Assembly (NCBI GenBank): GCA_963674745.2
Contig: CAXXDV010000001.1
Coordinates: forward strand, 2,630,361-2,694,360
Source: Desulfosudaceae bacterium
Lineage (GTDB): Bacteria > Desulfobacterota > Desulfobacteria > Desulfobacterales > Desulfosudaceae
Length of the DNA: 64,000 bases
Direction: 5' to 3'
The notes beneath the pieces were generated by a model that made no database searches, was not told the origin of the DNA, and worked only from the letters and a program-made list of their open reading frames with translations. The position numbers were made by a program, and so were the translations under genes. Positions 1-64,000 of this stretch are shown in pieces; position 1 is the stretch's first letter; each line of letters opens with the position of its first letter.

Positions 1-840
1 CGTGTAATTCTTACTTCGGCCGTCACTGAAATTAATGACCAGGGCTTTCGCCTGGTTGTTTGTATTCACCAGGCTGACACCGGTCCAGAAGTTATTGTTT
101 GAAGCGATGTGTGAAATGTAAATGTTCGACGTGTTGATTTCTTTTACAGCCGGTATGGCCGTCCTGTATGCTCCTGATTGAAAGAATTTCGTATAACCTT
201 CAACCTCGGCAACCGTATTCGTGGAAAAAACGATGTAACCGATATTGGCGTGGTTGACAAAGTCATTGGCAACAGTGATTTGTTTGCGGCCCCGGGGCCC
301 AAGCGTAACGTCCATGACCTCCAGGAGGACACCACTGTTGCTTTTGGCCTTCAGCGTACCGTTGAGGGTCTGATTGGTACTGGTATTGATAATCGCAATC
401 TCCGTCTGCCAGGGCGACCGCGTGGTAACATGCGGGAAATAAAGATAGGTGACGTCCAAGGTATCAATGAAATACGCGGTCACGGATTTACTCTGTGAGG
501 CCGTGTTAACCGTTATCGAGTTGGTGGTGTATATAACCGTGCTGCCATTGGCCTCGACTTTCCAGTAGTCAAAGGCATACCCCGTTGCCGGGACCGCCGT
601 CAACGTATAAGTATCGCTGCACGTATAATCCGCGGGATAGTACGGTGGAATGGGGTTACCGGAAAAATCATTAGAGGACATATCACCACCACCGGCTGGG
701 CTGACATTCACGGTCAGCGCTGGGCCAGGTCAGGCGGCGGTTGCCGCACCGGGCATGATCAGGGTGATACAAGAGAAGGCAAGGATCAGGCAAAACAAAA
801 GAAGGCTTTTGTGGTTTAAAAAATGCGTTTTATATATCAT
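1..840 (-). CDS. Secreted paralog C (5' part, runs off the window): signal peptide, in-frame UGA (candidate Sec37), InlB-B-repeat-like domain, FPH...WxT repeats
   Basis: Hand translation: AAGGA RBS, ATG 840, MIYKTHFLNHKSLLLFCLILAFSCITLIMPGAATAA-TGA(730-732)-PGPALTVNVSPAGGGDMSS...YTCSDTYTLTAVPATGYAFDYW...YLYFPHVTTRSPWQTEIAIIN..., open to base 1 and clearly homologous to the two upstream paralogs. Absent from the ORF track. Confidence 0.85.
700..718 (-). promoter_or_regulatory. Candidate bacterial SECIS hairpin of paralog C
   Basis: GCTGAC-CGTGAAT-GTCAGC, a 6-bp stem starting 11 nt after TGA 730-732; possible lower stem ACC(U)GGC/GCCGGU. Confidence 0.7.
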
Positions 841-896
841 GTTTTTTTCCTTGTTTGTTGAAAAAATTGAACATTAACGAACGGAACGCAAGCCCA

Positions 897-2690
897 TCAG
901 TGTAAGGCTGGAAGCCCGTCCATCAGCAATCCGTCTGAAGAGGCGGTTAACTGAAACCCCACGATATTTTTGCTTGAGGTAAAGGCAATGTAACCGGCAA
1001 AAGAAACGTTCTGGGGTGCAAAGAAATTTTCCACCAGGTCCACTTTTTTGGCAAGACTGCCCACGGTGAAAGTGCGGGAGGCCAATGCCACGCCTTCGTT
1101 GGTGTAGGCTGTCAGCGTAATTGTAGCATCACCGGCTTCCGCGTTGACAAAGGCGATACCGGTCCATCCGTCGGCTTCGATTTTGGGGAAAATACCCTGC
1201 CTGGCCCCGGCACCGTTTCTTTCAGCGTAGGCGGCCATTTTATTGTTATCCAGGGTGCCGAAAAGTTCAAAACCGACCAGGGGCTGGGAAGCGTTGATCT
1301 TGAACCAGGCTGTCTCGGATGGCAGGTTAAGACCCCTAACCACACCGATATATTTTTCTTTTCCGCCGAGTACAAGTGTGGATTGGGTCAGCATTGCTCC
1401 TGTTACACTATAAGGGGTAATCGTAATCTGCGTGCTCAAGTTCCATGGATTGTAGGCGACGACACCTGTCCACCAGAAGGCCATATTGGCGATATGGGGA
1501 TAGTAAACGACGGAGGTGGTATCATCCGTCAGCAGAATGCCATCCAGATGCTTTAAACCGCCGAACATTTCCATGCCGAGAATGCCGTAGGCATTGGTGA
1601 TCACGGCAGACTGGATATCCGGTTGTGATCCACCCATCAGGCTGGAGATCGTAAATGCTTTATGCTCTTTGGCGTCAAGGGTTATTACAGCGGTTCGTCC
1701 GTTGTTAAAGGTAATAACCGGATTTTGAGGCGCTGAATTTGTATTCAAAAGGCTGATACCGGTCCAGAACCGTTCGTTCGAGGCAATGTGCGGAATATAA
1801 ATATTCTGTGTGTTGACCTCGGTTGCCGCCGGTACTGCCGCCCGGTAGAGCCCTTCCTGTGAGAACTGGGTATACCCCTGAAGGCCGGTATCGGCGGCGT
1901 AAAAGATGACGTAGCCAATGTTATCATCGGATACAAAGGGGTTGGAAAAGTCAGTTACAACATTGTACTCCAGTCGCTCGTGGGGCGCAATCGTGACAGA
2001 TTTGGTCTCTATCAGTTCTCCGGAATCACTGAATGCTTTCAGTTTTCCATTGATGCTTTGGGTGGCGTTGGTATTGATTATACCGATGACCGTTTTCCAG
2101 GGGAGGTCCGCGTAGATATGGGAGAAGTAGAGCGCAGGTGTTCCCTCTACTTCATCACCGGGACCCTGGTCTGTGTCATCGCCACCATCACCGTCGTCGC
2201 CACCATCACCGTCATCACCACCATCACCGTCATCACCGTTATCACCACCACCGGTTCCCGGAGGCGGCTGCGCGCCCGTGTTTGAAAAGTGGGCTGTCAC
2301 ATATTTGCTGTCTGTTTCAATGTTCACGGTAACCGGGTTCTGAGTGGTTGTGGACACGGTAATTGTTTCGCCGGTACAAGCCACAGTGATCGTTTCAATT
2401 TCCCAGTAAACAAAAGAATACCCGTCTGCCGCATTTGCTTCCGCTCTTAACGTGTATTCGGAACTGGTTGAAAAATTTTCCGGATATGTGTAAGGTGGGC
2501 GACTGAAACTATAGCCGAAATCATCGGAATAGATATCACCGCCGCCGGCCGGGCTGACATCCACGGTCAGCTTGGGACCGCCTCAAGCCAGTGCCTTTCC
2601 GGGGGTTGCCACCACAATGATGGTTAACGCCCAAATCGTGCAAGCGACAAAAAAATTAAGACTATGGAAGAAGATATTATTTCGTCCCAT
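897..2690 (-). CDS. Secreted paralog B, 597 aa with in-frame UGA (candidate Sec36); InlB-B-repeat-like domain, Gly/Asp linker, four FPH...WxT beta-repeat domains
   Basis: AAGGAGG RBS, ATG 2690, MGRNNIFFHSLNFFVACTIWALTIIVVATPGKALA-TGA(2583-2585)-GGPKLT, in frame with track ORF 897..2564. Confidence 0.85.
2176..2250 (-). repeat. 18-bp tandem repeat encoding a (GDDGDG)n acidic linker
   Basis: Repeated ccaccatcaccgtc(g/a)tc units; protein GGGDNGDDGDGGDDGDGGDDGDGGDDT; absent from paralogs A and C. Confidence 0.85.
2553..2571 (-). promoter_or_regulatory. Candidate bacterial SECIS hairpin of paralog B
   Basis: GCTGAC-CGTGGAT-GTCAGC, 11 nt after TGA 2583-2585; possible lower stem CGGUC/GGCCG. Confidence 0.7.
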
Positions 2691-2728
2691 ATTGTTCCTC
2701 CTTATTCGGAAGTTTCGTCAACGAACAA

Positions 2729-4384
2729 TCAATCAAGGGCCGGCAGTCCGTCTAACATCTTGTCGTCGGAAGATCCGTTCAGCTGAAAACCCACGACGTT
2801 TCTGTCCGAACGAAAGCCGATGTAACTGGCAATCGAGATGTTGCTGTTGGAAAAGATGCTTTCCGCCATCTTGACCACTTTGGCATGGCTGTTGACTCTG
2901 AGTGTCGCCGTAGCCACGTTCATCCCGTCGTTCCGGTAAGCGGTCAGGGTCACATTGGCGGGGCTTACTTCTGTATTAACAAAAGCAATGCCCGTCCAAC
3001 CGTCCTTTTCAAGCTTGGCAAAAGCACCTTGCTTACTTCCGGCACCGCTTTGTTCTGCATAAGCCGCCAGTTTCTGGTTATCCAGGGTGCTGAACAGCTC
3101 GAATCCGACCATCGGCGAAGTGGCGGTCAACCTGAACCAGGCCGTCTGATCGGGAAGGTTAAGGTTTCTGACCAGGCCGATATATTTATCATTTGGCCCG
3201 ATACTGATGGTTGAACCGGTCAGCGCGTTTCCCAACTCGGAGTAAGGCGTGACGGTTATCGTGTTGGTCGTGTTCGACGGGTTATAACCGACGATACCGG
3301 TCCACCATGATCGGGTGTCGGCCACGTGGGGATAATATATGGTAATCACCGTGTCGTCCGAAAGTACAATGCCATCCAACTGCGTATTTGTGCCGAAAAG
3401 TTCCAGGCCGACAATACCGCTGGCATTGGTAATCCTGGCCGATTTGATGTTCGGTTGCGCTTCACCTCCGAACAGGCTGGCGATGGTAAACGCCTTATGC
3501 TCGTAAGGGTTAAGCGTGACATTAGCCTGGCGGCCGTCATTAAACAGAATCGTCAGTTTCTTGGTCACGGAGCCCGAGTTGACCAGGCTTATTCCGGTCC
3601 AGAAATTGTCGTTGGAGGCAATATGCGGCACATAAATGTCGCCCGTGTTCGCCTCTTTTATGGCGGGAACGGCGGTTCTGAATTTTCCTTCCTGGTAAAA
3701 TTTCGTGTAACCAACGGCACCTTCTCTATCTCCATGAAAGGTAATGTGCCCGATTTCTTCCGGGTTCGAAAACCAGTCGCCAATGTTCAGCTCTCTCCGA
3801 CCATGGGGATAAAGGGTGATCGATTTGTTATCTATTACCTGGCCGCTGTCAGTGTAGGCCCTCAACGTGCCGAGCATGTTCTGATCAGCATTGGTGTTGA
3901 TAATGCATATTTCCGTTTCCCATGGTGATTTGGTGGACACGTGTGGAAAAAACAGGGATGGCGCTTGGCTGAGCTCAAGAAAATAGGCCGTAACAGATTT
4001 TCCCTCTTCTAAAATACTGACGCTAATGGGATTCTGGGTGGAAAAATCGGTTGATGATACGGTATCACCCTGGCAGGTACTCGTTATGGTGTCGACTTGC
4101 CAGTAGGAGAACACATATCCTGTTTCCGAGTTGGGCATTGCCATCAGGGTATAGCTGGTTGCACTTGAAAAATTTTCCGGATACGTGCTTGGCATATTGT
4201 TATACGTATCAAATTGATTTGACATAATATCTCCGCCGCCTGCCGGGCTGACATCCACGGTCAGCTTTGGGCCGCCTCAGGCAAAAGCGTTACCCGGCGT
4301 CATAATAGCGGCGCAAACCATAACCGGCAGCGCAATTAAAAAGAAAATTGTCAGACATTTTTTAAGCATACGCTTGTGAATCAT
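2729..4384 (-). CDS. Secreted paralog A, 551 aa with in-frame UGA (candidate Sec36); InlB-B-repeat-like domain plus four FPH...WxT repeat domains
   Basis: GGGAG RBS, ATG 4384, MIHKRMLKKCLTIFFLIALPVMVCAAIMTPGNAFA-TGA(4277-4279)-GGPKLT, in frame with track ORF 2729..4258. Confidence 0.85.
4247..4265 (-). promoter_or_regulatory. Candidate bacterial SECIS hairpin of paralog A
   Basis: GCTGAC-CGTGGAT-GTCAGC, 11 nt after TGA 4277-4279. Confidence 0.7.
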
Positions 4385-4565
4385 TTTTAAGTCTCCCTAA
4401 ATTAGTGCAATTTTTTACTGCTCTGGTCCGTACAGAAAGCACTGCTGAGTGGACAGGTTTTCTAAGAACTTTTCCAGACCTTCAGACACCCGTTATATAA
4501 TTTTAACGATTATATAATCGGATGATGATATTTCCCAGCTTTTTGTCAAAAAAAATAACGCTGTT

Positions 4566-4594
4566 ATTATGGGTTTTTTTTTAAGCCCTGTCAA
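4566..4594 (-). promoter_or_regulatory. Sigma70-type promoter for the paralog operon
   Basis: TTGACA (4594-4589), 17 nt spacer, CATAAT (4571-4566). Confidence 0.5.
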
Positions 4595-4682
4595 TATTTC
4601 ATATGTATTTCGTAGAGAATTTTCAATTTACTGATATCATGAAGGATAATTTATTTTGAAGCCATTATCGGGGTTATCGTCT

Positions 4683-5507
4683 TCAGGTAACATCAATTTT
4701 TTGGTTCAGGCGTTCGATGGTGGCGTTGATGTAGTCGTTATCCTCAATGTCAGCCACTATCGCCTGGTTCGGACATATAACCGCACACCGGCCGCATCCC
4801 CGGCAATTGTCATTAATGCACGCGACCCCCTCTTCCATGCCGATGCCGTCAAATATGCAGACACCTTCTGCGGTACAGGCGCCGCATCCCACGCAATCTT
4901 CCGTGACAAGCATTTTCAGGCCGGGCATGCGGCTATAATGATTCCCCAGTAACGGGTGGCTGCCGACCAACCCCCGTGTAATACAACAGCAGGGGCAACA
5001 CATACAGATCGTGAACAGCTTATCGCCCGGACCGATGCTCAGCCAGACCGTGTCGAGCTTGCTTTTGCCCACTGAAAAAACCAGCCCTTGCGCAGAGGCA
5101 TTGCGGACATGCGCTATCGCCTCTTCTACCGTTGCTTCACGACCGAGGTCAGGATGAATATCCCGTGCCGGTTCACCCAGAAAGATGCAGCCGATTTCAT
5201 GGGGGTAAGTCTCACAGGGCATGCATTCCCGGCAAATGCACTTGTGCATGATAAAACGGTAGCTTGCCTTTTCGATAAAATGTTCCGCCACCTTTGAGGG
5301 GAGAATGGTGTCCGGCCCTTTGTCAATCTCCTGATTGATGGTGATCACATTGTCATTCGGCAGGCAATAAAGCTCATCTCCCTCAAAATATTTTTTTTCA
5401 ATCATCCTGGCGAAAATTTTCATCCTGGCAGGATTGTATCTGGGAAATTTTTTAGGAAAGAATTTTTTGTAAAAGGCGACCTTTTTCAGCTGTTTTGCTT
5501 TATCCAC
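4683..5507 (-). CDS. 4Fe-4S ferredoxin-domain protein with Cys-rich central domain
   Basis: CICR...C, CMCCPCCC, CVGCGAC and CRGCGRCAVICP motifs. Confidence 0.8.
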   Translation of the reverse strand: MDKAKQLKKVAFYKKFFPKKFPRYNPARMKIFARMIEKKYFEGDELYCLPNDNVITINQEIDKGPDTILPSKVAEHFIEKASYRFIMHKCICRECMPCETYPHEIGCIFLGEPARDIHPDLGREATVEEAIAHVRNASAQGLVFSVGKSKLDTVWLSIGPGDKLFTICMCCPCCCITRGLVGSHPLLGNHYSRMPGLKMLVTEDCVGCGACTAEGVCIFDGIGMEEGVACINDNCRGCGRCAVICPNQAIVADIEDNDYINATIERLNQKIDVT

Positions 5508-5579
5508 GGCGTTGATCCTGATTATATTCGTTGATATTAAATCTCGGCTTTTGGGGAATCAAAAGTTTCATACCGGCTA

Positions 5580-6347
5580 TTATTGGACAGGTTTTGAAAA
5601 AGCCTTTTTGGGAAGGTCGAGGTCAACCTGGACCTCTACAGGGATTGGGTCCGGAACACGGGCGTTGACCATGACATTTTCCGGAAGGCTGACCTGAAAC
5701 ACGTCATCAACCGGCAGGCTGACATGGGTCGTCAGGTCAAGCGGCAAAGTGAAGACCTTGTTCACATGAACGGTTACATCCTGTTTTATGCGCACGTCAG
5801 CCAGCGTCTTAATGTGAACTGTTCGTTTGAACGGGATCGTGATGTTAATCGGAAAGATTCCGCTTACCGGAAGACTGACATTTTTCAGCCCCCAGAGATT
5901 GGTCTGGACCATAACGTCTTTCAATGGGATTTCGGCTTCAATGGGAACTTCGGTTTCGACGAATATTTCCTGGTCTATGGGGATTGAAATGGTTACGTCC
6001 AGCGGCACCGTAAAGTCGCTGTCAACAGGCACTTCTACGTCCTGCTGAAAGGGGATGTCGGCTTCCAGGACTTTGGAAAGCCTGACGGGGATGGGTCCTT
6101 TTGCCTCCACTGCCACCGGTGACCATGACGGCATTCTGGCCTGAACGGTTTTATTCAGCTGGTAGGAGGCAATGGGGTCCGGTGCTTTGTGGTAAAGATA
6201 TCGGACAATGCTGAAAGATACCAGCATCAGCAGAACAAAGATCAGGCCGAGCACGATCATTATGCCGGCGGCCCAGGCCAGAATCAATCTGGGACGCAAC
6301 CTCAAAGTATAGAACTCGTCCGGAGTGCTTTTCGAGGGCTGATCCAT
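5580..6347 (-). CDS. Hypothetical single-pass membrane protein with periodic V/I-P beta repeats
   Basis: Start moved to MDQPSK (6347) to avoid overlap with the upstream gene; N-terminal TM helix; repeats such as VEVPVD, FTVPLD, ISIPID, TEVPIE. Confidence 0.7.
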   Translation of the reverse strand: MDQPSKSTPDEFYTLRLRPRLILAWAAGIMIVLGLIFVLLMLVSFSIVRYLYHKAPDPIASYQLNKTVQARMPSWSPVAVEAKGPIPVRLSKVLEADIPFQQDVEVPVDSDFTVPLDVTISIPIDQEIFVETEVPIEAEIPLKDVMVQTNLWGLKNVSLPVSGIFPINITIPFKRTVHIKTLADVRIKQDVTVHVNKVFTLPLDLTTHVSLPVDDVFQVSLPENVMVNARVPDPIPVEVQVDLDLPKKAFSKPVQ

Positions 6348-6393
6348 TATTTTTATATATCTGTACAAAAACAGCTTGTCAATGATTTCAAGG

Positions 6394-8295
6394 TTATTGA
6401 GCAGCGCCCCTGGCCATGAACGGCGGAATGGGGATGTCCATGGCATAGGCCACCGCCCGCAACACTTCCGCCTCACTGACAGCGACCCGGCCGTCAAACA
6501 GGACACACTGGCAGCAGGCATCAAAAACCGTTTTTTTGACCCCGGGTGAAGCCTGTGACAGTCGTTCCAGCGCCGCATGCAGCGTTTTGACCGAAACTTT
6601 GGCCGATATTGTAGTGGACTCAGCGCCTCTGATCGGCAAGGCAGTTATCGCCGCCTGAAAAGCCTTGTCCGCGGTTTCTTTATCATTTCCGGTCCGGGCC
6701 AGTATGGATATCAGGGCAATGATGTCTTCTGTCAGGGGGGTGATATTCTTATACAACGTTCTGGGTGAATTGTTGACAAAGACGGCCTCCAGCCGGTGCC
6801 GGATGATCTCTTTGACTGAGAATTCAAAAAGCGTAATCTTTTTGTCGGCCTCAATAAGGGCCTGAAGATAATTTTTGAAATCGTCGAATTGTTCCGGTGA
6901 CATCTGCCTCAGCGTAGGGATGGCAAGATCAAGGACCGGCAGCCTCAGTTCAACCGGAAGATCTTTTACGTAAAAGTCCACAATTTCCAGCTGTCGAACA
7001 AATGAAGACGGGGCGGTCTCTTTGAGTATGTTGTATTGATTTTCTTTTTCGGCCGGGTTTTTATCCAGAAGAAGGGCGCAGACCACGACCGATGCCCCGA
7101 GCATATCCCGGGTTTCATGCTTGATGGGTTCCGGAATCGCGTCCAGGATGACAGCACTGTAGGCGACATTTTCAGGGGTTATGTTACCCACCGTTTCCAT
7201 GGCGCTGTCGGGGTTGATGGAAACGTCTCCGCCAGCCTGAAAAGAAGCGTAAGGCTGCGGTCCACTGATACCTGAAATCCCGGGCGTTGCCGTTTCCTTC
7301 CCCGCAGCAAGGGTAAAGTCCCCCGAAAATCCCGGTTCGATCCTCTGGATTCTTTCGGCCAGTGGCGGATGGGTGGCGAAAAAAGAGTTGATGGCCTTGC
7401 CGAAAAACATATGACAGGCTTCTCCGGCGGCCGGGGAATTGATTTCTGAACCGTTTGACAGGCCGCCTATTTTTTTCAGCGCCTGGGCAATTCCCGTACT
7501 CCGGGTGAATTGAACCGCCGAGGCATCGGCCAGGTATTCCCGCTGGCGTGAAACAGCGCTTTGAATGAGCCGGCCGACCAGCACACCGCCATAACCGATA
7601 ACCAGCAAAAGCAGGGCGACAATGGCGATCTGGCCGCTTCCCTTGCTGCTCCTCCTTGAGCTATAGGACCGCCTGGAAGAACCCCGGAGCGCTATCCTGC
7701 CGATTGTGGCAATCGCCATAATACCGCCCAGCAGGCCGATTAACCGGATGTTCAATCGCATGTCGCCGTTTAAGATATGGCTGAATTCATGGGCGATGAC
7801 ACCCTGCAGCTCTTCCCGCGTCAGCCGCTGGCAGCACCCCCTGGTAACGCCGATGACCGCGTCATTGGGCGAAAATCCGGCCGCAAAGGCATTGATGCCC
7901 TCTTCATTTTCCAGCAGGTATACAGGCGGAACCGGTATGCCCGAGGCGATAGCCATTTCTTCCACCACGTTCAGGAGTTTTCGCTGATCCGGATCTTTTG
8001 TCGCCGTATTGACAAGGTCTCCGCCCAGTCCTTCGGCGATATAACTGCCGCCTTTTGAAAGTGCCGTCATTTTGATGATGCTGCCAACGCAGATAACGGC
8101 AAATGTGATGCCTGCGATGGTCAGAAACAGGTCAGGGTCGTAAAAGGTCAGTCCGGGAACAGAAGAATTGTACATGACCACCGCCATGATCGCGGCATAA
8201 ACGCCCAGAACCACAAGAAGCACGGCGACGATAAAGAGAAAAACCAGCATACCCGTTTTGGATCTGGCTTTATCTTGCTGCTGAAAGAAATCCAT
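6394..8295 (-). CDS. M48 (HtpX-like) zinc metalloprotease with C-terminal TerB-like extension
   Basis: NAFAAG, HEFSH zinc motif, SRQREYLADA, THPP; downstream of lemA. Confidence 0.9.
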   Translation of the reverse strand: MDFFQQQDKARSKTGMLVFLFIVAVLLVVLGVYAAIMAVVMYNSSVPGLTFYDPDLFLTIAGITFAVICVGSIIKMTALSKGGSYIAEGLGGDLVNTATKDPDQRKLLNVVEEMAIASGIPVPPVYLLENEEGINAFAAGFSPNDAVIGVTRGCCQRLTREELQGVIAHEFSHILNGDMRLNIRLIGLLGGIMAIATIGRIALRGSSRRSYSSRRSSKGSGQIAIVALLLLVIGYGGVLVGRLIQSAVSRQREYLADASAVQFTRSTGIAQALKKIGGLSNGSEINSPAAGEACHMFFGKAINSFFATHPPLAERIQRIEPGFSGDFTLAAGKETATPGISGISGPQPYASFQAGGDVSINPDSAMETVGNITPENVAYSAVILDAIPEPIKHETRDMLGASVVVCALLLDKNPAEKENQYNILKETAPSSFVRQLEIVDFYVKDLPVELRLPVLDLAIPTLRQMSPEQFDDFKNYLQALIEADKKITLFEFSVKEIIRHRLEAVFVNNSPRTLYKNITPLTEDIIALISILARTGNDKETADKAFQAAITALPIRGAESTTISAKVSVKTLHAALERLSQASPGVKKTVFDACCQCVLFDGRVAVSEAEVLRAVAYAMDIPIPPFMARGAAQ

Positions 8296-8409
8296 TATGT
8301 TTCACCATTTATATCATATCAGCCTCTGGTCGTGGCCCGAGGATAAAGCATTTCTCAACATGGAACAATCTGTTAACGCGCAGTAAAGTCAAATTTTTTA
8401 TCTTAAATT

Positions 8410-9000
8410 TTAAAAAGATACTTTGGGCGCTTTTCGTTCTTCTTCCGACTCGGTTGACTCGAGAAGCTCGGCCGCGGTGAAATTGAACATATTGGCGATA
8501 ATGCTGTTGGGGAATTTTTCACGGCCGATATTATAGGATGTGACCGCGTCGTTAAAGGCCTGCCGGGCAAAAGCGATCCGGTTCTCAGTGGAGGTCAGTT
8601 CCTCCTGGAGCGCCAGCATGTTTTCGTTGGCTTTCAAGTCCGGATAACTTTCTGACAGGGCGAAGATGCGGCCGAGGGCGCCGGAAAGCACGCCTTCAGC
8701 ACTGGCCAGTCCCTGCATGGCGCCTGGCTCCCCGGGGTTCCGGGCGGCTTTGTCACTGGCGCTCATGGCGCTGCTACGGGCCTTGATAACCGCCTCGAGG
8801 GCCTCACGTTCATGTTTCATATACCCCTTGGCGGTTTCGACCAGGTTGGGTATCAGGTCATAGCGGCGTTTCAACTGGACATCTATCTGAGAAAAAGCGT
8901 TCTTATAGCGATTTCTAAGGGTCACCAGGTTGTTGTACAGGCCGACGATAAAAATGATCAGCACCACAATAATGCCTAAAAAAACCAGAATCGCAATCAT
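8410..9000 (-). CDS. lemA: LemA family protein
   Basis: YNNLV...QIDVQLKRRYDLIPNLV, ESYPDLKAN; GGAGGAGG RBS before ATG 9000. Confidence 0.95.
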   Translation of the reverse strand: MIAILVFLGIIVVLIIFIVGLYNNLVTLRNRYKNAFSQIDVQLKRRYDLIPNLVETAKGYMKHEREALEAVIKARSSAMSASDKAARNPGEPGAMQGLASAEGVLSGALGRIFALSESYPDLKANENMLALQEELTSTENRIAFARQAFNDAVTSYNIGREKFPNSIIANMFNFTAAELLESTESEEERKAPKVSF

Positions 9001-9039
9001 TGATTCCTCCTCCAAATCGTTAAAAGATTATTATTTGTC

Positions 9040-11538
9040 TCAGACCATATCCGGTGTCGCGACCGGCACCGGTCCGACCTTCCAGATATCGCGGCAGTAT
9101 TCAGCAATGGCGCGGTCCGACGTGAACATACCCATCCGCGCCACATTTAATATTGACATACGATGCCAGCGGTCGGGCAGATTAAAGGCCCTTCCCACGG
9201 CTTCCTGACATTGCACATAAGCGGTATAGTCGGCCAGGACCATGAATTCATCCCTGGCCAGCAGGGAATCAACCAGCGGGGTAAACAGGCCGCTGTCCCC
9301 GCCGGAGAAGGTGCCGCCGCTGATCATGTCCAGCACCGCCCGCAATTCATCATTCTGCCGGATGACTTCACGAGGGTTGTATCCCTGTTGTTTTGTCACG
9401 GCCACCTGATCCGCTGTCAGGCCGAACAGGAAAAAATTTTCCGGCCCCACTGATTCCCGGATTTCCAGGTTGGCGCCATCCAGGGTGCCGATGGTTAAGG
9501 CACCGTTTAACGAGAATTTCATGTTGCCCGTACCCGAGGCTTCTTTGCCGGCGGTTGATATCTGTTCTGACAAATCCGCAGCCGGGTAAATCCGCTGGGC
9601 GTTTTTGACGTTAAAATCCGGATAAAAGATTACCTTGATCCGGCCCTGAATGTGGGGATCATTGTTGATGACGTCGGCCACGCCGTTAATCAGGCGGATA
9701 ATCAGCTTGGCCCGGGTATAACCGGGGGCTGCCTTGCCGCCGAAAATAAAAGTCCGGGGAGGGGCGTCCGGGTCAAGTCCCTGCTTGAACCGGCGGTAGA
9801 GGGTGATAATATGCAGCACATTCAAGTGCTGGCGTTTGTATTCATGGATCCGCTTGACATGAATATCAAACATGGTGGAAGGGTCCACGGTCGTCCCGGT
9901 TTGTTTTTTGATCATGTCGGCCAGGCGGATTTTACACTGGTGCTTTACTTCTGCCCATTGGGCGCAAAAGCCGCTGTCATCCGCAAACGGTTCCAGGCCT
10001 TTGAGCTGATCAAGGTCATTTATCCATCCCTTACCGATGGCCCGGGAAATCAAACCGGTCAGCCCGGGGTTGGCCAGGACCATGAAACGTCTGGGGGTGA
10101 CACCGTTGGTTTTGTTTGAAAATTTTTCCGGCCACAGGTCAAAAAAATCTTTAAGTACGGTCTGCTTCAGAAGGTCGGTATGAAGCGCCGCCACACCATT
10201 GATGGCGTGGCTTCCCACGCAGGCCAGATGCGCCATACGAACATGCTTTTCTCCGGTCTCGCCGATCAGTGACATCCTTTCCAGCCGCTGGTTATCGCCG
10301 GGAAAACGGCGGCTGACAGCATCCAGAAAACGTTGGTTGATCTCATAAATAATTTCCATGTGCCGCGGCAGCAGTCGGCCGAACAGGGAAACGGGCCAGG
10401 TCTCCAGTGCCTCGGGCAGCAGGGTGTGGTTGGTATAGGCGAACAGTTTCGTGGTTATCCGCCAGGACCGCTCCCAACTCAGGTTATAGGCATCCACCAG
10501 CAGTCGCATCATTTCACTTATGGCCACGGCCGGATGGGTATCGTTTAACTGTACCACGAATTTGTCGGGCAATCGCTTCAGGTCGGTCTCCCGCTGAAAG
10601 AATACGCGCAGCATGTCTGAAAGGGAACAGGCGACAAAGAAATATTGCTGCTCCAGCCGCAGCCTCCGGCCGGCTTCGGCCTCATCGTTGGGGTAAAGGA
10701 CCTTGGTGATGTTTTCCGATACCACTTTCTGGGCAACGGCCTTGTAATAATTGCCCATGTTGAATGCTTGAAAGTCGAAAGATTCTCGGGCTTCAGCCTG
10801 CCAGAGCCTGAGAATAATAGCGTTTTTGACGCCATACCCTAAAACCGGCGTGTCAAAGGGCGTGCCCAGAACGGAACGTTCAGCCAGCCAGCGAACCCGA
10901 TAACGGCCCTGTTCATCCCGGTAAGCCTCGGTGTGGCCGCCGAAATTGACTTCGATGCGACGTTCCGGGTGGGGGACTTCCCAGGGATTGCCGAAGCGCA
11001 GCCATTTATCAGCGATTTCAACCTGCCAGCCGTCTTTGATGACCTGATCGAAAATGCCGTATTCGTATCGGATGCCATACCCGAAGGCCGGTACCTGAAG
11101 CGTGGCCAGAGAATCAAGGTAGCAGGCCGCCAGCCGTCCCAGGCCGCCGTTTCCAAGGCCGGGTTCTTCTTCCTGTTCCAGCAGTTCGTCCAGCGAAAGG
11201 CCCAGTTCCGTCATGGCCTGGTTGACGACCTCCCAGAGGCCCAGGTTGATGATGTTATTGCCCAACTGAGGTCCCAGGAGATATTCAGCCGAGAGGTAAA
11301 TCACGGTGCGGCTGTCCTGATTGAAATAGGTGTGGGCACTGTGAATCCAGCGCTGCAGGACCCGGTCCCGGATGACGTAAGACAGCGCCAGGTAATAATC
11401 GTTGAGGGTGGCTACTTCCGGAAATTTGGCGCGCATGGAAAACAGCTTCTCGGTCAGGTCCTTTTTAATCGCTTCAACGGAATTGTCGAAAAACGGCTCG
11501 GGTAGCTGGGTATTTTCCGGGTTGCGTATTGTCTCCAT
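9040..11538 (-). CDS. glgP: Glycogen/alpha-glucan phosphorylase
   Basis: GLGNGGLGRLAAC, QLNDTHP, YTNHTLLPEALE, EASGTGNMK PLP-lysine motif. Confidence 0.97.
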   Translation of the reverse strand: METIRNPENTQLPEPFFDNSVEAIKKDLTEKLFSMRAKFPEVATLNDYYLALSYVIRDRVLQRWIHSAHTYFNQDSRTVIYLSAEYLLGPQLGNNIINLGLWEVVNQAMTELGLSLDELLEQEEEPGLGNGGLGRLAACYLDSLATLQVPAFGYGIRYEYGIFDQVIKDGWQVEIADKWLRFGNPWEVPHPERRIEVNFGGHTEAYRDEQGRYRVRWLAERSVLGTPFDTPVLGYGVKNAIILRLWQAEARESFDFQAFNMGNYYKAVAQKVVSENITKVLYPNDEAEAGRRLRLEQQYFFVACSLSDMLRVFFQRETDLKRLPDKFVVQLNDTHPAVAISEMMRLLVDAYNLSWERSWRITTKLFAYTNHTLLPEALETWPVSLFGRLLPRHMEIIYEINQRFLDAVSRRFPGDNQRLERMSLIGETGEKHVRMAHLACVGSHAINGVAALHTDLLKQTVLKDFFDLWPEKFSNKTNGVTPRRFMVLANPGLTGLISRAIGKGWINDLDQLKGLEPFADDSGFCAQWAEVKHQCKIRLADMIKKQTGTTVDPSTMFDIHVKRIHEYKRQHLNVLHIITLYRRFKQGLDPDAPPRTFIFGGKAAPGYTRAKLIIRLINGVADVINNDPHIQGRIKVIFYPDFNVKNAQRIYPAADLSEQISTAGKEASGTGNMKFSLNGALTIGTLDGANLEIRESVGPENFFLFGLTADQVAVTKQQGYNPREVIRQNDELRAVLDMISGGTFSGGDSGLFTPLVDSLLARDEFMVLADYTAYVQCQEAVGRAFNLPDRWHRMSILNVARMGMFTSDRAIAEYCRDIWKVGPVPVATPDMV

Positions 11539-11569
11539 GCCGGGCTCTCCAAGTTATTCGTTTTGTGTG

Positions 11570-11599
11570 AAAAAAAGTTCTCCGCTGTTTCAACGGAGA
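11570..11599 (-). terminator. Intrinsic terminator-like hairpin in the glgP 5' leader
   Basis: UCUCCGUUG-AAA-CAGCGGAGA, a 9-bp stem followed by AC and U7. Confidence 0.5.
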
Positions 11600-11807
11600 T
11601 GGCAAAGAGCTTATATTTTAATCTTTTCATGTAGTTATGGCAAAGCTCCAGGAATTTGTCAAGGAGAAAGAATGAAGCGGTCAGGTTGTTGAGTTTTTTT
11701 ACGGGTTAAAAAAATCTCGTTGCACCGGATCACACCTTTTGTTAGAAAACAGATAGCTTTCTGTTAAAAAATATTAAGTGCAAATACATATCGGGCATAT
11801 TTTAATC

Positions 11808-13043
11808 ATGAGCGTTGAGACTGTAATATTGATATGCGGTTATATTTTCGGATTTTACATGGCCTGGAATATCGGTGCCAATGACGTGGCCAATTCCATG
11901 GCCTCTGCCGTGGGTGCCCGGGCGATTACCCTGCGTCAGGCGGTTTTTATCGCCGGTATACTGAATATTATCGGCGCGGTCTTTGTCGGGTCCCATGTGA
12001 CCAATACGATTTGTAAAGGCATTGTTTCTACCGAGGTAATGACCGATCCGACAATGGCCATGCTGGGGGCCTTGTCGGCACTCCTGGCCGCGGCTGTCTG
12101 GGTGTCCTTTGCCACCTGGAAATCCCTGCCGGTTTCAACCACCCACTCAATTGTAGGGGCCATGGTCGGATACGGCCTTGTTACCGGCGGATTTTCGGTA
12201 GTGCAGTGGGGAAAACTGGGGGCGGTGGTGGCCAGCTGGATCATTTCCCCGTTTTTCAGCTTTCTTCTGGCCTATTTTATGTTTAAATTTATTATCAAGG
12301 TTATCTATAACAGAAAAGACGCCTCCGGCATGGCCTTGAAGTTCTCCCCCCTGTTTGTCGGGCTGGCCCTGTTTATTGTCGCGCTCTCTTTTTTGTTTAA
12401 AACACCGCTGGGTAAATCGCTTTCACTCAGCGTACCGTCGGCGCTGTTTTATGCCCTGATTCTCGCCGTATGCGGCGGCTTTCTGGGCAAGCTGCTGATC
12501 AGTCGTTTTGGAATGAAACACGAGGGGGATGAGACGGAAACCGTTTTCCGGCGCATTCAGGTGGGGACATCATGTTATGTGGCGCTGGCCCAGGGCGCCA
12601 ATGACGTGGCCAATGCCATCGGTCCCCTGGCGTTGATTTATTATATTGTTAAAAGCGGTTCCGTGGCCGGAATCAAAACGGTTCCGGTACCGGCGATGTT
12701 GCTGGCCTTTGGCGGCCTGGGCATTGCCGCCGGGATTGCCATGGCCGGCCGACGCGTGATTGAAACAGTGGGATCCAGGATTACAACGCTTAACAATACC
12801 CGGGGCTTTTCGGTGGATTTTGCCGCAGCCACGACCGTTATGGCGGCCTCAAAGATGGGGCTGCCGGTGTCCACAACTCATGCCGCAGTCGGTGGGGTCA
12901 TCGGGGTCGGTCTTGCCCGGGGTTTTGACGCGGTTAATTTTCGCGTTATATATGAAATCGCTCTGTACTGGGTGCTGACCGTGCCGATGGCGGCTGTCAC
13001 CAGTATCGTGATTTTTAAGATACTTCAGTATTTTATTTATTAA
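11808..13043 (+). CDS. Inorganic phosphate transporter (PiT family)
   Basis: Two GANDVAN motifs, LPVSTTH twice, multiple TM helices. Confidence 0.95.
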   Translation: MSVETVILICGYIFGFYMAWNIGANDVANSMASAVGARAITLRQAVFIAGILNIIGAVFVGSHVTNTICKGIVSTEVMTDPTMAMLGALSALLAAAVWVSFATWKSLPVSTTHSIVGAMVGYGLVTGGFSVVQWGKLGAVVASWIISPFFSFLLAYFMFKFIIKVIYNRKDASGMALKFSPLFVGLALFIVALSFLFKTPLGKSLSLSVPSALFYALILAVCGGFLGKLLISRFGMKHEGDETETVFRRIQVGTSCYVALAQGANDVANAIGPLALIYYIVKSGSVAGIKTVPVPAMLLAFGGLGIAAGIAMAGRRVIETVGSRITTLNNTRGFSVDFAAATTVMAASKMGLPVSTTHAAVGGVIGVGLARGFDAVNFRVIYEIALYWVLTVPMAAVTSIVIFKILQYFIY

Positions 13044-13056
13044 AGGAGGCGTTAAA

Positions 13057-13725
13057 ATGCGTATTCCGCTTGTTTCCATGTTTATCACTTCCCCTTTTGC
13101 CGACCTTCAGGAACACGCTGAAAAATTGCAGGAGTGTGCCTGTGCCTTTCAGCAGGCAATGGAGTGCCATATGTCCGATAAGTGCAGCACGTTTGAAAAC
13201 CATAAAGGCAAGGTGGATGAAATTGAAAGAGAGGCCGATGCCATCAAGCGGCGCATCCGCGGCCATTTACCCAAGGGGACCCTCCTGGCGGTGGATAAAT
13301 TCCAGTTGTTCCGATATCTTAGAGAACAGGACAGTGTTCTTGATTCCATGAAGAGCGCCCTGAGCTGGTTGTCGTACCGGGAGTCTCCGGGCATCCCCCC
13401 GGAATTGAAGAAGGATTTTGCCAAACTGGTCGACAGCGCCATTGACCCCATAGACGCCCTGAACGAAATGCTGACGGAAGCGCGGAAATACTTTAACAGT
13501 TTTTCGGAAAAACAGCGCGTTGTCGTCAAGGATATCATCAGTATTCTTCGCCAGAAAGAACATGATTCAGACCAGGTGGAGCATGCTTTGAAGCAGAAGA
13601 TTTTTTCGGTGAATACGGATCCGGTCACGATTTTTCATGCCCTGATGCTGGCTGAAAAAATTGGGGACATTGCCGATCACGTGGAAAATGCCGGGGACAT
13701 GATGCGGGCCATGGTGGCCCGGTAA
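13057..13725 (+). CDS. DUF47/TIGR00153 Pit accessory (PhoU-like) protein
   Basis: EREADAIKRRIR and IGDIADHVEN motifs; AAAGGAGG RBS; follows Pit. Confidence 0.9.
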   Translation: MRIPLVSMFITSPFADLQEHAEKLQECACAFQQAMECHMSDKCSTFENHKGKVDEIEREADAIKRRIRGHLPKGTLLAVDKFQLFRYLREQDSVLDSMKSALSWLSYRESPGIPPELKKDFAKLVDSAIDPIDALNEMLTEARKYFNSFSEKQRVVVKDIISILRQKEHDSDQVEHALKQKIFSVNTDPVTIFHALMLAEKIGDIADHVENAGDMMRAMVAR

Positions 13726-13762
13726 TCCGGTCGTGATATGTCCCGGAAGGGATATTAGTAGA

Positions 13763-13789
13763 TTGACAGTTGCAAATCGCTGGTATAAT
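13763..13789 (+). promoter_or_regulatory. Sigma70 promoter (extended -10) for the OmpA gene
   Basis: TTGACA 13763-13768 and TG-G-TATAAT ending at 13789; the 15 nt spacer is short. Confidence 0.45.
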
Positions 13790-13853
13790 ATTTATGGCCA
13801 GTTCGGTTTAAAAAATGGCGGATCACTAAATATATTTTAAAAAGGGGACGGGC

Positions 13854-14498
13854 ATGAAACATCGCGGCTTTTTATTGGTTGTTATAGTTTGTTCGGTTCT
13901 GGTGCTGTCCGGTGCCACGGCAGGTTATTGCACCAACGCGTTGACGATGACTCAGGGCAACGGCTGTGTTAATTCGAATATGGATGTAAACGATTATATC
14001 GCCGTTGGTGTCGGCAGGACGCATTATCTGGGCGGCCAGGACGCGGGTGGGGCGAACACCATAGTGGTGGCCCAAAAAGAATCGTTGATCGGCCATGACG
14101 GCGGGTCACTGGAGGGAATCTGCCGTTGCTCGGGGATGCCGGATGGGGCTGATGTGGATGAACGCGGCTGCTGGGTTGTGGCGCACTTTGAATTCGAAAA
14201 AGCCAATATCACAACCGCCAGTGCCGACAAGCTGGATGAAGCAGTCGGCGTTTTGAAGAATGATCCGGACTTGAACATTGAAATTCAGGGGCATACCTGC
14301 AGTATGGGCCCGTTGCTTTATAACCAGGTCCTGTCTGAAAAACGGGCCAAGGCGGTTTATGACTATTTGATTCTTCAAGGGATTAATGCACCCCGCATGA
14401 GCTACAAAGGTTTTGCGTATAAAAAACCGGCCGCTTCTAACGAAACACTTTCGGGACGGAAATTGAACCGGCGTGTTGAATTCCAGCCGGTCGAATAA
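13854..14498 (+). CDS. OmpA-family peptidoglycan-binding protein
   Basis: Signal peptide, OprF-like CxGxPxGxxVDxxGC linker, IEIQGHT...NQVLSEKRA...NRRVEF. Confidence 0.9.
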   Translation: MKHRGFLLVVIVCSVLVLSGATAGYCTNALTMTQGNGCVNSNMDVNDYIAVGVGRTHYLGGQDAGGANTIVVAQKESLIGHDGGSLEGICRCSGMPDGADVDERGCWVVAHFEFEKANITTASADKLDEAVGVLKNDPDLNIEIQGHTCSMGPLLYNQVLSEKRAKAVYDYLILQGINAPRMSYKGFAYKKPAASNETLSGRKLNRRVEFQPVE

Positions 14499-14610
14499 CT
14501 GAATTCGTCCCAATTTTATTTGTGTTTTTCCAGGAAGGCATTCAGTTGCCCTGTTGCGGTGGCAGCGGGGAAATCACTGTCCCGAACAAGATAGAGACAT
14601 AGTTGGTTTA

Positions 14611-15726
14611 TTGAACCGTCGATCTTTTCTGAAAACAACCTTTGCCCGGTGTCTGGAACTTTTTTCCATGGGGGTTCTGGCATATTTTTTTCCCCGGGAC
14701 TCGGCCCTGGCGGCAGCGCCCGGCCAAAATTCGGTTGACCGCTTAAAAGGCCTTTCCCTTAAAAAATGGTGCCAGGAAAAACGCCATCACAGAAACGGCC
14801 GTTATCTGAACCCCTTCACCCCTTTCGAGCATAAAAACTTCTGGGGCTTGCTGCGCTGGAAACTGCTCTCTAAAAACCATTTCAAATCTTATTATCACCA
14901 GGAAAAGGTTGTCCCGGTTGATATCAACTGGGAGACGATTGAAGCCCAGAAGGGATGTGCGGTGACCTATATCACTCATTCCTGCGTCATGGTCAAGGAT
15001 CTGGATCGATATATCCTGGTGGATCCGATTTTCTTCGGGCTTTTCGGCTTTAAAAATTTTACCCCCCTGACCGATCGGGCCGCGCGGGTTCCCCAACCGG
15101 ATCATGTCCTCATTACCCATGGCCATTACGATCACCTGGACGTCGACACGTTGAAGCAATTTGACCGGGACACCCATGTGGTCTCACCGCCCGGGTACCG
15201 GGTCATTTTTCGTGATCTGGGAATGACCCGCCATTCCCAGTTGGACTGGTTTGAGTCTTACACCGACGATGGTAGAGAGATTCTGTTTCTGCCCTGTAAT
15301 CACTGGACCATGCGCAATCCCCTGGCCGGCCCGAACGATGCCCTGTGGGGGTCATACCTGATTAAAGGCCGAACCGCCAATATTTTTATCAGCGGGGATC
15401 TGGGCTGGTTTGACCATTTTGAGGAGATCGGAGAAGCCGGGCCGATTGATCTGGCCATATTCAATCTCGGTGCCTATGAACCGCGATGGTTCATGAAAAG
15501 TTCTCATATCAATCCGGCTGAAACGGTCAGCGCGTTTAAGGCCTTGAACGCCAGGCACCTGATGATTATTCACTGGGGAACCTTCCGCCTGGGAGACGAA
15601 CCGGTGCACTTCCCGCCGAAGGATATCCGCCATGAAATGGAACGGCAGGGACTGGCCGACCGCCTGATTCATTTGAATCACGGTCAGACCGTGTGTTATG
15701 ACCGGCACCAATTTGATATTATTTGA
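14611..15726 (+). CDS. Tat-exported metallo-beta-lactamase-fold hydrolase (NAPE-PLD/RomA-like)
   Basis: NRRSFLK twin-arginine motif, ITHGHYDHLD, GAYEPRWFM, IHWGTF; start uncertain. Confidence 0.85.
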   Translation: MNRRSFLKTTFARCLELFSMGVLAYFFPRDSALAAAPGQNSVDRLKGLSLKKWCQEKRHHRNGRYLNPFTPFEHKNFWGLLRWKLLSKNHFKSYYHQEKVVPVDINWETIEAQKGCAVTYITHSCVMVKDLDRYILVDPIFFGLFGFKNFTPLTDRAARVPQPDHVLITHGHYDHLDVDTLKQFDRDTHVVSPPGYRVIFRDLGMTRHSQLDWFESYTDDGREILFLPCNHWTMRNPLAGPNDALWGSYLIKGRTANIFISGDLGWFDHFEEIGEAGPIDLAIFNLGAYEPRWFMKSSHINPAETVSAFKALNARHLMIIHWGTFRLGDEPVHFPPKDIRHEMERQGLADRLIHLNHGQTVCYDRHQFDII

Positions 15727-17290
15727 AGTTTTTGATTGTCCAGTGGTAGGTCCCGTATAGTTTCTGCCTGTAAAGATTGAAAAGGGTCCGTTCCTGTTCC
15801 GGGCTGCGGGTAACCAGGAGCCCGATGATGATGGCGGCGGTAACAAATATGGCCAGAATTTTTTGACTGTTATTACCTGTTGCATATGCCGGCGCGCTGC
15901 TCCTTATCCGGTAGCCGAGTACGAGAAGCAAGACAATTGCCAGGACAATAACCGCCAGTCCGATCAGCACTCCCGTAGACCTGCCAAAACCGATCGCACT
16001 GAGTATCGTGTCCGGCAGATAACCCATTTTCATGAGCGGTATCATCAGTTCGAATATCGGGTTTTTGAATACCGGCGGTGTGTGGGGCATGATGATAATG
16101 CCCGGAAGCACCAGGAGAATCGAGAGTACCAGCAGAAGTCCCCAGGCCCGGCTTCGAACAGGGCTGAAAAAAAGCGCTAGTGTTAAAAACGGAAGCGTGG
16201 GGACAAGATACCGGGGACCATATGTCCATCCGCCGTGCCATCCGAAATAACCGCTGATCAGGAAAAAATACCAGAGCGCAATTGAGCTGATGACCACCAT
16301 TTCAGGACGGAACCGGGCTGAACGCCACATCCGCCACAACCCGATCAGGCTGAAAAAGTACACGGGCATTAAGAAAAAAAAGCCCCGGGACGGCGAGAAA
16401 AGCAGCATGATTAATGAACGCGGCTGGGGGAAACTGATGCCGAGGAATCCTTTGGCCGTTCCTTCAGCGAATTCGTCCAGTGCCAAGTGATGATAGCCGG
16501 TTGAAAAGAAAGACCCGAAACATTGAAAATTATATGCCAATACAAACATCAGGGGAATGGCCGCGCCAAAAGAAAAAAACACGATACGGGAAAACGGCGG
16601 CCTCAGCCAGAAAAGGTAGCCGAACAGGACAATGACGATAAAAAGAGAGGTGTATTCGCAGGCAAAACCGAATCCGGTAAAAAGGCCGCCCGAAAAGGCC
16701 AAAAGTGACGTGAAGGACGCGTCTTTTTCATCGCTTGTGCGCCTTAAACGCATTAAACAGGTAAACCCGAAAAAGAACAATATGCCTGTCATCAGATGCC
16801 CGCTGAAATACTGTGAATGACTCCAGGCGATACTGCCGAAGGCAAAAGCCAATACACCCGGCAGGGCACAGAAAACGTCATCGGTCCATCTCAGGCCGAC
16901 GTGAAAAAGCACCAGGCCTGCAATGGCAAACAACAGGCTGTTGGTTAAAAGATTAATAAGGTGTCGGTGCCAGAAAAAAAGAACCGGTTTGTCCCTGGCG
17001 GGAAAAATTTTTTTGATCAGCCAGTATGCCGGTGCGCCGATCATGGCCGCGCCGGGTGCCTTATTTGAATATTGGTGGCCCCCGTTTATCGAGACATCGA
17101 TTGTCTGAAAATGGGGGAGTCGCTGCAGGTGATCAATCGCATAGGTGTGATGATCGACCATTGCGCTGATCAGCATGAGACGGGTACGGGAATTGTCATA
17201 ATCAACCGGTTGATGGAAATACCCGCTGGCAAAAAAAAGCGTCAGAAAAAGCAAGATGTTGATTAATATTCTGGTTGTGTAATTTCTCAA
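15719..17290 (-). CDS. Multi-pass membrane protein, probable GT-C glycosyltransferase
   Basis: Many TM helices, YSNKAPG, LFSPSRG and WHGGWTYGPRYL motifs. Confidence 0.65.
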   Translation of the reverse strand: MRNYTTRILINILLFLTLFFASGYFHQPVDYDNSRTRLMLISAMVDHHTYAIDHLQRLPHFQTIDVSINGGHQYSNKAPGAAMIGAPAYWLIKKIFPARDKPVLFFWHRHLINLLTNSLLFAIAGLVLFHVGLRWTDDVFCALPGVLAFAFGSIAWSHSQYFSGHLMTGILFFFGFTCLMRLRRTSDEKDASFTSLLAFSGGLFTGFGFACEYTSLFIVIVLFGYLFWLRPPFSRIVFFSFGAAIPLMFVLAYNFQCFGSFFSTGYHHLALDEFAEGTAKGFLGISFPQPRSLIMLLFSPSRGFFFLMPVYFFSLIGLWRMWRSARFRPEMVVISSIALWYFFLISGYFGWHGGWTYGPRYLVPTLPFLTLALFFSPVRSRAWGLLLVLSILLVLPGIIIMPHTPPVFKNPIFELMIPLMKMGYLPDTILSAIGFGRSTGVLIGLAVIVLAIVLLLVLGYRIRSSAPAYATGNNSQKILAIFVTAAIIIGLLVTRSPEQERTLFNLYRQKLYGTYHWTIKNFK

Positions 17291-17401
17291 AACCTTTTCC
17301 TTACTGCTTTAACAAAGGTATTCTATAGCGCATTATTTTGGAGATTATTATCATTGTTGTGACATTACAAGGGATTTCCGGCACTACCCGGTTCCGGAAT
17401 T

Positions 17402-17430
17402 TTGACACAGCCGGGGAAAAACGATAGAAT
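17402..17430 (+). promoter_or_regulatory. Sigma70 promoter
   Basis: TTGACA, 17 nt spacer, TAGAAT, upstream of the TMTC-like gene. Confidence 0.7.
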
Positions 17431-17524
17431 GCAGCATTCAGCCGACTGACGCAGACCGGTTTGAACCGGCACCGGAAAATCAACCTTGCCTTTTTGCGCC
17501 AAACACAGCGCAGCTGGAGCTGTT

Positions 17525-19057
17525 GTGGAAATAAAGAAATATTCCCTGCTACTTGTCATCATCCCTGTTCTGCTCGTTTTTTTGCAGGTCATTTCTTTTG
17601 ATTTTCTGCAATATGATGATACCATCAACGTATCGAAAAACCTTTTTATCCTGAACCCGACGGCGCAACATATCCTTGATTTCTGGAAAGCCCCTTTTTT
17701 AAAATTATATATTCCGGTCACCTATACCGCCTGGGCGGGCCTGGGTATGTTATCCTTGAACGTATTCAGCGGCCGTCTTGATCCCGGGCTTTTTCATCTG
17801 TTAAATGTCCTTGTTCATATTTTGAATTGTGTCCTGCTTTACTTTATCATCAGAAAACTGTTCCGCTTAAAAGACAAGTCGGTCAATGAAAATCATCTTC
17901 TGCCGGCGGCAATCTTCGGGGCCTTGATTTTCGGGCTTCATCCGGTTCAAGTTGAGACCGTATCGTGGGTTACCGGCTTAAAGGGCGTTTTGAGCGGGGT
18001 TTTTTTTCTGTGCGCCATATATTTTTACCTTGTTTATTACAAAGCTGAAAGAAAGTTCCGGGTTTATGCTGTTTCGACGGGATTTATGATACTGGCTGTT
18101 TTATCCATGCCCTCGGCCGTTTGCCTTCCGGTCATGCTTTTTTTCATACTGTTTTGGCTGGATTGCAGGGTTACCGGCAAAACATTTTATCCCCTGCTTC
18201 CCTGGGTTGTCATCGGTTTTGTCATTGTGCTGGTCACCCGTTGGGCCCAGCCCATGGCAGACGGGGTGGCGGACTATCCATGGGTAATCAGGCCTTTTGT
18301 CGCGCTGGACGCGGTCATGTTTTATGCCCATAAAATTCTCTGGCCGAATGTTCTGATCATTGATTACGGTCGTACACCCGCCTATGTAACCGGCAAAATG
18401 TGGCAGAATTTATACCTCTGGATGGCGCTTCCTGTTGCCGGCCTGGTCTGGGGACTCAGGCGCCGGCCACAGTGGGTGGCGCTGGGACTCGCTTTTGTGG
18501 CCGGCCTGCTTCCCGTCTCCGGGTTGTTGCCGTTCGGCTTTCAGGTGACTTCGACGGTCGCCGATCGTTACCTTTATATGTCCATGGCGGTTATCGGCGT
18601 CATGGCCGCGGCCGTACTAATGATAAAACCGCGGCCTTTGATGGTCGGCCTTTGTTTTATACTGGTGATATCCTCCGGCGTGAAAAGTTTTTATCAGTGC
18701 CGTCAATGGAAAGACACTGCCACGATTATGGGACATACGCTGGAGCATAATCCGGACAGTTTTCTGGCGAATCTAAATTATGGCATCGCCCTGATGTGCC
18801 AGGGAACGTTTAAACCCTCCATTCCGTTTTATCAAAAGGCGCTGCGATTAAGGCCGGATTCCGTACTGGCATATTATAACCTGGGGCTGGCTTATATCGG
18901 AACGGGTGACAAAGCGTCGTATGAGCACCTGTATCAAAAAGTATACACCATGGACAAGCAGAAGGCCGCCAAATTGGTGAAGGCGGCCCGGGTATATGAA
19001 AAAATGAATGCCTCAGGCACGATGAATGATGTCACGCCTGAGTCCCTGAGCCCGTGA
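17525..19057 (+). CDS. TMTC-like GT-C glycosyltransferase with C-terminal TPR
   Basis: YDD luminal motif, FHLLNVLVH, LHPVQVETVSW, ADRYLY, TPR tail; GGAG RBS before GTG 17525. Confidence 0.8.
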   Translation: MEIKKYSLLLVIIPVLLVFLQVISFDFLQYDDTINVSKNLFILNPTAQHILDFWKAPFLKLYIPVTYTAWAGLGMLSLNVFSGRLDPGLFHLLNVLVHILNCVLLYFIIRKLFRLKDKSVNENHLLPAAIFGALIFGLHPVQVETVSWVTGLKGVLSGVFFLCAIYFYLVYYKAERKFRVYAVSTGFMILAVLSMPSAVCLPVMLFFILFWLDCRVTGKTFYPLLPWVVIGFVIVLVTRWAQPMADGVADYPWVIRPFVALDAVMFYAHKILWPNVLIIDYGRTPAYVTGKMWQNLYLWMALPVAGLVWGLRRRPQWVALGLAFVAGLLPVSGLLPFGFQVTSTVADRYLYMSMAVIGVMAAAVLMIKPRPLMVGLCFILVISSGVKSFYQCRQWKDTATIMGHTLEHNPDSFLANLNYGIALMCQGTFKPSIPFYQKALRLRPDSVLAYYNLGLAYIGTGDKASYEHLYQKVYTMDKQKAAKLVKAARVYEKMNASGTMNDVTPESLSP

Positions 19058-20184
19058 TGGGGAAAACAAGAATGAGAATGTTGATAATCACCTGGAATTT
19101 TCCGCCCAAACGGGGAGGCATGGAAAATTTACTTTATGATATCTATTCCCATCTTTCACAGGTATATACCATTCAAGTCATCGCTCCGATGTCGTCCGAT
19201 TCGGATTCGGAGGATAATGCCATTTACCGGCCTGGTTTTGGGGGGTTTATACCCTTTATCCTCTTTTCATTTTTCAAGGGAATTCGTCTGCTTAACAAAA
19301 ACCGGGCGGACATTATTTTGGGCGGAAGCCTGGCGGTCTTGCCGGTGGTGGTATTGCTGAAGCTGGTTTTTCGGGTCAAGAGCATTGTTTACGCGCATGG
19401 TCTTGATATAATATATAATAATTCTATTTATCAAACCATGCTTAAAGTATGTGCGCCATTGATGGACGGGGTTCTCTGTAACAGCCATAATACCCGGGAT
19501 TTATTGGCCCAAAAGATGCCGAAAATTAAAAACGTAGCTGTCATCCCTCCCGGTGTGGATATCCAGGACGAACCGGACAGGACCGCCCGCCCCTATCCGC
19601 GCAAGTATCTTTTAAGCGTCGGCCGACTGGTACCACGAAAAGGCCTGACCGGTTTTATCGCGCATTGTTTCCGTCACATCGCCGAAAAGCATGATGACGT
19701 GGATTTATTGATTGTCGGGGAGGAGCCCGGGGAAGCGATGTTTCATCAGGCCGGATATCGGCAGGAAATTATTGATTGTATTTTTGAAAACGGTTTGCAG
19801 GAACGGGTTCATTTACTTGGCTGGGTCGACGAGACCCGAAAAATGACATTGTATCGGTTTTGTGAATGTCTGGTTTTCCCGGTGATCCCGATTGACGACG
19901 ACGTGGAAGGCTTTGGTATTGTGGCGATAGAAGCGGGCATCATGGGCCGCCCGACGGTGGCTTTTAATGTGGGGGGCATTGCGGATGCGATTGATCAAAA
20001 GGCCGGTGTGCTGATTGAAGCCATGGATTATCAATCAATGACGCAGGAGATTGACCATATTATTGCCGGTCAACAATTTTCAGATTCCGCCAGTATCTCG
20101 AAGGCTGTCAAGGAACATTATTCCTGGAGTCGAACAGTGCATGAATATATAATTTTTATAAATAAGATAGCCGGTATGGATTGA
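19054..20184 (+). CDS. GT4 glycosyltransferase (PimB-like)
   Basis: FPPKRGGME, VGRLVPRKG, EGFGIVAIEA. Confidence 0.9.
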   Translation: MMGKTRMRMLIITWNFPPKRGGMENLLYDIYSHLSQVYTIQVIAPMSSDSDSEDNAIYRPGFGGFIPFILFSFFKGIRLLNKNRADIILGGSLAVLPVVVLLKLVFRVKSIVYAHGLDIIYNNSIYQTMLKVCAPLMDGVLCNSHNTRDLLAQKMPKIKNVAVIPPGVDIQDEPDRTARPYPRKYLLSVGRLVPRKGLTGFIAHCFRHIAEKHDDVDLLIVGEEPGEAMFHQAGYRQEIIDCIFENGLQERVHLLGWVDETRKMTLYRFCECLVFPVIPIDDDVEGFGIVAIEAGIMGRPTVAFNVGGIADAIDQKAGVLIEAMDYQSMTQEIDHIIAGQQFSDSASISKAVKEHYSWSRTVHEYIIFINKIAGMD

Positions 20185-20260
20185 GGGATGCGAGGGCGGC
20201 AAGCCGGTTTGCCTGGTCATCCTGTAGCGCAATATGGCGTGCTCAGAAAAAGCGGAGAAC

Positions 20261-20983
20261 ATGATGGATAGCGAGACCTCTACCGAAGCGCTTGATGATA
20301 TTCGAAATTATTATGATACGGTTTATTACCGTGAACCCAGGACTTCTTCCAGGGTTTCCAGGCACCTGTTCAGGCTGTCAAATAAAATTTGTGTACAGGA
20401 GCACCAGACCGTGCTGGATATCGCCTGTGGTCAGGCAGAATGGCTGTGTGTCTGTAGCCAACGTGGGGCGGTACCATATGGAATCGATTTGTCTTTCAGG
20501 GCGATCGCAAGGGGTAAGCAGGTGCTTCCCCGGGGGGGTGTGTGTGCCGGATCCGCCGGCTTCCTGCCGATTAAAAGTGGCATCTTTGACATCGTTTCCT
20601 GCCTGGGTGCGTTAGAACATTTTCCGGATCAGCGCAAAGCAATTGCCGAGATGATTCGTGTTGCTAAGGTTGATGCCGCGTTTTTACTGTTGGTACCGAA
20701 TGCCGATTTTTTAACCCGTCGATTGGGTTTTTTCGGCGGTACGGATCAAAGCAAAATTAAAGAGGATGTAAAAACACTTGAAGAATGGGAACGCCTTTTT
20801 GTGCAGGCCGGCCTGGAGGTCAAAGAAAAATGGCGTGATTTGCATGTCTTTTCCTGGTCGTGGATATCATTGGGGCGGTGGTACTCAATCCCCTTGCGTT
20901 TTATTCAGGCGTTGGCGCTGACAATCTGGCCGCTGAAGTGGCAGTATCAGGTTTATTTCTTGTGCAACAGGAAGTCTGTCTGA
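20261..20983 (+). CDS. Class I SAM-dependent methyltransferase
   Basis: VLDIACG, GIDLS, GALEH. Confidence 0.85.
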   Translation: MMDSETSTEALDDIRNYYDTVYYREPRTSSRVSRHLFRLSNKICVQEHQTVLDIACGQAEWLCVCSQRGAVPYGIDLSFRAIARGKQVLPRGGVCAGSAGFLPIKSGIFDIVSCLGALEHFPDQRKAIAEMIRVAKVDAAFLLLVPNADFLTRRLGFFGGTDQSKIKEDVKTLEEWERLFVQAGLEVKEKWRDLHVFSWSWISLGRWYSIPLRFIQALALTIWPLKWQYQVYFLCNRKSV

Positions 20984-21029
20984 ACACAATATGTTCGTTG
21001 GCGCTCCTGCGGTTGTCGCCTGATTATTC

Positions 21030-21076
21030 TTGACAAAAATATGTTGTCGTGTTATGAGTAAAACAATTACTCATAA
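21030..21076 (+). promoter_or_regulatory. Promoter with overlapping perfect inverted-repeat operator
   Basis: TTGACA 21030-21035, TG-T-TATGAG -10 at 17 nt spacing; TTATGAGTAA-N5-TTACTCATAA at 21052-21076. Confidence 0.65.
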
Positions 21077-21091
21077 AATGACAGGTTCGGT

Positions 21092-21640
21092 ATGCAGAAT
21101 GTCCTTTCCGGCATCATCACATCAAAGTTAAAAATCAAGATGCTTGTCCGGTTTTTTCTAAATCCGGCTTCCAGGGCCTATTTGAGAGAACTGTCAGCCG
21201 AGTTCCAGGTTTCCTCTAACGCTGTAAGGACGGAGTTGAATCATCTGGCTGAAGCCAGTCTGATTGAATCCGAAAAAGACGGTCGAAAAGTCCTTTACCG
21301 TGCCAACCGGCAGCATCCCCTGTTTCCCGAACTGGCCTCCATGGCCAGAAAATCCTTGGGCGTAGATCAGGTGATTGAAAGCGTTGTCACCCGACTGGGG
21401 CGGCTGGAAAAAGCGTACCTGCTGGATGACTATGCCCTGGGAAAAGATACCGGTATTATAGATCTGTTGCTGGTGGGTGAAATCGATAATTTTCATCTTC
21501 ATGATTTGAGCAAGAAAACAGAACGATATCTCAAAAGAAAAATCCGTCATCTGGTGCTGACAGAAGAAGAATTTCAGCGTTTCCTAAAAGATTTTCAGGG
21601 CCGTCCCTCGTTGTTGATCTGGGAAGCGCCGAAACAATAA
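21092..21640 (+). CDS. Winged-HTH (ArsR-like) regulator with nucleotidyltransferase-like C-terminal domain
   Basis: YLRELSAEFQVSSNAVRTELNHL HTH; DDYALGKDTGIIDLLLVG MNT-like motif. Confidence 0.8.
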   Translation: MQNVLSGIITSKLKIKMLVRFFLNPASRAYLRELSAEFQVSSNAVRTELNHLAEASLIESEKDGRKVLYRANRQHPLFPELASMARKSLGVDQVIESVVTRLGRLEKAYLLDDYALGKDTGIIDLLLVGEIDNFHLHDLSKKTERYLKRKIRHLVLTEEEFQRFLKDFQGRPSLLIWEAPKQ

Positions 21641-21838
21641 AATGTAAACAGAATAGATAAACTATTCAAATGGTTATTGTTAAAATCCGGTTGTAACCCG
21701 GGCGGCGGAGCTTTCTGCTAAGGATGTGGATGCACCGGAATACAAGGTTTATGGTTACTCAGATTCATACAAAAGTTCGGTGGCCTGATTTTTTATGCCA
21801 TGCGCCCCGATGAACAGGAATAAACCGCAGCACCATAA

Positions 21839-22816
21839 ATGAAAAAATTTATTATCATAACGACGATAAACGAGAAAACCAGGGCCGTCTGCGAGTTTGA
21901 GCGCCGGCCAGGCTGGCACACCATCGTTGTCGGCGACCGGAAAAGCAAACCCATCAGAAACAGCGAAAGCCTCACTTTTCTTTCATTGGATGATCAACGG
22001 AAGCTGGGGTTTCACCTGACAGAAAATCTTCCCCTAAACCACTACACCAGAAAAAATATCGGCTACCTGTATGCCATTCGTGAGGGGGCTGATGTGATCT
22101 ATGATACCGATGATGATAACGTGCCAAATCCTGACTGGAAGACCGAAGGTTTTACGTGCGAAAACAGCCTTCAATGTCATGACATCTGGATTAATGTGTA
22201 TCGGTATTTTACCCGGGATTATATCTGGCCGCGAGGCTTCCCGCTTGATCAGATCAATCAGGATCAGGCGCTGACGGTAGAAAAAACCTTGCCGGTTAAG
22301 ATAGGTGTCTGGCAGGGGCTGGTCGATAACGACCCGGATGTGGACGCCATTTATCGGTTGATATTGAACAAACCGGTAAAATTTGACCGTCGAAAAGCGA
22401 TAGCCCTGCCGGTGAATAGCTTCTGTCCCTTTAATTCTCAAAATACCCTGTGGTCTAAAGAAGCATTCCCGTTGCTGTACCTTCCGGCAACAACCAGCTT
22501 CAGGTTTACGGATATCCTGCGCGGTCTTATCGCACAGAAATTGTTATGGGTGTCCGGTATGCACCTGGGGTTTCATCAGGCGACGGTCAGCCAGAACAGA
22601 AGTCATCATGATCTAATGAATGATTTCAGAGAAGAAGTCGAGTGTTATTTAAATACAACAACGATCGTCGATGTTTTGCAGGGAATCGATTTTCCAGGTA
22701 ATGCCCTCGAAAACCTGTGCCTTGCTTATCAGCGATTGCATGCCGGCCGACTGGTAAGTGCGGACGAACTGTTGTTTCTAGATGCATGGCGGAAGGACCT
22801 TGAGCAGGTTCTATAA
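21839..22816 (+). CDS. STELLO/DUF288-like glycosyltransferase
   Basis: VVGDRKS, RKNIGYLYAI, YDTDDDN, WPRGFPL, QGLVDNDPDVDAIYRL, PFNSQNT, FRFTDILRG. Confidence 0.85.
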   Translation: MKKFIIITTINEKTRAVCEFERRPGWHTIVVGDRKSKPIRNSESLTFLSLDDQRKLGFHLTENLPLNHYTRKNIGYLYAIREGADVIYDTDDDNVPNPDWKTEGFTCENSLQCHDIWINVYRYFTRDYIWPRGFPLDQINQDQALTVEKTLPVKIGVWQGLVDNDPDVDAIYRLILNKPVKFDRRKAIALPVNSFCPFNSQNTLWSKEAFPLLYLPATTSFRFTDILRGLIAQKLLWVSGMHLGFHQATVSQNRSHHDLMNDFREEVECYLNTTTIVDVLQGIDFPGNALENLCLAYQRLHAGRLVSADELLFLDAWRKDLEQVL

Positions 22817-22843
22817 GGCAAAGAAAATCCGGACATTTTTATT

Positions 22844-23668
22844 GTGAGCGAAGAAACCATTTACGTATCAGCAGAGAAAAGAGGGCTCGCCTATTGGAAA
22901 GACCTTTGGCGGTATCGGGAACTTTTTTACTTTCTGGCCTGGCGGGATATCCTGGTCCGATACAAGCAGACGATTATCGGGATCGCGTGGGCACTGATCC
23001 GGCCGATGTTGATGATGATCGTGTTTACCGTCATCTTCGGCAAACTGGCGAAGTTGCCGTCCGATAACGCACCGTATGCCATCATGGTTTTTGCCGCCAT
23101 GCTGCCCTGGCAGTTTTTTTCAACGGCTTTTACCGAGGCCGGTAACAGCATGGTCGGAAACGCAAGTATGATTTCAAAAATATACTTTCCCAGATTAATC
23201 ATACCCACCAGTACCGTTATTGTCAGTTTCGTCGATTTTTTCATCTCTTTTTCCATACTTGTCTGTCTGATGGTATGGTATGGTTTTGTCCCCGGGCCGC
23301 GTATTCTGATGCTGCCGTTGTTTATGGTGCTGGCTTTTGCCGCTTCTCTTGGCGCCGGATTGTGGATCGCCGCGCTTAATGTCAAATACCGGGATTTCCG
23401 CATTATCGTTCCATTTGTCGTGCAGATGGGGTTGTATATCTCGCCGGTGGGTTTCAGCAGTAACATTGTACCGGAAAAGTGGCGCCTGGTTTACTCCATC
23501 AATCCCATGGTCGGTGTTATAGACGGTTTCCGCTGGTCCATCCTCGGCGGTGATTATCATCTTTACTGGCCCGGTCTCTGGCTGTCCATTGTGCTTGTGG
23601 GGATTATCTTTTTCGGCGGATTGTGGTATTTCCGCGAGTCCGAAAAACAATTCGCGGATGTGATTTAA
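22844..23668 (+). CDS. wzm: ABC-2 polysaccharide exporter permease
   Basis: LWRYRELFYFLAWRDILVRYKQT, KIYFPR, FADVI C-terminus. Confidence 0.95.
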   Translation: MSEETIYVSAEKRGLAYWKDLWRYRELFYFLAWRDILVRYKQTIIGIAWALIRPMLMMIVFTVIFGKLAKLPSDNAPYAIMVFAAMLPWQFFSTAFTEAGNSMVGNASMISKIYFPRLIIPTSTVIVSFVDFFISFSILVCLMVWYGFVPGPRILMLPLFMVLAFAASLGAGLWIAALNVKYRDFRIIVPFVVQMGLYISPVGFSSNIVPEKWRLVYSINPMVGVIDGFRWSILGGDYHLYWPGLWLSIVLVGIIFFGGLWYFRESEKQFADVI

Positions 23669-23674
23669 CAGATT

Positions 23675-24952
23675 ATGACGACCGTTATTAAAGTTGACCA
23701 TCTTTCCAAAAGTTACCTGATCGGGCACCAGAAACGCGTGCGATACCTGACCTTACGCGATGTTCTGGCCCATAAGGCCCGCGGGATGGCGCAGCGTATC
23801 CGTCATCCGCTTTCTCCCAACAAAGAGACGGTTCAGTTGGAGGAGTTCTGGGCGCTTAAAGACATCAACCTGGAGATTCAGCAGGGGGAACGGGTCGGCA
23901 TTATAGGGCGAAACGGTGCCGGAAAGTCGACCCTGCTGAAAATATTGAGCCGTATCACGGAGCCCACCAAAGGCAGATTCATGCTTAATGGCAGGGTGGC
24001 CAGCCTTCTGGAGGTGGGCACCGGGTTTCATCCGGAACTTTCTGGCAGGGAGAATATCTTTCTTAACGGCGCTGTCCTGGGTATGAAAAAACAGGAGATT
24101 AAACGGAGATTCGACGAGATCGTCGCTTTTGCCGAGGTAGAGAAATTTCTGGACACACCGGTTAAACGCTATTCCAGCGGCATGTATGTGCGGCTTGCTT
24201 TTGCCGTGGCAGCGCATCTTGAATCCGAAATTTTGATTGTTGACGAGGTGTTGGCCGTAGGTGACTTGGCGTTTCAGAAAAAGTGCCTGGGGAAAATGGG
24301 CGAAGTTGGTGGGGGGGCACGGACGGTATTGTTTGTGAGTCATAATATGAACTCGATAACAAGCTTATGTGAGCGTTGCTTGTTGCTCGAAGATGGCGAT
24401 ATCATTCGGTATGGGGATACCAAAGATGTTATAGAAACATATCTTGATAGAGATTACTGCTTGTTGAAAAGTGATGTTGAGACTTCCGATTACAGGCGAC
24501 CGGTCAATCATGGCATTAAAGTGAAAATTAAAAGAGTTAAACTGCACCATAATGAGAAAGTAGCCAAATTATCATTGGGCAGTCCTTTTGAAATTGAAAT
24601 ATTTGTGGATGTTTATACCAGAGTTGAGAATATTTCAGTCGGTTTATCAATTATATCCTTTGATGAAATAAATATTATCGGAAGCACCAGCGCAATAGAT
24701 CATGGAATTTATCATTTCCTTGAAGTCGGCACATATAAAATAAAGGCACGAATGGCTCCTTTTATTCTCGCACCAGGAAAATATAATATTCATATTGATG
24801 TGCGCAATGAGTATGAACGTCTTGATTATTTATACGCCTGCCTCCCCTTTGAGGTTGTTGAGACACGAAAAATTGAAAGCCTGTGGTTCAGGAACAAGGA
24901 AGGTTTTTTTAAGTCAGAATTCGAATGGAAGTTTAATAAAAATACAAGGTGA
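23675..24952 (+). CDS. wzt: Polysaccharide ABC exporter ATPase with C-terminal carbohydrate-binding domain
   Basis: GRNGAGKST, YSSGMYVRLAF, IVDEVLAVGD, C-terminal Wzt_C-type beta domain. Confidence 0.95.
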   Translation: MTTVIKVDHLSKSYLIGHQKRVRYLTLRDVLAHKARGMAQRIRHPLSPNKETVQLEEFWALKDINLEIQQGERVGIIGRNGAGKSTLLKILSRITEPTKGRFMLNGRVASLLEVGTGFHPELSGRENIFLNGAVLGMKKQEIKRRFDEIVAFAEVEKFLDTPVKRYSSGMYVRLAFAVAAHLESEILIVDEVLAVGDLAFQKKCLGKMGEVGGGARTVLFVSHNMNSITSLCERCLLLEDGDIIRYGDTKDVIETYLDRDYCLLKSDVETSDYRRPVNHGIKVKIKRVKLHHNEKVAKLSLGSPFEIEIFVDVYTRVENISVGLSIISFDEINIIGSTSAIDHGIYHFLEVGTYKIKARMAPFILAPGKYNIHIDVRNEYERLDYLYACLPFEVVETRKIESLWFRNKEGFFKSEFEWKFNKNTR

Positions 24953-25026
24953 TAGAATCCAAAGTAATGGAGAAAGTTAAAATTTCAGCGCACATTTTTA
25001 ACCGTAATGAATAAGGAGTTCGGTGG

Positions 25027-27369
25027 ATGCAAAACATCGAAACAAATGACAACAGGTCGGAACATAAAACCATCTCTGATATTTTAGATATGCCGTATTT
25101 ACAGCTTTTCTGTTCACCCGTCTGCAACCTGAATTGTAAATATTGCTCCAACCGGAAAAGAAAACAGCAGGGAGAGGGCGAAAATAAAGATTTTAATTTT
25201 TTAAAATCGAAGGATTTACACAATTTTATAAAAAATATTCCGCCTACTCATCTGTATGTAAGCGGTGGAGAGCCTTTAATCCATCCGGGAATCAAAGAGT
25301 TTGTCCTTATGGCCGGCGAGTCAGGCCATAAAATTTCATTTGATACTAATTTTTCACTCTCTCGTAACAGGCTGTACGAGCTATTTACAGCCTGGGATCC
25401 TGAATACATAGGCTTTGTAAATATAAGTCATCATTTAGTTTGCAACATCTCCTTCAAAGACATGGAAAAACGGGTCACGATGCTCAAGGATATGTCATTT
25501 CCCCATTTCGTTAAATATGTCGGTGTCCCGGAATTGCGTTTTGATATTGAGAAATATCTGAACCGGTGGAAAGAAAATAAAACAGGGGCGGCCGTTACGG
25601 TCCTGCAAGGAAAATGGAATGGACGTACATTACCTGAAAATTATACCAGTAAGGAGGTCCTTCATTTTTTGAAAATGATTACCTTAAACACCCATGGCCT
25701 TCAATTTTTTGGTGGTATAAAATCATTTGGTCTTCAATGCCGGGGGGGTAATGACTTTTTATGTTACAATATGCTTAATAAAAGGGAATTCATTCCTTGC
25801 TGTCATGGTGAACCTTATCCGAGGGATATTCATAAGACTTATTTTTTTACTAAAGAAAAACGGAAGCTTTTTTGTCCGATAGATTTTTGCGTGGGTGATA
25901 TTATGCTTATCGCAGGCATTAATGGGATTATGGATGAAAAAAAATGCTTCGAAAATATCTGTAACGGTGAATATACATTTATCGGTGCCGATGGCTTTTT
26001 TGAATATATACAAATGATTCAAAACGACGGGTTTGAAATTTGTGATGGCCAAAAATTGGTTGACATTAAAAACGCATATAGCGCGAATCCTTTTCCGACA
26101 ATTAAGAATGCCGTTGAGCATGCTAAATTAAAATTAAGTAAGCCTTCTCATACATTAAAGCGCGTAAAAATGAAAGTTTCCCGGATGCTTTACAGGCCCG
26201 ATACAAACATGTTGATGGCAAAGAAAACGGCCGGGGAGAAGCTTGATTATCTGGAAGCATTTGTCTCTCGTTGGAACCGTCCCGAGTCGGTCATCAGTTC
26301 AAAAAAACATTTGCGACCGATTCTGGTAAATGAATTGAAAAACGCGCCCGATCTGGATGATAAGACACTGGTCCGTTTTTTAGCCAAAAAAGTCGCTCAG
26401 TACCGTTATTCTCTCCCTTTAAAAATAAACGTGGAAGTCGCTTCCATATGTCCACTGCGATGTGATTATTGCGTTCTGGCGGATTTACAGAGTTATCGCA
26501 GGAAAAAGTTAATGGGTTATGAAGACTTTTTAAGGGTTTGGAAATTTATGGAAGTTTTCACCACGGAGGTTGAATTTACCGGTGGTGAACCTTTAATGAA
26601 TCAACATGTATTTGATATGATCAAAAAGACACGTGAAACAGGTGTCAAATCCACGTTAACGACGAATGCCTCATTACTGACCGAAAACAAAATTTTAAAT
26701 ATCCTGGATGCCCGGCCGACGAATATCCTTATCGCCTATGACAGCAGTGATCCAGAAACCTATGAATCGACGCGAAAAAAAGGAAAGGCAAATAAATTAG
26801 TAGACAATGTAAAAACGATGATCCGTTTGAAGAAAGAACGGGGCTTGCACTTCCCGAATATCATTCTACAGATGGTGATACATAAAAAGAACCAGTACGA
26901 TGCACAGGATTTTTTGCAGGAAGCAAGGCAAATAGGCGCTGATGTGGCCAATCTGAAACCGGTTTTCATGTGGCCCGGCGAGAGCGGGGAATATGAAAAA
27001 ATGATGCTCGATAAATATCTTATTCCTGGTCACCCGATGAGTTATTACAGATTGGATGATAATGGAAATCTTATGAATACAAGAGAACCGGGCGTTTGTC
27101 CGAACATGCAACATGTCCATATCGGGAGCGGGAGTGAGGTGATTCCCTGCTGGTATATTTTAAAAAATACGTATGTTGCCGGTTATGCCGCAGATACGCC
27201 GTTTTTCGATATCTGGTACAGCGATGAATATTTGGCTTACCGGCGACAAATGAAAGAAGGCACAGTGAATAAAGGGTGCTCAAAATGTATCGGAATGTAT
27301 AACCCGGCATTATGGAAAAGTTACAGATTAAAAAACAAAGATAAACTTTGCACGACTGAAATCTCATGA
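25027..27369 (+). CDS. Tandem radical SAM protein with SPASM/twitch-like C-terminus
   Basis: Two CxxxCxxC motifs (CNLNCKYC, CPLRCDYC), each followed by GGEP; C-terminal CPN...IPCW...CSKC. Confidence 0.85.
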   Translation: MQNIETNDNRSEHKTISDILDMPYLQLFCSPVCNLNCKYCSNRKRKQQGEGENKDFNFLKSKDLHNFIKNIPPTHLYVSGGEPLIHPGIKEFVLMAGESGHKISFDTNFSLSRNRLYELFTAWDPEYIGFVNISHHLVCNISFKDMEKRVTMLKDMSFPHFVKYVGVPELRFDIEKYLNRWKENKTGAAVTVLQGKWNGRTLPENYTSKEVLHFLKMITLNTHGLQFFGGIKSFGLQCRGGNDFLCYNMLNKREFIPCCHGEPYPRDIHKTYFFTKEKRKLFCPIDFCVGDIMLIAGINGIMDEKKCFENICNGEYTFIGADGFFEYIQMIQNDGFEICDGQKLVDIKNAYSANPFPTIKNAVEHAKLKLSKPSHTLKRVKMKVSRMLYRPDTNMLMAKKTAGEKLDYLEAFVSRWNRPESVISSKKHLRPILVNELKNAPDLDDKTLVRFLAKKVAQYRYSLPLKINVEVASICPLRCDYCVLADLQSYRRKKLMGYEDFLRVWKFMEVFTTEVEFTGGEPLMNQHVFDMIKKTRETGVKSTLTTNASLLTENKILNILDARPTNILIAYDSSDPETYESTRKKGKANKLVDNVKTMIRLKKERGLHFPNIILQMVIHKKNQYDAQDFLQEARQIGADVANLKPVFMWPGESGEYEKMMLDKYLIPGHPMSYYRLDDNGNLMNTREPGVCPNMQHVHIGSGSEVIPCWYILKNTYVAGYAADTPFFDIWYSDEYLAYRRQMKEGTVNKGCSKCIGMYNPALWKSYRLKNKDKLCTTEIS

Positions 27370-28310
27370 TTAAAAAAAATATTATCTGGCTGTCGGTTTT
27401 TGCTGTATTGGTTATGTCAATTCTTCTGTATTCAGGCCTGTTCCGCTCGCACCGGCCGGCCGGCATCCCTTTTACGGCCCCAAACGTTCTCCCCACCTTG
27501 TCACCGGAAGCGTTTAAAGATGTCATTCTTTCTGAAATCAGTGGTTTATCTGAGGCAATATCCGATAATGACCACTTGAAAACGACAACCTTGTTAAGAG
27601 AATATGTATACAAACATACCATATGGAGCAATGACGGTTTAAATTCCGAAAAATATTTTAAAACCACTTTATCACCACTGACAGCGCCCCAGATTTCAGC
27701 CTTGTTAAATACCAGGGAAATCGGGGTCCGATGCGGCGGCACTGCCATTTTTCTAGATAAAATATATAAATTGTTCGGATATCAATCAGGCTACTACAAT
27801 TATGGTCTGCCTGGTGTCTCTACCCATGTAACGACCTTGGTATGTATACCGAACAAAGACCGCACAGAAGTTGTCATTCAGGACGCAACCTTTAATTCCA
27901 GCCTGGCCATTAGTAAAAGAGAGAACCGGGATTTTTTTGACATAATGGATGCGCTGAAGGCCGGCCGGGGCCATGAAATAATATTGTTGGCGGGGACATC
28001 TGAGCCCAGAACAATATGCTTCAGTGATAATGCTGCCGGACTAAAGGTTTTAAAGCAATATCAATCATCGAATATACTCTTAGAAGAGCCCGTATTGACA
28101 ACGTCTTTAATAACCCACACACCAATCCTTTGTGCCAGGGGCGATTTAGATTTCTATTCAAGTTACCTGAGAAGAAACAAAACAAACATATTAAACGCCC
28201 TTTCAGAGAAATTGAATAAGAATGTAAATGAATGCAGTGTCTTTGAGTTAATGCTGTTTCCTTTAAGCAAATTGCCATTTAATAGAGATATGTCTCAATC
28301 AAAAAACTGA
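27366..28310 (+). CDS. Membrane-anchored protein, possible transglutaminase-like fold
   Basis: N-terminal TM; GVRCGG...THVTTLV...IQDATF resembles a Cys-His-Asp triad. Confidence 0.5.
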   Translation: MIKKNIIWLSVFAVLVMSILLYSGLFRSHRPAGIPFTAPNVLPTLSPEAFKDVILSEISGLSEAISDNDHLKTTTLLREYVYKHTIWSNDGLNSEKYFKTTLSPLTAPQISALLNTREIGVRCGGTAIFLDKIYKLFGYQSGYYNYGLPGVSTHVTTLVCIPNKDRTEVVIQDATFNSSLAISKRENRDFFDIMDALKAGRGHEIILLAGTSEPRTICFSDNAAGLKVLKQYQSSNILLEEPVLTTSLITHTPILCARGDLDFYSSYLRRNKTNILNALSEKLNKNVNECSVFELMLFPLSKLPFNRDMSQSKN

Positions 28311-28412
28311 ACAAATCTCTGCTTTGAGAAGCAGAAATATATTCCCCTCATATAACAGCTTCTGGTAAGTGCATAAGCAATTAAGCACTTACCAATAATC
28401 AGAATTGAGTAA

Positions 28413-29327
28413 ATGTTCAATGATTTATTAAAGCGGGGTGCTGATACCATGCAAAATTCGATTGAGCCATGTTTGAACTCCGAAAATGGGTGTTTTGCCC
28501 TTAAGGAGTTTGATTTTGAAACAACAAAGTATCCCCCTCCTCCTCCTCCGGAGTCCGTTGGCTGGGAACAATGTTGGCATGGCTATTATCAAATGATTAA
28601 AACGACCTGCACTGAATCACGCAATAGATTTAAAGAAATGTTTGATTTACCTTATTATGAAAACTTCGTATTGGAAATATTTTCTTTGATGAGTATTCTG
28701 AAGACACTCAGTAATCCGCTTCTAACTTTTTTTGAGCTTGGCAGCGGCAGAGCACCCATGTCTCTTGGTGCCGCTGCCGCCGTTAATCTTTTTCGATTGA
28801 ACCCGATATTGACATCCTATCGAATCCTGGCGGTAGAAGCGGAACCGGATCATTTTCTCTGGTCTCAGAAACATTTACATAAGCAGTCGATCAATGCGGA
28901 AGTCGTACATGGCGCGGTAACATCAAAAAATGGCAAATGCCGCTTTATGATAAGCCCCGATCCAGCCGCTCATATGGGACAGGCGGTATCAAAGAAGGGG
29001 GATATCAAGGTACCGTCTTTTACCATTGATCGGTTAAGAAAACTATACGGGTTTGACCGGATCAATATTATCCATATGGATATTCAAGGATCGGAGGTAG
29101 ATGCAATCAGGGGGGCAAAAATGAGCCTGAAGAAAAAGTTGATAGATTACTTGATTATCGGTACGCACGGTCTGGATATTGAAAAAAAATTAAAAACGCA
29201 GTTGTCCCCGACACATAATCTTCTTGTTGAACTGCCGGTACATGGTGTTTACAAAGCGCCCTCAATCAGCAAGGAATTTCGTTCAATTGATGACGGTGTG
29301 CATGTCTACCAAAGGAAAGGGCTTTAA
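28413..29327 (+). CDS. FkbM-family methyltransferase
   Basis: FFELGSG, AVEAEP, IHMDIQGSE, IGTH. Confidence 0.8.
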   Translation: MFNDLLKRGADTMQNSIEPCLNSENGCFALKEFDFETTKYPPPPPPESVGWEQCWHGYYQMIKTTCTESRNRFKEMFDLPYYENFVLEIFSLMSILKTLSNPLLTFFELGSGRAPMSLGAAAAVNLFRLNPILTSYRILAVEAEPDHFLWSQKHLHKQSINAEVVHGAVTSKNGKCRFMISPDPAAHMGQAVSKKGDIKVPSFTIDRLRKLYGFDRINIIHMDIQGSEVDAIRGAKMSLKKKLIDYLIIGTHGLDIEKKLKTQLSPTHNLLVELPVHGVYKAPSISKEFRSIDDGVHVYQRKGL

Positions 29328-29597
29328 GATTGTTTGGAAGAGATACATCCTATGCTGGCGTAATAAGAAGAGGGGCTTCTCGCTTATTTTTGATAATCCG
29401 TTGGCGTTTGTCAGCCGGTGAAATCAATGGCAGTTTTTAAGATTGAAAATGATTCCTTGCCACCCGCGGAGTATACGACGCTTTGACAGGTAACGTTGAT
29501 TGGTTAACTTCTCAAATGAAGGACCTTTTCTGGATTAACCCGAGCTGGATTCTGGCCGGCATCAAAAAATAAAACAGGCAGGAGCGAATAAGCTGTT

Positions 29598-30719
29598 TTG
29601 AAAACACTATCAGTAGTCGCAACCAGCAGAAACGATGACCATGGCGGAAACCTGATTCATCGCACGCAATTATTTGTTGACGGGCTGATTGCCCAGTGCA
29701 ACCGGCACCAACTTGACGCGGAACTGATACTGGTGGAATGGAACCCGCCAACGGATCGCCCTCCGTTATCTCAAGCGTTAAAGTGGCCTGAAAATACCGG
29801 CAGGTGTGACATTCGAATTGTCCAGGTGCCGGAGGTAATTCATCAGAGAATCCGGTATGCCGAAAAACTTCCGCTTTTTCAAATGATCGCCAAGAATGCG
29901 GGTATTCGAAGGGCCCGGGGACGATTCATACTGGCCACGAACATTGATATTTTATTGTCGGACGAATTGATGGCGTTTATCAGTGCCGGCCAGCTTGTAC
30001 CGGGCTGCCTTTACCGCATTGATCGTTATGATGTATACGGCGATATCCCGGCTGACCGGGGAATGGACGGCATCCTGGCTTATTGCCGTAAACATGTATT
30101 GCGGACGAATAACCGATATTATTCAAGGAACCTTGACTCAGGGCTGATAAGTTGGACCCAGTACCCGGCCTGGCCGTTACCCTACATGTCCTTTTTTTTG
30201 TATGATTTGCGGAATAAAAGGCGACAGGGAAATAATGTGCCCCTTTGGGCGGCCCGATACCTCCGGTATGTCACCGTGCTGGGGATTCGAATGGTACGAC
30301 AAATATTTAGCCATGAATGGATCCCCCCGCTCCATACAAACGCCTGTGGTGATTTCACATTGATGGATGCCGATTCATGGAAGTCGCTTAGAGGATACTG
30401 GGAGTGGGAGGGCTTCTCCATGCATCTGGATTCTCATCTGCTTTATGCCGCTTATCTGGCCGGTATCCGGCAAAAAATTCTCAAAGAACCGATGCGGATT
30501 TACCATATCGAGCATGATATGGGGTCCGGGTATACACCCGAGGGGAAAGACACCCTTTATGAAAGAATCAGTAAAGCGGGTATCCCCATGCTGGACATGG
30601 ATCAGCTGCGAAACCGGTTCGCAGGGTTGCGGCGTGAAGGCAAACGACTGATTTATAATACGAAAGACTGGGGCCTGGCAAGTGTCGATTTGCCGGAAAC
30701 ACGAATCGGAAGTCAATAA
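29598..30719 (+). CDS. GT-A-like glycan-modifying protein, paralog 1
   Basis: SRNDDHGG, LVEWNPP, KNAGIRRARGRFILATNIDIL, LHTNACGDF. Confidence 0.7.
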   Translation: MKTLSVVATSRNDDHGGNLIHRTQLFVDGLIAQCNRHQLDAELILVEWNPPTDRPPLSQALKWPENTGRCDIRIVQVPEVIHQRIRYAEKLPLFQMIAKNAGIRRARGRFILATNIDILLSDELMAFISAGQLVPGCLYRIDRYDVYGDIPADRGMDGILAYCRKHVLRTNNRYYSRNLDSGLISWTQYPAWPLPYMSFFLYDLRNKRRQGNNVPLWAARYLRYVTVLGIRMVRQIFSHEWIPPLHTNACGDFTLMDADSWKSLRGYWEWEGFSMHLDSHLLYAAYLAGIRQKILKEPMRIYHIEHDMGSGYTPEGKDTLYERISKAGIPMLDMDQLRNRFAGLRREGKRLIYNTKDWGLASVDLPETRIGSQ

Positions 30720-30720
30720 T

Positions 30721-31821
30721 ATGACCATTGCCTCCCCCTATGTGTCTTTTGTCGTAACGTCCCGCAATGACGACCCGGGAGGGGCCTTGTTGCCGCGTAT
30801 GCAGATGTTTGTGGATGGCCTGGTTGTTCAGTGCAACCGGCATCATCTGGACGCTGAGCTGATCATCGTTGAATGGAACCCGCCCCCTGATCGCCCACGG
30901 TTATTTGAAGCGATCAGGATACCGGCGGATACCGGTTCATGTCATATCCGAATTGTCGAAGTCCCGCCCGCAGTTCATGCGCAGTTTGAAGGCTCAGCCT
31001 CCTTGCCGCTTTTTCAAATGGTCGGGAAAAACACCGGCATTCGAAGGGCGCACGGTGAATTCGTTCTGGCGACCAACGTAGATATCCTTTTTTCAGAAGT
31101 GTTGATGCGCTTTCTGGCATCAAAACAATTAAGAAACGATATGATGTACCGGGTTGACAGGTATGATGTAAGAGCGGACATACCGCCCGGCTTGTCCGTT
31201 CCCGAACGGCTTGACTGGTGTCGGAATAATATTGTCCGTATCAACGGATCCGATGGGACGATAGCGGTCAAATTCGGAAACAGCCTCCAGGCATGTACGG
31301 TTAAAAAAAATATGATCAAAAAGGCAACGGCTTTTCTGGCCGGGCGGAGGCGTTTCCTGCACACAAACGCGTGCGGGGATTTCACACTTTTAGCCAGGGA
31401 AAAATGGATGGCTGTGAGGGGGTATCCGGAGCTCAGGGTGTTCGCTCTGTACCAGGACGGTCTGCTCTGTTATGCGGCTCACTTTGCCGGCGCCCGGGAG
31501 ATGCGGTTGAAGGACCCGATGCGGATTTATCACATTGATCACCCTCCCCGGGGAGACGGCGCCGGCCGGGCTGAAAAATTATTGAAACCGATGCACCGTA
31601 ATCCGGTCCAGGAACCCGTCGGCGGATGGCTTCTCAGGCGCCCCGGATTGTTAAAGGATAATGATATTGAAAATGAAGGTGTCTTCCCGTTGAGTTATGC
31701 CCAGTATCGGGTATGGGTCAAGCAGATGAGGCGGCGAAAGACGCCGATCCTTTTCAATCAGGATGATTCCTGGGGCCTGGCAGACACGTCGTTGAAAGAA
31801 TGGAGTTCTTCCGCCCGGTGA
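30721..31821 (+). CDS. GT-A-like glycan-modifying protein, paralog 2
   Basis: SRNDDPGG, VEWNPP, KNTGIRRAHGEFVLATNVDIL, LHTNACGDF; tandem duplicate of the previous gene. Confidence 0.7.
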   Translation: MTIASPYVSFVVTSRNDDPGGALLPRMQMFVDGLVVQCNRHHLDAELIIVEWNPPPDRPRLFEAIRIPADTGSCHIRIVEVPPAVHAQFEGSASLPLFQMVGKNTGIRRAHGEFVLATNVDILFSEVLMRFLASKQLRNDMMYRVDRYDVRADIPPGLSVPERLDWCRNNIVRINGSDGTIAVKFGNSLQACTVKKNMIKKATAFLAGRRRFLHTNACGDFTLLAREKWMAVRGYPELRVFALYQDGLLCYAAHFAGAREMRLKDPMRIYHIDHPPRGDGAGRAEKLLKPMHRNPVQEPVGGWLLRRPGLLKDNDIENEGVFPLSYAQYRVWVKQMRRRKTPILFNQDDSWGLADTSLKEWSSSAR

Positions 31822-32831
31822 AAGTAAAACGACTAATTTCAGAACTGATTGATTCGCTCGACCGGCCCCTGGTTTTTGTTGATTGTGGTGCCCGGGGGGG
31901 AATCCAGAACATTCTTTCCCGGGCGGTTCCGGGCGCAATCGTTATCGGATTTGAGCCGGACAAGGCGGAGTGTGAACGGTTGAGGCGCGCGGCACCGGAG
32001 AATCACAGGTATTTCCCGGTTGCTGCCGGTAAAAGAAAAGAAATCCGGACGCTGTACTTAACGGCCAATCCTTCCTGCTCTTCTTTGTTGAAACCCGATT
32101 TCGAATTATGGAACCGTTTACTGGATTGCGAAGCGTTCATCGAAATTCAAGCAGAGCAAGCGGTTGAAACGGTAACCCTGGACGGATTTTTACCCGAATC
32201 CGGAATAAAAGATGTGGATCTTCTTAAACTGGATACGCAGGGAACGGAACTAGACATACTGCAGGGGGCGGAATTTTTTCTGTCATCAACTATTCTGGGT
32301 GTTATCACCGAGGTGGAATTCTCCCCGATGTACCAGGACCAGGCAGTTTTTTCGGATGTCGATTCTTATTTGAGACAATTCGGCTTCATGCTTTTTGATC
32401 TGTCCAGGCACCGGTATCGGCGGACAAGTTATCCCAGGGAATCAGAAACGCGCGGGCAGCTTCTGGCCGGCGACGCTTATTACCTCAAGGACTATCGATG
32501 CATTAACCGTAATGTTAAGGAGCAGTTGATGCGGCTGATAGCCGTCGCGTCTTATTATGGTTTCCATGATTATGCATTGGAGATCATTATTTTTCTTCTG
32601 GAAGATAAATCCGTTCAGCTGGAGGTCTTCGAAAAAGTGGCCCTGGAGCAGATTTGTCACCGATTTCTGACTGAACCCCTATATCGAAATGGTTTCATCA
32701 CGAAGATGTTACGTCTGGTGAATCATCCGCCCTTGCGAAAGATCCTTCGTCATGCTGTCATCTTCCTGAAAAAGATAACCAGCAGCTATGACGGCCTGCA
32801 GTCAAAAAGCCGTTACGAATGGCGCGATTGA
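31800..32831 (+). CDS. FkbM-family methyltransferase
   Basis: VDCGARGG, GFEPD, LKLDTQGTEL, EVEF; start may be GTG 31818. Confidence 0.85.
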   Translation: MEFFRPVKVKRLISELIDSLDRPLVFVDCGARGGIQNILSRAVPGAIVIGFEPDKAECERLRRAAPENHRYFPVAAGKRKEIRTLYLTANPSCSSLLKPDFELWNRLLDCEAFIEIQAEQAVETVTLDGFLPESGIKDVDLLKLDTQGTELDILQGAEFFLSSTILGVITEVEFSPMYQDQAVFSDVDSYLRQFGFMLFDLSRHRYRRTSYPRESETRGQLLAGDAYYLKDYRCINRNVKEQLMRLIAVASYYGFHDYALEIIIFLLEDKSVQLEVFEKVALEQICHRFLTEPLYRNGFITKMLRLVNHPPLRKILRHAVIFLKKITSSYDGLQSKSRYEWRD

Positions 32832-32888
32832 TCGCGAAGCCTGACCGGCAAAGCGATGTAAAAGAGAATAATTTGATTCAAGCCGAGG

Positions 32889-33728
32889 ATGATTATGTCG
32901 AATTTCAGAAAAGTACCGATTGACAGTGTACAGGAATACTGGAATGCCCGACCCTGCAATATCCGGCATTCAAAGAAACCGGTGGGTTCAAAGGAATATT
33001 TCGATGAGGTGGAAGCGCGCAAGTATTTTGTCGAGCCCCACATTCCCGGATTCGCCGATTTTTCAAGATGGCAGGGGAAACGGGTCCTTGAAATCGGTTG
33101 CGGCATCGGGACGGACACCATTAATTTTGCAAGAGCCGGGGCTCGTGTAACAGCGATAGACCTTTCTGAAGAATCGCTGAAAGTGGCCGGAAAAAGAGCG
33201 GAAGTCTTCGGGCTTGCCGATCGGATCCGGTTTTATTGCGGCAACAGCGAAACTCTGGATCGTTTTGTCCCGGTTGAAGCCTATGACCTGGTGTATTCTT
33301 TTGGCGTAATTCATCACACGCCCAGTCCGGAGGCAGTTGTCAGCGGCATTCGGAAATATATGTCGGAAGATAGCGAGTTCCGCCTGATGCTCTACAGTAA
33401 GGCCAGTTATAAACTTTTCTGGATTATGAAAGAAGAGGGAATCTGGGATATGGGCCGTCTTGATGAACTGATCGCCCGGAATTCCGAGGCCCAAACCGGA
33501 TGCCCCGTGACATATACATATACGTTCAATGAGGTCAGGAAATTATTGACGGGCTTTGAAATTATGGATATGCGCAAAGCGCATATTTTTACATGGGACG
33601 TCGCTGCCTATAAGAACTATGAATATGTGAAGGACCCGGTCTGGGCCGATGTCAGCGTGGAGCAGTTAGCGGAGCTTGAAAAAGAACTCGGGTGGCACCT
33701 TTTGACACGGGCCCGTTTGGCGTTGTAA
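32889..33728 (+). CDS. Class I SAM-dependent methyltransferase
   Basis: VLEIGCGIGTD, YSFGVIHHTP. Confidence 0.9.
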   Translation: MIMSNFRKVPIDSVQEYWNARPCNIRHSKKPVGSKEYFDEVEARKYFVEPHIPGFADFSRWQGKRVLEIGCGIGTDTINFARAGARVTAIDLSEESLKVAGKRAEVFGLADRIRFYCGNSETLDRFVPVEAYDLVYSFGVIHHTPSPEAVVSGIRKYMSEDSEFRLMLYSKASYKLFWIMKEEGIWDMGRLDELIARNSEAQTGCPVTYTYTFNEVRKLLTGFEIMDMRKAHIFTWDVAAYKNYEYVKDPVWADVSVEQLAELEKELGWHLLTRARLAL

Positions 33729-33756
33729 TTGAAACATTATGAGGGGAGTTTCTAAA

Positions 33757-35121
33757 ATGCGATTTTCAGTTATCGGGTTGGGCAAACTGGGCGCCAGTAT
33801 GGCTGCGGCTATCGCCAGCCGCGGTTTTGATGTAATCGGAGTGGATGTCAGCAATAAAGCCGTGGCTGATGTAAATGCCGGCCATGCGCCTGTCCAGGAG
33901 ACGGACTTGGAAGAAATGATTTCGAAAAATGCCGAACGCATCAGAGCTACCCTGGATCATGTAGATGCCGTTTTAAATTCGGACCTGTCTTTTGTCATTG
34001 TGCCCACACCAAGCGATGAGAAAGGGGCTTTCTCCCTGCAGTATGCCAAATGGGCGTTCCGCGAAATCGGGCGGGCACTGGGGCAGAAAAAAGAATATCA
34101 CAACGTGGTATTAACCAGTACGGTTTTGCCCGGTTCCACCCGGTACGGACTGCTGCCGATTTTGGAAGGTGAATCGAAAAAAACCTGCGGCCGGGATTTC
34201 GGTTTGTGTTACAGCCCGGAATTCATTGCCCTGGGAAACATTCTCAAGGATTTTTTGAATCCTGATTTTACCCTTATCGGTGAGTTTGACGATCGTTGCG
34301 GCAGCCAGTTGCAGGCCTGTTATGCTGAAATTATGGAGAACAAGCCGCCGTGTAAGCGGATGAGCCTGGAAAATGCCGAGCTGACGAAAATTTCCGTCAA
34401 CACGTTTGTTACCACTAAAATCGCCTTTGCCAATATGCTGTCTGAATTGTGTGAAAAAATACCGGGCGGTGATGTGGATGTCGTCACTGATGCCCTGGGT
34501 GCTGACCTGCGCATCGGAAGCCGATACCTGAAAGGGGGGCTTGGCTACGGCGGTCCCTGTTTCCCCCGGGATAATGTGGCGCTTGGATTTATGACCCGGG
34601 CACTGGGTGCCCGGGCTTCCCTGGCGGAAGTGACCGATCAGTTTAACCGCCAAATGCCGGAAAAACTGTTCCACCAGATTAAAGGGCTCGTCACCAAAGG
34701 GTCGACCGTCGCTGTTCTGGGACTGGCCTATAAACCCATGAGCCATGTCATTGAAGAGTCTCAATCAATTGTGCTGGCGAAGTTGCTGGCCGGTTCCGGA
34801 GAGCGGGTCATCGGGTATGACCCGCTGGCAGGTGATACGGCGAGGCTCGAACTCGCTTACGACGCGCTGGTATTGGACTCCCTTGAAACCTGTCTGGCGC
34901 AGGCGGATACGGTTTTAATTACCACCCCTGATCCGGTGTTCAAGGCCTTGAAAGCCGCGGATTTCACGCGAAGACCGGTAACGGTTCTGGATTTCTGGCG
35001 CATTCTGTCTGATGAATTGACCGGTGTCCCCGGGATTAACTATGTTCCCGCAGGACGAAACACGGATGACCTCTCCGGGGAAGCGTTACTGAAAGAGCTC
35101 TGGGGTAACGGACCAGAATAG
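33757..35121 (+). CDS. UDP-glucose/GDP-mannose dehydrogenase family protein
   Basis: GLGKLG, VPTPS, STVLPG, PEF, GYGGPCFPRD, LGLAYKP. Confidence 0.92.
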   Translation: MRFSVIGLGKLGASMAAAIASRGFDVIGVDVSNKAVADVNAGHAPVQETDLEEMISKNAERIRATLDHVDAVLNSDLSFVIVPTPSDEKGAFSLQYAKWAFREIGRALGQKKEYHNVVLTSTVLPGSTRYGLLPILEGESKKTCGRDFGLCYSPEFIALGNILKDFLNPDFTLIGEFDDRCGSQLQACYAEIMENKPPCKRMSLENAELTKISVNTFVTTKIAFANMLSELCEKIPGGDVDVVTDALGADLRIGSRYLKGGLGYGGPCFPRDNVALGFMTRALGARASLAEVTDQFNRQMPEKLFHQIKGLVTKGSTVAVLGLAYKPMSHVIEESQSIVLAKLLAGSGERVIGYDPLAGDTARLELAYDALVLDSLETCLAQADTVLITTPDPVFKALKAADFTRRPVTVLDFWRILSDELTGVPGINYVPAGRNTDDLSGEALLKELWGNGPE

Positions 35122-35160
35122 TTCTCACAAAAACAATTCGGGAGATGAAAGGGGCACAAC

Positions 35161-36150
35161 ATGGTAGATCAAAGACGGGCGTTGGTTTGTGGAGCCGGAG
35201 GGTTTATCGGTTCGCACATGGTTTTAAGATTGAAACAGCAAGGCTTCTGGGTTCGTGGCGTGGACTTGAAGTACCCCGAATTCAGCCCCTCGGCTGCCGA
35301 TGATTTCCTTGTCGGTGACTTAAGGGATCCTTATGTCTGTCGTTCAGCCGTTGATCAAAGGTTCGACGAGGTGTTCCAGTTCGCTGCGGATATGGGCGGC
35401 GCCGGATATGTTTTCACCGGAGAAAAAGACGCGGATATCATGCATAATTCGGCTTTGATAAATTTAAATATGCTGGATGCTGTTTTGAAAAGGAACGTCA
35501 AAAGGATTTTTTACTCCTCATCGGCTTGTATCTATCCGGAATATAATCAAATGGACCCGGACAACCCCGATTGTTCCGAAGACAGTGCCTACCCGGCGGC
35601 CCCGGACAGTGAATACGGTTGGGAAAAACTTTTCAGCGAACGGATGTACCTGAGCTTTCAGCGGAATTACGGTATGGAAGTCAGGATCGCAAGATACCAT
35701 AATATTTTCGGTCCGGAAGGAACCTGGGACGGCGGTAAAGAAAAAGCCCCGGCCGCATTGTGCCGCAAGGTTGCCGAAGTGCCTGATTGCGGAGAAATTG
35801 AGATGTGGGGTGACGGTAAGCAGACCCGGTCTTTCCTCTATATTGATGAATGTCTTGAAGGTACCCTCAAGCTGATGCGCTCGGACTGGACCGGTCCGGT
35901 GAATATCGGATCCGATGAAATGGTTTCCATCAATCAATTGGCCGAAATGGTCATGAAAATTGCCGGTAAAAAACTCCAGATAAAGCATATTGCCGGCCCT
36001 CTGGGGGTGAGAGGCCGGAATTCAGACAACAATCTTATTGAGAAAATGCTTGGCTGGAGACCGGCGCAGCCGCTTGAGGAAGGGTTAAAGAATACCTACA
36101 AATGGGTATTGGAACAGGTTAATCACCGACATGCATCCAGGAATACATGA
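35161..36150 (+). CDS. NAD-dependent epimerase, GDP-mannose 3,5-epimerase-like
   Basis: GAGGFIG, AADMGG, YSSSACIYP, YGWEK, GGKEKAPAALCRK, WGDGKQTRSF, GVRGRNSDN. Confidence 0.85.
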   Translation: MVDQRRALVCGAGGFIGSHMVLRLKQQGFWVRGVDLKYPEFSPSAADDFLVGDLRDPYVCRSAVDQRFDEVFQFAADMGGAGYVFTGEKDADIMHNSALINLNMLDAVLKRNVKRIFYSSSACIYPEYNQMDPDNPDCSEDSAYPAAPDSEYGWEKLFSERMYLSFQRNYGMEVRIARYHNIFGPEGTWDGGKEKAPAALCRKVAEVPDCGEIEMWGDGKQTRSFLYIDECLEGTLKLMRSDWTGPVNIGSDEMVSINQLAEMVMKIAGKKLQIKHIAGPLGVRGRNSDNNLIEKMLGWRPAQPLEEGLKNTYKWVLEQVNHRHASRNT

Positions 36151-37088
36151 TTTCTTTTTTTACCATTCCGAAACCTTTTTCAGGCAATATTGCCATTCTG
36201 CAGAGAAATGCCATTCAAAGCTGGATACGGCTGCATCCTGACATAGAGATTATACTGATGGGGGATGGCTCCGGTATTAGGGAAACGGCCACTGAATTCG
36301 GCATCAGGCATATACCTGATATTGAATGCAATGAATACGGCACGCCGCTGGTAAATGATGTTTTTGAAAGAGCCCAGGCAGCAGCAAAAAACCATCTGCT
36401 TTGCTATGTCAATACCGATATTATTTTGCTAAAAGATTTTACATCGATCATTCAAGGTGTATCAAGCCGCTTTGATCGGTTCCTTGGGATTGGTCAACGC
36501 TGGGACCTGGACATGACGATGGAAGTTGATTTTTCAGACAAAAATTGGGGGAAGAGGGTTTTCGACCTGATCGAGTCTAAAGGCCGGTTGCACCCTGAAA
36601 CCGGAATGGATTATTTTTTATTTTCCAAAGGTCTGTTTCAAAATATACCGCCTTTCGCGGTCGGCCGTACTTTCTGGGACGGCTGGCTGGTCTACAAAGC
36701 GCGCATCATGCGTGTCCCTGTAGTTGATTTTACAAAACAAGTGACGGTAATACACCAGAATCATGATTACGCGCATCATGCGGATGGTGCTCAAGGGGTT
36801 TGGAAAGGTCCGGAAGCACGAAAAAACAGGCAGCTCTCAGGCGGGTTTGCATATTTTTTTACAATAGGCGATGCTGATTGGGCTTTGGGCAAAGATGGCC
36901 GGTTAATACGGAATTTTTCAATTCAATATTTTTTTCGCCAATTTGTCGTTTTTCCGGTTATGTTCCCTTATCCGCGATGGAACAATCCGTTTTTACGGTT
37001 AATCTGGCAATTACTGATAATCGTTGATAAATTTGTTTGTAAGTTTGTGATGCTTCCGAAAAGGCTCTACATAACTTTTCAGAAATGA
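36147..37088 (+). CDS. GT-A glycosyltransferase-like protein
   Basis: QRNAIQSW, YVNTDII, HQNHDY. Confidence 0.7.
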   Translation: MISFFTIPKPFSGNIAILQRNAIQSWIRLHPDIEIILMGDGSGIRETATEFGIRHIPDIECNEYGTPLVNDVFERAQAAAKNHLLCYVNTDIILLKDFTSIIQGVSSRFDRFLGIGQRWDLDMTMEVDFSDKNWGKRVFDLIESKGRLHPETGMDYFLFSKGLFQNIPPFAVGRTFWDGWLVYKARIMRVPVVDFTKQVTVIHQNHDYAHHADGAQGVWKGPEARKNRQLSGGFAYFFTIGDADWALGKDGRLIRNFSIQYFFRQFVVFPVMFPYPRWNNPFLRLIWQLLIIVDKFVCKFVMLPKRLYITFQK

Positions 37089-37110
37089 TTACCGACGGAT
37101 ATAAACCCGC

Positions 37111-38013
37111 ATGAACATTTCTCCCATTGCCCTGTTTACTTACAATCGTCCCTGGCATACCCGGCGGACTGTAGAAGCACTTCAAAAAAATGATCTGGCT
37201 GAAGACAGCTCTCTTTTTATTTTTTCCGATGGGCCGAAAAACAGGGCAGATCGAGAAAATGTACTGGCGGTTCGCAGCTATATCCGGTCGATCTCGGGAT
37301 TTAAAGAGGTTGTTATCAATGAACGTGAAAGCAATTGGGGCCTGGCCGACTCGATTACGGACGGGGTGACGCGGGTGATCAATGATTATGGCCGCGTCGT
37401 TGTCCTGGAGGATGACCTGTTGACCGGTCCCGCTTTCTTGCGTTTTATGAACGACGCGCTGGTTTACTACAGAGATCAGAAAAAAGTATGGCATATCAGT
37501 GGTTGGAACTATCCGATCTCCCCGGAAGGATTACCACAGACGTTTTTGTGGCGTGTCATGAACTGCTGGGGGTGGGCAACCTGGGCGGACAGGTGGCAAT
37601 ACTATGGGCGTGATCCTGAAGGGTTGATCAAATCTTTTACCAGAAAAGAGATCCTCAGGTTCAACCTTGAAGGAAGTCACGACTTCTGGGATCAGGCCAG
37701 GCGGAACGCAAAGGGCCGCATTAAGAGCTGGGCGATCTTCTGGTATGCAACGATTTTCATGCATAATGGTTTATGCCTGAATCCCACCGCCTCACTGGTA
37801 CAGAATTTCGGCCGTGACGGCAGTGGCATGCATTGCGGCAGCGGTGATAAAAACCGTCCTGCCATGCCGCCGGCTGAGATCGCGCCCGGTCCTTTTCAGG
37901 AGAAAATAGAGGAGAATGCTGAAGTTGTGGACCATGTAAAAAAGTTTTTCGCTGCCGAAAGAAAAAGATCATCTCTGAAAGGTTCAATATGCAGATTGAT
38001 TATGAACAATTGA
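37111..38013 (+). CDS. GT2-like glycosyltransferase
   Basis: FTYNRP, FSDG, VLEDD, WGWATW. Confidence 0.8.
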   Translation: MNISPIALFTYNRPWHTRRTVEALQKNDLAEDSSLFIFSDGPKNRADRENVLAVRSYIRSISGFKEVVINERESNWGLADSITDGVTRVINDYGRVVVLEDDLLTGPAFLRFMNDALVYYRDQKKVWHISGWNYPISPEGLPQTFLWRVMNCWGWATWADRWQYYGRDPEGLIKSFTRKEILRFNLEGSHDFWDQARRNAKGRIKSWAIFWYATIFMHNGLCLNPTASLVQNFGRDGSGMHCGSGDKNRPAMPPAEIAPGPFQEKIEENAEVVDHVKKFFAAERKRSSLKGSICRLIMNN

Positions 38014-38810
38014 ACCTGGATGATGGCACCCTTAAAGAAATTAAACGGCTCCTGTCGTTACCCCGGGATAAACGTTCCGATCTGGAGCAGATGTGGTTTT
38101 TGATGGACTGCGTCTGGGATGAATGTGATTGTGATAATGCGCATCCTGACGGGGAAAAAATCAACCGTTTTTATTCGCATCCGGTCTGGTTGATCAACGG
38201 ATTGTTTCTGGAACAGCACGAACTGTCCATGCAGCACAGGCAGATTATCAGCGACTGGGTAGCCAAAGCCGGTTTCCAGTCGGTCGTTGACTACGGCGGT
38301 GGGTTCGGAACACTGGCCAAATTGATCGCGGCCAAGAGCCCTCATTGCCGGGTTGATGTTTACGAGCCCTACCAGGTTGATCCTGTTACCAGACAGCTGC
38401 AAGATGCCGGGCGTATTTTTTTTGTCAGGACGCTGGGGTGCTATGACTGTTTGGTCAGCACAGACGTCCTGGAGCATGTGGCCGACCCCCTGCTGGTTCT
38501 CGACGAGATGGTTAAGGCGGTAAAAGAAAGAGGGTTTTTAATCATTGCCAACAATTTTAAACCGGTTGTCAAATGCCACCTGCCACAGACCTTTCATTTA
38601 AAGTATTCATTTGATCTTATCGCCGCTAAAATGGGCCTGAAAAAAATAGGCCATCTGGATGGAAGTCACGCCTGGGTTTATTCCAAGGAAAAAACGGTTG
38701 GAAATGCTTTGCCGTCAGCCCGAAAATATGAAAAGTGGTCAAAGATACTGTTCCCGTTTTTTGAAAAAACGTATTCAATGATAAATTATTCCAGGCACCG
38801 TTTCAGATGA
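37989..38810 (+). CDS. Class I SAM-dependent methyltransferase
   Basis: VDYGGGFG, DVLEHV. Confidence 0.8.
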   Translation: MQIDYEQLNLDDGTLKEIKRLLSLPRDKRSDLEQMWFLMDCVWDECDCDNAHPDGEKINRFYSHPVWLINGLFLEQHELSMQHRQIISDWVAKAGFQSVVDYGGGFGTLAKLIAAKSPHCRVDVYEPYQVDPVTRQLQDAGRIFFVRTLGCYDCLVSTDVLEHVADPLLVLDEMVKAVKERGFLIIANNFKPVVKCHLPQTFHLKYSFDLIAAKMGLKKIGHLDGSHAWVYSKEKTVGNALPSARKYEKWSKILFPFFEKTYSMINYSRHRFR

Positions 38811-40045
38811 AGGTTTTACACCTGAATACAGTCGATACCTCGGGAGGCGCGGCACGGTCGGCCGGCAGAGTCCATAGGGCGTTGCTTCAGGCCGACGTCG
38901 AGTCGCGTATGCTGGTGCAGGTCAAATCAGGCGATGACCCGACGGTCTCAGGGCCGGAATCGAAACCGGCCAGGGGCCTGGGATATGTCCGACCTTCTCT
39001 GGATCGATTGGCGCTGTACAGGTATCCAAAAAAAGACGAAGCATATTTTCATCCGGCCGTGATCCCTTTTTCCGGTGTTCTCCGGAAAATCCGGAAGATC
39101 GACCCGGATGTGGTTAACCTGCACTGGATTACCGGCGGGTTTCTGAGAATTGAAGACCTCATGCGCATTCAAAAGCCGGTTGTATGGACAATGCATGATA
39201 TGTGGACCTTTACAGGAGGATGCCATTACGATGAAACCTGTGGTAAATACCTCAGTTCATGTGGATCATGTCCAATGCTGGGATCGATGAAGCAAAAAGA
39301 TTTGAGCGCCCGTGTTTTCAAAAGGAAAAAACGTGCTTTCAGCAGGATGCCTGATTTGACGGTCGTCGGAACCAGTCAATGGCTATGTGAAACCGCCACC
39401 CAAAGTACGTTGTTGAAAGGTAAGCCTGTTATTAACATACCCACGCCGGTTGATCCGCAGATTTTTCGCCCCGTGGAGAAAACGGTGGCCAGAGACATGC
39501 TGGGCCTGCCTCCAGACAAAAGGATTCTTCTTTTTGGTGCCAAGGATGCCCTTCAGGATCGCCGCAAGGGCTTCTCGGAACTTTGTCGGGCGTTATTGCA
39601 ACTGGCATCAAAAAACACCGATCTGGCTGTTTTTGGTGCCGGTCAGGGGGATGGCGCCCCTGATGTCAACCTTCATGTCCATTATCTGGGTAATTTTCAT
39701 GACGAGCTGTCCCTCAGGATTGCATACAGTGCGGCGGATGTGATGGTTGTGCCGAGTCTGCAGGAAAACCTTTCCAACATCATTCTCGAAAGCCTGGCCT
39801 GTGGTACACCGGTGGTCGCATTTCGGATCGGCGGTAACCCCGATATGATTGATCACCAGTCGAACGGTTACCTGGCCGTTCCTTTTGATCCTGTTGACCT
39901 GGCCCGCGGTATTGACTGGATTTTGGAACACGCCGATCCGGGCAAGCTTGGTGAAAACGCCAGGCAAAAAGTCCTTGAAAGTTTTACGCCTTCTAATGTG
40001 GCTGCTCAATACCTGCGGTTGTATGAAAAAATATCGGCTTCGTAA
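38807..40045 (+). CDS. GT4 glycosyltransferase (WcaC-like)
   Basis: GGAAR, NLHW, WTMHDMWTFTGGCHY, ENLSNIILESLACGTP. Confidence 0.9.
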   Translation: MKVLHLNTVDTSGGAARSAGRVHRALLQADVESRMLVQVKSGDDPTVSGPESKPARGLGYVRPSLDRLALYRYPKKDEAYFHPAVIPFSGVLRKIRKIDPDVVNLHWITGGFLRIEDLMRIQKPVVWTMHDMWTFTGGCHYDETCGKYLSSCGSCPMLGSMKQKDLSARVFKRKKRAFSRMPDLTVVGTSQWLCETATQSTLLKGKPVINIPTPVDPQIFRPVEKTVARDMLGLPPDKRILLFGAKDALQDRRKGFSELCRALLQLASKNTDLAVFGAGQGDGAPDVNLHVHYLGNFHDELSLRIAYSAADVMVVPSLQENLSNIILESLACGTPVVAFRIGGNPDMIDHQSNGYLAVPFDPVDLARGIDWILEHADPGKLGENARQKVLESFTPSNVAAQYLRLYEKISAS

Positions 40046-40053
40046 AACGTCTG

Positions 40054-40854
40054 ATGACGGTCTTTTTAAACAAGGCCCATGATCGAGTGATGACATCCCC
40101 ACTGATTACTGTTGTTACCGTTTCCCTGAACGCTGTGCCGTCTGTTGAACAGACCATCCGGAGCGTTTTGGATCAAACCTGGTCTCCGCTTGAATTGATT
40201 ATAGTGGACGGGGCTTCTACGGACGGCACATGGGAGATTATCAGTAAATACAGAAGCCGCCTGGCGCACGCCGTTTCGGAGAAAGATGATGGGATCGCCG
40301 ATGCCATGAATAAAGGGATCGCCCTGGCGAAAGGGGATTTTATCGTTTTTCTTCATGCCGACGATTATTTTCATAATGTTCGCAGCCTGGAGCAGGCAAT
40401 GGCATTCTGCAGTGCCGGCAGTGATATTATCGCTTGCGACATACTGTTCGGCAGGAAGCTTGAAAGGTATACACCAAGAGGATTCAATTGGTGGTTCAAT
40501 TTTAAAACCGGTGTTTTTCATCAGGGTGTCATATGCCGTCGAACCCTGCTTGAGAAGCTGGGTGGATTTGACAAACAGTTCCGGATTGCAATGGATTACG
40601 ATTTTTTTCTGCGTGCTTACCGCAGTGGCGTCTGCCTGGCCAGGGCGCCGGTCGTGCTGTCGGTAATGCGGGACACGGGTATCAGTACCCGGGCGGATTG
40701 GGACGGTCTGGCCGTGCGTTTTGATGAAGAAAAAAGAGTGCATGAAAAAAATTGCCGTTCTTTTCCCATGAGGCAGGCGTATGCACTTTACTGGTTTTTT
40801 TATCTGCCATATCGGAAGGTGCGATATATAATGAAAAACAGAAGACGCTGTTAG
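40054..40854 (+). CDS. GT2 glycosyltransferase (WcaE-like)
   Basis: DGASTDGT, DAMNKG, LHADD, DYDF. Confidence 0.9.
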   Translation: MTVFLNKAHDRVMTSPLITVVTVSLNAVPSVEQTIRSVLDQTWSPLELIIVDGASTDGTWEIISKYRSRLAHAVSEKDDGIADAMNKGIALAKGDFIVFLHADDYFHNVRSLEQAMAFCSAGSDIIACDILFGRKLERYTPRGFNWWFNFKTGVFHQGVICRRTLLEKLGGFDKQFRIAMDYDFFLRAYRSGVCLARAPVVLSVMRDTGISTRADWDGLAVRFDEEKRVHEKNCRSFPMRQAYALYWFFYLPYRKVRYIMKNRRRC

Positions 40855-40869
40855 AAACGATGACTGAAA

Positions 40870-41991
40870 ATGCGTATTCTTGTTCTCAGTAAACGGCGAT
40901 ATACAAATCTGGACCTGATCAACGACCGTTTCGGCCGGATCAGGGAAATACCTCTGGCACTCGCTTCGGCGGGTCATGATATGGCGGGAATCTGTTTGAG
41001 CTATCGACCCGGCGATGAAGGCCCCCGCGACGATGTCAGTGGGGGGAGCCGGGTCGCCTGGCAGGCATTAAATCTCCGGCGGCTGTTTTCCCGGGGATCG
41101 AAAAGTTACTGGCAGGCACTCAAGAAGATAACCGAAGACTTCCGGCCGGATATCGTCTGGGCCTCTTCGGACATGTTCCACGCCATCCTTGCCGTTCCCG
41201 TTGCCCGGCGGCTTGATGCGGCGCTGGTGGTCGATTTGTATGATAATTTTGAAAGTTTTCCGGTGGCACGATTCCCCGGACTGGTACCGGCTTTTTATCG
41301 GGCATTGCGTCAATCGGACGGTATTACCTGTGTCAGCCGGCCATTGGCCGAATATGTGCGTCAGCGCAGTGCCTGTCACTGCCCGATCGAAGTCATTGAG
41401 AATGCCGTCCCGCCTGGTTTTTCCCGCCCCATGGATCAGGCTGATTGCCGTCGGGAACTGGGGCTGTCCGATAAGCACCTGCTCATTGGAACGGCTGGAG
41501 CGATTTCCCGCTCAAGGGGGATCGGCACACTGTTGCATGCGTTTGAAAAGCTCGCCGCCGAAAGGGCGGATATTCATCTCGTTCTGGCCGGTGACCGCGA
41601 CAAAGGCGTGCGCCTGCCGCAAGATTCACGAATTTATTATCTTGGCTTATTGCCGCCGAAAAAAATTCCTGTTCTTCTGTCCGCCCTGGATATATCGGTC
41701 GTCTGCAACCGGGATTCAGCCTTTGGCCGGTATTGTTTTCCTCAGAAATTTTATGAAAGCGTGGCCTGTGGTGTTCCGGTGGTTGCGGCCGGTACGGGTG
41801 TGATGGCGGAAATATTGAAAAATTATCCGGACCATCTGTTTGAACCGGAAGATGCCGAAAGCCTGCTTACGGCACTGCGCCGTCAGATTGAAAACCCGGT
41901 GCCCTTGAAGATGGAAGCACCGACGTGGACACAACGCGCGGTAAGCCTTGAACGTTTTTTCGGCTCTGTGTTGCAGCGCCGGAGAGGATAA
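40870..41991 (+). CDS. GT4 glycosyltransferase
   Basis: DLYDN, RSRGI, FPQKFYESVACGVPVV. Confidence 0.85.
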   Translation: MRILVLSKRRYTNLDLINDRFGRIREIPLALASAGHDMAGICLSYRPGDEGPRDDVSGGSRVAWQALNLRRLFSRGSKSYWQALKKITEDFRPDIVWASSDMFHAILAVPVARRLDAALVVDLYDNFESFPVARFPGLVPAFYRALRQSDGITCVSRPLAEYVRQRSACHCPIEVIENAVPPGFSRPMDQADCRRELGLSDKHLLIGTAGAISRSRGIGTLLHAFEKLAAERADIHLVLAGDRDKGVRLPQDSRIYYLGLLPPKKIPVLLSALDISVVCNRDSAFGRYCFPQKFYESVACGVPVVAAGTGVMAEILKNYPDHLFEPEDAESLLTALRRQIENPVPLKMEAPTWTQRAVSLERFFGSVLQRRRG

Positions 41992-42001
41992 TGTTTTTTG
42001 T

Positions 42002-42727
42002 TTATCGCTTCAGGTTATACTTGATGATGACCCAGATCGCCCGAAAACCGTCTAGCCAGTTGATCTTTTTCCCTTCCTCGTATGTCCTGCCGTAGTAGGA
42101 GACGGGCACTTCATAGATCCGCAGTTTTTTCCTGGCAAATTTAGCGGTGATTTCCGGTTCAAATCCGAATCGGGCTTCTTCAATGGTAATCCCGTCCAGG
42201 GCCTCTCTTGTAAATACTTTGTAGCATGTTTCCATATCCGTCAGGTTCAGATTGGTAAACATATTGGACAGCATGGTCAGAAATTTGTTGCCTAAATAGT
42301 GCCAGAAGTAAAGCACCCGGTGAGCCCCGTAACCGGCAAACCGTGACCCGTACACGACATCCGCCTTTCCGGACAAAATAGGCTGCAGCAGTGTGGGGTA
42401 TTCCGTGGGGACGTATTCCAAATCGGCGTCCTGGATAAGCAGGATGTCTCCCGTGGCCTTTGAAAGTCCGGTTTGCAGCGCGCGGCCTTTGCCGCTGTTT
42501 TTGTCATGGTAAAGACAGATTAAATCCGGGCGGTTGATGGCTTTAAGTATATCCCGGGTGCCGTCAGTCGAGCCATCGTCAACTACGATGATTTCCTTGC
42601 GGTATGGTGTTTCAAAAACCATCTCCAGCATATCGTTGATGGTCTCTTTTTCGTTGAATACCGGCATGATAATGCTGATCAGCGGTTCTTTTTTCTGAAG
42701 GGGTGCATCTGTCATAGTTGTTAACAT
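42002..42727 (-). CDS. GT2 polyprenol-phosphate glycosyltransferase (DPM1-like)
   Basis: [35 protein letters not shown]. Confidence 0.9.
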
Positions 42728-43689
42728 ACCCTCCTGTCTTCAGCTTTTAAATCCTTGTTGGCTTCCATGTCGAACCACATGGCAAAGAGTGTGAACTGGC
42801 TGGCACTGATAAAGGAAAACATGGCTGCCAGCGCATTGATGGGGGGTATATGGCCGGTGGCATACCATACCCAGAAGAGTCGGACAAAAAGGGCGAAGGT
42901 TGTAATGCCAAACAAACATCCCAGCATGTAAAAAAAGATCAAAGGATGAAAATCCTTGATGATATATTTTTTTTTCATCCGCCAGAAAAAGCGCTTTAAA
43001 AGCAGCCAGCTCAGGGTAAAAATAATTTTTTTTACTTTCAGACCGGATCGTTCACCGATGTTATAAATCGGCTTTACCGGTACGTCCGCTACTTTGAAAT
43101 TGTGGATGTTCAGAAGGATCAGCAGATCGTTGGGCTGACCGTAGCGCTGATACATTTGATCCCATTCAATCGTATTCAGAGCGTTTCGGCCGATAGCCGT
43201 GTAGCCGGACTGAAAGTCCGATACATGCCAGTAACCGGAAACGATTTTGGTTAAGAGGGACAGAAAGGCGATGCCGAAATAACGAAGCGGCGGCATCTGG
43301 TTGTAAGCGTTACCGGAGAAAAAACGGTTTCCTTTGGCATAGTCCGCCCGCTCTTCGACTACCGGATCAATCAGCGCGGGAAGATCGTCGGGATGCATCT
43401 GTCCGTCACCGTCCATGCGGACGGCGATGTCGATACCTTTGTCAATCGCCCAGCGATAACCGGTTACCAGGGCCCCACCGCAGCCCTGGTTTTTTTTGTG
43501 CTGAAGAAGAAGAATCCGTGAATCTGCTGACGCGCAGGCAAGAACGATTTCGGCGGTCCGGTCTGTACTGGCGTCATCCACAACCGCGATGGAATCGACG
43601 AAATCCGGAATACCTTCCAGGACTTTTTTTATCTGCGTGGCTTCGTTAAACGCCGGAATGATGATCGCCAGGGATTTTTGTTTATACAT
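42721..43689 (-). CDS. GT2 polyprenol-phosphate glycosyltransferase with C-terminal TM helices
   Basis: PAFNE, DDASTD, MDGDGQM, KGNRF, two C-terminal TM helices. Confidence 0.88.
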
Positions 43690-43744
43690 GCCAATCAGTT
43701 ATTTTAGGTTAACTTTCTTGATATTATATCTTCATAGCGCGAAT

Positions 43745-45118
43745 TTACAAGGGTTTTCTGATCGCGGACGGTTTACGGTCAATGAGCATGATTCTCAAAT
43801 CCATGACATTGGTATTGGTCGGTCCGGTCATCAGCAGGCTTTTGAGCGGCTTAAAAAAGGCGTAGGCATCATTATCGAGCAGGTAATGATCGGGATCCAT
43901 GTTAAGGTGTCCGGCTTTTTCCAGTGTCCCGGAATCAACCACGGCACCTGCGGCATCAGTGGGGCCGTCTGTTCCGTCGGTGCCGCCGCTTAAAATGACA
44001 ATATCGTCAAACCCGGCGATATTCTTCACGACGGCCAGGCAGAACTCCTGGTTCCTTCCGCCCCGGCCGTTTCCACGGATGGTTACGGTGGTTTCACCGC
44101 CGGATAAAATACAGGCCGGTGGTTTAACGGGCCGGCCACGGGCCAGGCATTCTGTGGCTATGGCCGCATGCATTCCGGCAATCTCACGGGTCTCTCCGGT
44201 TATCGTTGAGGACAATATCAGCGTTTGATAACCGGCCTGTCGTGATTTTTTTGCGGCAGCGTCAATGGCGTCGTTGATGCCGCAACAGATCAGGCTTTCC
44301 GCCCGCTCAAAAGCAGGATCCCCCTGGGCCGGTGTCTCCATGGCCGGATCAGTCAGCCCGGTTTCAAGATGTTTGATCACGCCGTCCGGTAACGCCTCGG
44401 CGATACCGTGCCGATCGATGATTTGAAGGCAGTCGATGAACGTTCCGCTGTCGGGAACCGTCGGGCCTGAAGCAATATACGAGGGATCGTCACCCACCAC
44501 GTCTGAAATGATCAGGCTGATCACCGTCGCCGGATAAGCGGCCCGGGCCAGCCGTCCGCCCTTGATGGCGGACAGATGCTTCCGGATGGTATTTATTTCC
44601 TGGATGGTGGCACCGCAGGACAGGAGGACATGGATCGTCTTTTGTTTGTCTTCAAGCGAGAGGCCTTCGGCCGGCAATGGCAGCAGCGCCGACCCGCCAC
44701 CGGAAATAAGGCATATGATTAAATCGCGGGAACCGGCAGCAACGGCCATGTCCAGGATCTCAGCCGCGCCGCGCAGGCCGTTTTCGTCCGGCAGAGGGTG
44801 GCCGGCTTCAACCAGCCGGATTTTTTTCAGCGGTGTCGTGTATCCGTATTTAACGTTGATCAATCCATCGGTCAGCCGGTTGCCGATCAACTCCTCAATG
44901 GCCTTGCCCATGGCCGCCGATGCCTTGCCGGCCCCAATGACATAAATATGTTCAAAAGAAGCCAGTTCAAAGGATTGTCCACCAACGACAAGACGGTCAT
45001 CAATGATCCGGCAAACAGCACTGACCCGTTTTTGGGGCTCTACGGCCTTCAGCCCGGCTGTGAAAATTTCCCGGATGTCTTGGTGCATCTGCTGTAAGGT
45101 TTTTTGCTGATGTGTCAT
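43745..45118 (-). CDS. Glycerate 2-kinase (MOFRL/TtuD family)
   Basis: GAGKA, AGHPLPD, ISGGGSAL, GGETTV, GGRNQE, GTDGTDG, TGPTNTNVMD. Confidence 0.92.
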   Translation of the reverse strand: MTHQQKTLQQMHQDIREIFTAGLKAVEPQKRVSAVCRIIDDRLVVGGQSFELASFEHIYVIGAGKASAAMGKAIEELIGNRLTDGLINVKYGYTTPLKKIRLVEAGHPLPDENGLRGAAEILDMAVAAGSRDLIICLISGGGSALLPLPAEGLSLEDKQKTIHVLLSCGATIQEINTIRKHLSAIKGGRLARAAYPATVISLIISDVVGDDPSYIASGPTVPDSGTFIDCLQIIDRHGIAEALPDGVIKHLETGLTDPAMETPAQGDPAFERAESLICCGINDAIDAAAKKSRQAGYQTLILSSTITGETREIAGMHAAIATECLARGRPVKPPACILSGGETTVTIRGNGRGGRNQEFCLAVVKNIAGFDDIVILSGGTDGTDGPTDAAGAVVDSGTLEKAGHLNMDPDHYLLDNDAYAFFKPLKSLLMTGPTNTNVMDLRIMLIDRKPSAIRKPL

Positions 45119-45368
45119 TAGCCGCCGGTCCGCTGTCGGAAGTAAACCCGACCATCAGGGGGGCAGCAAGCTGTGCCATACCCTGTTTTATCAGGCTTGA
45201 AAGAGCCACGGTTTTGTAATAAAACGTTATTGAGCCGGGATTATATAACCATTTCTTTTATATCAGGGTCAGGGGCTGTCAGTAAAGGTTTAATAAAACG
45301 ATGTATCGGACCGGTATTATAAAGGGTGCCATGAAACCCCGCAGGCTGCAATTTTTGGAGAGCGATTA

Positions 45369-46133
45369 ATGCGCTTGCCTCACCATCAATCAACGAAATC
45401 CGTCTGGGATGTATCGTCACAATACGTTAACAACTTACGTTCATTGACGCTGCAGACGCTTGATTTTGCATCAGGTTACCGCTGGCATCTGTATTCCCCT
45501 TTTGTTGTTTTCCCCAGGCATGAAGTTGTGTTTCTGGCAGTACCCCGGGCCGGATCGACTTCAATGGGTTTCGCTTTGACGCCGTTGCTCGGCAACGGAT
45601 TGAACTTTCACTCGAAACGTTTGAAACAACATAAATTCCGTCATTATATGCGCAGTTGCACGCCGCGTGAAGCAGCCACCCGGTATTCGGGTTATTTCAA
45701 GTTCGCATTCGTACGGAACCCCTGGACCCGATTGTATTCATGCTATTTGACACGGGTTCGAATTAAACCCAATCGATATTTTCGCTATTTTGGACTGGAT
45801 CAATGTAAAAATTTTGAAGATTTCGCCTTGCGGGTTTGTGATATCCCAGACGAACATGCTGATGCGCATTTTATCTCACAAACTTATTTGCTGACCCATG
45901 AAGGCAGATTTTTGCCCGATAAGCTTTTTCGGTTTGAAATGTATGCCGAAAGTTTCCGCGAAACAAGTAATATTATTAAAGACAGGACCGGTATAAGCCT
46001 GCTTGAAAGGCCGCATTACCATAAGACGCCGTCGCAGGATTATCGTCGTGCTTATACCGCAAGGATGGTTGACCTGATCGGCAACCGTTACCGTGCGGAC
46101 TGTGATCGGTTCGAATATACCTACCCGGGTTGA
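45369..46133 (+). CDS. Sulfotransferase family 2 protein
   Basis: VPRAGSTS (5'-PSB), FVRNPWTRLYSCY (3'-PB), H..Q. Confidence 0.8.
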   Translation: MRLPHHQSTKSVWDVSSQYVNNLRSLTLQTLDFASGYRWHLYSPFVVFPRHEVVFLAVPRAGSTSMGFALTPLLGNGLNFHSKRLKQHKFRHYMRSCTPREAATRYSGYFKFAFVRNPWTRLYSCYLTRVRIKPNRYFRYFGLDQCKNFEDFALRVCDIPDEHADAHFISQTYLLTHEGRFLPDKLFRFEMYAESFRETSNIIKDRTGISLLERPHYHKTPSQDYRRAYTARMVDLIGNRYRADCDRFEYTYPG

Positions 46134-46301
46134 TTCTTCGTTCACGATTCCAGTAAGAAAAATCGGTACCTGCTTGACAATATGTTGTTGTTGACCGTAC
46201 ATTTGGATAAATTTACGCCTTTAACAAAAAACACCAAAAGATAGTGTCCACCCATTTATTATGGGTGGAAACCAGTTAACCCCTGGATCCTGGAGGCTCT
46301 T

Positions 46302-46880
46302 ATGACCGGTGAAGGGCAGAAAACGGCAACACCCTTGAAAGGTGAGTTTCTGATTGCCATGCCGGCCCTTAACGATCCCAATTTTTCACGGACGGTTGTC
46401 TGCCTCTGCGAATTTTCTTCCGAAGGTGCTCTGGGCATGGTCATAAATCGCCTTTATTCCGCTTTTTCCGCCAAAGACCTTTTTAATGAGTTGTCCATTG
46501 AATATATTAAGGAAGCCGAAGGCTTGCCGATTTATAACGGCGGACCGGTCAATATCGGGGATGTTTTCATCCTTCATGGCGCACCGTTCAATTGGGCGGG
46601 AACCCACCAGGTCAATCCCTGGTTGGCGCTGACGAACACACGGGATATCCTGGACGCGATCGCACAGGGAAGAGGACCGGCGTCTTTTCTGATTATTCTG
46701 GGGTGCTCCGGCTGGGGGGGCGGACAACTGGAAATGGAACTTAAGAACAATTTCTGGCTGACTGCACCTGTTGATGAAACAGTCCTGTTTCAGACGCCTG
46801 TTGATCAGCGTTGGGCAGAGGGGATGGCCCTGATCAATATCGATCCGGCCTTTTTGTCAGGCACTGCCGGAAACGCTTGA
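46302..46880 (+). CDS. yqgE: YqgE/AlgH family protein
   Basis: LIAMP...DPNFSRTVV, GALGMVIN, GGPV, GWGGGQLE. Confidence 0.9.
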   Translation: MTGEGQKTATPLKGEFLIAMPALNDPNFSRTVVCLCEFSSEGALGMVINRLYSAFSAKDLFNELSIEYIKEAEGLPIYNGGPVNIGDVFILHGAPFNWAGTHQVNPWLALTNTRDILDAIAQGRGPASFLIILGCSGWGGGQLEMELKNNFWLTAPVDETVLFQTPVDQRWAEGMALINIDPAFLSGTAGNA

Positions 46881-46891
46881 CCCATAAGCGG

Positions 46892-47047
46892 TCACTTAAC
46901 GGCCGAATCCTGCTGTTTCTGGCGGCTGTTCTTTTTTTTCTTAGTGCATTTCCCGTCTTTACGCACAAACGCACACAAGTTGGGATTGTAATATTCCTTG
47001 CAGTTTAACGGGTTCGTAAGCGGGCACTGGGTTTTTTTTTGCTTCAT
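46892..47047 (-). CDS. Small basic four-cysteine protein (51 aa)
   Basis: MKQKKTQCPLTNPLNCKEYYNPNLCAFVRKDGKCTKKKK...; AGGA upstream; fills the intergenic gap. Confidence 0.5.
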   Translation of the reverse strand: MKQKKTQCPLTNPLNCKEYYNPNLCAFVRKDGKCTKKKKNSRQKQQDSAVK

Positions 47048-47152
47048 AATCTTTTCATATCCTGATAAAAAGAATACTACCATAACACTCGGTAGGAAAC
47101 AAGGGCCGAGACCCGTGAACATGTAATAATTGGGATTTTTTAATAAAAACTT

Positions 47153-49438
47153 ATGAATGAAACGTATAATACGCTGAAAAACAGGCTGGTCGAACTGGAT
47201 GCTTCACTTCTGGACCTGATCACCGAGGTTAAGGGCCTGTCCGGTATTGTCGGCAGTTCCATGCAGGAATGGGAAAATATCTGCCGCAATGTTGAAAAGC
47301 AGGTTGCCAGGGATAATGTCCGGGTAGCGGTGGTCGGACCTATCAAATCCGGTAAGAGCACGGTTGTTAATTCTTTTTTCAAGGGAGATTTCCTGAAGCG
47401 TGGCGCCGGTGTCGTTACATCAATGGTGACCAGGGTCCGTGCCGGGGATCGACTGTCGGCCAGGCTGTACTTCAAAACCTGGGACGACGTCAACACGGAC
47501 TTATCTCGGGCGGTGGTCATGTTCCCGTCGGTACATTTTTCGACCAAACAGGAAGAGATCGATATCCGGAGTGATGAAATCCGCCAGGAGCTTGCCAGGG
47601 GGCTGGCCGCGCTTCCCCGGGAATACCTGATTGCCAGGGACAGTCGTAATATCAACAGTGTGCTGCTGGCCAATTATCTTGAAGGATACGAATCCGTCCG
47701 CGAAATTATCGGTTCCGAAGTCGTGACCATGGATTTTGCTTCCGACCAGTTTGCCCGCCACAGGGATTTTGTCGGTTTCGACCATCTGGCGGTTTATCTG
47801 AAAGACATCCAGATCGTCATTGATTCTGTTGATATGGATCCCAGCATTGAAATTGCGGATTGCCAGGGCAGCGACTCCCCCAACCCGCTTCACCTGGCCA
47901 GAATCCAGGATTATCTGCTGATGACCAATTTAATCGTTTATGTCATCAGCAGCCGGACCGGGGTCCGCCAGGCGGATATCAATTTCCTGAACATGATTGA
48001 CCGGATGGGGATTGCCGGCAACCTGCTTTTTATTGTTAATTTTGATTTTAATGAACATGAGACCCTGGCCGGCCTTGAGGCCCTGGTCAGCCGGGTGAAG
48101 GATGAATTGTCATTAATTTTACCGGATCCGGAAGTTTACGTTTTTTCCGGTCTTTATAACTTGCTGCGGTCCCTGGGGACAAGTGGTATCAGCGAAAAGG
48201 AAGCCAGAATGCTGGGACAATGGGACCTGGAACAGGCATTTGTCGCTTTTTCCGAAAAAGGGACCCGGTCTTTCGAGTCGGCCCTGTATCATATTCTGGA
48301 CAGAAAACGTTATTCGTTACAGTTGAAAAATCATGTCGGACGTCTCGGCCTGGTAACTTCCGGTCTTCACCAGTGGGCGTCGACCAATATGGACATGCTG
48401 ACAAGGGATGACCAGAGTGCCGCGGCCATGCTTGAACAGACACAGCGGCACAGGAAAAAACTCGAACAGGCGGGTTCATTATTAAAAAGCACGCTTGAGG
48501 GTTCATCCCGTAAGCTGGAAAAAGAGCTCAAAACAGACATTGACCGGTTTTTTGACGGCCGGACCGGGGATGTGCTTCCCAATGTGGTCAATTTTATCAA
48601 AAGCTGGAATACCGATCTGGGAAAATATGAAGGCGCCCTGGCCGTATCCGGTTTTTCTAATACGTTTTACATGGTTTTTCAGGAGTTTAAGCAGGGGCTG
48701 GACAAACACATGGCTGAAAACATAAATCCGCAGATAATGGGGTTTATCAAAAAGCTGGAAGGGAAGATCAGCGAACATTTTGAAGGTATTGCATCTTCTT
48801 TTGATGTCATGGCCAGGGACGCCATAGCAGAGTTTAAAACCGGTATGAAGGATATGGGAGTGGTCATGAGTCTGGGCGTTCAGAGCGAAATCCGCGCCAA
48901 GGATCTGGCTGTCATAAAAAAACACCACACCTTAAAGCTTCCGCCGGCAGACTTTATCATGAATTATACCAGTAAGATTAAGACGGAAGCGGTCATGCGG
49001 ATGGGGGTGTATTCGCTTGGCAGAATGATCAAGCAGATTTTCAAAAAAACATCTCCAAATGACCGGACCGGAGAAATCCGGGCCCTTAAACACGGTATCG
49101 CCCGTCTTAAAGCCGATACGGAAAAAACGGTTGTCTTTCATTTTAAAAGTTACCGGGAAAACATAAAATTTCAGTATATTTTCAAGCTGGCCGAGGCGGT
49201 ATCGGATAGTTTTTACCGGGAAATTATTGATCGTTTCCGGATATACAACGCCGACATCGCCCTTCTTAGGGATGCGGTCTCCGAAAAGCGCATTGACAAA
49301 GGCCAGCTTTCTGAACTATTGAATAAGACTAAACAAGTTGCCGCCGATGCCGGAAATGACATCCGGCGGTTGGCCGATGATATTGAATTGATTGAGACCG
49401 GTCTGGAGAATCAGAAGGAGAACCGACAGGAGGCATAA
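47153..49438 (+). CDS. Bacterial dynamin-like GTPase
   Basis: GPIKSGKSTVVN P-loop, DCQG (G3-like), long helical C-terminus. Confidence 0.8.
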   Translation: MNETYNTLKNRLVELDASLLDLITEVKGLSGIVGSSMQEWENICRNVEKQVARDNVRVAVVGPIKSGKSTVVNSFFKGDFLKRGAGVVTSMVTRVRAGDRLSARLYFKTWDDVNTDLSRAVVMFPSVHFSTKQEEIDIRSDEIRQELARGLAALPREYLIARDSRNINSVLLANYLEGYESVREIIGSEVVTMDFASDQFARHRDFVGFDHLAVYLKDIQIVIDSVDMDPSIEIADCQGSDSPNPLHLARIQDYLLMTNLIVYVISSRTGVRQADINFLNMIDRMGIAGNLLFIVNFDFNEHETLAGLEALVSRVKDELSLILPDPEVYVFSGLYNLLRSLGTSGISEKEARMLGQWDLEQAFVAFSEKGTRSFESALYHILDRKRYSLQLKNHVGRLGLVTSGLHQWASTNMDMLTRDDQSAAAMLEQTQRHRKKLEQAGSLLKSTLEGSSRKLEKELKTDIDRFFDGRTGDVLPNVVNFIKSWNTDLGKYEGALAVSGFSNTFYMVFQEFKQGLDKHMAENINPQIMGFIKKLEGKISEHFEGIASSFDVMARDAIAEFKTGMKDMGVVMSLGVQSEIRAKDLAVIKKHHTLKLPPADFIMNYTSKIKTEAVMRMGVYSLGRMIKQIFKKTSPNDRTGEIRALKHGIARLKADTEKTVVFHFKSYRENIKFQYIFKLAEAVSDSFYREIIDRFRIYNADIALLRDAVSEKRIDKGQLSELLNKTKQVAADAGNDIRRLADDIELIETGLENQKENRQEA

Positions 49439-49439
49439 G

Positions 49440-50225
49440 ATGGGAAACGGAAAGGCCAGAATTATTGCCGTGGCAAATGAAAAAGGCGGGGTAGGCAAAA
49501 CCGCGATGGTGGTTAATGTGGCGGCGGCGCTGACCCTGGAGAACAAACGGGTGCTTGTGGTTGATATGGACCCCCAGCATAACGCAACCATTGGCCTGGG
49601 TGTCAAGGTTGGAGATGGAATGACAACCATATATGATTTGATTGCCGGCGAACAGCCCCCGGACGCGCGTCAGGCGGTGATAAAGACGCAATGGGAACAG
49701 CTTGATCTGATTCCTTCGCATATAGATCTGGCAGGTGCTGATATAGAACTGGCCGATATGCCCGGCCGGGAAAAAAAGCTGGAACAGGCGTTGTCTGTTT
49801 TTGCCGATGAGTATGATTTTATCCTGATTGACACACCGCCAAGCCTTTCACTGTTGACGGTTAATGTGTTCGCTTGCGCCAAAGAGGTCCTGGTGCCGTG
49901 CCATACGCATCCCTATGCCGTGGCCGCCCTTGAAGACCTATTCGATACCATTGAGAATATCAAGCTGGGCATTAACCGGGATATCCGTGTCACCGGTATC
50001 GTGCCGACTTTTTTTGACAAACGGACCCGTCTGAGCCGGACGATAACGGACCGGCTGAAAAATGACGAACGCTATTCCGGATATCTTTTTGATACAATGA
50101 TCAGAACAAATACGGCCGTGGCCCTGAGTTCGGATGTCGGTAAGCCGGTTGTGTTCTTTAAGAAGAGCAGCTACGGGGCCTGGGATTACACCCGACTGGC
50201 CGAGGAACTGCTGGATAAGGGTTAG
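49440..50225 (+). CDS. ParA/Soj family ATPase
   Basis: [25 protein letters not shown]. Confidence 0.92.
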
Positions 50226-50235
50226 AGGGGGAGAT

Positions 50236-51537
50236 ATGATTTACAATATCGAATATGAAACAATGCCGCGGGAGGCACTGGCGTCCATTCAACTGCAGCG
50301 CCTGCGGTCGACACTGGAGCGGGTTTATGCCACGGTTCCTTTTTACAAGAAACAATTTGATAAGGCCGGCGTCAAACCAGCTGATGTAAAGTCACTGGAT
50401 GATCTGCAACGGATTCCCTTTACCATCAAACAGGATTTGCGGGATAATTATCCGTTCGGGTTGTTTACCGTGCCCATGGATAACGTGGTGCGGATTCATG
50501 CTTCTTCCGGCACGACCGGCAAACCCACGGTGGTGGGTTATACGGCCCGCGATATCGATACCTGGGCCGAACTGATGGCGCGATCGCTTGCCGCGGCCGG
50601 TGCCTGGCGTGGTGATATTGTTCATAATGCTTACGGGTACGGCCTGTTTACAGGCGGCCTTGGCGTCCATTACGGAGCGGAGAAACTGGGCGCTTCGGTT
50701 ATTCCCGTCTCCGGCGGTAATACCAATCGTCAGATTTTGATCATGAAGGATTTCGGGCCGACCATTCTGACCGCAACACCGTCTTACACCCTCCACCTGG
50801 CGGAGGTCGCCGAAGAAATGGGGGTCTCTTTTCATGATCTCAAATTCAGGGCCGGCATTTTCGGCGCTGAACCCTGGTCGGAGAACATGCGTCAGGAACT
50901 GGAAGCCAAGCTTCACTTAAGTGCCGTTGATATTTACGGGTTGAGCGAAGTCATGGGGCCGGGTGTGGCCATTGAGTGCCATGAAGCCAAAAACGGTCTG
51001 CATATTTTCGAAGACCACTTTATCGCCGAAGTGATCGATCCTGAAACCGGTGAACGAAAGCCCGAGGGTGAAAAGGGGGAACTGGTGTTTACCTCCCTGA
51101 CCAAAGAGGCCTTTCCGGTCATCCGCTACCGTACCCGGGACATCACCGCCCTTCATTCAGAGCTCTGTGTTTGCGGACGAACCCATGTCAGGATGGACCG
51201 CGTCAGCGGCAGAACAGATGACATGTTGATCATCCGGGGTGTGAATGTTTTCCCGTCACAGATCGAAAGCGTGTTGATGGAAATGGAAGGCGTGGAACCT
51301 CACTATCAACTGATCGTTGACAGAAAAGAAAATCTGGATGTGCTGACCGTAAACGTCGAGGTGGGTGAAAAGCTTTTCTCGGATGAGGTTAAGGGCCTTC
51401 AGAATATGGGAAACAAGATATCCAAAAACATAAAAGAGTTATTGGGCGTTTCAGCGGTGGTCAAACTGGTTGAACCGAAAACGATTGCCCGCAGTCAGGG
51501 AAAAGCGGTCAGAGTTATCGATAACCGTAAGATATGA
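50236..51537 (+). CDS. paaK: Phenylacetate-CoA ligase
   Basis: [52 protein letters not shown]. Confidence 0.95.
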
Positions 51538-51550
51538 ACAAGGGGGGAAT

Positions 51551-51982
51551 ATGCGTGTTGAACAGATTTCCGTTTTTTTGGAAAACAGAACCGGTCGATT
51601 AGCCGAAGTGGCCTCTATTTTAAGCCAGGCGGGTATTAATATCCGCGCGCTGACGGTGGCTGACACGTCTGATTTCGGGTTGCTGCGTATGATTGTCAAT
51701 GATACGGAAAAGGCCCGGCGCGTACTAAAGGAAAACGGACTCACCATCGGCAAACATAATGTTGTCGCGGTGGAAGTGGCGGATCAGCCCGGTGGCCTTT
51801 ATCATATCCTTGATTTATTGAGCCGGGCGGGGGTCAATGTCGAATACATGTATGCCTTTGTCCGCAACAGCGGGGATAACGCTATTATGATTTTCCGTTT
51901 TGATAATACGGACAAGGCTATTCAAACCTTGACAGACAATAATATTAAAATGATTAATGGCAAGACGGTATACGCTCTTTAG
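51551..51982 (+). CDS. ACT domain protein (paaK-associated)
   Basis: [27 protein letters not shown]. Confidence 0.92.
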
Positions 51983-52173
51983 TCCGTCTGTAAGCATTTT
52001 TTTTATTTGATAATAGGTGCTTTTTTTGCTATTATGGTTATTTAGGATTAGGGGGCGGCGTTGTATACAGGTGAAACCCCTGTTTCCGTTTTTAGTATCT
52101 TAAGTTGTTGACGAGAATGTTTTTTTGATAGATAATAAATCATATTGATAAGTCAGATGATGAGGAAATCGCC

Positions 52174-52494
52174 ATGTCAGAACTGACACTGAAGTTTAAG
52201 GACAACATTATCAGTCAGATTTCGCTGAAAGATAAAAAGACGTTCCATATCGGGCGGCGAAAAACAAACGATCTTGTTATTGAGAATCTGGCTGTATCCG
52301 GGAGCCATGCCAGAATAGAACAGATGGATAACGGATATGTCCTGTCCGATCTTCAGAGTAAAAACGGCACTTACGTTAACAGAAAACCGATTACAACCTG
52401 CCTGTTGAAAAACGGAGACATCATTCAGGTCGGTATGCATACCCTTGTATTTTCTGATAAGAAGGGTGCCAAAGCAGAAAAGAAAAAGGGTTGA
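52174..52494 (+). CDS. Stand-alone FHA domain protein
   Basis: IGR...ND...VSGSHA...DLQSKNGTYVN. Confidence 0.9.
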   Translation: MSELTLKFKDNIISQISLKDKKTFHIGRRKTNDLVIENLAVSGSHARIEQMDNGYVLSDLQSKNGTYVNRKPITTCLLKNGDIIQVGMHTLVFSDKKGAKAEKKKG

Positions 52495-52585
52495 TCCGGC
52501 GGTTGCCTGATCAAGTAGATGACCGTCTCTGTTAAGGCACGACAACGGTAGCCTTAATGGCCGTTAATTGAATATGTTTTACGAA

Positions 52586-53134
52586 TCAGTTGGATTTCAG
52601 TTTCTGCATCAGGTTGCTGTTTATTCTTTTTAATTCCATTCGCTCTTTTTCCAGCGCTTTTATCCGCACCATATATTCTTTTATTTTTTCTTTCAGCTCG
52701 TTTTGAAGCGAGCTTTCTTTTTTGGCAAACTCTTTATTCAGCCTTATCTTTAATAATTCGATTTTTTTCAGTTTGGCAGCCGCCTGCTTTTTGGCATTGG
52801 TCAGCACGGTTTCGGCTTCCATTATTTTTGCCTGGGATTTGGAACCATTTTTGATTCGAAAATAAATTCTCAGCCAGATAAAAGAGGCCATCATAAGAAT
52901 CAGCACAACCAGAATCCCCAGCGCCAGTTGCCGGGAAGAAGCGAGGATCGGTATGACCGTGTCGAGGAACTGCAAAATCAGCTGTATCAGGTCTTCGACA
53001 ATCATGGCGATAGCTTCGGACACTTTGATGCCGGTAAAATCTTGGGCGTAATACGCCTGATAAATGAAATGGCCGATATGTGTTCCGATGATGCCGATAA
53101 AAAACCAGAATGCTTTGCTTTTGACTGCCCGCAT
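52586..53134 (-). CDS. Hypothetical membrane protein with C-terminal coiled coil
   Basis: GGGAG RBS, hydrophobic N-terminal segments, K/E-rich heptad tail. Confidence 0.65.
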   Translation of the reverse strand: MRAVKSKAFWFFIGIIGTHIGHFIYQAYYAQDFTGIKVSEAIAMIVEDLIQLILQFLDTVIPILASSRQLALGILVVLILMMASFIWLRIYFRIKNGSKSQAKIMEAETVLTNAKKQAAAKLKKIELLKIRLNKEFAKKESSLQNELKEKIKEYMVRIKALEKERMELKRINSNLMQKLKSN

Positions 53135-53301
53135 TGGCTTTCTCCCTATGCAATAGCTGTTAGATTGCTTCAGTTACTCGGGCAGCAACATGTCTCAGGT
53201 ACCGTTGATGCATAAAGGTCGGACAAAAAAATAAGCCCGTGAATATTTTTACCATTTTACCCGGGATGGTCTGTGAGTCAAGTGCTGCCCGGAATATTCC
53301 G

Positions 53302-54015
53302 TTATTTTTCCGCAATTGGGGCCCGGGTAATCAGTTCCGGGTAGTTGGTGAATACCCCGTCAACCCCCATTTGTTCCAGCTTTTTGATTTCTTCAGCACG
53401 ATTGGCGGTGAACACGAAAGCCGGACAGTGGTGGCTGTGTATTTTGTCGATTAAAGACGGCGTGGCGTGGGCCAGGTCACAGTGGATGGAATAGGGTGCC
53501 ATTTTTCCCTCCCATTCGGTGTGACGAAATCGGTTGGTCCTCAGGTTGGGGGCAACGGGCAACCGGGGGGAACGGGTTTTGGCCTGGCGGAGCTGTTTGT
53601 GATCGAAGGACGAAACCAGAAAATCCTCGTATCGCCAGCCATGGTTTTTTATATAATGGTCGATCAAATCACAGACCGGACCGGCCGTTTTGGGCCCTTT
53701 GAGCTCGATGTTGACTCTGATCTGCCCGGCGGTTACGTCCAGGACTTCGTAAAGCAAAGGGATCTTTTCTCCGTCGCCGGCATCCAGTTTCCGCAGGTAC
53801 TCAAGACGGTGGCGGGTTACATATCCCTTGCCGTTGGTGGTCCGTTCCAGGCGGCTGTCGTGAATCACCACCAGCTCGTTTTGCACGGTATATACATCCA
53901 TCTCGATCCAGTCCGCGCCGAGTTCCACCGCCTTTATGAATGCGGCCAGGGTGTTCTCCGGGGCATGCCCGCTGGCGCCGCGATGGGCAAAACAAATCAT
54001 ACGTTTATTCATCAT
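53302..54015 (-). CDS. Glycerophosphodiester phosphodiesterase
   Basis: AHRGASG..PENT, EMDV, IHD, NIELK, DGVFTNYP. Confidence 0.93.
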   Translation of the reverse strand: MMNKRMICFAHRGASGHAPENTLAAFIKAVELGADWIEMDVYTVQNELVVIHDSRLERTTNGKGYVTRHRLEYLRKLDAGDGEKIPLLYEVLDVTAGQIRVNIELKGPKTAGPVCDLIDHYIKNHGWRYEDFLVSSFDHKQLRQAKTRSPRLPVAPNLRTNRFRHTEWEGKMAPYSIHCDLAHATPSLIDKIHSHHCPAFVFTANRAEEIKKLEQMGVDGVFTNYPELITRAPIAEK

Positions 54016-54018
54016 TAA

Positions 54019-54633
54019 TCATCTATAGTTGCGGATGCTGGTCGAACTGGTCCGATACGCACTCCTGTGCTTGACATTTTCCCGGAACCAGATGGGCACA
54101 GCCGCGGCCAGCAGCAACGGCGCTTTCTGATCCGGCGTTACCAGCATCTGTTCCAGTTGTTCAAACAGCGGGTTGCCGGGGGCGGGGTCAGTAAATGGCG
54201 CGAGCCTGCCCTGGCCATGAACCCCCCTCAGCGTCTCATATATCATTTGCTCCGTGGCCGCGTAGTTCTTACCAATGCCGGCCCTTTCCGGTTCCCGGCC
54301 CGGATTCTGTTCTAAAAATACGGCCTCAATCGGCACGTCTTCGGTTCGCAGGGTGTCGATCAGGGGCAGATCCTTCTGCCCGGCAGCCATGACAACAGTC
54401 GGCCGGGCACTGACGTCTTTTTTGGGGCGTCTGTCCTGGCTGTAGATCCTTTTACGAATGGTATAGGTTTTGTCATTGTAATACGTAATGATCTGTTCCG
54501 GAAAGGTCTTGGCGGGGCCCTGATGTGCGGCTATAACCGTGTAGTAATGCCTGACGTTTTTCAGTTTTTTTTCCAGGATAACGAAAAAAGCGGTTGTCGA
54601 GGCCTGGTTCACGTGTGTTCCGATCAGAATCAT
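54019..54633 (-). CDS. Hypothetical protein
   Basis: Open frame in operon orientation; AAGGA RBS before MILIG; no recognised motif. Confidence 0.55.
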   Translation of the reverse strand: MILIGTHVNQASTTAFFVILEKKLKNVRHYYTVIAAHQGPAKTFPEQIITYYNDKTYTIRKRIYSQDRRPKKDVSARPTVVMAAGQKDLPLIDTLRTEDVPIEAVFLEQNPGREPERAGIGKNYAATEQMIYETLRGVHGQGRLAPFTDPAPGNPLFEQLEQMLVTPDQKAPLLLAAAVPIWFRENVKHRSAYRTSSTSIRNYR

Positions 54634-54714
54634 GCAGTCATCCTTGCTTGCCAGGGCGCTATATTTAAAAAAGTTAAAATTTAGATGGCAAAGTAAAACG
54701 TTCAAGGACTCATA

Positions 54715-55530
54715 TTATAAGTCATAAGTAAAAGCGGCGTAAACAGGGAAATGATCAGATGGATAAACACCGTCAAAAGGTTCTGTAATGATCTTTTTAT
54801 TCGTCAGGCGGGCGCCCCGGCGCCAGAGAATCCAGTCCACCCGGTCACTGACGGCGCGACCGGTGAACTTGTGAAAGGTGCCTGATAAATCGTCTCCAAA
54901 GACATCGGAAAACGGGGCATTGTCCTGTGTCAAAATCTGATAGCAGGGACTTCCCGGCCGGGCATTAAAGTCACCACATAAAAACTGGGGTGCCGGGCCA
55001 GGAGAAAAATCAGCCAGCCGGTCGAGAATGATACGGGCGCTTTCTTCCTGGACATGATCGTCAAAATCAAAATGGGTGTTGACACAGGTAATCCGGTGAT
55101 CGTTTTTTTTGAATATCCCCATTACACATTGCCTGGGCCAGCGGCTGTCCACCATCCGGCTGGGGATTGTCGGCGCATGGCTGAGAAAGAACCGGTCATG
55201 TTTTACGCACTGCCAGTTCCGGTGATAAAAGATGACGACGTTCTGCCAGAATTTCGGTGCCGGTATTCTTTCGCCGATGACCCCGTAATCCGGTAAAACC
55301 GTTTTGAAAAAGGCGGCCTGGAAATCATTGACCTCCTGCATGGCAATAAAGTCCGGTCGCCATTCGGTCAGCAGCGCGGCAAAGGCATCCTTTCTGTTCT
55401 CCCAGCTGTGGGTACCGGTATCGGCCAGGCCGAAACGGACATTGACCGTCATCAAAGAAAAATGCAGGCTTTCTGTATGGGCATGGGAGGTCATGTCAGA
55501 AGAAATAGCCGCTTGACTGTTTGTTGTCAA
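54715..55530 (-). CDS. Endonuclease/exonuclease/phosphatase family protein
   Basis: MTVNVR, MQEV, NTHFD, GDFN, VDWI, PSDHFPV. Confidence 0.9.
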   Translation of the reverse strand: MTTNSQAAISSDMTSHAHTESLHFSLMTVNVRFGLADTGTHSWENRKDAFAALLTEWRPDFIAMQEVNDFQAAFFKTVLPDYGVIGERIPAPKFWQNVVIFYHRNWQCVKHDRFFLSHAPTIPSRMVDSRWPRQCVMGIFKKNDHRITCVNTHFDFDDHVQEESARIILDRLADFSPGPAPQFLCGDFNARPGSPCYQILTQDNAPFSDVFGDDLSGTFHKFTGRAVSDRVDWILWRRGARLTNKKIITEPFDGVYPSDHFPVYAAFTYDL

Positions 55531-55567
55531 GCATCATGAATGGCGCTTTTGGTTCAGGTGAAAGCGC

Positions 55568-55608
55568 AAAAAAAGGAGAGGGCCGGTTTGCTGCCCCCTC
55601 CTTTTTTT
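55568..55608. terminator. Intrinsic (bidirectional-type) terminator
   Basis: A-tract, GGAG(A)GGGC...GCCC(C)CTCC stem, T-tract, downstream of the oxidoreductase gene. Confidence 0.7.
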
Positions 55609-55618
55609 AATGGCCTGG

Positions 55619-58087
55619 TTATTCGACCCACTTGACTAAAGGGAATTCCCTGTCCACGGGCCGGTCTGTTTTAACCGCCGGGTAGCCCAGGGTAAGGACG
55701 GTGGCAACACTGTCATACGGCCATTCGATACCCAGCTTCTTCCTGAATTTCATCTTGGTTTTGGGGTCCAGGTTAAGCGCGTTGGACACAAAACCGACAT
55801 AACAGGTGCCCAGGCCCAGGGAATGGGCCGCCAGCACCATGTTCTGGGCGCAGATGCCCATACCCAGTTCCGGCTCTGAAATGTGCAGGTGGTGGGTTAA
55901 AAAGAGAATGGCCACCGGCGCGTGGAAAAACACATCCAGCTGTTCATCACCGAATTTGGGTGTGAGGAGGGCCTGAATCGCTACCATGGGGCGCTGATCA
56001 ATGGAGTTGGGCTTGATAAAGGCCAGCGCCTTTTTGGCAAAGGTGCGCATGGGGCCTTTTCCCTGGTAGAGCTTTGTGAATATTCCCAGAAATTTTCTGG
56101 TGTGTTCGGAAAGATCGTTCATCATCTCCCGGTTGGTCAATACCACGAATTTCCAGCCCTGGCAGTTACCTGCTGACGGCGCGAACCGGCCGGCTTCCAG
56201 CACCCGGTTAACAAGTTCTCTGGGCACGGGATCGGGTTTGTATACCCGGACGGACCGACGGGTATAGACGGTTTTTTCCACACCCGTGAGTTCAGGCTCG
56301 ATCTCTTCTAAGGGCACCGGCTTTTCAAGCTGAAGCGGGTTGGGCATGCCCAGGCCTTTTTCCGCGGGATAGTTAAAGCTGTATGCCCACCGCCCTTCGA
56401 CAACTTTGTAAAAAGACGGGAACTGGAGCGCGTCCTGGGGACAGATGGCTTCGCAGGCGTGACAGGCAATGCAGATTTTGCCGAAATACTGGATGCCGAC
56501 AAATTCGGGCTTTTCCGTGCCGCAGCACAGGCAGCGGCCGAATTCGGCTTTGGCCGCCTCAGGTGTCAGGCCCCGACAGACCTCGGCGGCGGGGTCGGCC
56601 AACCGTGTTTTGACATCCAGAATCGCGGCGTTGTTTCTCGGGATTTTGGGCTTGCCATGCAGGGGGTTGCCTTCGTAAGATACCGTAATTTTTTCTTCAG
56701 CCGGCAGGGGCCGGCCGGTCAGAAAGGCGTCAATGGCCAGGGCGCCTTTTCTGCCGGCGCCGATGGCCTGTGAGACCGTAGCCGGCCCGTAAACCGCATC
56801 GCCTCCGGCAAAAACGCCCTTTACGGAAGTGGTGCCGTTGGCATCGGCCCCGAGCCATCCTTTTGCTTCCTTGAGCGGTTCAATGCCTTCCGTGTCGAGC
56901 TCCTGACCGATGGCGACGATCAGGGTGTCCAGGTCAATTGAGAATTCACTGTCGCTTATCGGGACCGGGCGGGGACGGCCTGAATCATCGGCTTCGCCCA
57001 GTTTCATTTTTACGCAGGTGACGGCCGAAGCCTTGTTGGCACCGTCCACGTCAATTTTTACGGGTGCGCACAGGTATTCGATTTTTACGCCTTCGTCTTC
57101 GGCGTCTTTTACTTCTTCGGGGTAGGCCGGCATTTCACTTGCCGTGCGGCGGTAAATAATGGTGACCTCGGCCCCCAGTCGCCGGGCTACGCGTGCCGCG
57201 TCCACGGCGGTATTGCCGCCACCCACGACGACGACCTTCTTGCCCGGGGAAACATCTTTCTCCTCCATCACATCTTTGAGGAAATCAAGGCCGGTCATTA
57301 CGTTCTCAGCTGTTTCCCCTTCGATTCCCAGTTTGGGGGATCCCTGGGCGCCGGCTGCCACATAGACCGCGCTATAATCCTGTTGGAGCTGGTCCAGGCC
57401 GATGTCCCGGCCGATTCTGGTGCCGTATTTTACGGTCACACCCAGGTCGGTGATCCGCTTCATCTCAGCGTCAATCACGTCCTGGGGCAGCCGGTAGAGG
57501 GGAAGGGCATATGTCAGCATCCCGCCGGGGTTGTCCGCGGCCTCGAATACCGTCACCTGATAACCCATTTTCGCCAGTTGATAGGCGCAGGACATGCCGG
57601 CCGGGCCTCCGCCCACAACGGCCACGGTCTCTGATTTTTTCTGTTCCGGCATTGGGAAAGACAGTTTGTGCTCGATGCCGTAGTCTCCGATAAAACGTTC
57701 CACGGAATTGATGTTCAGGGATTCGTCCAGGTTGCTTCTGTTGCAGGCAGACTCGCACGGGTGAGGGCAGACCCGGCCGGTGACGGCCGGAAAGGGGTTG
57801 TGCTCCACGATGCATTTCCAGGCGTCTTCCATGGCGCCGCCTTTATTGAGGATTTCCAGGTAACCGCGGATATCTACGCCGGCCGGGCATCCATGCTGGC
57901 AGGCGGCTTCCTGTCGGGGTGAAGGCGTCTGGCGCGGTACCATCTCGATGGTCTGGCAGGGGCACTGCATGACACACGCCCCGCATCCGATGCATTTGTC
58001 TTCGTCCACGGTAATGGAAAACGGGCTGGAGACTACCGGTGGATCGTTAAGATACTTGTATTTACTGGTTTTGATTGTATCGCTCAT
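55619..58087 (-). CDS. Fused 4Fe-4S / GltD-like FAD-NAD(P) oxidoreductase / nitroreductase
   Basis: CIGCGACVMQCP; CQHGCP...GRVCPHPCE; GGGPAG; GGGNTAVD; FAGGD; CIACHACEAICP; RRSVR...APSAGN...SLGLGTCY. Confidence 0.9.
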   Translation of the reverse strand: MSDTIKTSKYKYLNDPPVVSSPFSITVDEDKCIGCGACVMQCPCQTIEMVPRQTPSPRQEAACQHGCPAGVDIRGYLEILNKGGAMEDAWKCIVEHNPFPAVTGRVCPHPCESACNRSNLDESLNINSVERFIGDYGIEHKLSFPMPEQKKSETVAVVGGGPAGMSCAYQLAKMGYQVTVFEAADNPGGMLTYALPLYRLPQDVIDAEMKRITDLGVTVKYGTRIGRDIGLDQLQQDYSAVYVAAGAQGSPKLGIEGETAENVMTGLDFLKDVMEEKDVSPGKKVVVVGGGNTAVDAARVARRLGAEVTIIYRRTASEMPAYPEEVKDAEDEGVKIEYLCAPVKIDVDGANKASAVTCVKMKLGEADDSGRPRPVPISDSEFSIDLDTLIVAIGQELDTEGIEPLKEAKGWLGADANGTTSVKGVFAGGDAVYGPATVSQAIGAGRKGALAIDAFLTGRPLPAEEKITVSYEGNPLHGKPKIPRNNAAILDVKTRLADPAAEVCRGLTPEAAKAEFGRCLCCGTEKPEFVGIQYFGKICIACHACEAICPQDALQFPSFYKVVEGRWAYSFNYPAEKGLGMPNPLQLEKPVPLEEIEPELTGVEKTVYTRRSVRVYKPDPVPRELVNRVLEAGRFAPSAGNCQGWKFVVLTNREMMNDLSEHTRKFLGIFTKLYQGKGPMRTFAKKALAFIKPNSIDQRPMVAIQALLTPKFGDEQLDVFFHAPVAILFLTHHLHISEPELGMGICAQNMVLAAHSLGLGTCYVGFVSNALNLDPKTKMKFRKKLGIEWPYDSVATVLTLGYPAVKTDRPVDREFPLVKWVE

Positions 58088-58618
58088 ACCTTTCCCCCTT
58101 TTAGCCATGAGTTGCTTTTCGGCTGTTAAACGCACCCGGATTAAAAACATTTTATCAATAGCAGAGCCGATTCGGCCTGTCAACAATTTAATATCATGAT
58201 TTTGAAGTCATCAAAATTCATTTTCAGAAGGGGTATTCGGACTGATGAATTTGTGCGAAAACAAAAATCTTTTTCATGCTGCATTCTTCGGAATTTCAAT
58301 CACTAACAAGACTAATATATCCGCTTGAATTTGCAAACCTTAATTTTTCACTTTTTACTTTTCCAGGGGCATGAAAGGCCCCTCCAGGAAGGTTTTTAAA
58401 CAGTTATTTCGTATTAATAATGATATGGTCAGGGCGATGGTTGGTGTATAGTGGCGCTGGCGATTTTTTGCAGTATCTTAAAGTGTTTCGGGGTACCGCC
58501 ATTGCTGCGTCGGTAATAAATTTAACCATCCTGGAGGAAAAGCAGGCGGTGAGTTTGATGATTTTAATTTGACTGTTGCAGATCCTGTGTTATTATATAG
58601 ATACATTTATTGTTCTTT

Positions 58619-58971
58619 GGGGGCGAAACGGCTTCGACGGGGATAAAAGATGCCCGGGTTGCATGCCGAGTTCCGTCAGCTCGTAAAAGGGCGGATCTAA
58701 ACATAATCGCTGACGATTATAATTACGCTGTAGCCGCTTAAGGCGGCTTCCGTCCTGCAGATTCTTTCCTGTGGATTCTGTTAGGGCGTCGACTAAGCAG
58801 GATAGCGACCCCTCCATGTCTGTAAAGGGAGAGCGAATACCTACAGAATATCTGTGTGAATCGTTTGCCTGAACCGTATTCACGACAGAGACATCTAAAG
58901 TTCAGGATAAGCATGTAGACGCTCGTGTTGAATGTTTCCGGACGCGGGTTCAACTCCCGCCGCCTCCACCA
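58619..58971 (+). ncRNA. ssrA: tmRNA
   Basis: GGGGGCGAAACGGCTTCGAC 5' end; tag ORF 58709-58741 ADDYNYAVAA*; T-arm GCGGGTTCAACTCCCGC and CCTCCACCA 3' end; TTGACT/TATTAT promoter upstream. Confidence 0.97.
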
Positions 58972-60147
58972 TTATTTGTTTTTATTTTCAACAACTTGCA
59001 GTTCACCGCCGTCTTGGTCTGACACAATCCTGTCAGAATTCCATGCCTTTTCCAGTCGGGAACCATCATCCGCTGCTGGGGTGTGCCGGTAATAATGGTC
59101 CACAATCATCCGCGTTGTCGTATGTCCCACCTGCTTTTGAACGAAACTCATCCGCTCGTTATTATCCAGTGCGTTTGTGATGAATGACGCACGGGTATCT
59201 TTGATACTGATGTGCGTCGATAATCCGCTTTTTTTAAGCGCAGGTATAATGACAATATGATTTAACGTGTGTCGATGAATAGGACGGCCGGCTTGGTTCA
59301 TGAAAACCAGATTTTCCCCATTCCCCTGCCATGTCCGCTTACGTTGCTCCCGTAACGCCTCAATCACCATTCCAGGCACTTTGACTTCCCTGATTGAACT
59401 GTCTGTCTTCGGTGTCTTATGGATGAGTTTCCCACCCTCACCATGAAGCAAATTCTCCCGAATTTTTATCGTAGCATTCGCCAAATCGATATTTTTCCAT
59501 TTTAAAGCTGATGCTTCAGCAATCCTTACCCCTGTGAAGAATAATAGAATAAATAATGGTCTCCATTGCTGGTCTAACGCATCAATAAATTGTTTGATTT
59601 CAGCCAAAGAAAGCACTCGATTGGCTTTGCTTTTGGTCCTTTTAATAGGGTCAACATCCGCAAAAGGATTGGACTGGATGATTTGATGCTTCTTGGCGAA
59701 CTTCATTACAAGCCGAAAAGGCGTCAGAATATTCTGCTTTGTTTTGCTCCCGCATTTAAGCTCGCTGATGAAGCTCTCGATGCTGAGACTGTTAATGGCG
59801 TCTATTGGCATATTCCCGAAACGCGGTAAAATATGACTGTTCATCACTTTCCGGTAGTTAAATAATGTTGTTTCCGAGAGTTGGGGCTCTATGATTTTTT
59901 TCCATTTCTGGGCTATCTCCCCAAATCGCACAGACGGCGATACTTCAACTGGTTCCATCTTGGGAAGATGTCCGTGAATATCAATCTGTTTCAGATACTC
60001 ATCGCGTTTTTGTCTCGCTTCTACAACTGACTTCGTATCCAGGGAAAATCTGTACGGCTCATCAATACCCCGAACTTTTTTTCGGAAATACCAAACCCCG
60101 CTGCTCTTATCCTGATACAAATAGCGATTTAATTTGTTTCTTGCCAT
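58972..60147 (-). CDS. int: Tyrosine recombinase (phage/ICE integrase)
   Basis: TGVRIAE, PKT, KDTRASF, QVGH...HY catalytic residues; GGAGG RBS before MARNK. Confidence 0.93.
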   Translation of the reverse strand: MARNKLNRYLYQDKSSGVWYFRKKVRGIDEPYRFSLDTKSVVEARQKRDEYLKQIDIHGHLPKMEPVEVSPSVRFGEIAQKWKKIIEPQLSETTLFNYRKVMNSHILPRFGNMPIDAINSLSIESFISELKCGSKTKQNILTPFRLVMKFAKKHQIIQSNPFADVDPIKRTKSKANRVLSLAEIKQFIDALDQQWRPLFILLFFTGVRIAEASALKWKNIDLANATIKIRENLLHGEGGKLIHKTPKTDSSIREVKVPGMVIEALREQRKRTWQGNGENLVFMNQAGRPIHRHTLNHIVIIPALKKSGLSTHISIKDTRASFITNALDNNERMSFVQKQVGHTTTRMIVDHYYRHTPAADDGSRLEKAWNSDRIVSDQDGGELQVVENKNK

Positions 60148-60149
60148 GT

Positions 60150-60434
60150 TCATATCCTCCATTCTTTCTTCTCAGTAGCGGATAAACATGGCTTTTCTCT
60201 TTTGATTTTAACCCTTGGTTTATCACCCCCCTTGTTTAAAACGGTATTTTTGTCCCGAAACGCTCTTATTTCTTCACTGAAATATAATACTTTCCCGGAT
60301 CCAGGAGCCTGCCAATACGAAAACAGACCTTTCTTTCTCCAGTTGATTATAGTCCCTTCTTTTACACGAAAATAATCTGCGACCTCTTTCTGGGTCAACA
60401 TTTCTTTTTGATCTAACAAACTTCCTTTTTCCAT
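60150..60434 (-). CDS. Excisionase-like HTH protein (HTH_17)
   Basis: LTQKEVADYFRVKEGTIINWRKKG; directly upstream of int. Confidence 0.85.
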   Translation of the reverse strand: MEKGSLLDQKEMLTQKEVADYFRVKEGTIINWRKKGLFSYWQAPGSGKVLYFSEEIRAFRDKNTVLNKGGDKPRVKIKREKPCLSATEKKEWRI

Positions 60435-60643
60435 GAGTTTATACCTCCCCCGGATTCAGCGTATTAGCCGAACCCTGCCGGGAGATTTCGGAGGGTAACA
60501 TAATGGGGTGGTGCGTTATTTTAGCACCAAAAGATATTCTTGAAGGGAAGGTCTGCGTGGAGCCTTATCCATCAAGGGGTAACATAATTGATTGTTCCGA
60601 ATCCCCTTGTTTATTGGTTAAAAACGATTATTGCTTGTCGTGG

Positions 60644-61234
60644 TCATCCCCCCTTTCTTTTTTTCTCCTGAAATTTTGCCTGCCTGACTGCGTTGTTGCA
60701 TCGCTTTGAACAGTAGCGCTTTTCCTTTGCGGTAGACTGAAAGAAAAAGCCCTGGCATTTTTCACAGCGCTTTATATGGGTAAACAGTTCCATGTCGTTG
60801 CTGATAGCTTCCATGAACCGGAGGGTCAGCTTGTGCTTTTCAATATTAATGTCCAGTTTCCCGGGTTTTTGCTGCGGCACGTCAAAATGGGTTTTTATCT
60901 GGTTCCTTTTCTGGGTAATGCGGTAAACGAACGGCTGCTCTACATAATATACTGGCTCTATGGAAACGGCTCTTTCCAGAAGACTCCTAGTATGGCTGAC
61001 CAATTCCCTGAAAAACTCCCGGCGGTCTTCAATGGTCTTTGAAGGTGCCTTTGCGTCCAGTCCGTTGGTATATTCCTGACACTGTGCCGTGAAGTTTAAA
61101 AACTGTGACCCCTCGGCGTCGTTGAAGGTGATATGCGCAAGACGATAGGCCACCCGCTCCATCTGTTCTATGGAAAGGTCAGCAGTATCGGTATTGGCAA
61201 ATTTTATTAAATCACGAAACTCTTCTTTTCCCAT
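60644..61234 (-). CDS. CGNR-like zinc-finger protein
   Basis: C-terminal RCEKCQGFF...RYCSKRCNNAVRQ. Confidence 0.7.
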   Translation of the reverse strand: MGKEEFRDLIKFANTDTADLSIEQMERVAYRLAHITFNDAEGSQFLNFTAQCQEYTNGLDAKAPSKTIEDRREFFRELVSHTRSLLERAVSIEPVYYVEQPFVYRITQKRNQIKTHFDVPQQKPGKLDINIEKHKLTLRFMEAISNDMELFTHIKRCEKCQGFFFQSTAKEKRYCSKRCNNAVRQAKFQEKKRKGG

Positions 61235-61344
61235 TTCCCGGTCTCTTCAAAAAGGGTTGATATATCAGCTTCATTCTGTATATTAGAATATAACACAACA
61301 TATGATGGAGTCAATTCTTTTTTTGTATTATTTCAAAAAAATAG

Positions 61345-61372
61345 TTGACAAATCAAAATTAATCCGTAAAAT
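61345..61372 (+). promoter_or_regulatory. Sigma70 promoter for the ParB-like/TGT-like operon
   Basis: TTGACA 61345-61350, 16 nt spacer, TAAAAT 61367-61372; AGGAGG RBS before ATG 61454. Confidence 0.5.
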
Positions 61373-61453
61373 TAAATTATAATTTTAATTAACGAGAGAA
61401 ACATCCCGCCAAAGCGGTCTAAACCTCCTCGCCAGACAACAGGAGGCTAGACT

Positions 61454-62644
61454 ATGCAAACACAAATTGAAACCCATCCAGAAAACCCTGTAGAGCCATC
61501 ATTGCCCGCTGAACATCAATTTACAGTGGAAGATGCCGGCGATGAAGTTCAAGGCGCTCCGGGAGCTTTGAGTGGTCAAGACGCCCCGAGAGAGTTGACG
61601 GATCAAAATCCCCCAGGCGATTTGAACAATCAAGTTCCCCCGGGGGATTTGATCTATCACGATGAAGATTTTGAAATGTACGATGCCACGGCGATCATAA
61701 AATGTGAACTGGGACCGGATTTTTTGGATCCGACAGACAGCACTCATGTCATTATTGTAAGAACAGCAACCAACCGTACTATTTGCATTGATGGCTACAA
61801 GATGGTTAAGGACGCCATATCAAACAATCAAAAACAGGTCCGCTGTTATACCTATTCCATTTCGACTGATGATAATGAAGAAATAGCCATCCGCAAAACA
61901 GCAATCCGCATGCTTCCCAAAGCGGGCAAGTGTCGTTATGCAGAGTTGATCCGGAACGTTAAATTCCTTTTTGATATGTTATATGCGAGCCGCAAAAATC
62001 CGCAAATTTTTCAGCATGGCGGGGTAAGAAAAGGTGAAAAATTTAATGGCAACAAGGAAGAGGATATCCGGACGATTCTGGCCAAAAGGCTCGGAAAATC
62101 CCGAAACACAATCAGTGATTACCTGAATTACGGGGAGCATCTAAACGAGAACGTATTTCAGTATCTTATTAATAATAAGGCAAAAAAGGATTTCTTTGAA
62201 AAAGTCCAATCAAACAAAAGGATAAAGGTAAAAATCCTGAAAGGTCGCAATTTAGAGGATGATGCCATTACCGAAGTGATTTCAGCGGATATGTTTAACT
62301 GGTGGCTTGAGTATAAAAACAATAAAGGGAAAATTTCGAGTATTACCGCTCCACCAGCTCCACCATCAACCGGAAGTGAAAACCTCGACGATGATGAACC
62401 GCTGGAAGAATTTTCTTGTCGACAACCACCAGCAGAAACAAATCCGGACGAGAACATATCAGAAATTTCGATCGATGAAATACATCGGCAGATGGAGGAG
62501 ATGGCAGAATCATGGGATAGCTTTGCTAAAGGTAAACCCACACCTGATGAAATCTCGCCTTTTTTAAGGGTTCTTATGTTAGATATTACCCGAATATCCC
62601 GCCTGACGAATGAGCTTATACAAAACCAACAGGACGACAGTTAA
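61454..62644 (+). CDS. Divergent ParB/Srx-like protein with HTH
   Basis: IIVR...CIDGY (degenerate IDGxxR), HGGVRK, LAKRLGKSRNTISDYL HTH, acidic disordered termini. Confidence 0.6.
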   Translation: MQTQIETHPENPVEPSLPAEHQFTVEDAGDEVQGAPGALSGQDAPRELTDQNPPGDLNNQVPPGDLIYHDEDFEMYDATAIIKCELGPDFLDPTDSTHVIIVRTATNRTICIDGYKMVKDAISNNQKQVRCYTYSISTDDNEEIAIRKTAIRMLPKAGKCRYAELIRNVKFLFDMLYASRKNPQIFQHGGVRKGEKFNGNKEEDIRTILAKRLGKSRNTISDYLNYGEHLNENVFQYLINNKAKKDFFEKVQSNKRIKVKILKGRNLEDDAITEVISADMFNWWLEYKNNKGKISSITAPPAPPSTGSENLDDDEPLEEFSCRQPPAETNPDENISEISIDEIHRQMEEMAESWDSFAKGKPTPDEISPFLRVLMLDITRISRLTNELIQNQQDDS

Positions 62645-62714
62645 ACAACCATCCAAAATTAACCCGGGGGCTGATATCAGTATCGTTAGCCCCCACCAAT
62701 AATAAACAGGAGAT

Positions 62715-63809
62715 ATGAACATGGGACAATTAGTTAATTTTTGCGCCGGGACCAATAAAGCTATTTTACCGGCTGAAAAGGTCGAAGCGATTTTATACAA
62801 TATTATTGATAACGGTATAGATGAAAAGGTGCGCCAATATACTCGGGAGATGTTTGAATTCGCCGGCACTGAAATTCCCTTTCAGGATAGCAGCGGCTTT
62901 CAGATTTTCATAGCCGAAAGCAAAGGGAAAATAGTTAATTCTGAGCCGACACACCCTTTGAAACTTGACGAAAAAGAAATAAATATAGCGCCCTGGCATG
63001 TCATAGAAGTAGCCAGAGAATTAAACCCCAAAATAATAACATCACTGGATTATCCATTGAGACCGAAGACTTCCGAGAAAGGACAGGAATACGAATTCAT
63101 CCAAAAAATGGACATCAATATTAAATGGGCGAAGGAGACAGCCGAATTACGAGAAAAATACTGTCCTGATACGAAGCTGTTAGTACCACTGCAAGCCTAT
63201 AATGTCGAGCAGATGGAAATCATTCTCAACGAGCTGTCCGGAGTCAATTATGACGGTGTAGCGCTGATAGCCAGGGCGCTGGATACTAAGCAGTTGACAC
63301 TTTGTCTATGCCGTTTGTATCAGCTGGGAATTCAGGAAGTCCACATGCTGGGCGTTTCTGAATTTTTTAAAATAGGGCTTTTTGCATATATGGCACGAAA
63401 GCATTTTGACTGGATATCATTTGATGCGACAACATGGCGTGAAGTAGCACAAGGTGCAGGCTTTATGAGCTCTTATGACTTGTCAGTGAAAAAAATCGGG
63501 GGGGTAAGGATTGATGAAACCATAAAAAATACCTGCCCATGTCCATGGTGCCGCGGAACGACTTTCACACAGATAAAAAATATGCCGCAGACGGACCAGA
63601 TAGCCTTTCTACGCTGTCATAATTTCTGGGTAATAGATCAGGCTGCGAAGGAACTTTACAATAACTCAGATAGCGTTTCAGCCCTTGAACGACACTTGTT
63701 AGGTAGAACCGATAAAACGGGAAGAGTGAAAGCCCTCTGCTATGCGCTGGATTTGTTCGAATTATTCAAAGATGGCGATATCAACGACCTGAAAGCACTT
63801 CTGCAATAA
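62715..63809 (+). CDS. tRNA-guanine transglycosylase (TGT/DpdA-like) family protein
   Basis: QDSSGFQ, SLDYP, VPLQ, VHMLGV, SFDATTW and CPCPWC...HN zinc motif, in TGT order. Confidence 0.85.
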   Translation: MNMGQLVNFCAGTNKAILPAEKVEAILYNIIDNGIDEKVRQYTREMFEFAGTEIPFQDSSGFQIFIAESKGKIVNSEPTHPLKLDEKEINIAPWHVIEVARELNPKIITSLDYPLRPKTSEKGQEYEFIQKMDINIKWAKETAELREKYCPDTKLLVPLQAYNVEQMEIILNELSGVNYDGVALIARALDTKQLTLCLCRLYQLGIQEVHMLGVSEFFKIGLFAYMARKHFDWISFDATTWREVAQGAGFMSSYDLSVKKIGGVRIDETIKNTCPCPWCRGTTFTQIKNMPQTDQIAFLRCHNFWVIDQAAKELYNNSDSVSALERHLLGRTDKTGRVKALCYALDLFELFKDGDINDLKALLQ

Positions 63810-63822
63810 CAACACCGATTCC

Positions 63823-63868
63823 AAAGTGGCCGGGCTCAAATCGATTGGGTTCGGCCATTTTTATTTTT
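63823..63868 (+). terminator. Intrinsic terminator after the TGT-like gene
   Basis: GTGGCCGGGCTCAA-loop-TTGGGTTCGGCCAT followed by T tracts. Confidence 0.8.
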
Positions 63869-64000
63869 GCATCGGTGGAAATCGTTTAATGGTTTAATCC
63901 GAAAGCGTTTTTAAGAACTGTACGCCCTAATTGCCTACCAGTCGGTAATTCAGAAACATTACGCCCGTCAAAACCAGTCGTCATCTATATTCACATAGAA

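Follow-up and report, generated by a model that had tools for sequence, protein, structure and literature searches.

Three tandem genes with an in-frame UGA after the signal peptide: a putative family of exported selenoproteins with an InlB-type head domain

Organization of the three genes

In this work we describe three tandem genes, A, B and C, located on the minus strand at the start of a 64,000-nucleotide stretch of a Desulfosudaceae bacterium genome (contig CAXXDV010000001.1; the whole stretch is referred to as the window). Each gene consists of a ribosome-binding site, an ATG, a signal peptide and an in-frame TGA, past which the same frame leads into an InlB B-repeat domain (Table 1). 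A sequence-only reading of this DNA had proposed this layout, with signal peptides of 35-36 residues and a frame that stays open beyond the TGA; every position it gave holds, and the translations bear out the open frame in all three genes. In gene A, for example, the TGA is followed in frame by GGPKLTVDVSPAGGGD. Gene C overruns the window start; the genome contains it in full, with the remainder at G000:C1:2629578-2630360. The Shine-Dalgarno-like sequences GGGAG, AAGGAGG and AAGGA lie 4-8 nt 5' of the three ATGs, while no such site was found at a usable distance from the downstream GTGs of A, B and C.

Table 1. Positions of the features of genes A, B and C in the window
Feature	Position	Strand	Basis
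Gene A, 551 codons; ATG 4384-4382, terminal TGA 2731-2729	2729..4384	-	
Gene A ribosome-binding site GGGAG	4393..4397	-	sequence; 8 nt 5' of ATG at 4384
Gene A signal peptide, 35 codons, MIHKRMLKK..., hydrophobic core, ends PGNAFA	4280..4384	-	translation
Gene A in-frame UGA, proposed Sec36	4277..4279	-	sequence, translation, homologous column
Gene A SECIS-like hairpin GCUGAC-CGUGGAU-GUCAGC, codons (K)LTVDVS	4247..4265	-	11 nt after UGA; in MFE fold
Gene A InlB B-repeat-type first domain, residues 37-140	3965..4276	-	alignments A1 and A2 with paralogs passing PF18998
Gene A C-terminal module, ~410 aa, four beta-sandwich domains, with terminal TGA	2729..3964	-	AF2, Foldseek
Gene B, 597 codons; ATG 2690, terminal TGA 899-897	897..2690	-	
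Gene B ribosome-binding site AAGGAGG	2697..2703	-	sequence
Gene B signal peptide, 35 codons, ends PGKALA	2586..2690	-	translation
Gene B in-frame UGA, proposed Sec36	2583..2585	-	sequence, translation
Gene B SECIS-like hairpin	2553..2571	-	11 nt after UGA
Gene B mature protein: InlB-type domain, linker, C-terminal module, terminal TGA	897..2582	-	translation
Gene C, overruns window start; ATG 840	<1..840	-	
Gene C ribosome-binding site AAGGA	848..852	-	sequence
Gene C signal peptide, 36 codons, ends PGAATAA	733..840	-	translation
Gene C in-frame UGA, proposed Sec37	730..732	-	sequence, translation
Gene C SECIS-like hairpin GCUGAC-CGUGAAU-GUCAGC	700..718	-	11 nt after UGA; in MFE fold
Gene C mature protein, truncated at the window start, with InlB B-repeat domain and start of C-terminal module	1..729	-	Pfam PF18998

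The signal peptide of gene A has four K/R among its first 12 residues and an AXA motif (A-F-A) that abuts the TGA; the model shows residues 5-26 as a helix, at locally low confidence (49, 55 and 47 in blocks of ten). The first domain of this gene contains a single Cys (Cys104, at 4075-4073), and AF2 gives pLDDT values of 59-95 for the blocks that cover residues 41-140. Its C-terminal module (mean pLDDT 89.8) resembles macroglobulin/Ig-like domain arrays (Foldseek; 7q1y, E 2e-7, low TM) and has at least 594 homologs, whose N-terminal heads vary. Mature B contains one U (U36), one C (Cys105, at 2378-2376) and no others, with a Gly/Asp-rich linker (approximately 2276-2157) between its InlB-type domain and C-terminal module. 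In gene C, the corresponding domain carries Cys74 at 621-619.

Public gene calls miss the upstream start. The claim that callers begin at the downstream GTG stood for most of the fetched homologs, 22 of 28 starting inside LTVxVS and mostly at its GTG, but not for A and C themselves, which the public calls of this genome (P0004, MSNQF, and P0021, MSSNDF) start at a later ATG, beyond the GTG.

The TGA column, the selenocysteine machinery and the downstream hairpin

The genome encodes five TGA paralogs (A, B, C and two elsewhere) and one Cys paralog elsewhere, a pattern found identically in a genome of the same genus at 24-64% identity. The post-signal column is likewise TGA in every copy among 30 metagenome loci and 9 loci from metagenome-assembled genomes (MAGs; Desulfobacteraceae/Desulfococcus and Dehalococcoidia). 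Across this genome, its same-genus relative, the metagenomes and the Desulfobacteraceae and Dehalococcoidia MAGs we distinguished 34 TGA-type first domains, none with TAA or TAG at this column. Cys stands at the same column in eight proteins, P0125 and P0277-P0283, that match in length and architecture; the Cys paralogs are continuous ORFs. The sequence-only reading had looked to homologs for just such a division between TGA and Cys, and its remark that the TGA is kept while the signal peptides diverge now extends to all 34 domains in two phyla, with frames otherwise open. Since these collections were scanned by the peptide pattern LTV[DN]VSP, which is also the hairpin-coding peptide, forms lacking the peptide are missed and both the Sec:Cys ratio and the universality of the hairpin are biased; many of the loci are, moreover, related or duplicated. 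The family is patchy: of 60 relatives sampled one carried it, and of 400 genomes sampled from the phylum none did. Its signal-peptide-Sec-InlB unit is a portable head, found also on PKD-repeat proteins, rhodanese/PKD/dockerin-like proteins and membrane-anchored InlB-repeat stalks.

All of selA, selB, selC and selD, on which a selenocysteine reading turns, are present in the genome: the tRNA-Sec scores 75.1 bits (cut-off 47; ARAGORN, SeC, anticodon tca), and selB, selA and selD score 369.8, 607.9 and 368.6 bits, with selD itself containing an in-frame TGA. A tRNA-Sec was also found in all four other carrier genomes tested. In one of them, a complete Dehalococcoidales chromosome, SelA is present too and the tRNA-Sec adjoins a gene with a SelB wing-3 domain; the full-length selB model exceeded its cut-off in just one of the four. 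That UGA is not globally reassigned, as had been argued from the terminal TGAs of A and B, is confirmed by its use as a normal stop elsewhere in the genome, where it ends three of the eight annotated genes in the neighbourhood and 343 of the 973 long open frames.

A 3' SECIS hairpin had also been expected, and a SECIS-like element was found 11-17 nt downstream, all of whose observed stem changes are compensatory. This candidate is a 6-bp hairpin, GCUGAC-NGUNNAU-GUCAGC, formed by the codons for L-T-V-x-V-S and placed 11 nt from the UGA in A, B and C and 14 or 17 nt in relatives; GU occupies loop positions 2-3, and one subgroup has the loop start GGUC. The hairpin set used for the loop subgroup had been selected by a pattern in which most stem letters were preset. 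In 30 distinct homologs all 180 pair cells are paired, three of them compensatory. Four of the six pairs are dictated by the peptide, such that at most two are informative; at these two peptide-free positions, three sequences show G-C to A-U double changes and one a G-U. All six pairs form in 16/17 and 9/9 TGA-type copies, versus 1/17 and 0/5 copies in which this peptide has no TGA upstream, the single exception lying at a contig edge. The latter copies include internal repeats from the same genes, and internal repeats without UGA still form four to five of the six pairs. Within the 5.5-Mb genome the exact motif occurs five times, each four codons after an in-frame TGA. One homolog (L069), with its UGA 13 codons upstream, has a broken LTV hairpin (CUU) and its own 7-bp hairpin with the loop AGGUUC, 13 nt after the UGA.

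Folding energies were no better than those of shuffled sequences. The hairpin is short, that of gene A folding on its own at -7.0 kcal/mol, and the 76-nt stretches after the UGA gave z scores of +0.51, -0.52 and, for gene C, -1.99, with 7 of 200 shuffles of the latter folding equally well. In gene B a competing structure wins, leaving the hairpin outside the minimum free energy fold of the 76-nt stretch. A search of Rfam returned no match to the hairpin.

Decoding of the UGA and possible roles of selenocysteine

The machinery, the homologous column, the hairpin and the use of TGA as a normal stop elsewhere all support reading the post-signal TGA as selenocysteine, and we consider it highly probable that A, B and C are intact genes for predicted selenoproteins in which Sec follows the signal peptide. 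Translation from the upstream ATG would yield a Sec-pathway signal peptide, and SelB with Sec-tRNA(Sec) would decode the UGA, the signal being the hairpin within the first beta-strand codons (L-T-V-D/N-V-S) of the InlB B-repeat domain. Signal peptidase I would then cleave at the AXA site; to judge from AXA sites located by inspection, Sec would consequently become residue +1 or +2 of an exported, non-enzymatic-looking surface protein, whose mature form in A, B and C would be an InlB-type head atop four beta-sandwich domains.

A role for this residue is suggested by the distribution of cysteines. TGA-type domains contain one Cys in 32 of 34 cases, two in the other two and zero in none, at six or more alternative positions, while among the domains without U nine have zero Cys, eight have one and five have two. 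When the repeats of one gene are compared, the Cys position of the first domain is occupied by Ser in the internal repeats (TMxCxK versus TMDSDK); two of the eight Cys forms, P0281 and P0282, lack a second Cys in the domain. The single Cys in 32 of 34 TGA-type domains suggests a Sec-Cys selenylsulfide, and we give about even odds to the prediction that Sec pairs with the one Cys of the domain as a selenylsulfide staple. Such a Se-S staple may outlast a disulfide in the reducing, sulfidic surroundings of these anaerobes, and would be the counterpart of the isopeptide and disulfide cross-links of other surface adhesin and pilin domains. The structures nearest to the head domain are 3b2m (Z 6.2, rmsd 3.2, 91 residues) and 5u6f (Z 4.9), with Z values in the range the tool assigns to common arrangements, and we take the likeness to Gram-positive pilin/CnaB-type domains with intramolecular cross-links as a lead only.

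It is also possible, with a likelihood somewhat short of even, that Sec is decoded but serves as a reactive warhead at the tip of the surface protein instead of a structural staple, acting together with its nearby Cys in thiol/selenol exchange, in the binding of soft metals or of metal-sulfide or sulfur surfaces, in covalent adhesion, or in intermolecular Se-S links between subunits. Redox or metal chemistry is the use of Sec in nearly all known selenoproteins, according to the available text of a selenoprotein catalogue (PMC13188914). In the Dehalococcoidia-type members (L050-L055), moreover, the Sec domain is membrane-distal on an InlB-repeat stalk with a C-terminal anchor; in PKD-type members the G-rich C-terminal tail (GCF[IV]) supplies an additional conserved Cys, which would make head-to-tail links possible; and there is a UC dipeptide in L091 and CQC in some Cys forms. 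However, the shifting of the partner Cys among so many positions is easier to accommodate in a staple than in a defined active site, domain searches of A, B and C turned up neither a redox-fold domain nor a cofactor motif, and redox or metal genes were not found nearby.

The predicted insertion of Sec itself can be weighed against readthrough by a near-cognate tRNA (Trp/Cys) or hairpin-stimulated leaky termination. Although the sequence does not discriminate the inserted residue and the hairpin is small, we regard this as very improbable, given the complete Sec machinery here, the tRNA-Sec of all four other carriers tested, a homologous column that holds Cys and not Trp, a stop that is invariably TGA in the 34 domains, and a hairpin spacing and loop GU that suit a SelB-type element of the E. 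coli fdhF model. Slightly less probable again is that Sec takes the place of the lipobox Cys, which would make these proteins lipoproteins with a Sec that Lgt diacylglycerylates and a signal peptide removed by signal peptidase II. The lipobox is [LVI][ASTVI][GAS]C, with a hydrophobic residue at -3. As in bacterial lipoproteins (Cys at +1), a chalcogen residue comes immediately after the signal peptide and is preceded in every case by G or A, and in Bacteroidota one homolog with an InlB-type domain (L095) is an ordinary Cys lipoprotein; in contrast, many members have E, K or D at -3 (AEAG-U, VEAG-U, AKAA-U, VDAA-U), all members have an AXA signal peptidase I site at -3..-1 or -4..-2, and the Dehalococcoidia members already have C-terminal membrane anchors. 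Least credible is that the TGAs are true stops, with genes that are dead or started at the downstream GTG/ATG and a signal-peptide frame that is a small ORF or relic: the downstream starts of public gene calls and the unexceptional fold energies agree with this, but the RBS-ATG-signal peptide-TGA order persists in 34 distinct domains of two phyla with diverged signal peptides, TGA is the sole stop codon at a column where Cys paralogs read straight through, the GTG has no usable ribosome-binding site, and a surface-type protein without a signal peptide is implausible.

Comparison with known systems

In bacterial genes of the fdhF type, an in-frame UGA is accompanied by a SECIS hairpin in the coding region that is bound by SelB. 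The genes described here share with those of E. coli the in-frame UGA, a hairpin from 11 nt (in A, B and C), the loop GU, selA/selB/selC/selD and Cys homologs; they differ in that the hairpin is just 6 bp long and occupies the codons for a repeat domain's conserved first beta-strand, and in that its spacing varies (11, 14 or 17 nt). With the InlB B-repeats, or Listeria-Bacteroides repeats (PF18998 Flg_new_2, PF09479), they share surface-protein contexts and, in relatives, tandem repeats. PF18998 scored 27.4, 33.8, 28.9 and 19.9 bits on the heads of C, D, E and F (cut-off 23.6), gave no match for A and reached 14 bits, below the cut-off, for B, such that the membership of A and B is tied by alignment alone. 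Unlike the Sec-bearing first domain, ordinary repeats lack Sec, and internal repeats have Ser where this domain has Cys.

CnaB-type isopeptide domains (Spy0128, 3b2m; Mobiluncus adhesin, 5u6f) are also surface stalk domains and are the best structural neighbours, although their chemistry is different and they have no sequence similarity to the family. Their isopeptide bond joins the first and last strands, and in a similar way the proposed Se-S link would connect the N-terminal segment with a strand further along.

Exported selenoproteins already include a 'UGC' type built on DUF1573, a beta-sandwich-type domain. The available text of the 119-family catalogue of 2026 lists this type together with DsbA/DsbG-like and thiol:disulfide interchange proteins, the ExtKL multiheme cytochrome and a TonB-dependent receptor, 'FCYXU' (PMC13188914). 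The NCBIfam/Pfam models of these exported families gave no match. Nor does an exported InlB-type Sec family appear in that text (PMC13188914) or in NCBIfam, in agreement with the sequence-only reading, which knew of no such family; the TGA-bearing genes define a putative selenoprotein family whose members gene callers currently truncate. Like its exported counterparts in the catalogue text, this family is extracytoplasmic and from anaerobes; whereas in those proteins Sec belongs to a local in-fold motif, thioredoxin-like, heme or other (PMC13188914), here Sec would stand at the start of the predicted mature chain of an adhesin-like repeat, at position +1 or +2, and its partner Cys would be distant.

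Three tandem genes with an in-frame UGA and the decoding machinery

A tandem trio of genes, A, B and C, lies on the minus strand at window positions 1-4384, and on sequence evidence these are very probably real, mis-annotated selenoprotein genes in which UGA is decoded as selenocysteine (Sec, U). Translated with TGA read as U, each yields, in one frame throughout, an N-terminal peptide of 35-36 residues (charged at its start, hydrophobic in its core and ending P-G-x-A-x-A), followed by U, the segment [G/P]GP[K/A]LTV[D/N]VSPAGGGD and an extended open frame. Upstream of the three ATGs are Shine-Dalgarno-like sites (GGGAG, AAGGAGG and AAGGA, respectively), and none was found at a usable distance from the downstream GTGs chosen by gene callers. 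The sequence-only reading had claimed a ribosome-binding site, ATG, signal peptide and in-frame TGA in each of three tandem paralogs, a description that proved accurate both on re-reading the sequence and in the TGA=U translation. Gene B carries a Gly/Asp-rich low-complexity linker (GGGDNGDDGDGGDDGDGGDDGDGGDD) between its first (head) domain and its C-terminal module; gene A has no linker, and similar acidic linkers occur in the orthologs P0009, P0011 and P0017. Inspection of both flanks (Fe-S protein, M48 peptidase, LemA, glycogen phosphorylase and Pit/PhoU on one side; FadB-like, sigma-70, TPR and ATP-grasp on the other) gave no hint of function.

Positions of genes and sequence features in the window, in its source genome (G000, contigs C1 and C3) and in other loci (L numbers)
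Feature	Position	Strand	Basis or remark
Gene A	ATG 4384, in-frame TGA 4279-4277, terminal TGA 2731-2729	minus	sequence read
Gene B	ATG 2690, in-frame TGA 2585-2583, terminal TGA 899-897	minus	sequence read
Gene C	ATG 840, in-frame TGA 732-730, runs past window start	minus	sequence read
C-terminal module, ~410 aa	window 2732-3964 and 900-2156		four beta-sandwich repeats
Gene B linker	window ~2157-2276	minus	low complexity
C-terminal module, fourth copy	G000:C1:713965-715185		different head, no Sec
Gene D	C1:1646226		tblastn of G000
Gene F	C3:1353066		tblastn of G000
selD	G000:C1:326061-326981		one in-frame TGA
Divergent SelB-like gene	G000:C3:1795403-1797430 = L010 1492-3522	minus	676 aa
GCF tails	L014 2716-2743 and 4060-4090; L015 4542-4580; L056 ~790-830		
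U-C dipeptide	L091 ~2610-2653		Desulfobacteraceae MAG
Cys lipoprotein counterpart	L095 ~800-880		Bacteroidota MAG

A search of the 5.5-Mb, 3-contig genome for selA, selB, selC and selD, proposed in the sequence-only reading, returned all four above curated cut-offs: tRNA-Sec at 75.1 bits against a cut-off of 47 (SeC, anticodon tca, by ARAGORN), selB at 369.8, selA at 607.9 and selD at 368.6 bits. The same reading held that UGA is not globally reassigned, and ordinary terminal TGA stops are indeed present in 3 of 8 Pfam-annotated neighbouring genes and in 343 of 973 open frames of at least 500 codons. The selD gene is a selenoprotein gene too (VAGAG-U-ASKLAPGDL). Beyond this genome, tRNA-Sec was found in all four other carrier genomes tested, with the full-length selB model above its cut-off in only one of them; a complete Dehalococcoidales chromosome that carries the family also encodes SelA and, at a distance of 2 kb from its tRNA-Sec, a protein with the SelB wing-3 domain. 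G000 holds a second, divergent SelB-like gene that narrowly misses the selB model (239.9 bits against a cut-off of 242.25); its product combines the beta-barrel and wing-3 of SelB with a partial G-domain match only. As a dedicated factor for the genes with this Sec-headed InlB-type domain (Sec-InlB genes) it was rejected, because orthologs at 33-38% identity are present in at least 8 of 60 relatives that have no Sec-InlB genes, and none was found in G002, a same-genus genome that carries them.

Homologs at the Sec column and domain architectures

Elsewhere in G000, tblastn identified the TGA-type paralogs D (...DSAKAA-U-GNPRLTVNVSP) and F (...GPAEAG-U-GIDPLTVNVSP), and the neighbour of D, gene E, has Cys at the Sec column (...GHAEAA-C-QCELHVRVNP). 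These three share an architecture of head, two K319L-type PKD domains, Gly run and C-terminal GCF[IV]xxxx tail, the Cys form E measuring 339 aa against 339 and 342 aa for the TGA forms D and F. G002 retains this set of five TGA genes plus one Cys gene, and the remaining 58 relatives searched hold generic InlB repeats only. Cys behind a signal peptide at this column is also found in P0125 and in P0277-P0283, the latter being full-length homologs of E; the further E homologs P0284-P0286 are truncated at the motif. A Cys form of the A/B/C architecture was found neither among the fetched homologs nor in a later word-index search, the latter being weak evidence on this point. Among 28 homologs fetched from a 5.8-billion-protein index, 22 start within the LTVxVS motif (21 at Val, one at Leu), which is where a caller must begin if a stop sits just upstream; the sequence-only reading had expected gene callers to start at the downstream GTG and to lose both signal peptide and Sec.

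A metagenome scan built on an alignment of the Sec forms and the pattern LTV[DN]VSP[AVI][GEN][GS] gave 30 loci, in which every post-signal-peptide copy has TGA at the column and internal-repeat copies within larger proteins do not. Over one genome per GTDB species, the same scan gave 14 loci, with signal peptide, TGA and head together in five Desulfobacteraceae or Desulfococcus MAGs and four Dehalococcoidia MAGs; the remaining five are internal repeats or an ordinary Bacteroidota Cys lipoprotein. Forms without LTV[DN]VSP are out of reach of these scans because the pattern is that same hairpin-coding peptide, and several loci are duplicates or close kin. Homologs at the column, which the sequence-only reading had proposed to inspect, have TGA (34 distinct first domains, compiled with scans biased in this way) or Cys (P0125, P0277-P0283), never TAA or TAG. 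In the Bacteroidota locus L095, an InlB-type first domain starting LTVDVSP follows an ordinary lipoprotein signal (LFFSC-SKEILQHK) without TGA, and its hairpin pairs at 5 of 6 positions. Among genomes the family is patchy, occurring in 1 of 60 relatives and in 0 of 400 sampled genomes of the phylum. A profile HMM search with the N-terminal alignment against 1.84 billion representatives returned 17,500 matches, which were swamped by generic multi-repeat InlB proteins and gave no Sec:Cys count.

Against the PF18998 (InlB B-repeat) cut-off of 23.6 bits, the heads of C (27.4), D (33.8) and E (28.9) score above and those of F (19.9) and B (14.0) below, with no match for A; the A and B heads align to the others at 42-45% identity. 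For the isolated head of A, Foldseek against the PDB gave nothing at E <= 0.001, and VIA-align listed no InlB entry for the head, its best neighbours being pilin/CnaB-type domains at Z <=6.2, a range that the tool calls common. AF2 modelling was confident, with a mean pLDDT of 89.8 for full-length A, and blocks over residues 41-140 of a 140-residue N-terminal model including the signal peptide ranged from 59 to 95. The C-terminal module is modelled as four beta-sandwich domains resembling macroglobulin/Ig-like arrays, each repeat starting approximately YFPH[VI]A...WxT[GE]I. DUF5719 (PF18986) scores 16.5 bits on this module of A, under the 26.2 gathering cut-off; some homologs bear a precomputed PF18986 label, and the ESM Atlas neighbours of the table-11 C-terminal part are unnamed clusters and one DUF5719 cluster.

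The head is carried by at least five architectures: the 410-aa module of A, B and C (L068); PKD repeats with the GCF tail (D, F, L056); a rhodanese-like domain with PKD and dockerin-like repeats (L046, L047); InlB repeat stalks with a C-terminal membrane anchor (L050-L055, L057, L059); and a further anchored form (L069). In metagenomes of Thermodesulfobacteriota type the C-terminal module is itself met very often as a carrier (at least 594 matches), and its swapped N-terminal heads include reprolysin-like peptidases, rhodanese, LamG, Kelch and PKD. The PKD-type members (D, E, F, P0278-P0286, L056) all share one kind of C-terminus, in which a Gly-rich run leads into G-C-F-[IV]-x-x-x-x-[R/H/D]. 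This tail is too short for a membrane-spanning sorting signal and matched no NCBIfam model; it may represent a new C-terminal tag or supply a second linking Cys.

The candidate SECIS hairpin

Downstream of the UGA lies a candidate SECIS, the stem-loop GCUGAC-NGUNNAU-GUCAGC, with a 6-bp stem and G/U kept in the apical loop, at 11 nt past the UGA in A, B and C and at 14 or 17 nt in some relatives. It is made up of the codons Leu(CUG)-Thr-Val-Asp/Asn-Val(GUC)-Ser(AGC) together with the final base of the codon before them, and only two of the six stem pairs are free to vary because the amino acids fix the other four. Pairing holds in 180 of 180 pair cells across 30 distinct sequences. At the free pairs, both partners have changed from G-C to A-U in three of these sequences, one pair being affected in L054 and L097 and the other in L061, and L050 has a single G-U; 0 of 500 shuffles matched the observed pairing or covariation score. 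All six pairs are present in 16 of 17 and 9 of 9 TGA-type copies, compared with 1 of 17 and 0 of 5 same-peptide copies without an upstream UGA, a control set that takes in internal repeats from the same genes and whose one paired copy lies at a contig edge. As caveats, one hairpin set was chosen by a pattern that already fixes most stem letters, the 76-nt stretches after the UGA fold no more stably than their shuffles (z 0.51, -0.52, -1.99), and in gene B a competing fold beats the hairpin.

In the sole TGA-type exception, L069, the UGA lies 13 codons ahead of LTV and a CUU Leu codon breaks the stem; a 7-bp substitute (GGUCGUC-AGGUUC-GACGACC, -11 kcal/mol) sits 13 nt after the UGA, within a Gly/Ser linker. 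G000 has five exact copies of the LTVxVS-coded motif, each four codons past an in-frame TGA. No such hairpin was found in the Cys paralog E, and its G002 ortholog has a different small one only. An Rfam scan of window positions 1-5000 returned chance matches (E 1.4-9.6), none comparable to the hairpin. Internal repeats without UGA still form 4-5 of the six pairs, and the LTVxVS peptide is therefore intrinsically near-palindromic, which suggests a route by which the SECIS arose. The loop letters co-vary by lineage (alignment A5, columns 13 and 16), reading C-GU-G in Desulfobacterales-type and G-GU-C in most Dehalococcoidia-type sequences; in the latter form a G13-U19 pair is possible, which would lengthen the stem to 7 bp and shrink the loop to 5 nt. 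This covariation may be tied to the specificity of SelB or go back to one event in a lineage.

The partner cysteine, the mature N-terminus and a possible role for Sec

Every TGA-type first domain has Cys, exactly one in 32 of 34 and two in the other 2, whereas among the non-U domains 9 have none, 8 have one and 5 have two. This one-to-one ratio of U to Cys is the pattern that a Sec-Cys selenylsulfide would produce. The partner Cys is found at six or more alternative sites (following the YP motif; in an insertion, as in A and B; just before the last strand; in SQxCAAG; in a UC dipeptide; in DAPCSYP), and within single genes Cys in the first domain is set against Ser in the internal repeats; as to U and Cys, the mature gene B product has U36 and C105 only. 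In L091, a U-C dipeptide (DGG-U-CPSPV-LTVNVSP) is accompanied by FSGS, not F[TS]CS, after the YP motif, which on its sequence is a clear case of partner-Cys relocation. A wandering Cys would fit a staple better than a fixed active site, and a structural Sec-Cys selenylsulfide is a reasoned reading to which we give close to an even chance. According to PMC7346207, selenolates are far stronger reductants than thiolates (a shift of ~-246 mV), the diselenides studied were not reduced by excess glutathione, and selenylsulfides are less stable than diselenides; this chemistry is consistent with, and no proof of, a reduction-resistant Se-containing link. Sec as a reactive tip, serving thiol, metal or mineral binding or intermolecular linking, is a rival that stays well alive.

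By inspection, all members have an A-x-A (or V/T-x-A/G) site ending right before U or one residue earlier. Signal peptidase I would cut there, leaving Sec as residue +1 or +2, and the predicted mature N-terminal peptide would be U-GGPKLTVDVSPAGGGD (or x-U-...). A lipobox calls for hydrophobicity at -3 and for small side chains at -2 and -1, counted back from the residue that is modified; a bacterial lipoprotein reading fails because many members have E, K or D at -3 (AEAG-U, VEAG-U, AKAA-U, VDAA-U). An N-terminal Sec site may also be cheap, because failed decoding would release the signal peptide only.

Returning to the selenylsulfide, a genetically encoded link would join the extreme N-terminus of an exported adhesin-like domain to a single relocating Cys, and would equip anaerobes of sulfidic sediments, in which disulfides cannot last, with a covalent cross-link or with a warhead for covalent adhesion. 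The SECIS would derive from near-palindromic codons of the head's own first beta-strand, and the signal peptide, Sec and domain would form a self-contained cassette shuffled among at least five architectures and two phyla. That this is the first natural family with a structural, non-catalytic Sec, acting as selenylsulfide or adhesion warhead and combining such a SECIS with a shuffleable cassette, is a tentative proposal, possible rather than probable.

The sequence-only reading knew of no such selenoprotein family, and in this it agrees with our searches: Sec-InlB is absent from the accessible part of the 119-family table of PMC13188914; hmmscan against NCBIfam release 20.0 with 14 members (A-F and eight metagenome forms) matched no selenoprotein family (e.g. 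NF049953, 'hypothetical protein DG', GUxG), with one below-cut-off match to rhodanese NF041203 (20 bits vs 115) on the rhodanese part of L046; and full-text searching found no literature on selenocysteine together with the InlB B-repeat, nor did a broader search covering extracellular location, selenylsulfides and signal peptidase find anything relevant. The Haft preprint (10.1101/2022.07.06.499078) looks for at least 10 examples, 100% TGA, and similarity with matching lengths across the site, and the Sec-InlB family has all three.

Genes A, B and C and dozens of public-database homologs are recorded as N-terminally truncated, cytoplasmic-looking 'hypothetical proteins', and recognising the Sec codon restores their signal peptides and true location. 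Sec paired with Cys at the mature N-terminus of a repeat/adhesin domain points to selenium use in extracellular architecture or adhesion, in a strictly anoxic, sulfidic habitat. The SECIS offers a compact case of an element overlapping a conserved structural peptide and moving with it as a module, useful for the origin of new selenoproteins and for minimal Sec-insertion tags. Prokaryotic selenoproteins catalogued in the accessible part of PMC13188914 are overwhelmingly redox enzymes or metal-binding, and the A/B/C-type genes, judged from their predicted products, are a new selenoprotein family, unusual in where Sec sits and in the type of domain that carries it. The predicted decoding mechanism is the ordinary bacterial one: like other SelB/SECIS-dependent bacterial selenoprotein genes, these have a conserved UGA column, Cys homologs, a stem-loop with covariation, and selA, selB, selC and selD.

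Follow-up and report, generated by a model that had tools for sequence, protein, structure and literature searches.

An RNA hairpin that follows an in-frame TGA in three tandem minus-strand paralogs is, judging from sequence evidence, very probably the signal by which UGA is read as selenocysteine (Sec) in a family of exported, adhesin-like bacterial proteins that seems not to have been described before. The hairpin has the form GCUGAC-CGUGRAU-GUCAGC and is set off from the TGA by a spacer of 11 nt. The explanation as a whole, namely that a SECIS hairpin is contained in the β-strand codons of exported all-β proteins that carry Sec at their mature N-terminus, is one in which we place high confidence. 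The paralogs (genes A, B and C) and their elements are located as follows in the window, the whole stretch of 64,000 nt of DNA that was analysed.

4392-4397: Shine-Dalgarno-like GGGAGA of gene A
2729..4384, minus strand: gene A, 551 codons, TGA stop at 2729-2731
4280..4384, minus strand: predicted signal-peptide coding part of gene A, MIHKRMLKKCLTIFFLIALPVMVCAAIMTPGNAFA
4277..4279, minus strand: in-frame TGA, codon 36 of gene A, predicted selenocysteine
4247..4265, minus strand: predicted SECIS hairpin of gene A, GCUGAC / CGUGGAU / GUCAGC
2697-2703: Shine-Dalgarno AAGGAGG of gene B
897..2690, minus strand: gene B, 597 codons, TGA stop at 897-899
2583..2585, minus strand: in-frame TGA, codon 36 of gene B, predicted selenocysteine
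2553..2571, minus strand: predicted SECIS hairpin of gene B, GCUGAC / CGUGGAU / GUCAGC
1..840, minus strand: gene C, 5' part only, continuing past the window start
730..732, minus strand: in-frame TGA, codon 37 of gene C, predicted selenocysteine
700..718, minus strand: predicted SECIS hairpin of gene C, GCUGAC / CGUGAAU / GUCAGC

The pattern GCTGAC-N7-GTCAGC was matched three times in the window, whereas 100 dinucleotide-preserving shuffles gave 0.00 matches on average. Read on the minus strand, the sequence is GCTGACCGTGGATGTCAGC at both 4265..4247 and 2571..2553, and GCTGACCGTGAATGTCAGC at 718..700. The first-pass annotation had described a hairpin exactly 11 nt after each UGA, with identical stem bases amid variable neighbouring codons. 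All three positions were borne out, the sole difference between the copies was a G/A exchange in the loop, and the flanking codons did vary (GGC/GGT, CCA/CCC, AAG/GCG, CCG/CCA and GCA/GCC). In gene A the hairpin is made up of the codons (AA)G CTG ACC GTG GAT GTC AGC, encoding (K)LTVDVS, with a free energy of -7.0 kcal/mol and 17 nt between the UGA and the loop. The TGA, the 11 nt spacer and the same hairpin recur at two other sites of the genome, C1:1646334 (+) and C3:1352958 (-). An Rfam scan of window positions 1-5000 at E-values up to 10 gave chance snoRNA and lncRNA matches only, all below the gathering scores.

The product of gene A consists, in order, of a predicted signal peptide, U36, an InlB-B-repeat-like Ig domain and four more β-sandwich repeats; gene B has the same architecture with the addition of an Asp/Gly-rich linker, and gene C at full length in the genome comprises 541 codons and ends in TAA. 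Scores against PF18998 (InlB B-repeat) were 27.4 bits for gene C, 33.8 bits for gene D and 28.9 bits for gene E, compared with a gathering cut-off of 23.6, and genes A, B and F fell below this cut-off. The AlphaFold2 model of the gene A product (pLDDT 87.9) was all-β. A Foldseek search of this model against the PDB gave generic multi-β-sandwich matches only, with TM-scores of at most 0.16 and no enzyme fold; the matches included α-2-macroglobulin, complement C5 and repeat adhesins. Among ten ORFs beyond gene A (window positions 4683-17290), Pfam searches identified unrelated housekeeping families only, including M48 peptidase, LemA, glycogen phosphorylase and PHO4.

Homologs were collected from 401 genomes of the class, of which 22 contained 45 distinct TGA-bearing homologs. 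A further 23 named records with TGA homologs included Syntrophaceae and Dehalococcoidales MAGs. The TGA was conserved at the same alignment column in the 45 genes from 22 genomes, ahead of the InlB-B-repeat-like Ig domain of all-β, adhesin-like proteins and in the conserved context [G/A]-U-G-[G/N]-P. It is predicted to lie 0-1 residue behind the signal-peptidase site. The pattern A-x-A|[G/A]-U fits signal peptidase I, and we infer a signal-peptide cleavage site at this point. Position -1 was G or A in 43 of the 45 genes, and position -3 was D, E or K in 14 and Leu in two; judged by position -3, the lipobox [LVI][ASTVI][GAS] was absent, and a reading of the family as lipoproteins with Sec as the lipobox residue was rejected. 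Sec would stand first or second in the mature chain (+1 or +2), within a short and flexible tail, U-G-[G/N]-P. In the gene A model pLDDT was low up to about residue 40, which suggests that Sec is carried on a flexible N-terminal tail.

Such a tail, lying outside the folded domains of the model, would also suit a genuine SECIS with a mainly regulatory role, in which synthesis of the surface protein is made conditional on selenium supply and the selenol has no chemical role. Some homologs have neither Cys nor Sec, and stopping at the UGA would leave only a harmless leader peptide, both of which agree with such a role. The conserved [G/A]-U-G-[G/N]-P context, however, together with Cys in two paralogs, suggests selection on the residue itself, and we consider a mainly regulatory SECIS improbable. 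We know of no precedent for selenium-conditional regulation of this kind.

Reading of the UGA as Sec is consistent with the coding capacity of the genome, which contains tRNA-Sec (75 bits), selB (370 bits), selA (608 bits) and a Sec-type SelD with a U-x-x-K context. In this SelD and in 14 further selenoprotein genes, Pfam domains span or adjoin the TGA. Comparison with the SECIS elements of known selenoprotein genes of the genome, recommended in the first-pass annotation, covered 15 genes. Their hairpins have G-rich loops and lie 10-20 nt after the UGA (4 nt in one MvhD gene), and the family hairpin falls within this range. TGA is also used as an ordinary stop, ending 981 of the 2704 long open frames as well as genes A and B, and on this evidence an alternative genetic code (TGA as Trp or Gly) was rejected. 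The genome encodes a SelB-like paralog (239.9 bits); a second SelB dedicated to the hairpin was considered and rejected, as two SelB-like genes were present in only three of the 22 family-bearing genomes, and a relative of the same genus with five family genes has one SelB-like gene.

If a near-cognate tRNA, that for Trp, Cys or Arg, decoded UGA in place of Sec-tRNA, the hairpin would be a generic stimulator of read-through, a role for which its shortness might speak. We regard this as very unlikely: the Sec system of the same genome is complete, hairpins are similarly placed in at least 15 of its other selenoprotein genes, SelB was found in 20 of the 22 family-bearing genomes (the two without it being 87 % complete), and the paralogs show a correspondence between U and C. 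In addition, the G[U] signature that marks SelB-binding elements is present in the loop, and the spacing agrees with the SECIS model.

Hydrophobic leaders with a median length of 35 aa were present in all 45 TGA genes, with K/R at the N-terminus in 44 and a Shine-Dalgarno-like motif ahead of the upstream start in 40. The database forms of the proteins are N-truncated and labelled ‘hypothetical protein’, with 498-508 aa compared with 551 aa. This choice of a downstream start by gene callers, together with the GTG within the hairpin loop, would be expected if the TGA were a true stop that ended a 35 aa leader peptide, with separate translation downstream and a role for the hairpin in coupling or regulation. 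The product would then be a five-domain β-sandwich, adhesin-like protein lacking a signal peptide, whereas in 45/45 genes a signal-peptide-like leader lies in frame and ends 0-1 residue before the TGA. Moreover, no Shine-Dalgarno motif was seen from the TGA to the loop GTG, and two paralogs with Cys at the aligned position are read in one continuous frame. A true stop is most unlikely on these grounds.

Association of the hairpin with the TGA was complete. In 45/45 homologs the coding sequence immediately after the in-frame UGA contains a stem-loop, with six of six pairs formed in 43 and five of six in two. The stem begins 11 nt after the UGA in 36 genes, 14 nt in four, 17 nt in four and 20 nt in one, corresponding to UGA-to-loop distances of 17, 20, 23 and 26 nt, respectively. 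Equal conservation in Cys-codon homologs from organisms without Sec had been named beforehand as the result that would speak against a SECIS. Cys-codon and Sec-less homologs were found not to keep the hairpin: of 28 copies of the homologous domain that have no TGA, not one formed six of six pairs (two formed five, and the rest four or fewer), compared with 43 of 45 TGA genes. The identical peptide, LTVNVSP, is written in one Sec-less copy with the codons CTT ACA GTG AAT GTG TCA, which form no hairpin. Cys homologs, which are usually abundant for true selenoproteins, were rare in this family; the two that were found, paralogs with Cys in the U column, lacked the hairpin. In GC-rich genomes the same 18 specified bases occurred without TGA in 91 of 118 pattern matches, by chance, and the hairpin sequence alone is therefore not diagnostic.

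In the alignment, 99.2 % of the stem cells were paired, compared with 15-53 % in slid controls, and RNAalifold predicted this hairpin alone (-7.86 kcal/mol). Covariation across homologs, which had been proposed as a check, was detected as compensatory double changes at three of the six stem pairs (G-C to A-U or U-A, and C-G to U-A twice), and these two-sided changes were reached by none of 500 shuffles. The covariation comprises few events in roughly three to four lineages, and the stem was identical in 39 of 44 distinct rows; pair 1 was a U.U mismatch in two genes. Substitutions that change the amino acid were likewise compensatory; T to V, for instance, went with V to I. The residue before Leu was widely variable, yet G was the third base of its codon in 33 of the 36 genes with 11 nt spacing. 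From the genome's own codon usage, the probability of the exact codons given the peptide xLTVxVS was 0.0015 per gene, and these codons were found in 5/5 TGA genes, compared with 0/4 other LTV.VS peptides in the genome. It is scarcely credible that the hairpin has no RNA function and is a by-product of the conserved LTVxVSP peptide and codon bias. In favour of a by-product, Sec-less homologs share the conserved peptide, Leu and Thr are most often encoded in this genome by CTG and ACC (0.51 and 0.53), and the same bases arise by chance in GC-rich genomes. Against it, that low joint codon probability contrasts with the presence of the codons in every TGA gene here and in the family overall, the full stem is missing from all TGA-less copies, those with an identical peptide included, the variable preceding codon keeps its third base, substitutions that alter the protein are compensatory and an AT-rich relative retains the hairpin unchanged. 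RNA-level selection for a SECIS, as put forward in the first-pass annotation, is supported by the comparison with other SECIS hairpins of the genome and by the codon, homolog, covariation and Sec-machinery tests, all made at the level of sequence.

In the mechanism proposed, SelB.GTP.Sec-tRNA(Sec) would bind the hairpin at its apical part while the ribosome occupies the UGA, 11 nt upstream of the hairpin (in some homologs 14, 17 or 20 nt), and the UGA would be read as selenocysteine and not as a stop. Binding by SelB and incorporation of selenium at the UGA are both predictions of the comparisons described above. The hairpin is written into the codons of the first β-strand (LTVxVS) of the InlB-B-repeat-like Ig domain, and its synonymous sites are probably frozen because it doubles as β-strand codons. 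As a guess, the selenol may serve as a reactive group on the cell envelope, used for covalent tethering or to bind metal or sulfur. We put forward only tentatively, and with some doubt, that these are the first selenoproteins in which a mature, exported protein of non-enzymatic (adhesin- or S-layer-like) type has Sec as its first or second residue, and that the selenol on the flexible U-G-G-P tail is a covalent hook, which might tether the protein to an envelope partner through Se-S or Se-Se, or bind metal, sulfur or mineral surfaces with Se as the ligand. Within the family Sec is found 45 times and Cys twice, an imbalance that suggests that sulfur is unable to fill this role.

To our knowledge, bacterial selenoproteins are with few exceptions redox enzymes whose active site contains Sec; an exported Ig-like protein with Sec on its free N-terminal tail would point to a different use of selenium, and the covalent hook, if real, would put the 21st amino acid to a new use, outside redox catalysis. 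The element is very probably a canonical bacterial SECIS in an apparently new selenoprotein family. The family was absent from the 119 selenoprotein families tabulated in a 2026 review (PMC13188914), a table that includes families of Haft & Tolstoy (2025), and from NCBIfam release 20, and full-text literature searches found no description of it. The peptides LTVNVSP, LTVDVSP and LTVTVSP were absent from the deep-Sep supplement (PMC12013277) and from about 4.0 million characters of the BSepDB supplement (PMC13326102). Public annotation is wrong in presenting the proteins as N-terminally truncated ‘hypothetical proteins’ without a signal peptide; recognition of the family adds at least five selenoprotein genes here and dozens in relatives, and corrects the predicted cellular location. 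The hairpin is also a clear example of an RNA signal encoded within a conserved β-strand and, as a very short (19 nt), nearly invariant predicted SECIS, a candidate portable tag.

In most SECIS elements it is the shape and not the sequence that is conserved, whereas the sequence of the family hairpin is almost invariant across 22 genomes. The general bacterial SECIS consensus (bSECISearch), as summarised in PMC13188914, has a loop of 3-9 nt, a stem of 4-16 bp, a G at loop position 1 or 2, mostly with G or U after it, a distance of 16-37 nt from the UGA to the apical loop and a free energy cut-off of -7.5 kcal/mol. The family hairpin agrees with the loop, stem, G and distance features, with a 7 nt loop, a 6 bp stem (7 bp in gene D) and 17-26 nt from the UGA to the loop; the loop begins CGUG in 45/45 genes (G at position 2, then U), these alignment columns being invariant, and selA, selB, selC and selD, as specified in the model, are present in the genome. 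ViennaRNA put the bare hairpin at -7.0 kcal/mol, slightly weaker than the cut-off of -7.5 kcal/mol, and that of gene D at -10.3 kcal/mol; with -7.86 kcal/mol for the alignment consensus, the energy of the bare hairpin is borderline, under energy models that may differ from that of bSECISearch.

The minimal SECIS of Escherichia coli fdhF, as described in PMC8659212, is a 17 nt upper stem-loop bound by SelB, 11 nt after the UGA. The likeness to this element drawn in the first-pass annotation held for the 11 nt start and for the G in the apical loop, which is followed by U in both. The bulged U (U17) in the 5' arm of the fdhF element is absent, as the 6 bp family stem is continuous. The fdhF loop is also shorter (about 4-6 nt, compared with 7 nt, CGUGNNN), and spacings of 14, 17 and 20 nt occur in the family. 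In lacking the bulged U, the hairpin fits the general bacterial SECIS model and not the fdhF element in detail. Within the same genome, the SECIS elements of FdhA, Prx, HdrA, UshA-like and DUF1573 genes have stems of 5-8 bp and loops such as GGUCU, GUCU, AGUU and AGGU; most have 7-8 bp stems and 3-5 nt loops, compared with 6 bp and 7 nt in the family, and FdhA and UshA-like genes share its close spacing (10-12 nt).

Exported DUF1573 (UGC) and UshA-like (CxU) proteins, listed in the table of PMC13188914, likewise combine a signal peptide with Sec in sulfate-reducer-type genomes, and both are found in this genome; in these proteins, however, Sec lies inside a folded domain beside Cys, whereas in the family it is predicted at +1 or +2, on a tail ahead of the Ig-like domain. 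Sec-less surface proteins with InlB B-repeats (PF18998, Flg_new_2) have the same Ig-like domain with LTVxVSP as its first strand, but no TGA, hairpin or N-terminal U/C tail. Bacterial lipoproteins, with Cys at +1 after the lipobox, similarly place a chalcogen residue directly behind the signal peptide and a Gly-rich stretch next to it, and differ from the TGA family in possessing a lipobox.

The pattern GCTGAC-N7-GTCAGC occurred three times in the window (700–718, 2553–2571 and 4247–4265), compared with a mean of 0.00 in 100 shuffled sequences. On the minus strand, all three copies read TGA, 11 nt and then GCTGAC CGTG(G/A)AT GTCAGC, as the first-pass annotation had described, and the differences that it had reported between the neighbouring codons were also confirmed. 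The RNA forms a hairpin with a 6 bp stem and a 7 nt loop, and the reading frame is xxG CTG ACC GTG RAT GTC AGC, encoding x-L-T-V-D/N-V-S. Each copy lies in one of three tandem paralogues (genes A, B and C), which have a Shine–Dalgarno-like motif 6–7 nt before the upstream ATG (3/3) and whose products share 46–53 % identity. The genome containing the window (5.55 Mb; three contigs, C1, C2 and C3) held six occurrences of the exact hairpin, five of them 11 nt after an in-frame TGA, in genes A, B and C and in the further paralogues D and F; the sixth had another loop and no TGA. The five genes are as follows.

4384..2729, minus strand: gene A, 551 codons
2690..897, minus strand: gene B, 597 codons
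840..<1, minus strand: gene C, 541 codons in the genome
C1:1646226, plus strand: gene D, with TGA, 11 nt and hairpin
C3:1353066, minus strand: gene F, with TGA, 11 nt and hairpin

Upstream of gene A, window positions 4385–4673 form an AT-rich intergenic region of about 290 nt with runs of T and A, presumed to be the promoter region of the array A–C. Gene B carries a run of Asp/Gly codons (GDDGDGGDDGDGGDD...) at 2160–2260 on the minus strand, a low-complexity acidic linker from the Ig-like domain to the C-terminal repeats that is missing from genes A and C.

Genes D and F have only the N-terminal module in common with A–C (signal peptide, selenocysteine (Sec, U), short linker and InlB-B-repeat-like domain), followed by two PKD domains. 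In paralogue E, directly after D, the U column holds Cys (TGT), and the codons of E, CTT CAC GTC AGG GTC AAC, form no hairpin. The earlier suggestion that synonymous sites are frozen held up: given the peptide and the codon usage of the genome, the probability of the observed codons was 0.0015, and those exact codons were present in 5/5 TGA genes versus 0/4 other LTV.VS peptides in the genome.

A profile built on the N-terminal module (A1; 14 Sec and two Cys rows) was run against 401 genomes of the class and matched in 87 of them. Of the 150 listed matches (a further 64 being unlisted), all those of at least 54.6 bits that reached the N-terminus held exactly one TGA, except for two Cys paralogues. 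In this way, 45 distinct TGA genes were obtained from 22 genomes, and every one had the hairpin with a loop beginning CGUG. The spacing from UGA to stem was 11 nt in 36 genes, 14 nt in four, 17 nt in four and 20 nt in one; in an AT-rich relative, where the spacing is 17 nt, the 19 nt of the hairpin were unchanged.

Copies with and without an upstream TGA were then compared among the distinct homologous domains in loci L018–L084 (E ≤1e-5), with duplicates and rows gapped at the Leu column dropped. All six pairs were formed in 43 of the 45 copies with a TGA and five in the other two, whereas none of the 28 TGA-less copies formed all six (five in two copies, four or fewer in 26). TGA-less copies encoding the same peptide, LTVNVSP, used other codons (CTT ACA GTG AAT GTG TCA or CTC ACG GTG AAT GTA AGT). 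The hairpin is thus not equally kept in homologues without Sec, and the proposal of RNA-level selection for SelB recognition was not refuted.

Structure counts were made on a 45-row alignment (44 distinct rows), in which 99.2 % of stem cells pair, compared with 15–53 % when the 3′ arm was slid. The covariation across homologues that the first-pass annotation had proposed as a check was found: both sides had changed in three of the six pairs, and the values were reached by 0/500 shuffles. Stem pair 1, most commonly G-C, was U-A in two rows, A-U in one and U.U in two; pair 2 (C-G) was U-A in two rows, pair 5 (A-U) was G.U in three and pair 6 (C-G) was U-A in one. Several stem changes alter amino acids on both hairpin strands (T to V together with V to I; L(CTG) to L(TTG) together with S to K), which is what selection on pairing predicts. 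Because the covariation events are few (about three to four lineages), the main weight is placed on the contrast between genes with and without TGA and on the frozen synonymous sites. RNAalifold predicted the hairpin and nothing else between UGA−6 and +57. The residue before the Leu varies widely over all 45 genes (P, E, T, K, A, L, S and others), and the third base of its codon is G in 33 of the 36 spacing-11 genes. In the nucleotide alignment of the UGA region (A3), the base after the Sec UGA is G in 33/36 spacing-11 genes, mostly in a Gly codon; selection may act on the residue or on the UGA-G context.

The genome encodes tRNA-Sec (75.1 bits; cut-off 47), selA (607.9 bits) and selB (369.8 bits; C1:1156265–1158157). 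A changed genetic code was excluded, because TGA is the stop of 981 of the 2704 open frames of at least 300 codons and genes A and B too end in TGA; in this genome, UGA means Sec only at particular sites and is a stop elsewhere. Scanning for in-frame TGAs flanked on either side by sequence with coding potential yielded 118 candidates, of which 20 were picked by eye and run against Pfam. A Pfam family spanned or adjoined the TGA in 13 of the 20: three FlpD/MvhD, one AhpC/TSA peroxiredoxin, two formate dehydrogenase alpha subunits, four HdrA-like proteins, one SelD, one CCG/HdrD-like protein and one DUF1573 protein. For two exported candidates, carrying CGU and HTU motifs, the Pfam search gave no match; by motif only, they resemble the UshA-like family tabulated in a 2026 review (PMC13188914). 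The remaining five looked spurious. Loci of note are listed here.

C1:1137281–1138090: exported selenoprotein candidate with signal peptide, DUF1573 and T-G-U-G-C (L095)
C2:107103–108170: exported selenoprotein candidate with signal peptide and CGU/HTU motifs (L098)
C3:233888–234949: exported selenoprotein candidate with signal peptide and CGU/HTU motifs (L104)
C1:1158522–1159838, minus strand: CCG/HdrD-like Fe–S protein with in-frame TGA (U244), directly upstream of selB (L094)
C3:1795409–1797292, minus strand: second full-length SelB-like gene, 239.9 bits, just below the cut-off of 242.25 (L010)

The SECIS loops of L098 and L104 are of the GGUCUU type, 11–12 nt after UGA, and the CCG/HdrD-like gene has an 8 bp hairpin 15 nt after UGA. 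Two SelB-like matches (E ≤1e-60) were found in a minority of the 401 genomes, across which the presence of the SelB-like paralogue was not linked to that of the hairpin family.

A leader with a hydrophobic core was present in all 45 genes (median 35 aa; 29–40 aa in 41), with K or R near its start in 44 and a Shine–Dalgarno-like motif ahead of the upstream start in 40. The consensus around U is A(−4)-x-[A/G](−2)-[G/A](−1)-U-G-[G/N]-P-x-L-T-V, position −1 being G or A in 43 of the 45, +1 G in 33 and +3 P in 29. Ala at −4 and −2 fits a signal peptidase I cut that leaves one residue ahead of U; the A-x-A motif of genes A and B runs right up to U. A lipobox did not fit, position −3 being D, E or K in 14/45. 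From this signal-peptidase-I-like placement of A-x-A, the mature protein is predicted to have Sec as its first or second residue, with the putative N-terminal peptide [G/A]-U-G-G-P-K-LTVDVSPAGGGD.

The AlphaFold2 model of gene A (pLDDT 87.9, pTM 0.82) is all-beta, with five beta-sandwich domains; residues 1–34 are disordered, and confidence is low in the block where U36 and the beginning of the linker lie. Foldseek searches with this model returned only generic multi-sandwich proteins (macroglobulins, repeat adhesins). The C-terminal domain (about 400 aa) gave only weak DUF5719 matches and occurs in other proteins as a fusion with proteases, rhodanese, BACON and other domains. Database homologues covering 90–93 % of gene A are 498–508 aa long and titled ‘hypothetical protein’; their called start lies behind the TGA, as does that of the window's own gene call. 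An N-terminal selenol acting as a reactive tether or ligand is tentatively favoured, the main alternative being a purely regulatory, selenium-gated role of the N-terminal Sec.

Genes C, D and F and several relatives have a Cys in the Ig-like domain (F/Y-T-C-S; about residue 73 of gene C in alignment A1), where A and B have Ser; in some members it could be the selenylsulfide partner of the N-terminal Sec. Separately, about 18–20 large predicted proteins genome-wide, including D, E, F and several relatives, end in a Gly/Ser-rich stretch, C-F-[I/L/V] and five to nine final residues (such as GGSGGCFIEQLRK; example ORF ends C1:1647242, C1:1648589, C3:1352040, C1:2506756, C1:413606 and C3:1573572). 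No NCBIfam model matched this tail, which resembles a short C-terminal tag, with a Cys, for sorting or processing.

An exact-pattern scan of one genome per species gave at least 118 loci. Among the 118 listed, 23 were family members (leader, TGA and hairpin), with record titles of Desulfobacteraceae, Desulfococcaceae, Desulfosalsimonadaceae, Desulfobacterales or ‘Deltaproteobacteria’ MAGs and, for five of the 23, of Syntrophaceae (two) or Dehalococcoidales (three) MAGs. Another 91 of the loci listed had no upstream TGA and four had an incidental TGA without leader, mostly in GC-rich genomes. SelB was found in 380 of the 401 class genomes; of the 22 genomes that bear the family, 20 had it and the other two were 87 % complete. 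The module with the identical 19 nt in Chloroflexota MAGs (L132, L146 and L174, titled Dehalococcoidales; spacing 14 or 17 nt) points to horizontal transfer of the family or to mis-binning of contigs.

The 119 families in Table 1 of the review (PMC13188914) include none of the InlB-repeat or Ig-like kind and none whose Sec lies at the N-terminus of the mature protein. NCBIfam release 20 gave no family match for A–C and only PKD-region matches for D–F. The family differs from the eight selenoprotein families of Haft & Gwadz, as far as the available part of that source describes them, and from the nine deep-Sep families in section 7 and the supplement search of that work; its peptide motifs were absent from the portion of the BSepDB supplement searched, which is possibly incomplete. 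These are apparently undescribed, exported selenoproteins, wrongly annotated in databases.

No Rfam family matched the hairpin. The consensus model of bacterial SECIS elements, in the part of the review consulted (PMC13188914), has a loop of 3–9 nt, a stem of 4–16 bp, G in the first two loop positions followed mostly by G or U, 16–37 nt from UGA to loop and an MFE of −7.5 kcal/mol or lower. Set against it, the family hairpin has a 7 nt loop beginning CGUG, a 6 bp stem and 17–26 nt from UGA to loop, with energies of −7.0 (bare), −10.3 (gene D) and −7.86 kcal/mol (consensus). Its 11 nt spacing is the same as for the E. coli upper stem–loop which, in the portion of the source available (PMC8659212), has a bulged U that the family hairpin lacks. 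Comparison with known selenoprotein genes of the same genome, also proposed at the outset, agreed: the FdhA, UshA-like and Prx hairpins (loops GUC, GGUCU, GUCU and AGUU) likewise lie 10–12 nt after UGA, and those of HdrA and other selenoprotein genes 15–20 nt after it. The hairpin is very probably a canonical bacterial SECIS, lying within the codons for the first strand of the Ig-like domain; as a recoding mechanism it is ordinary.
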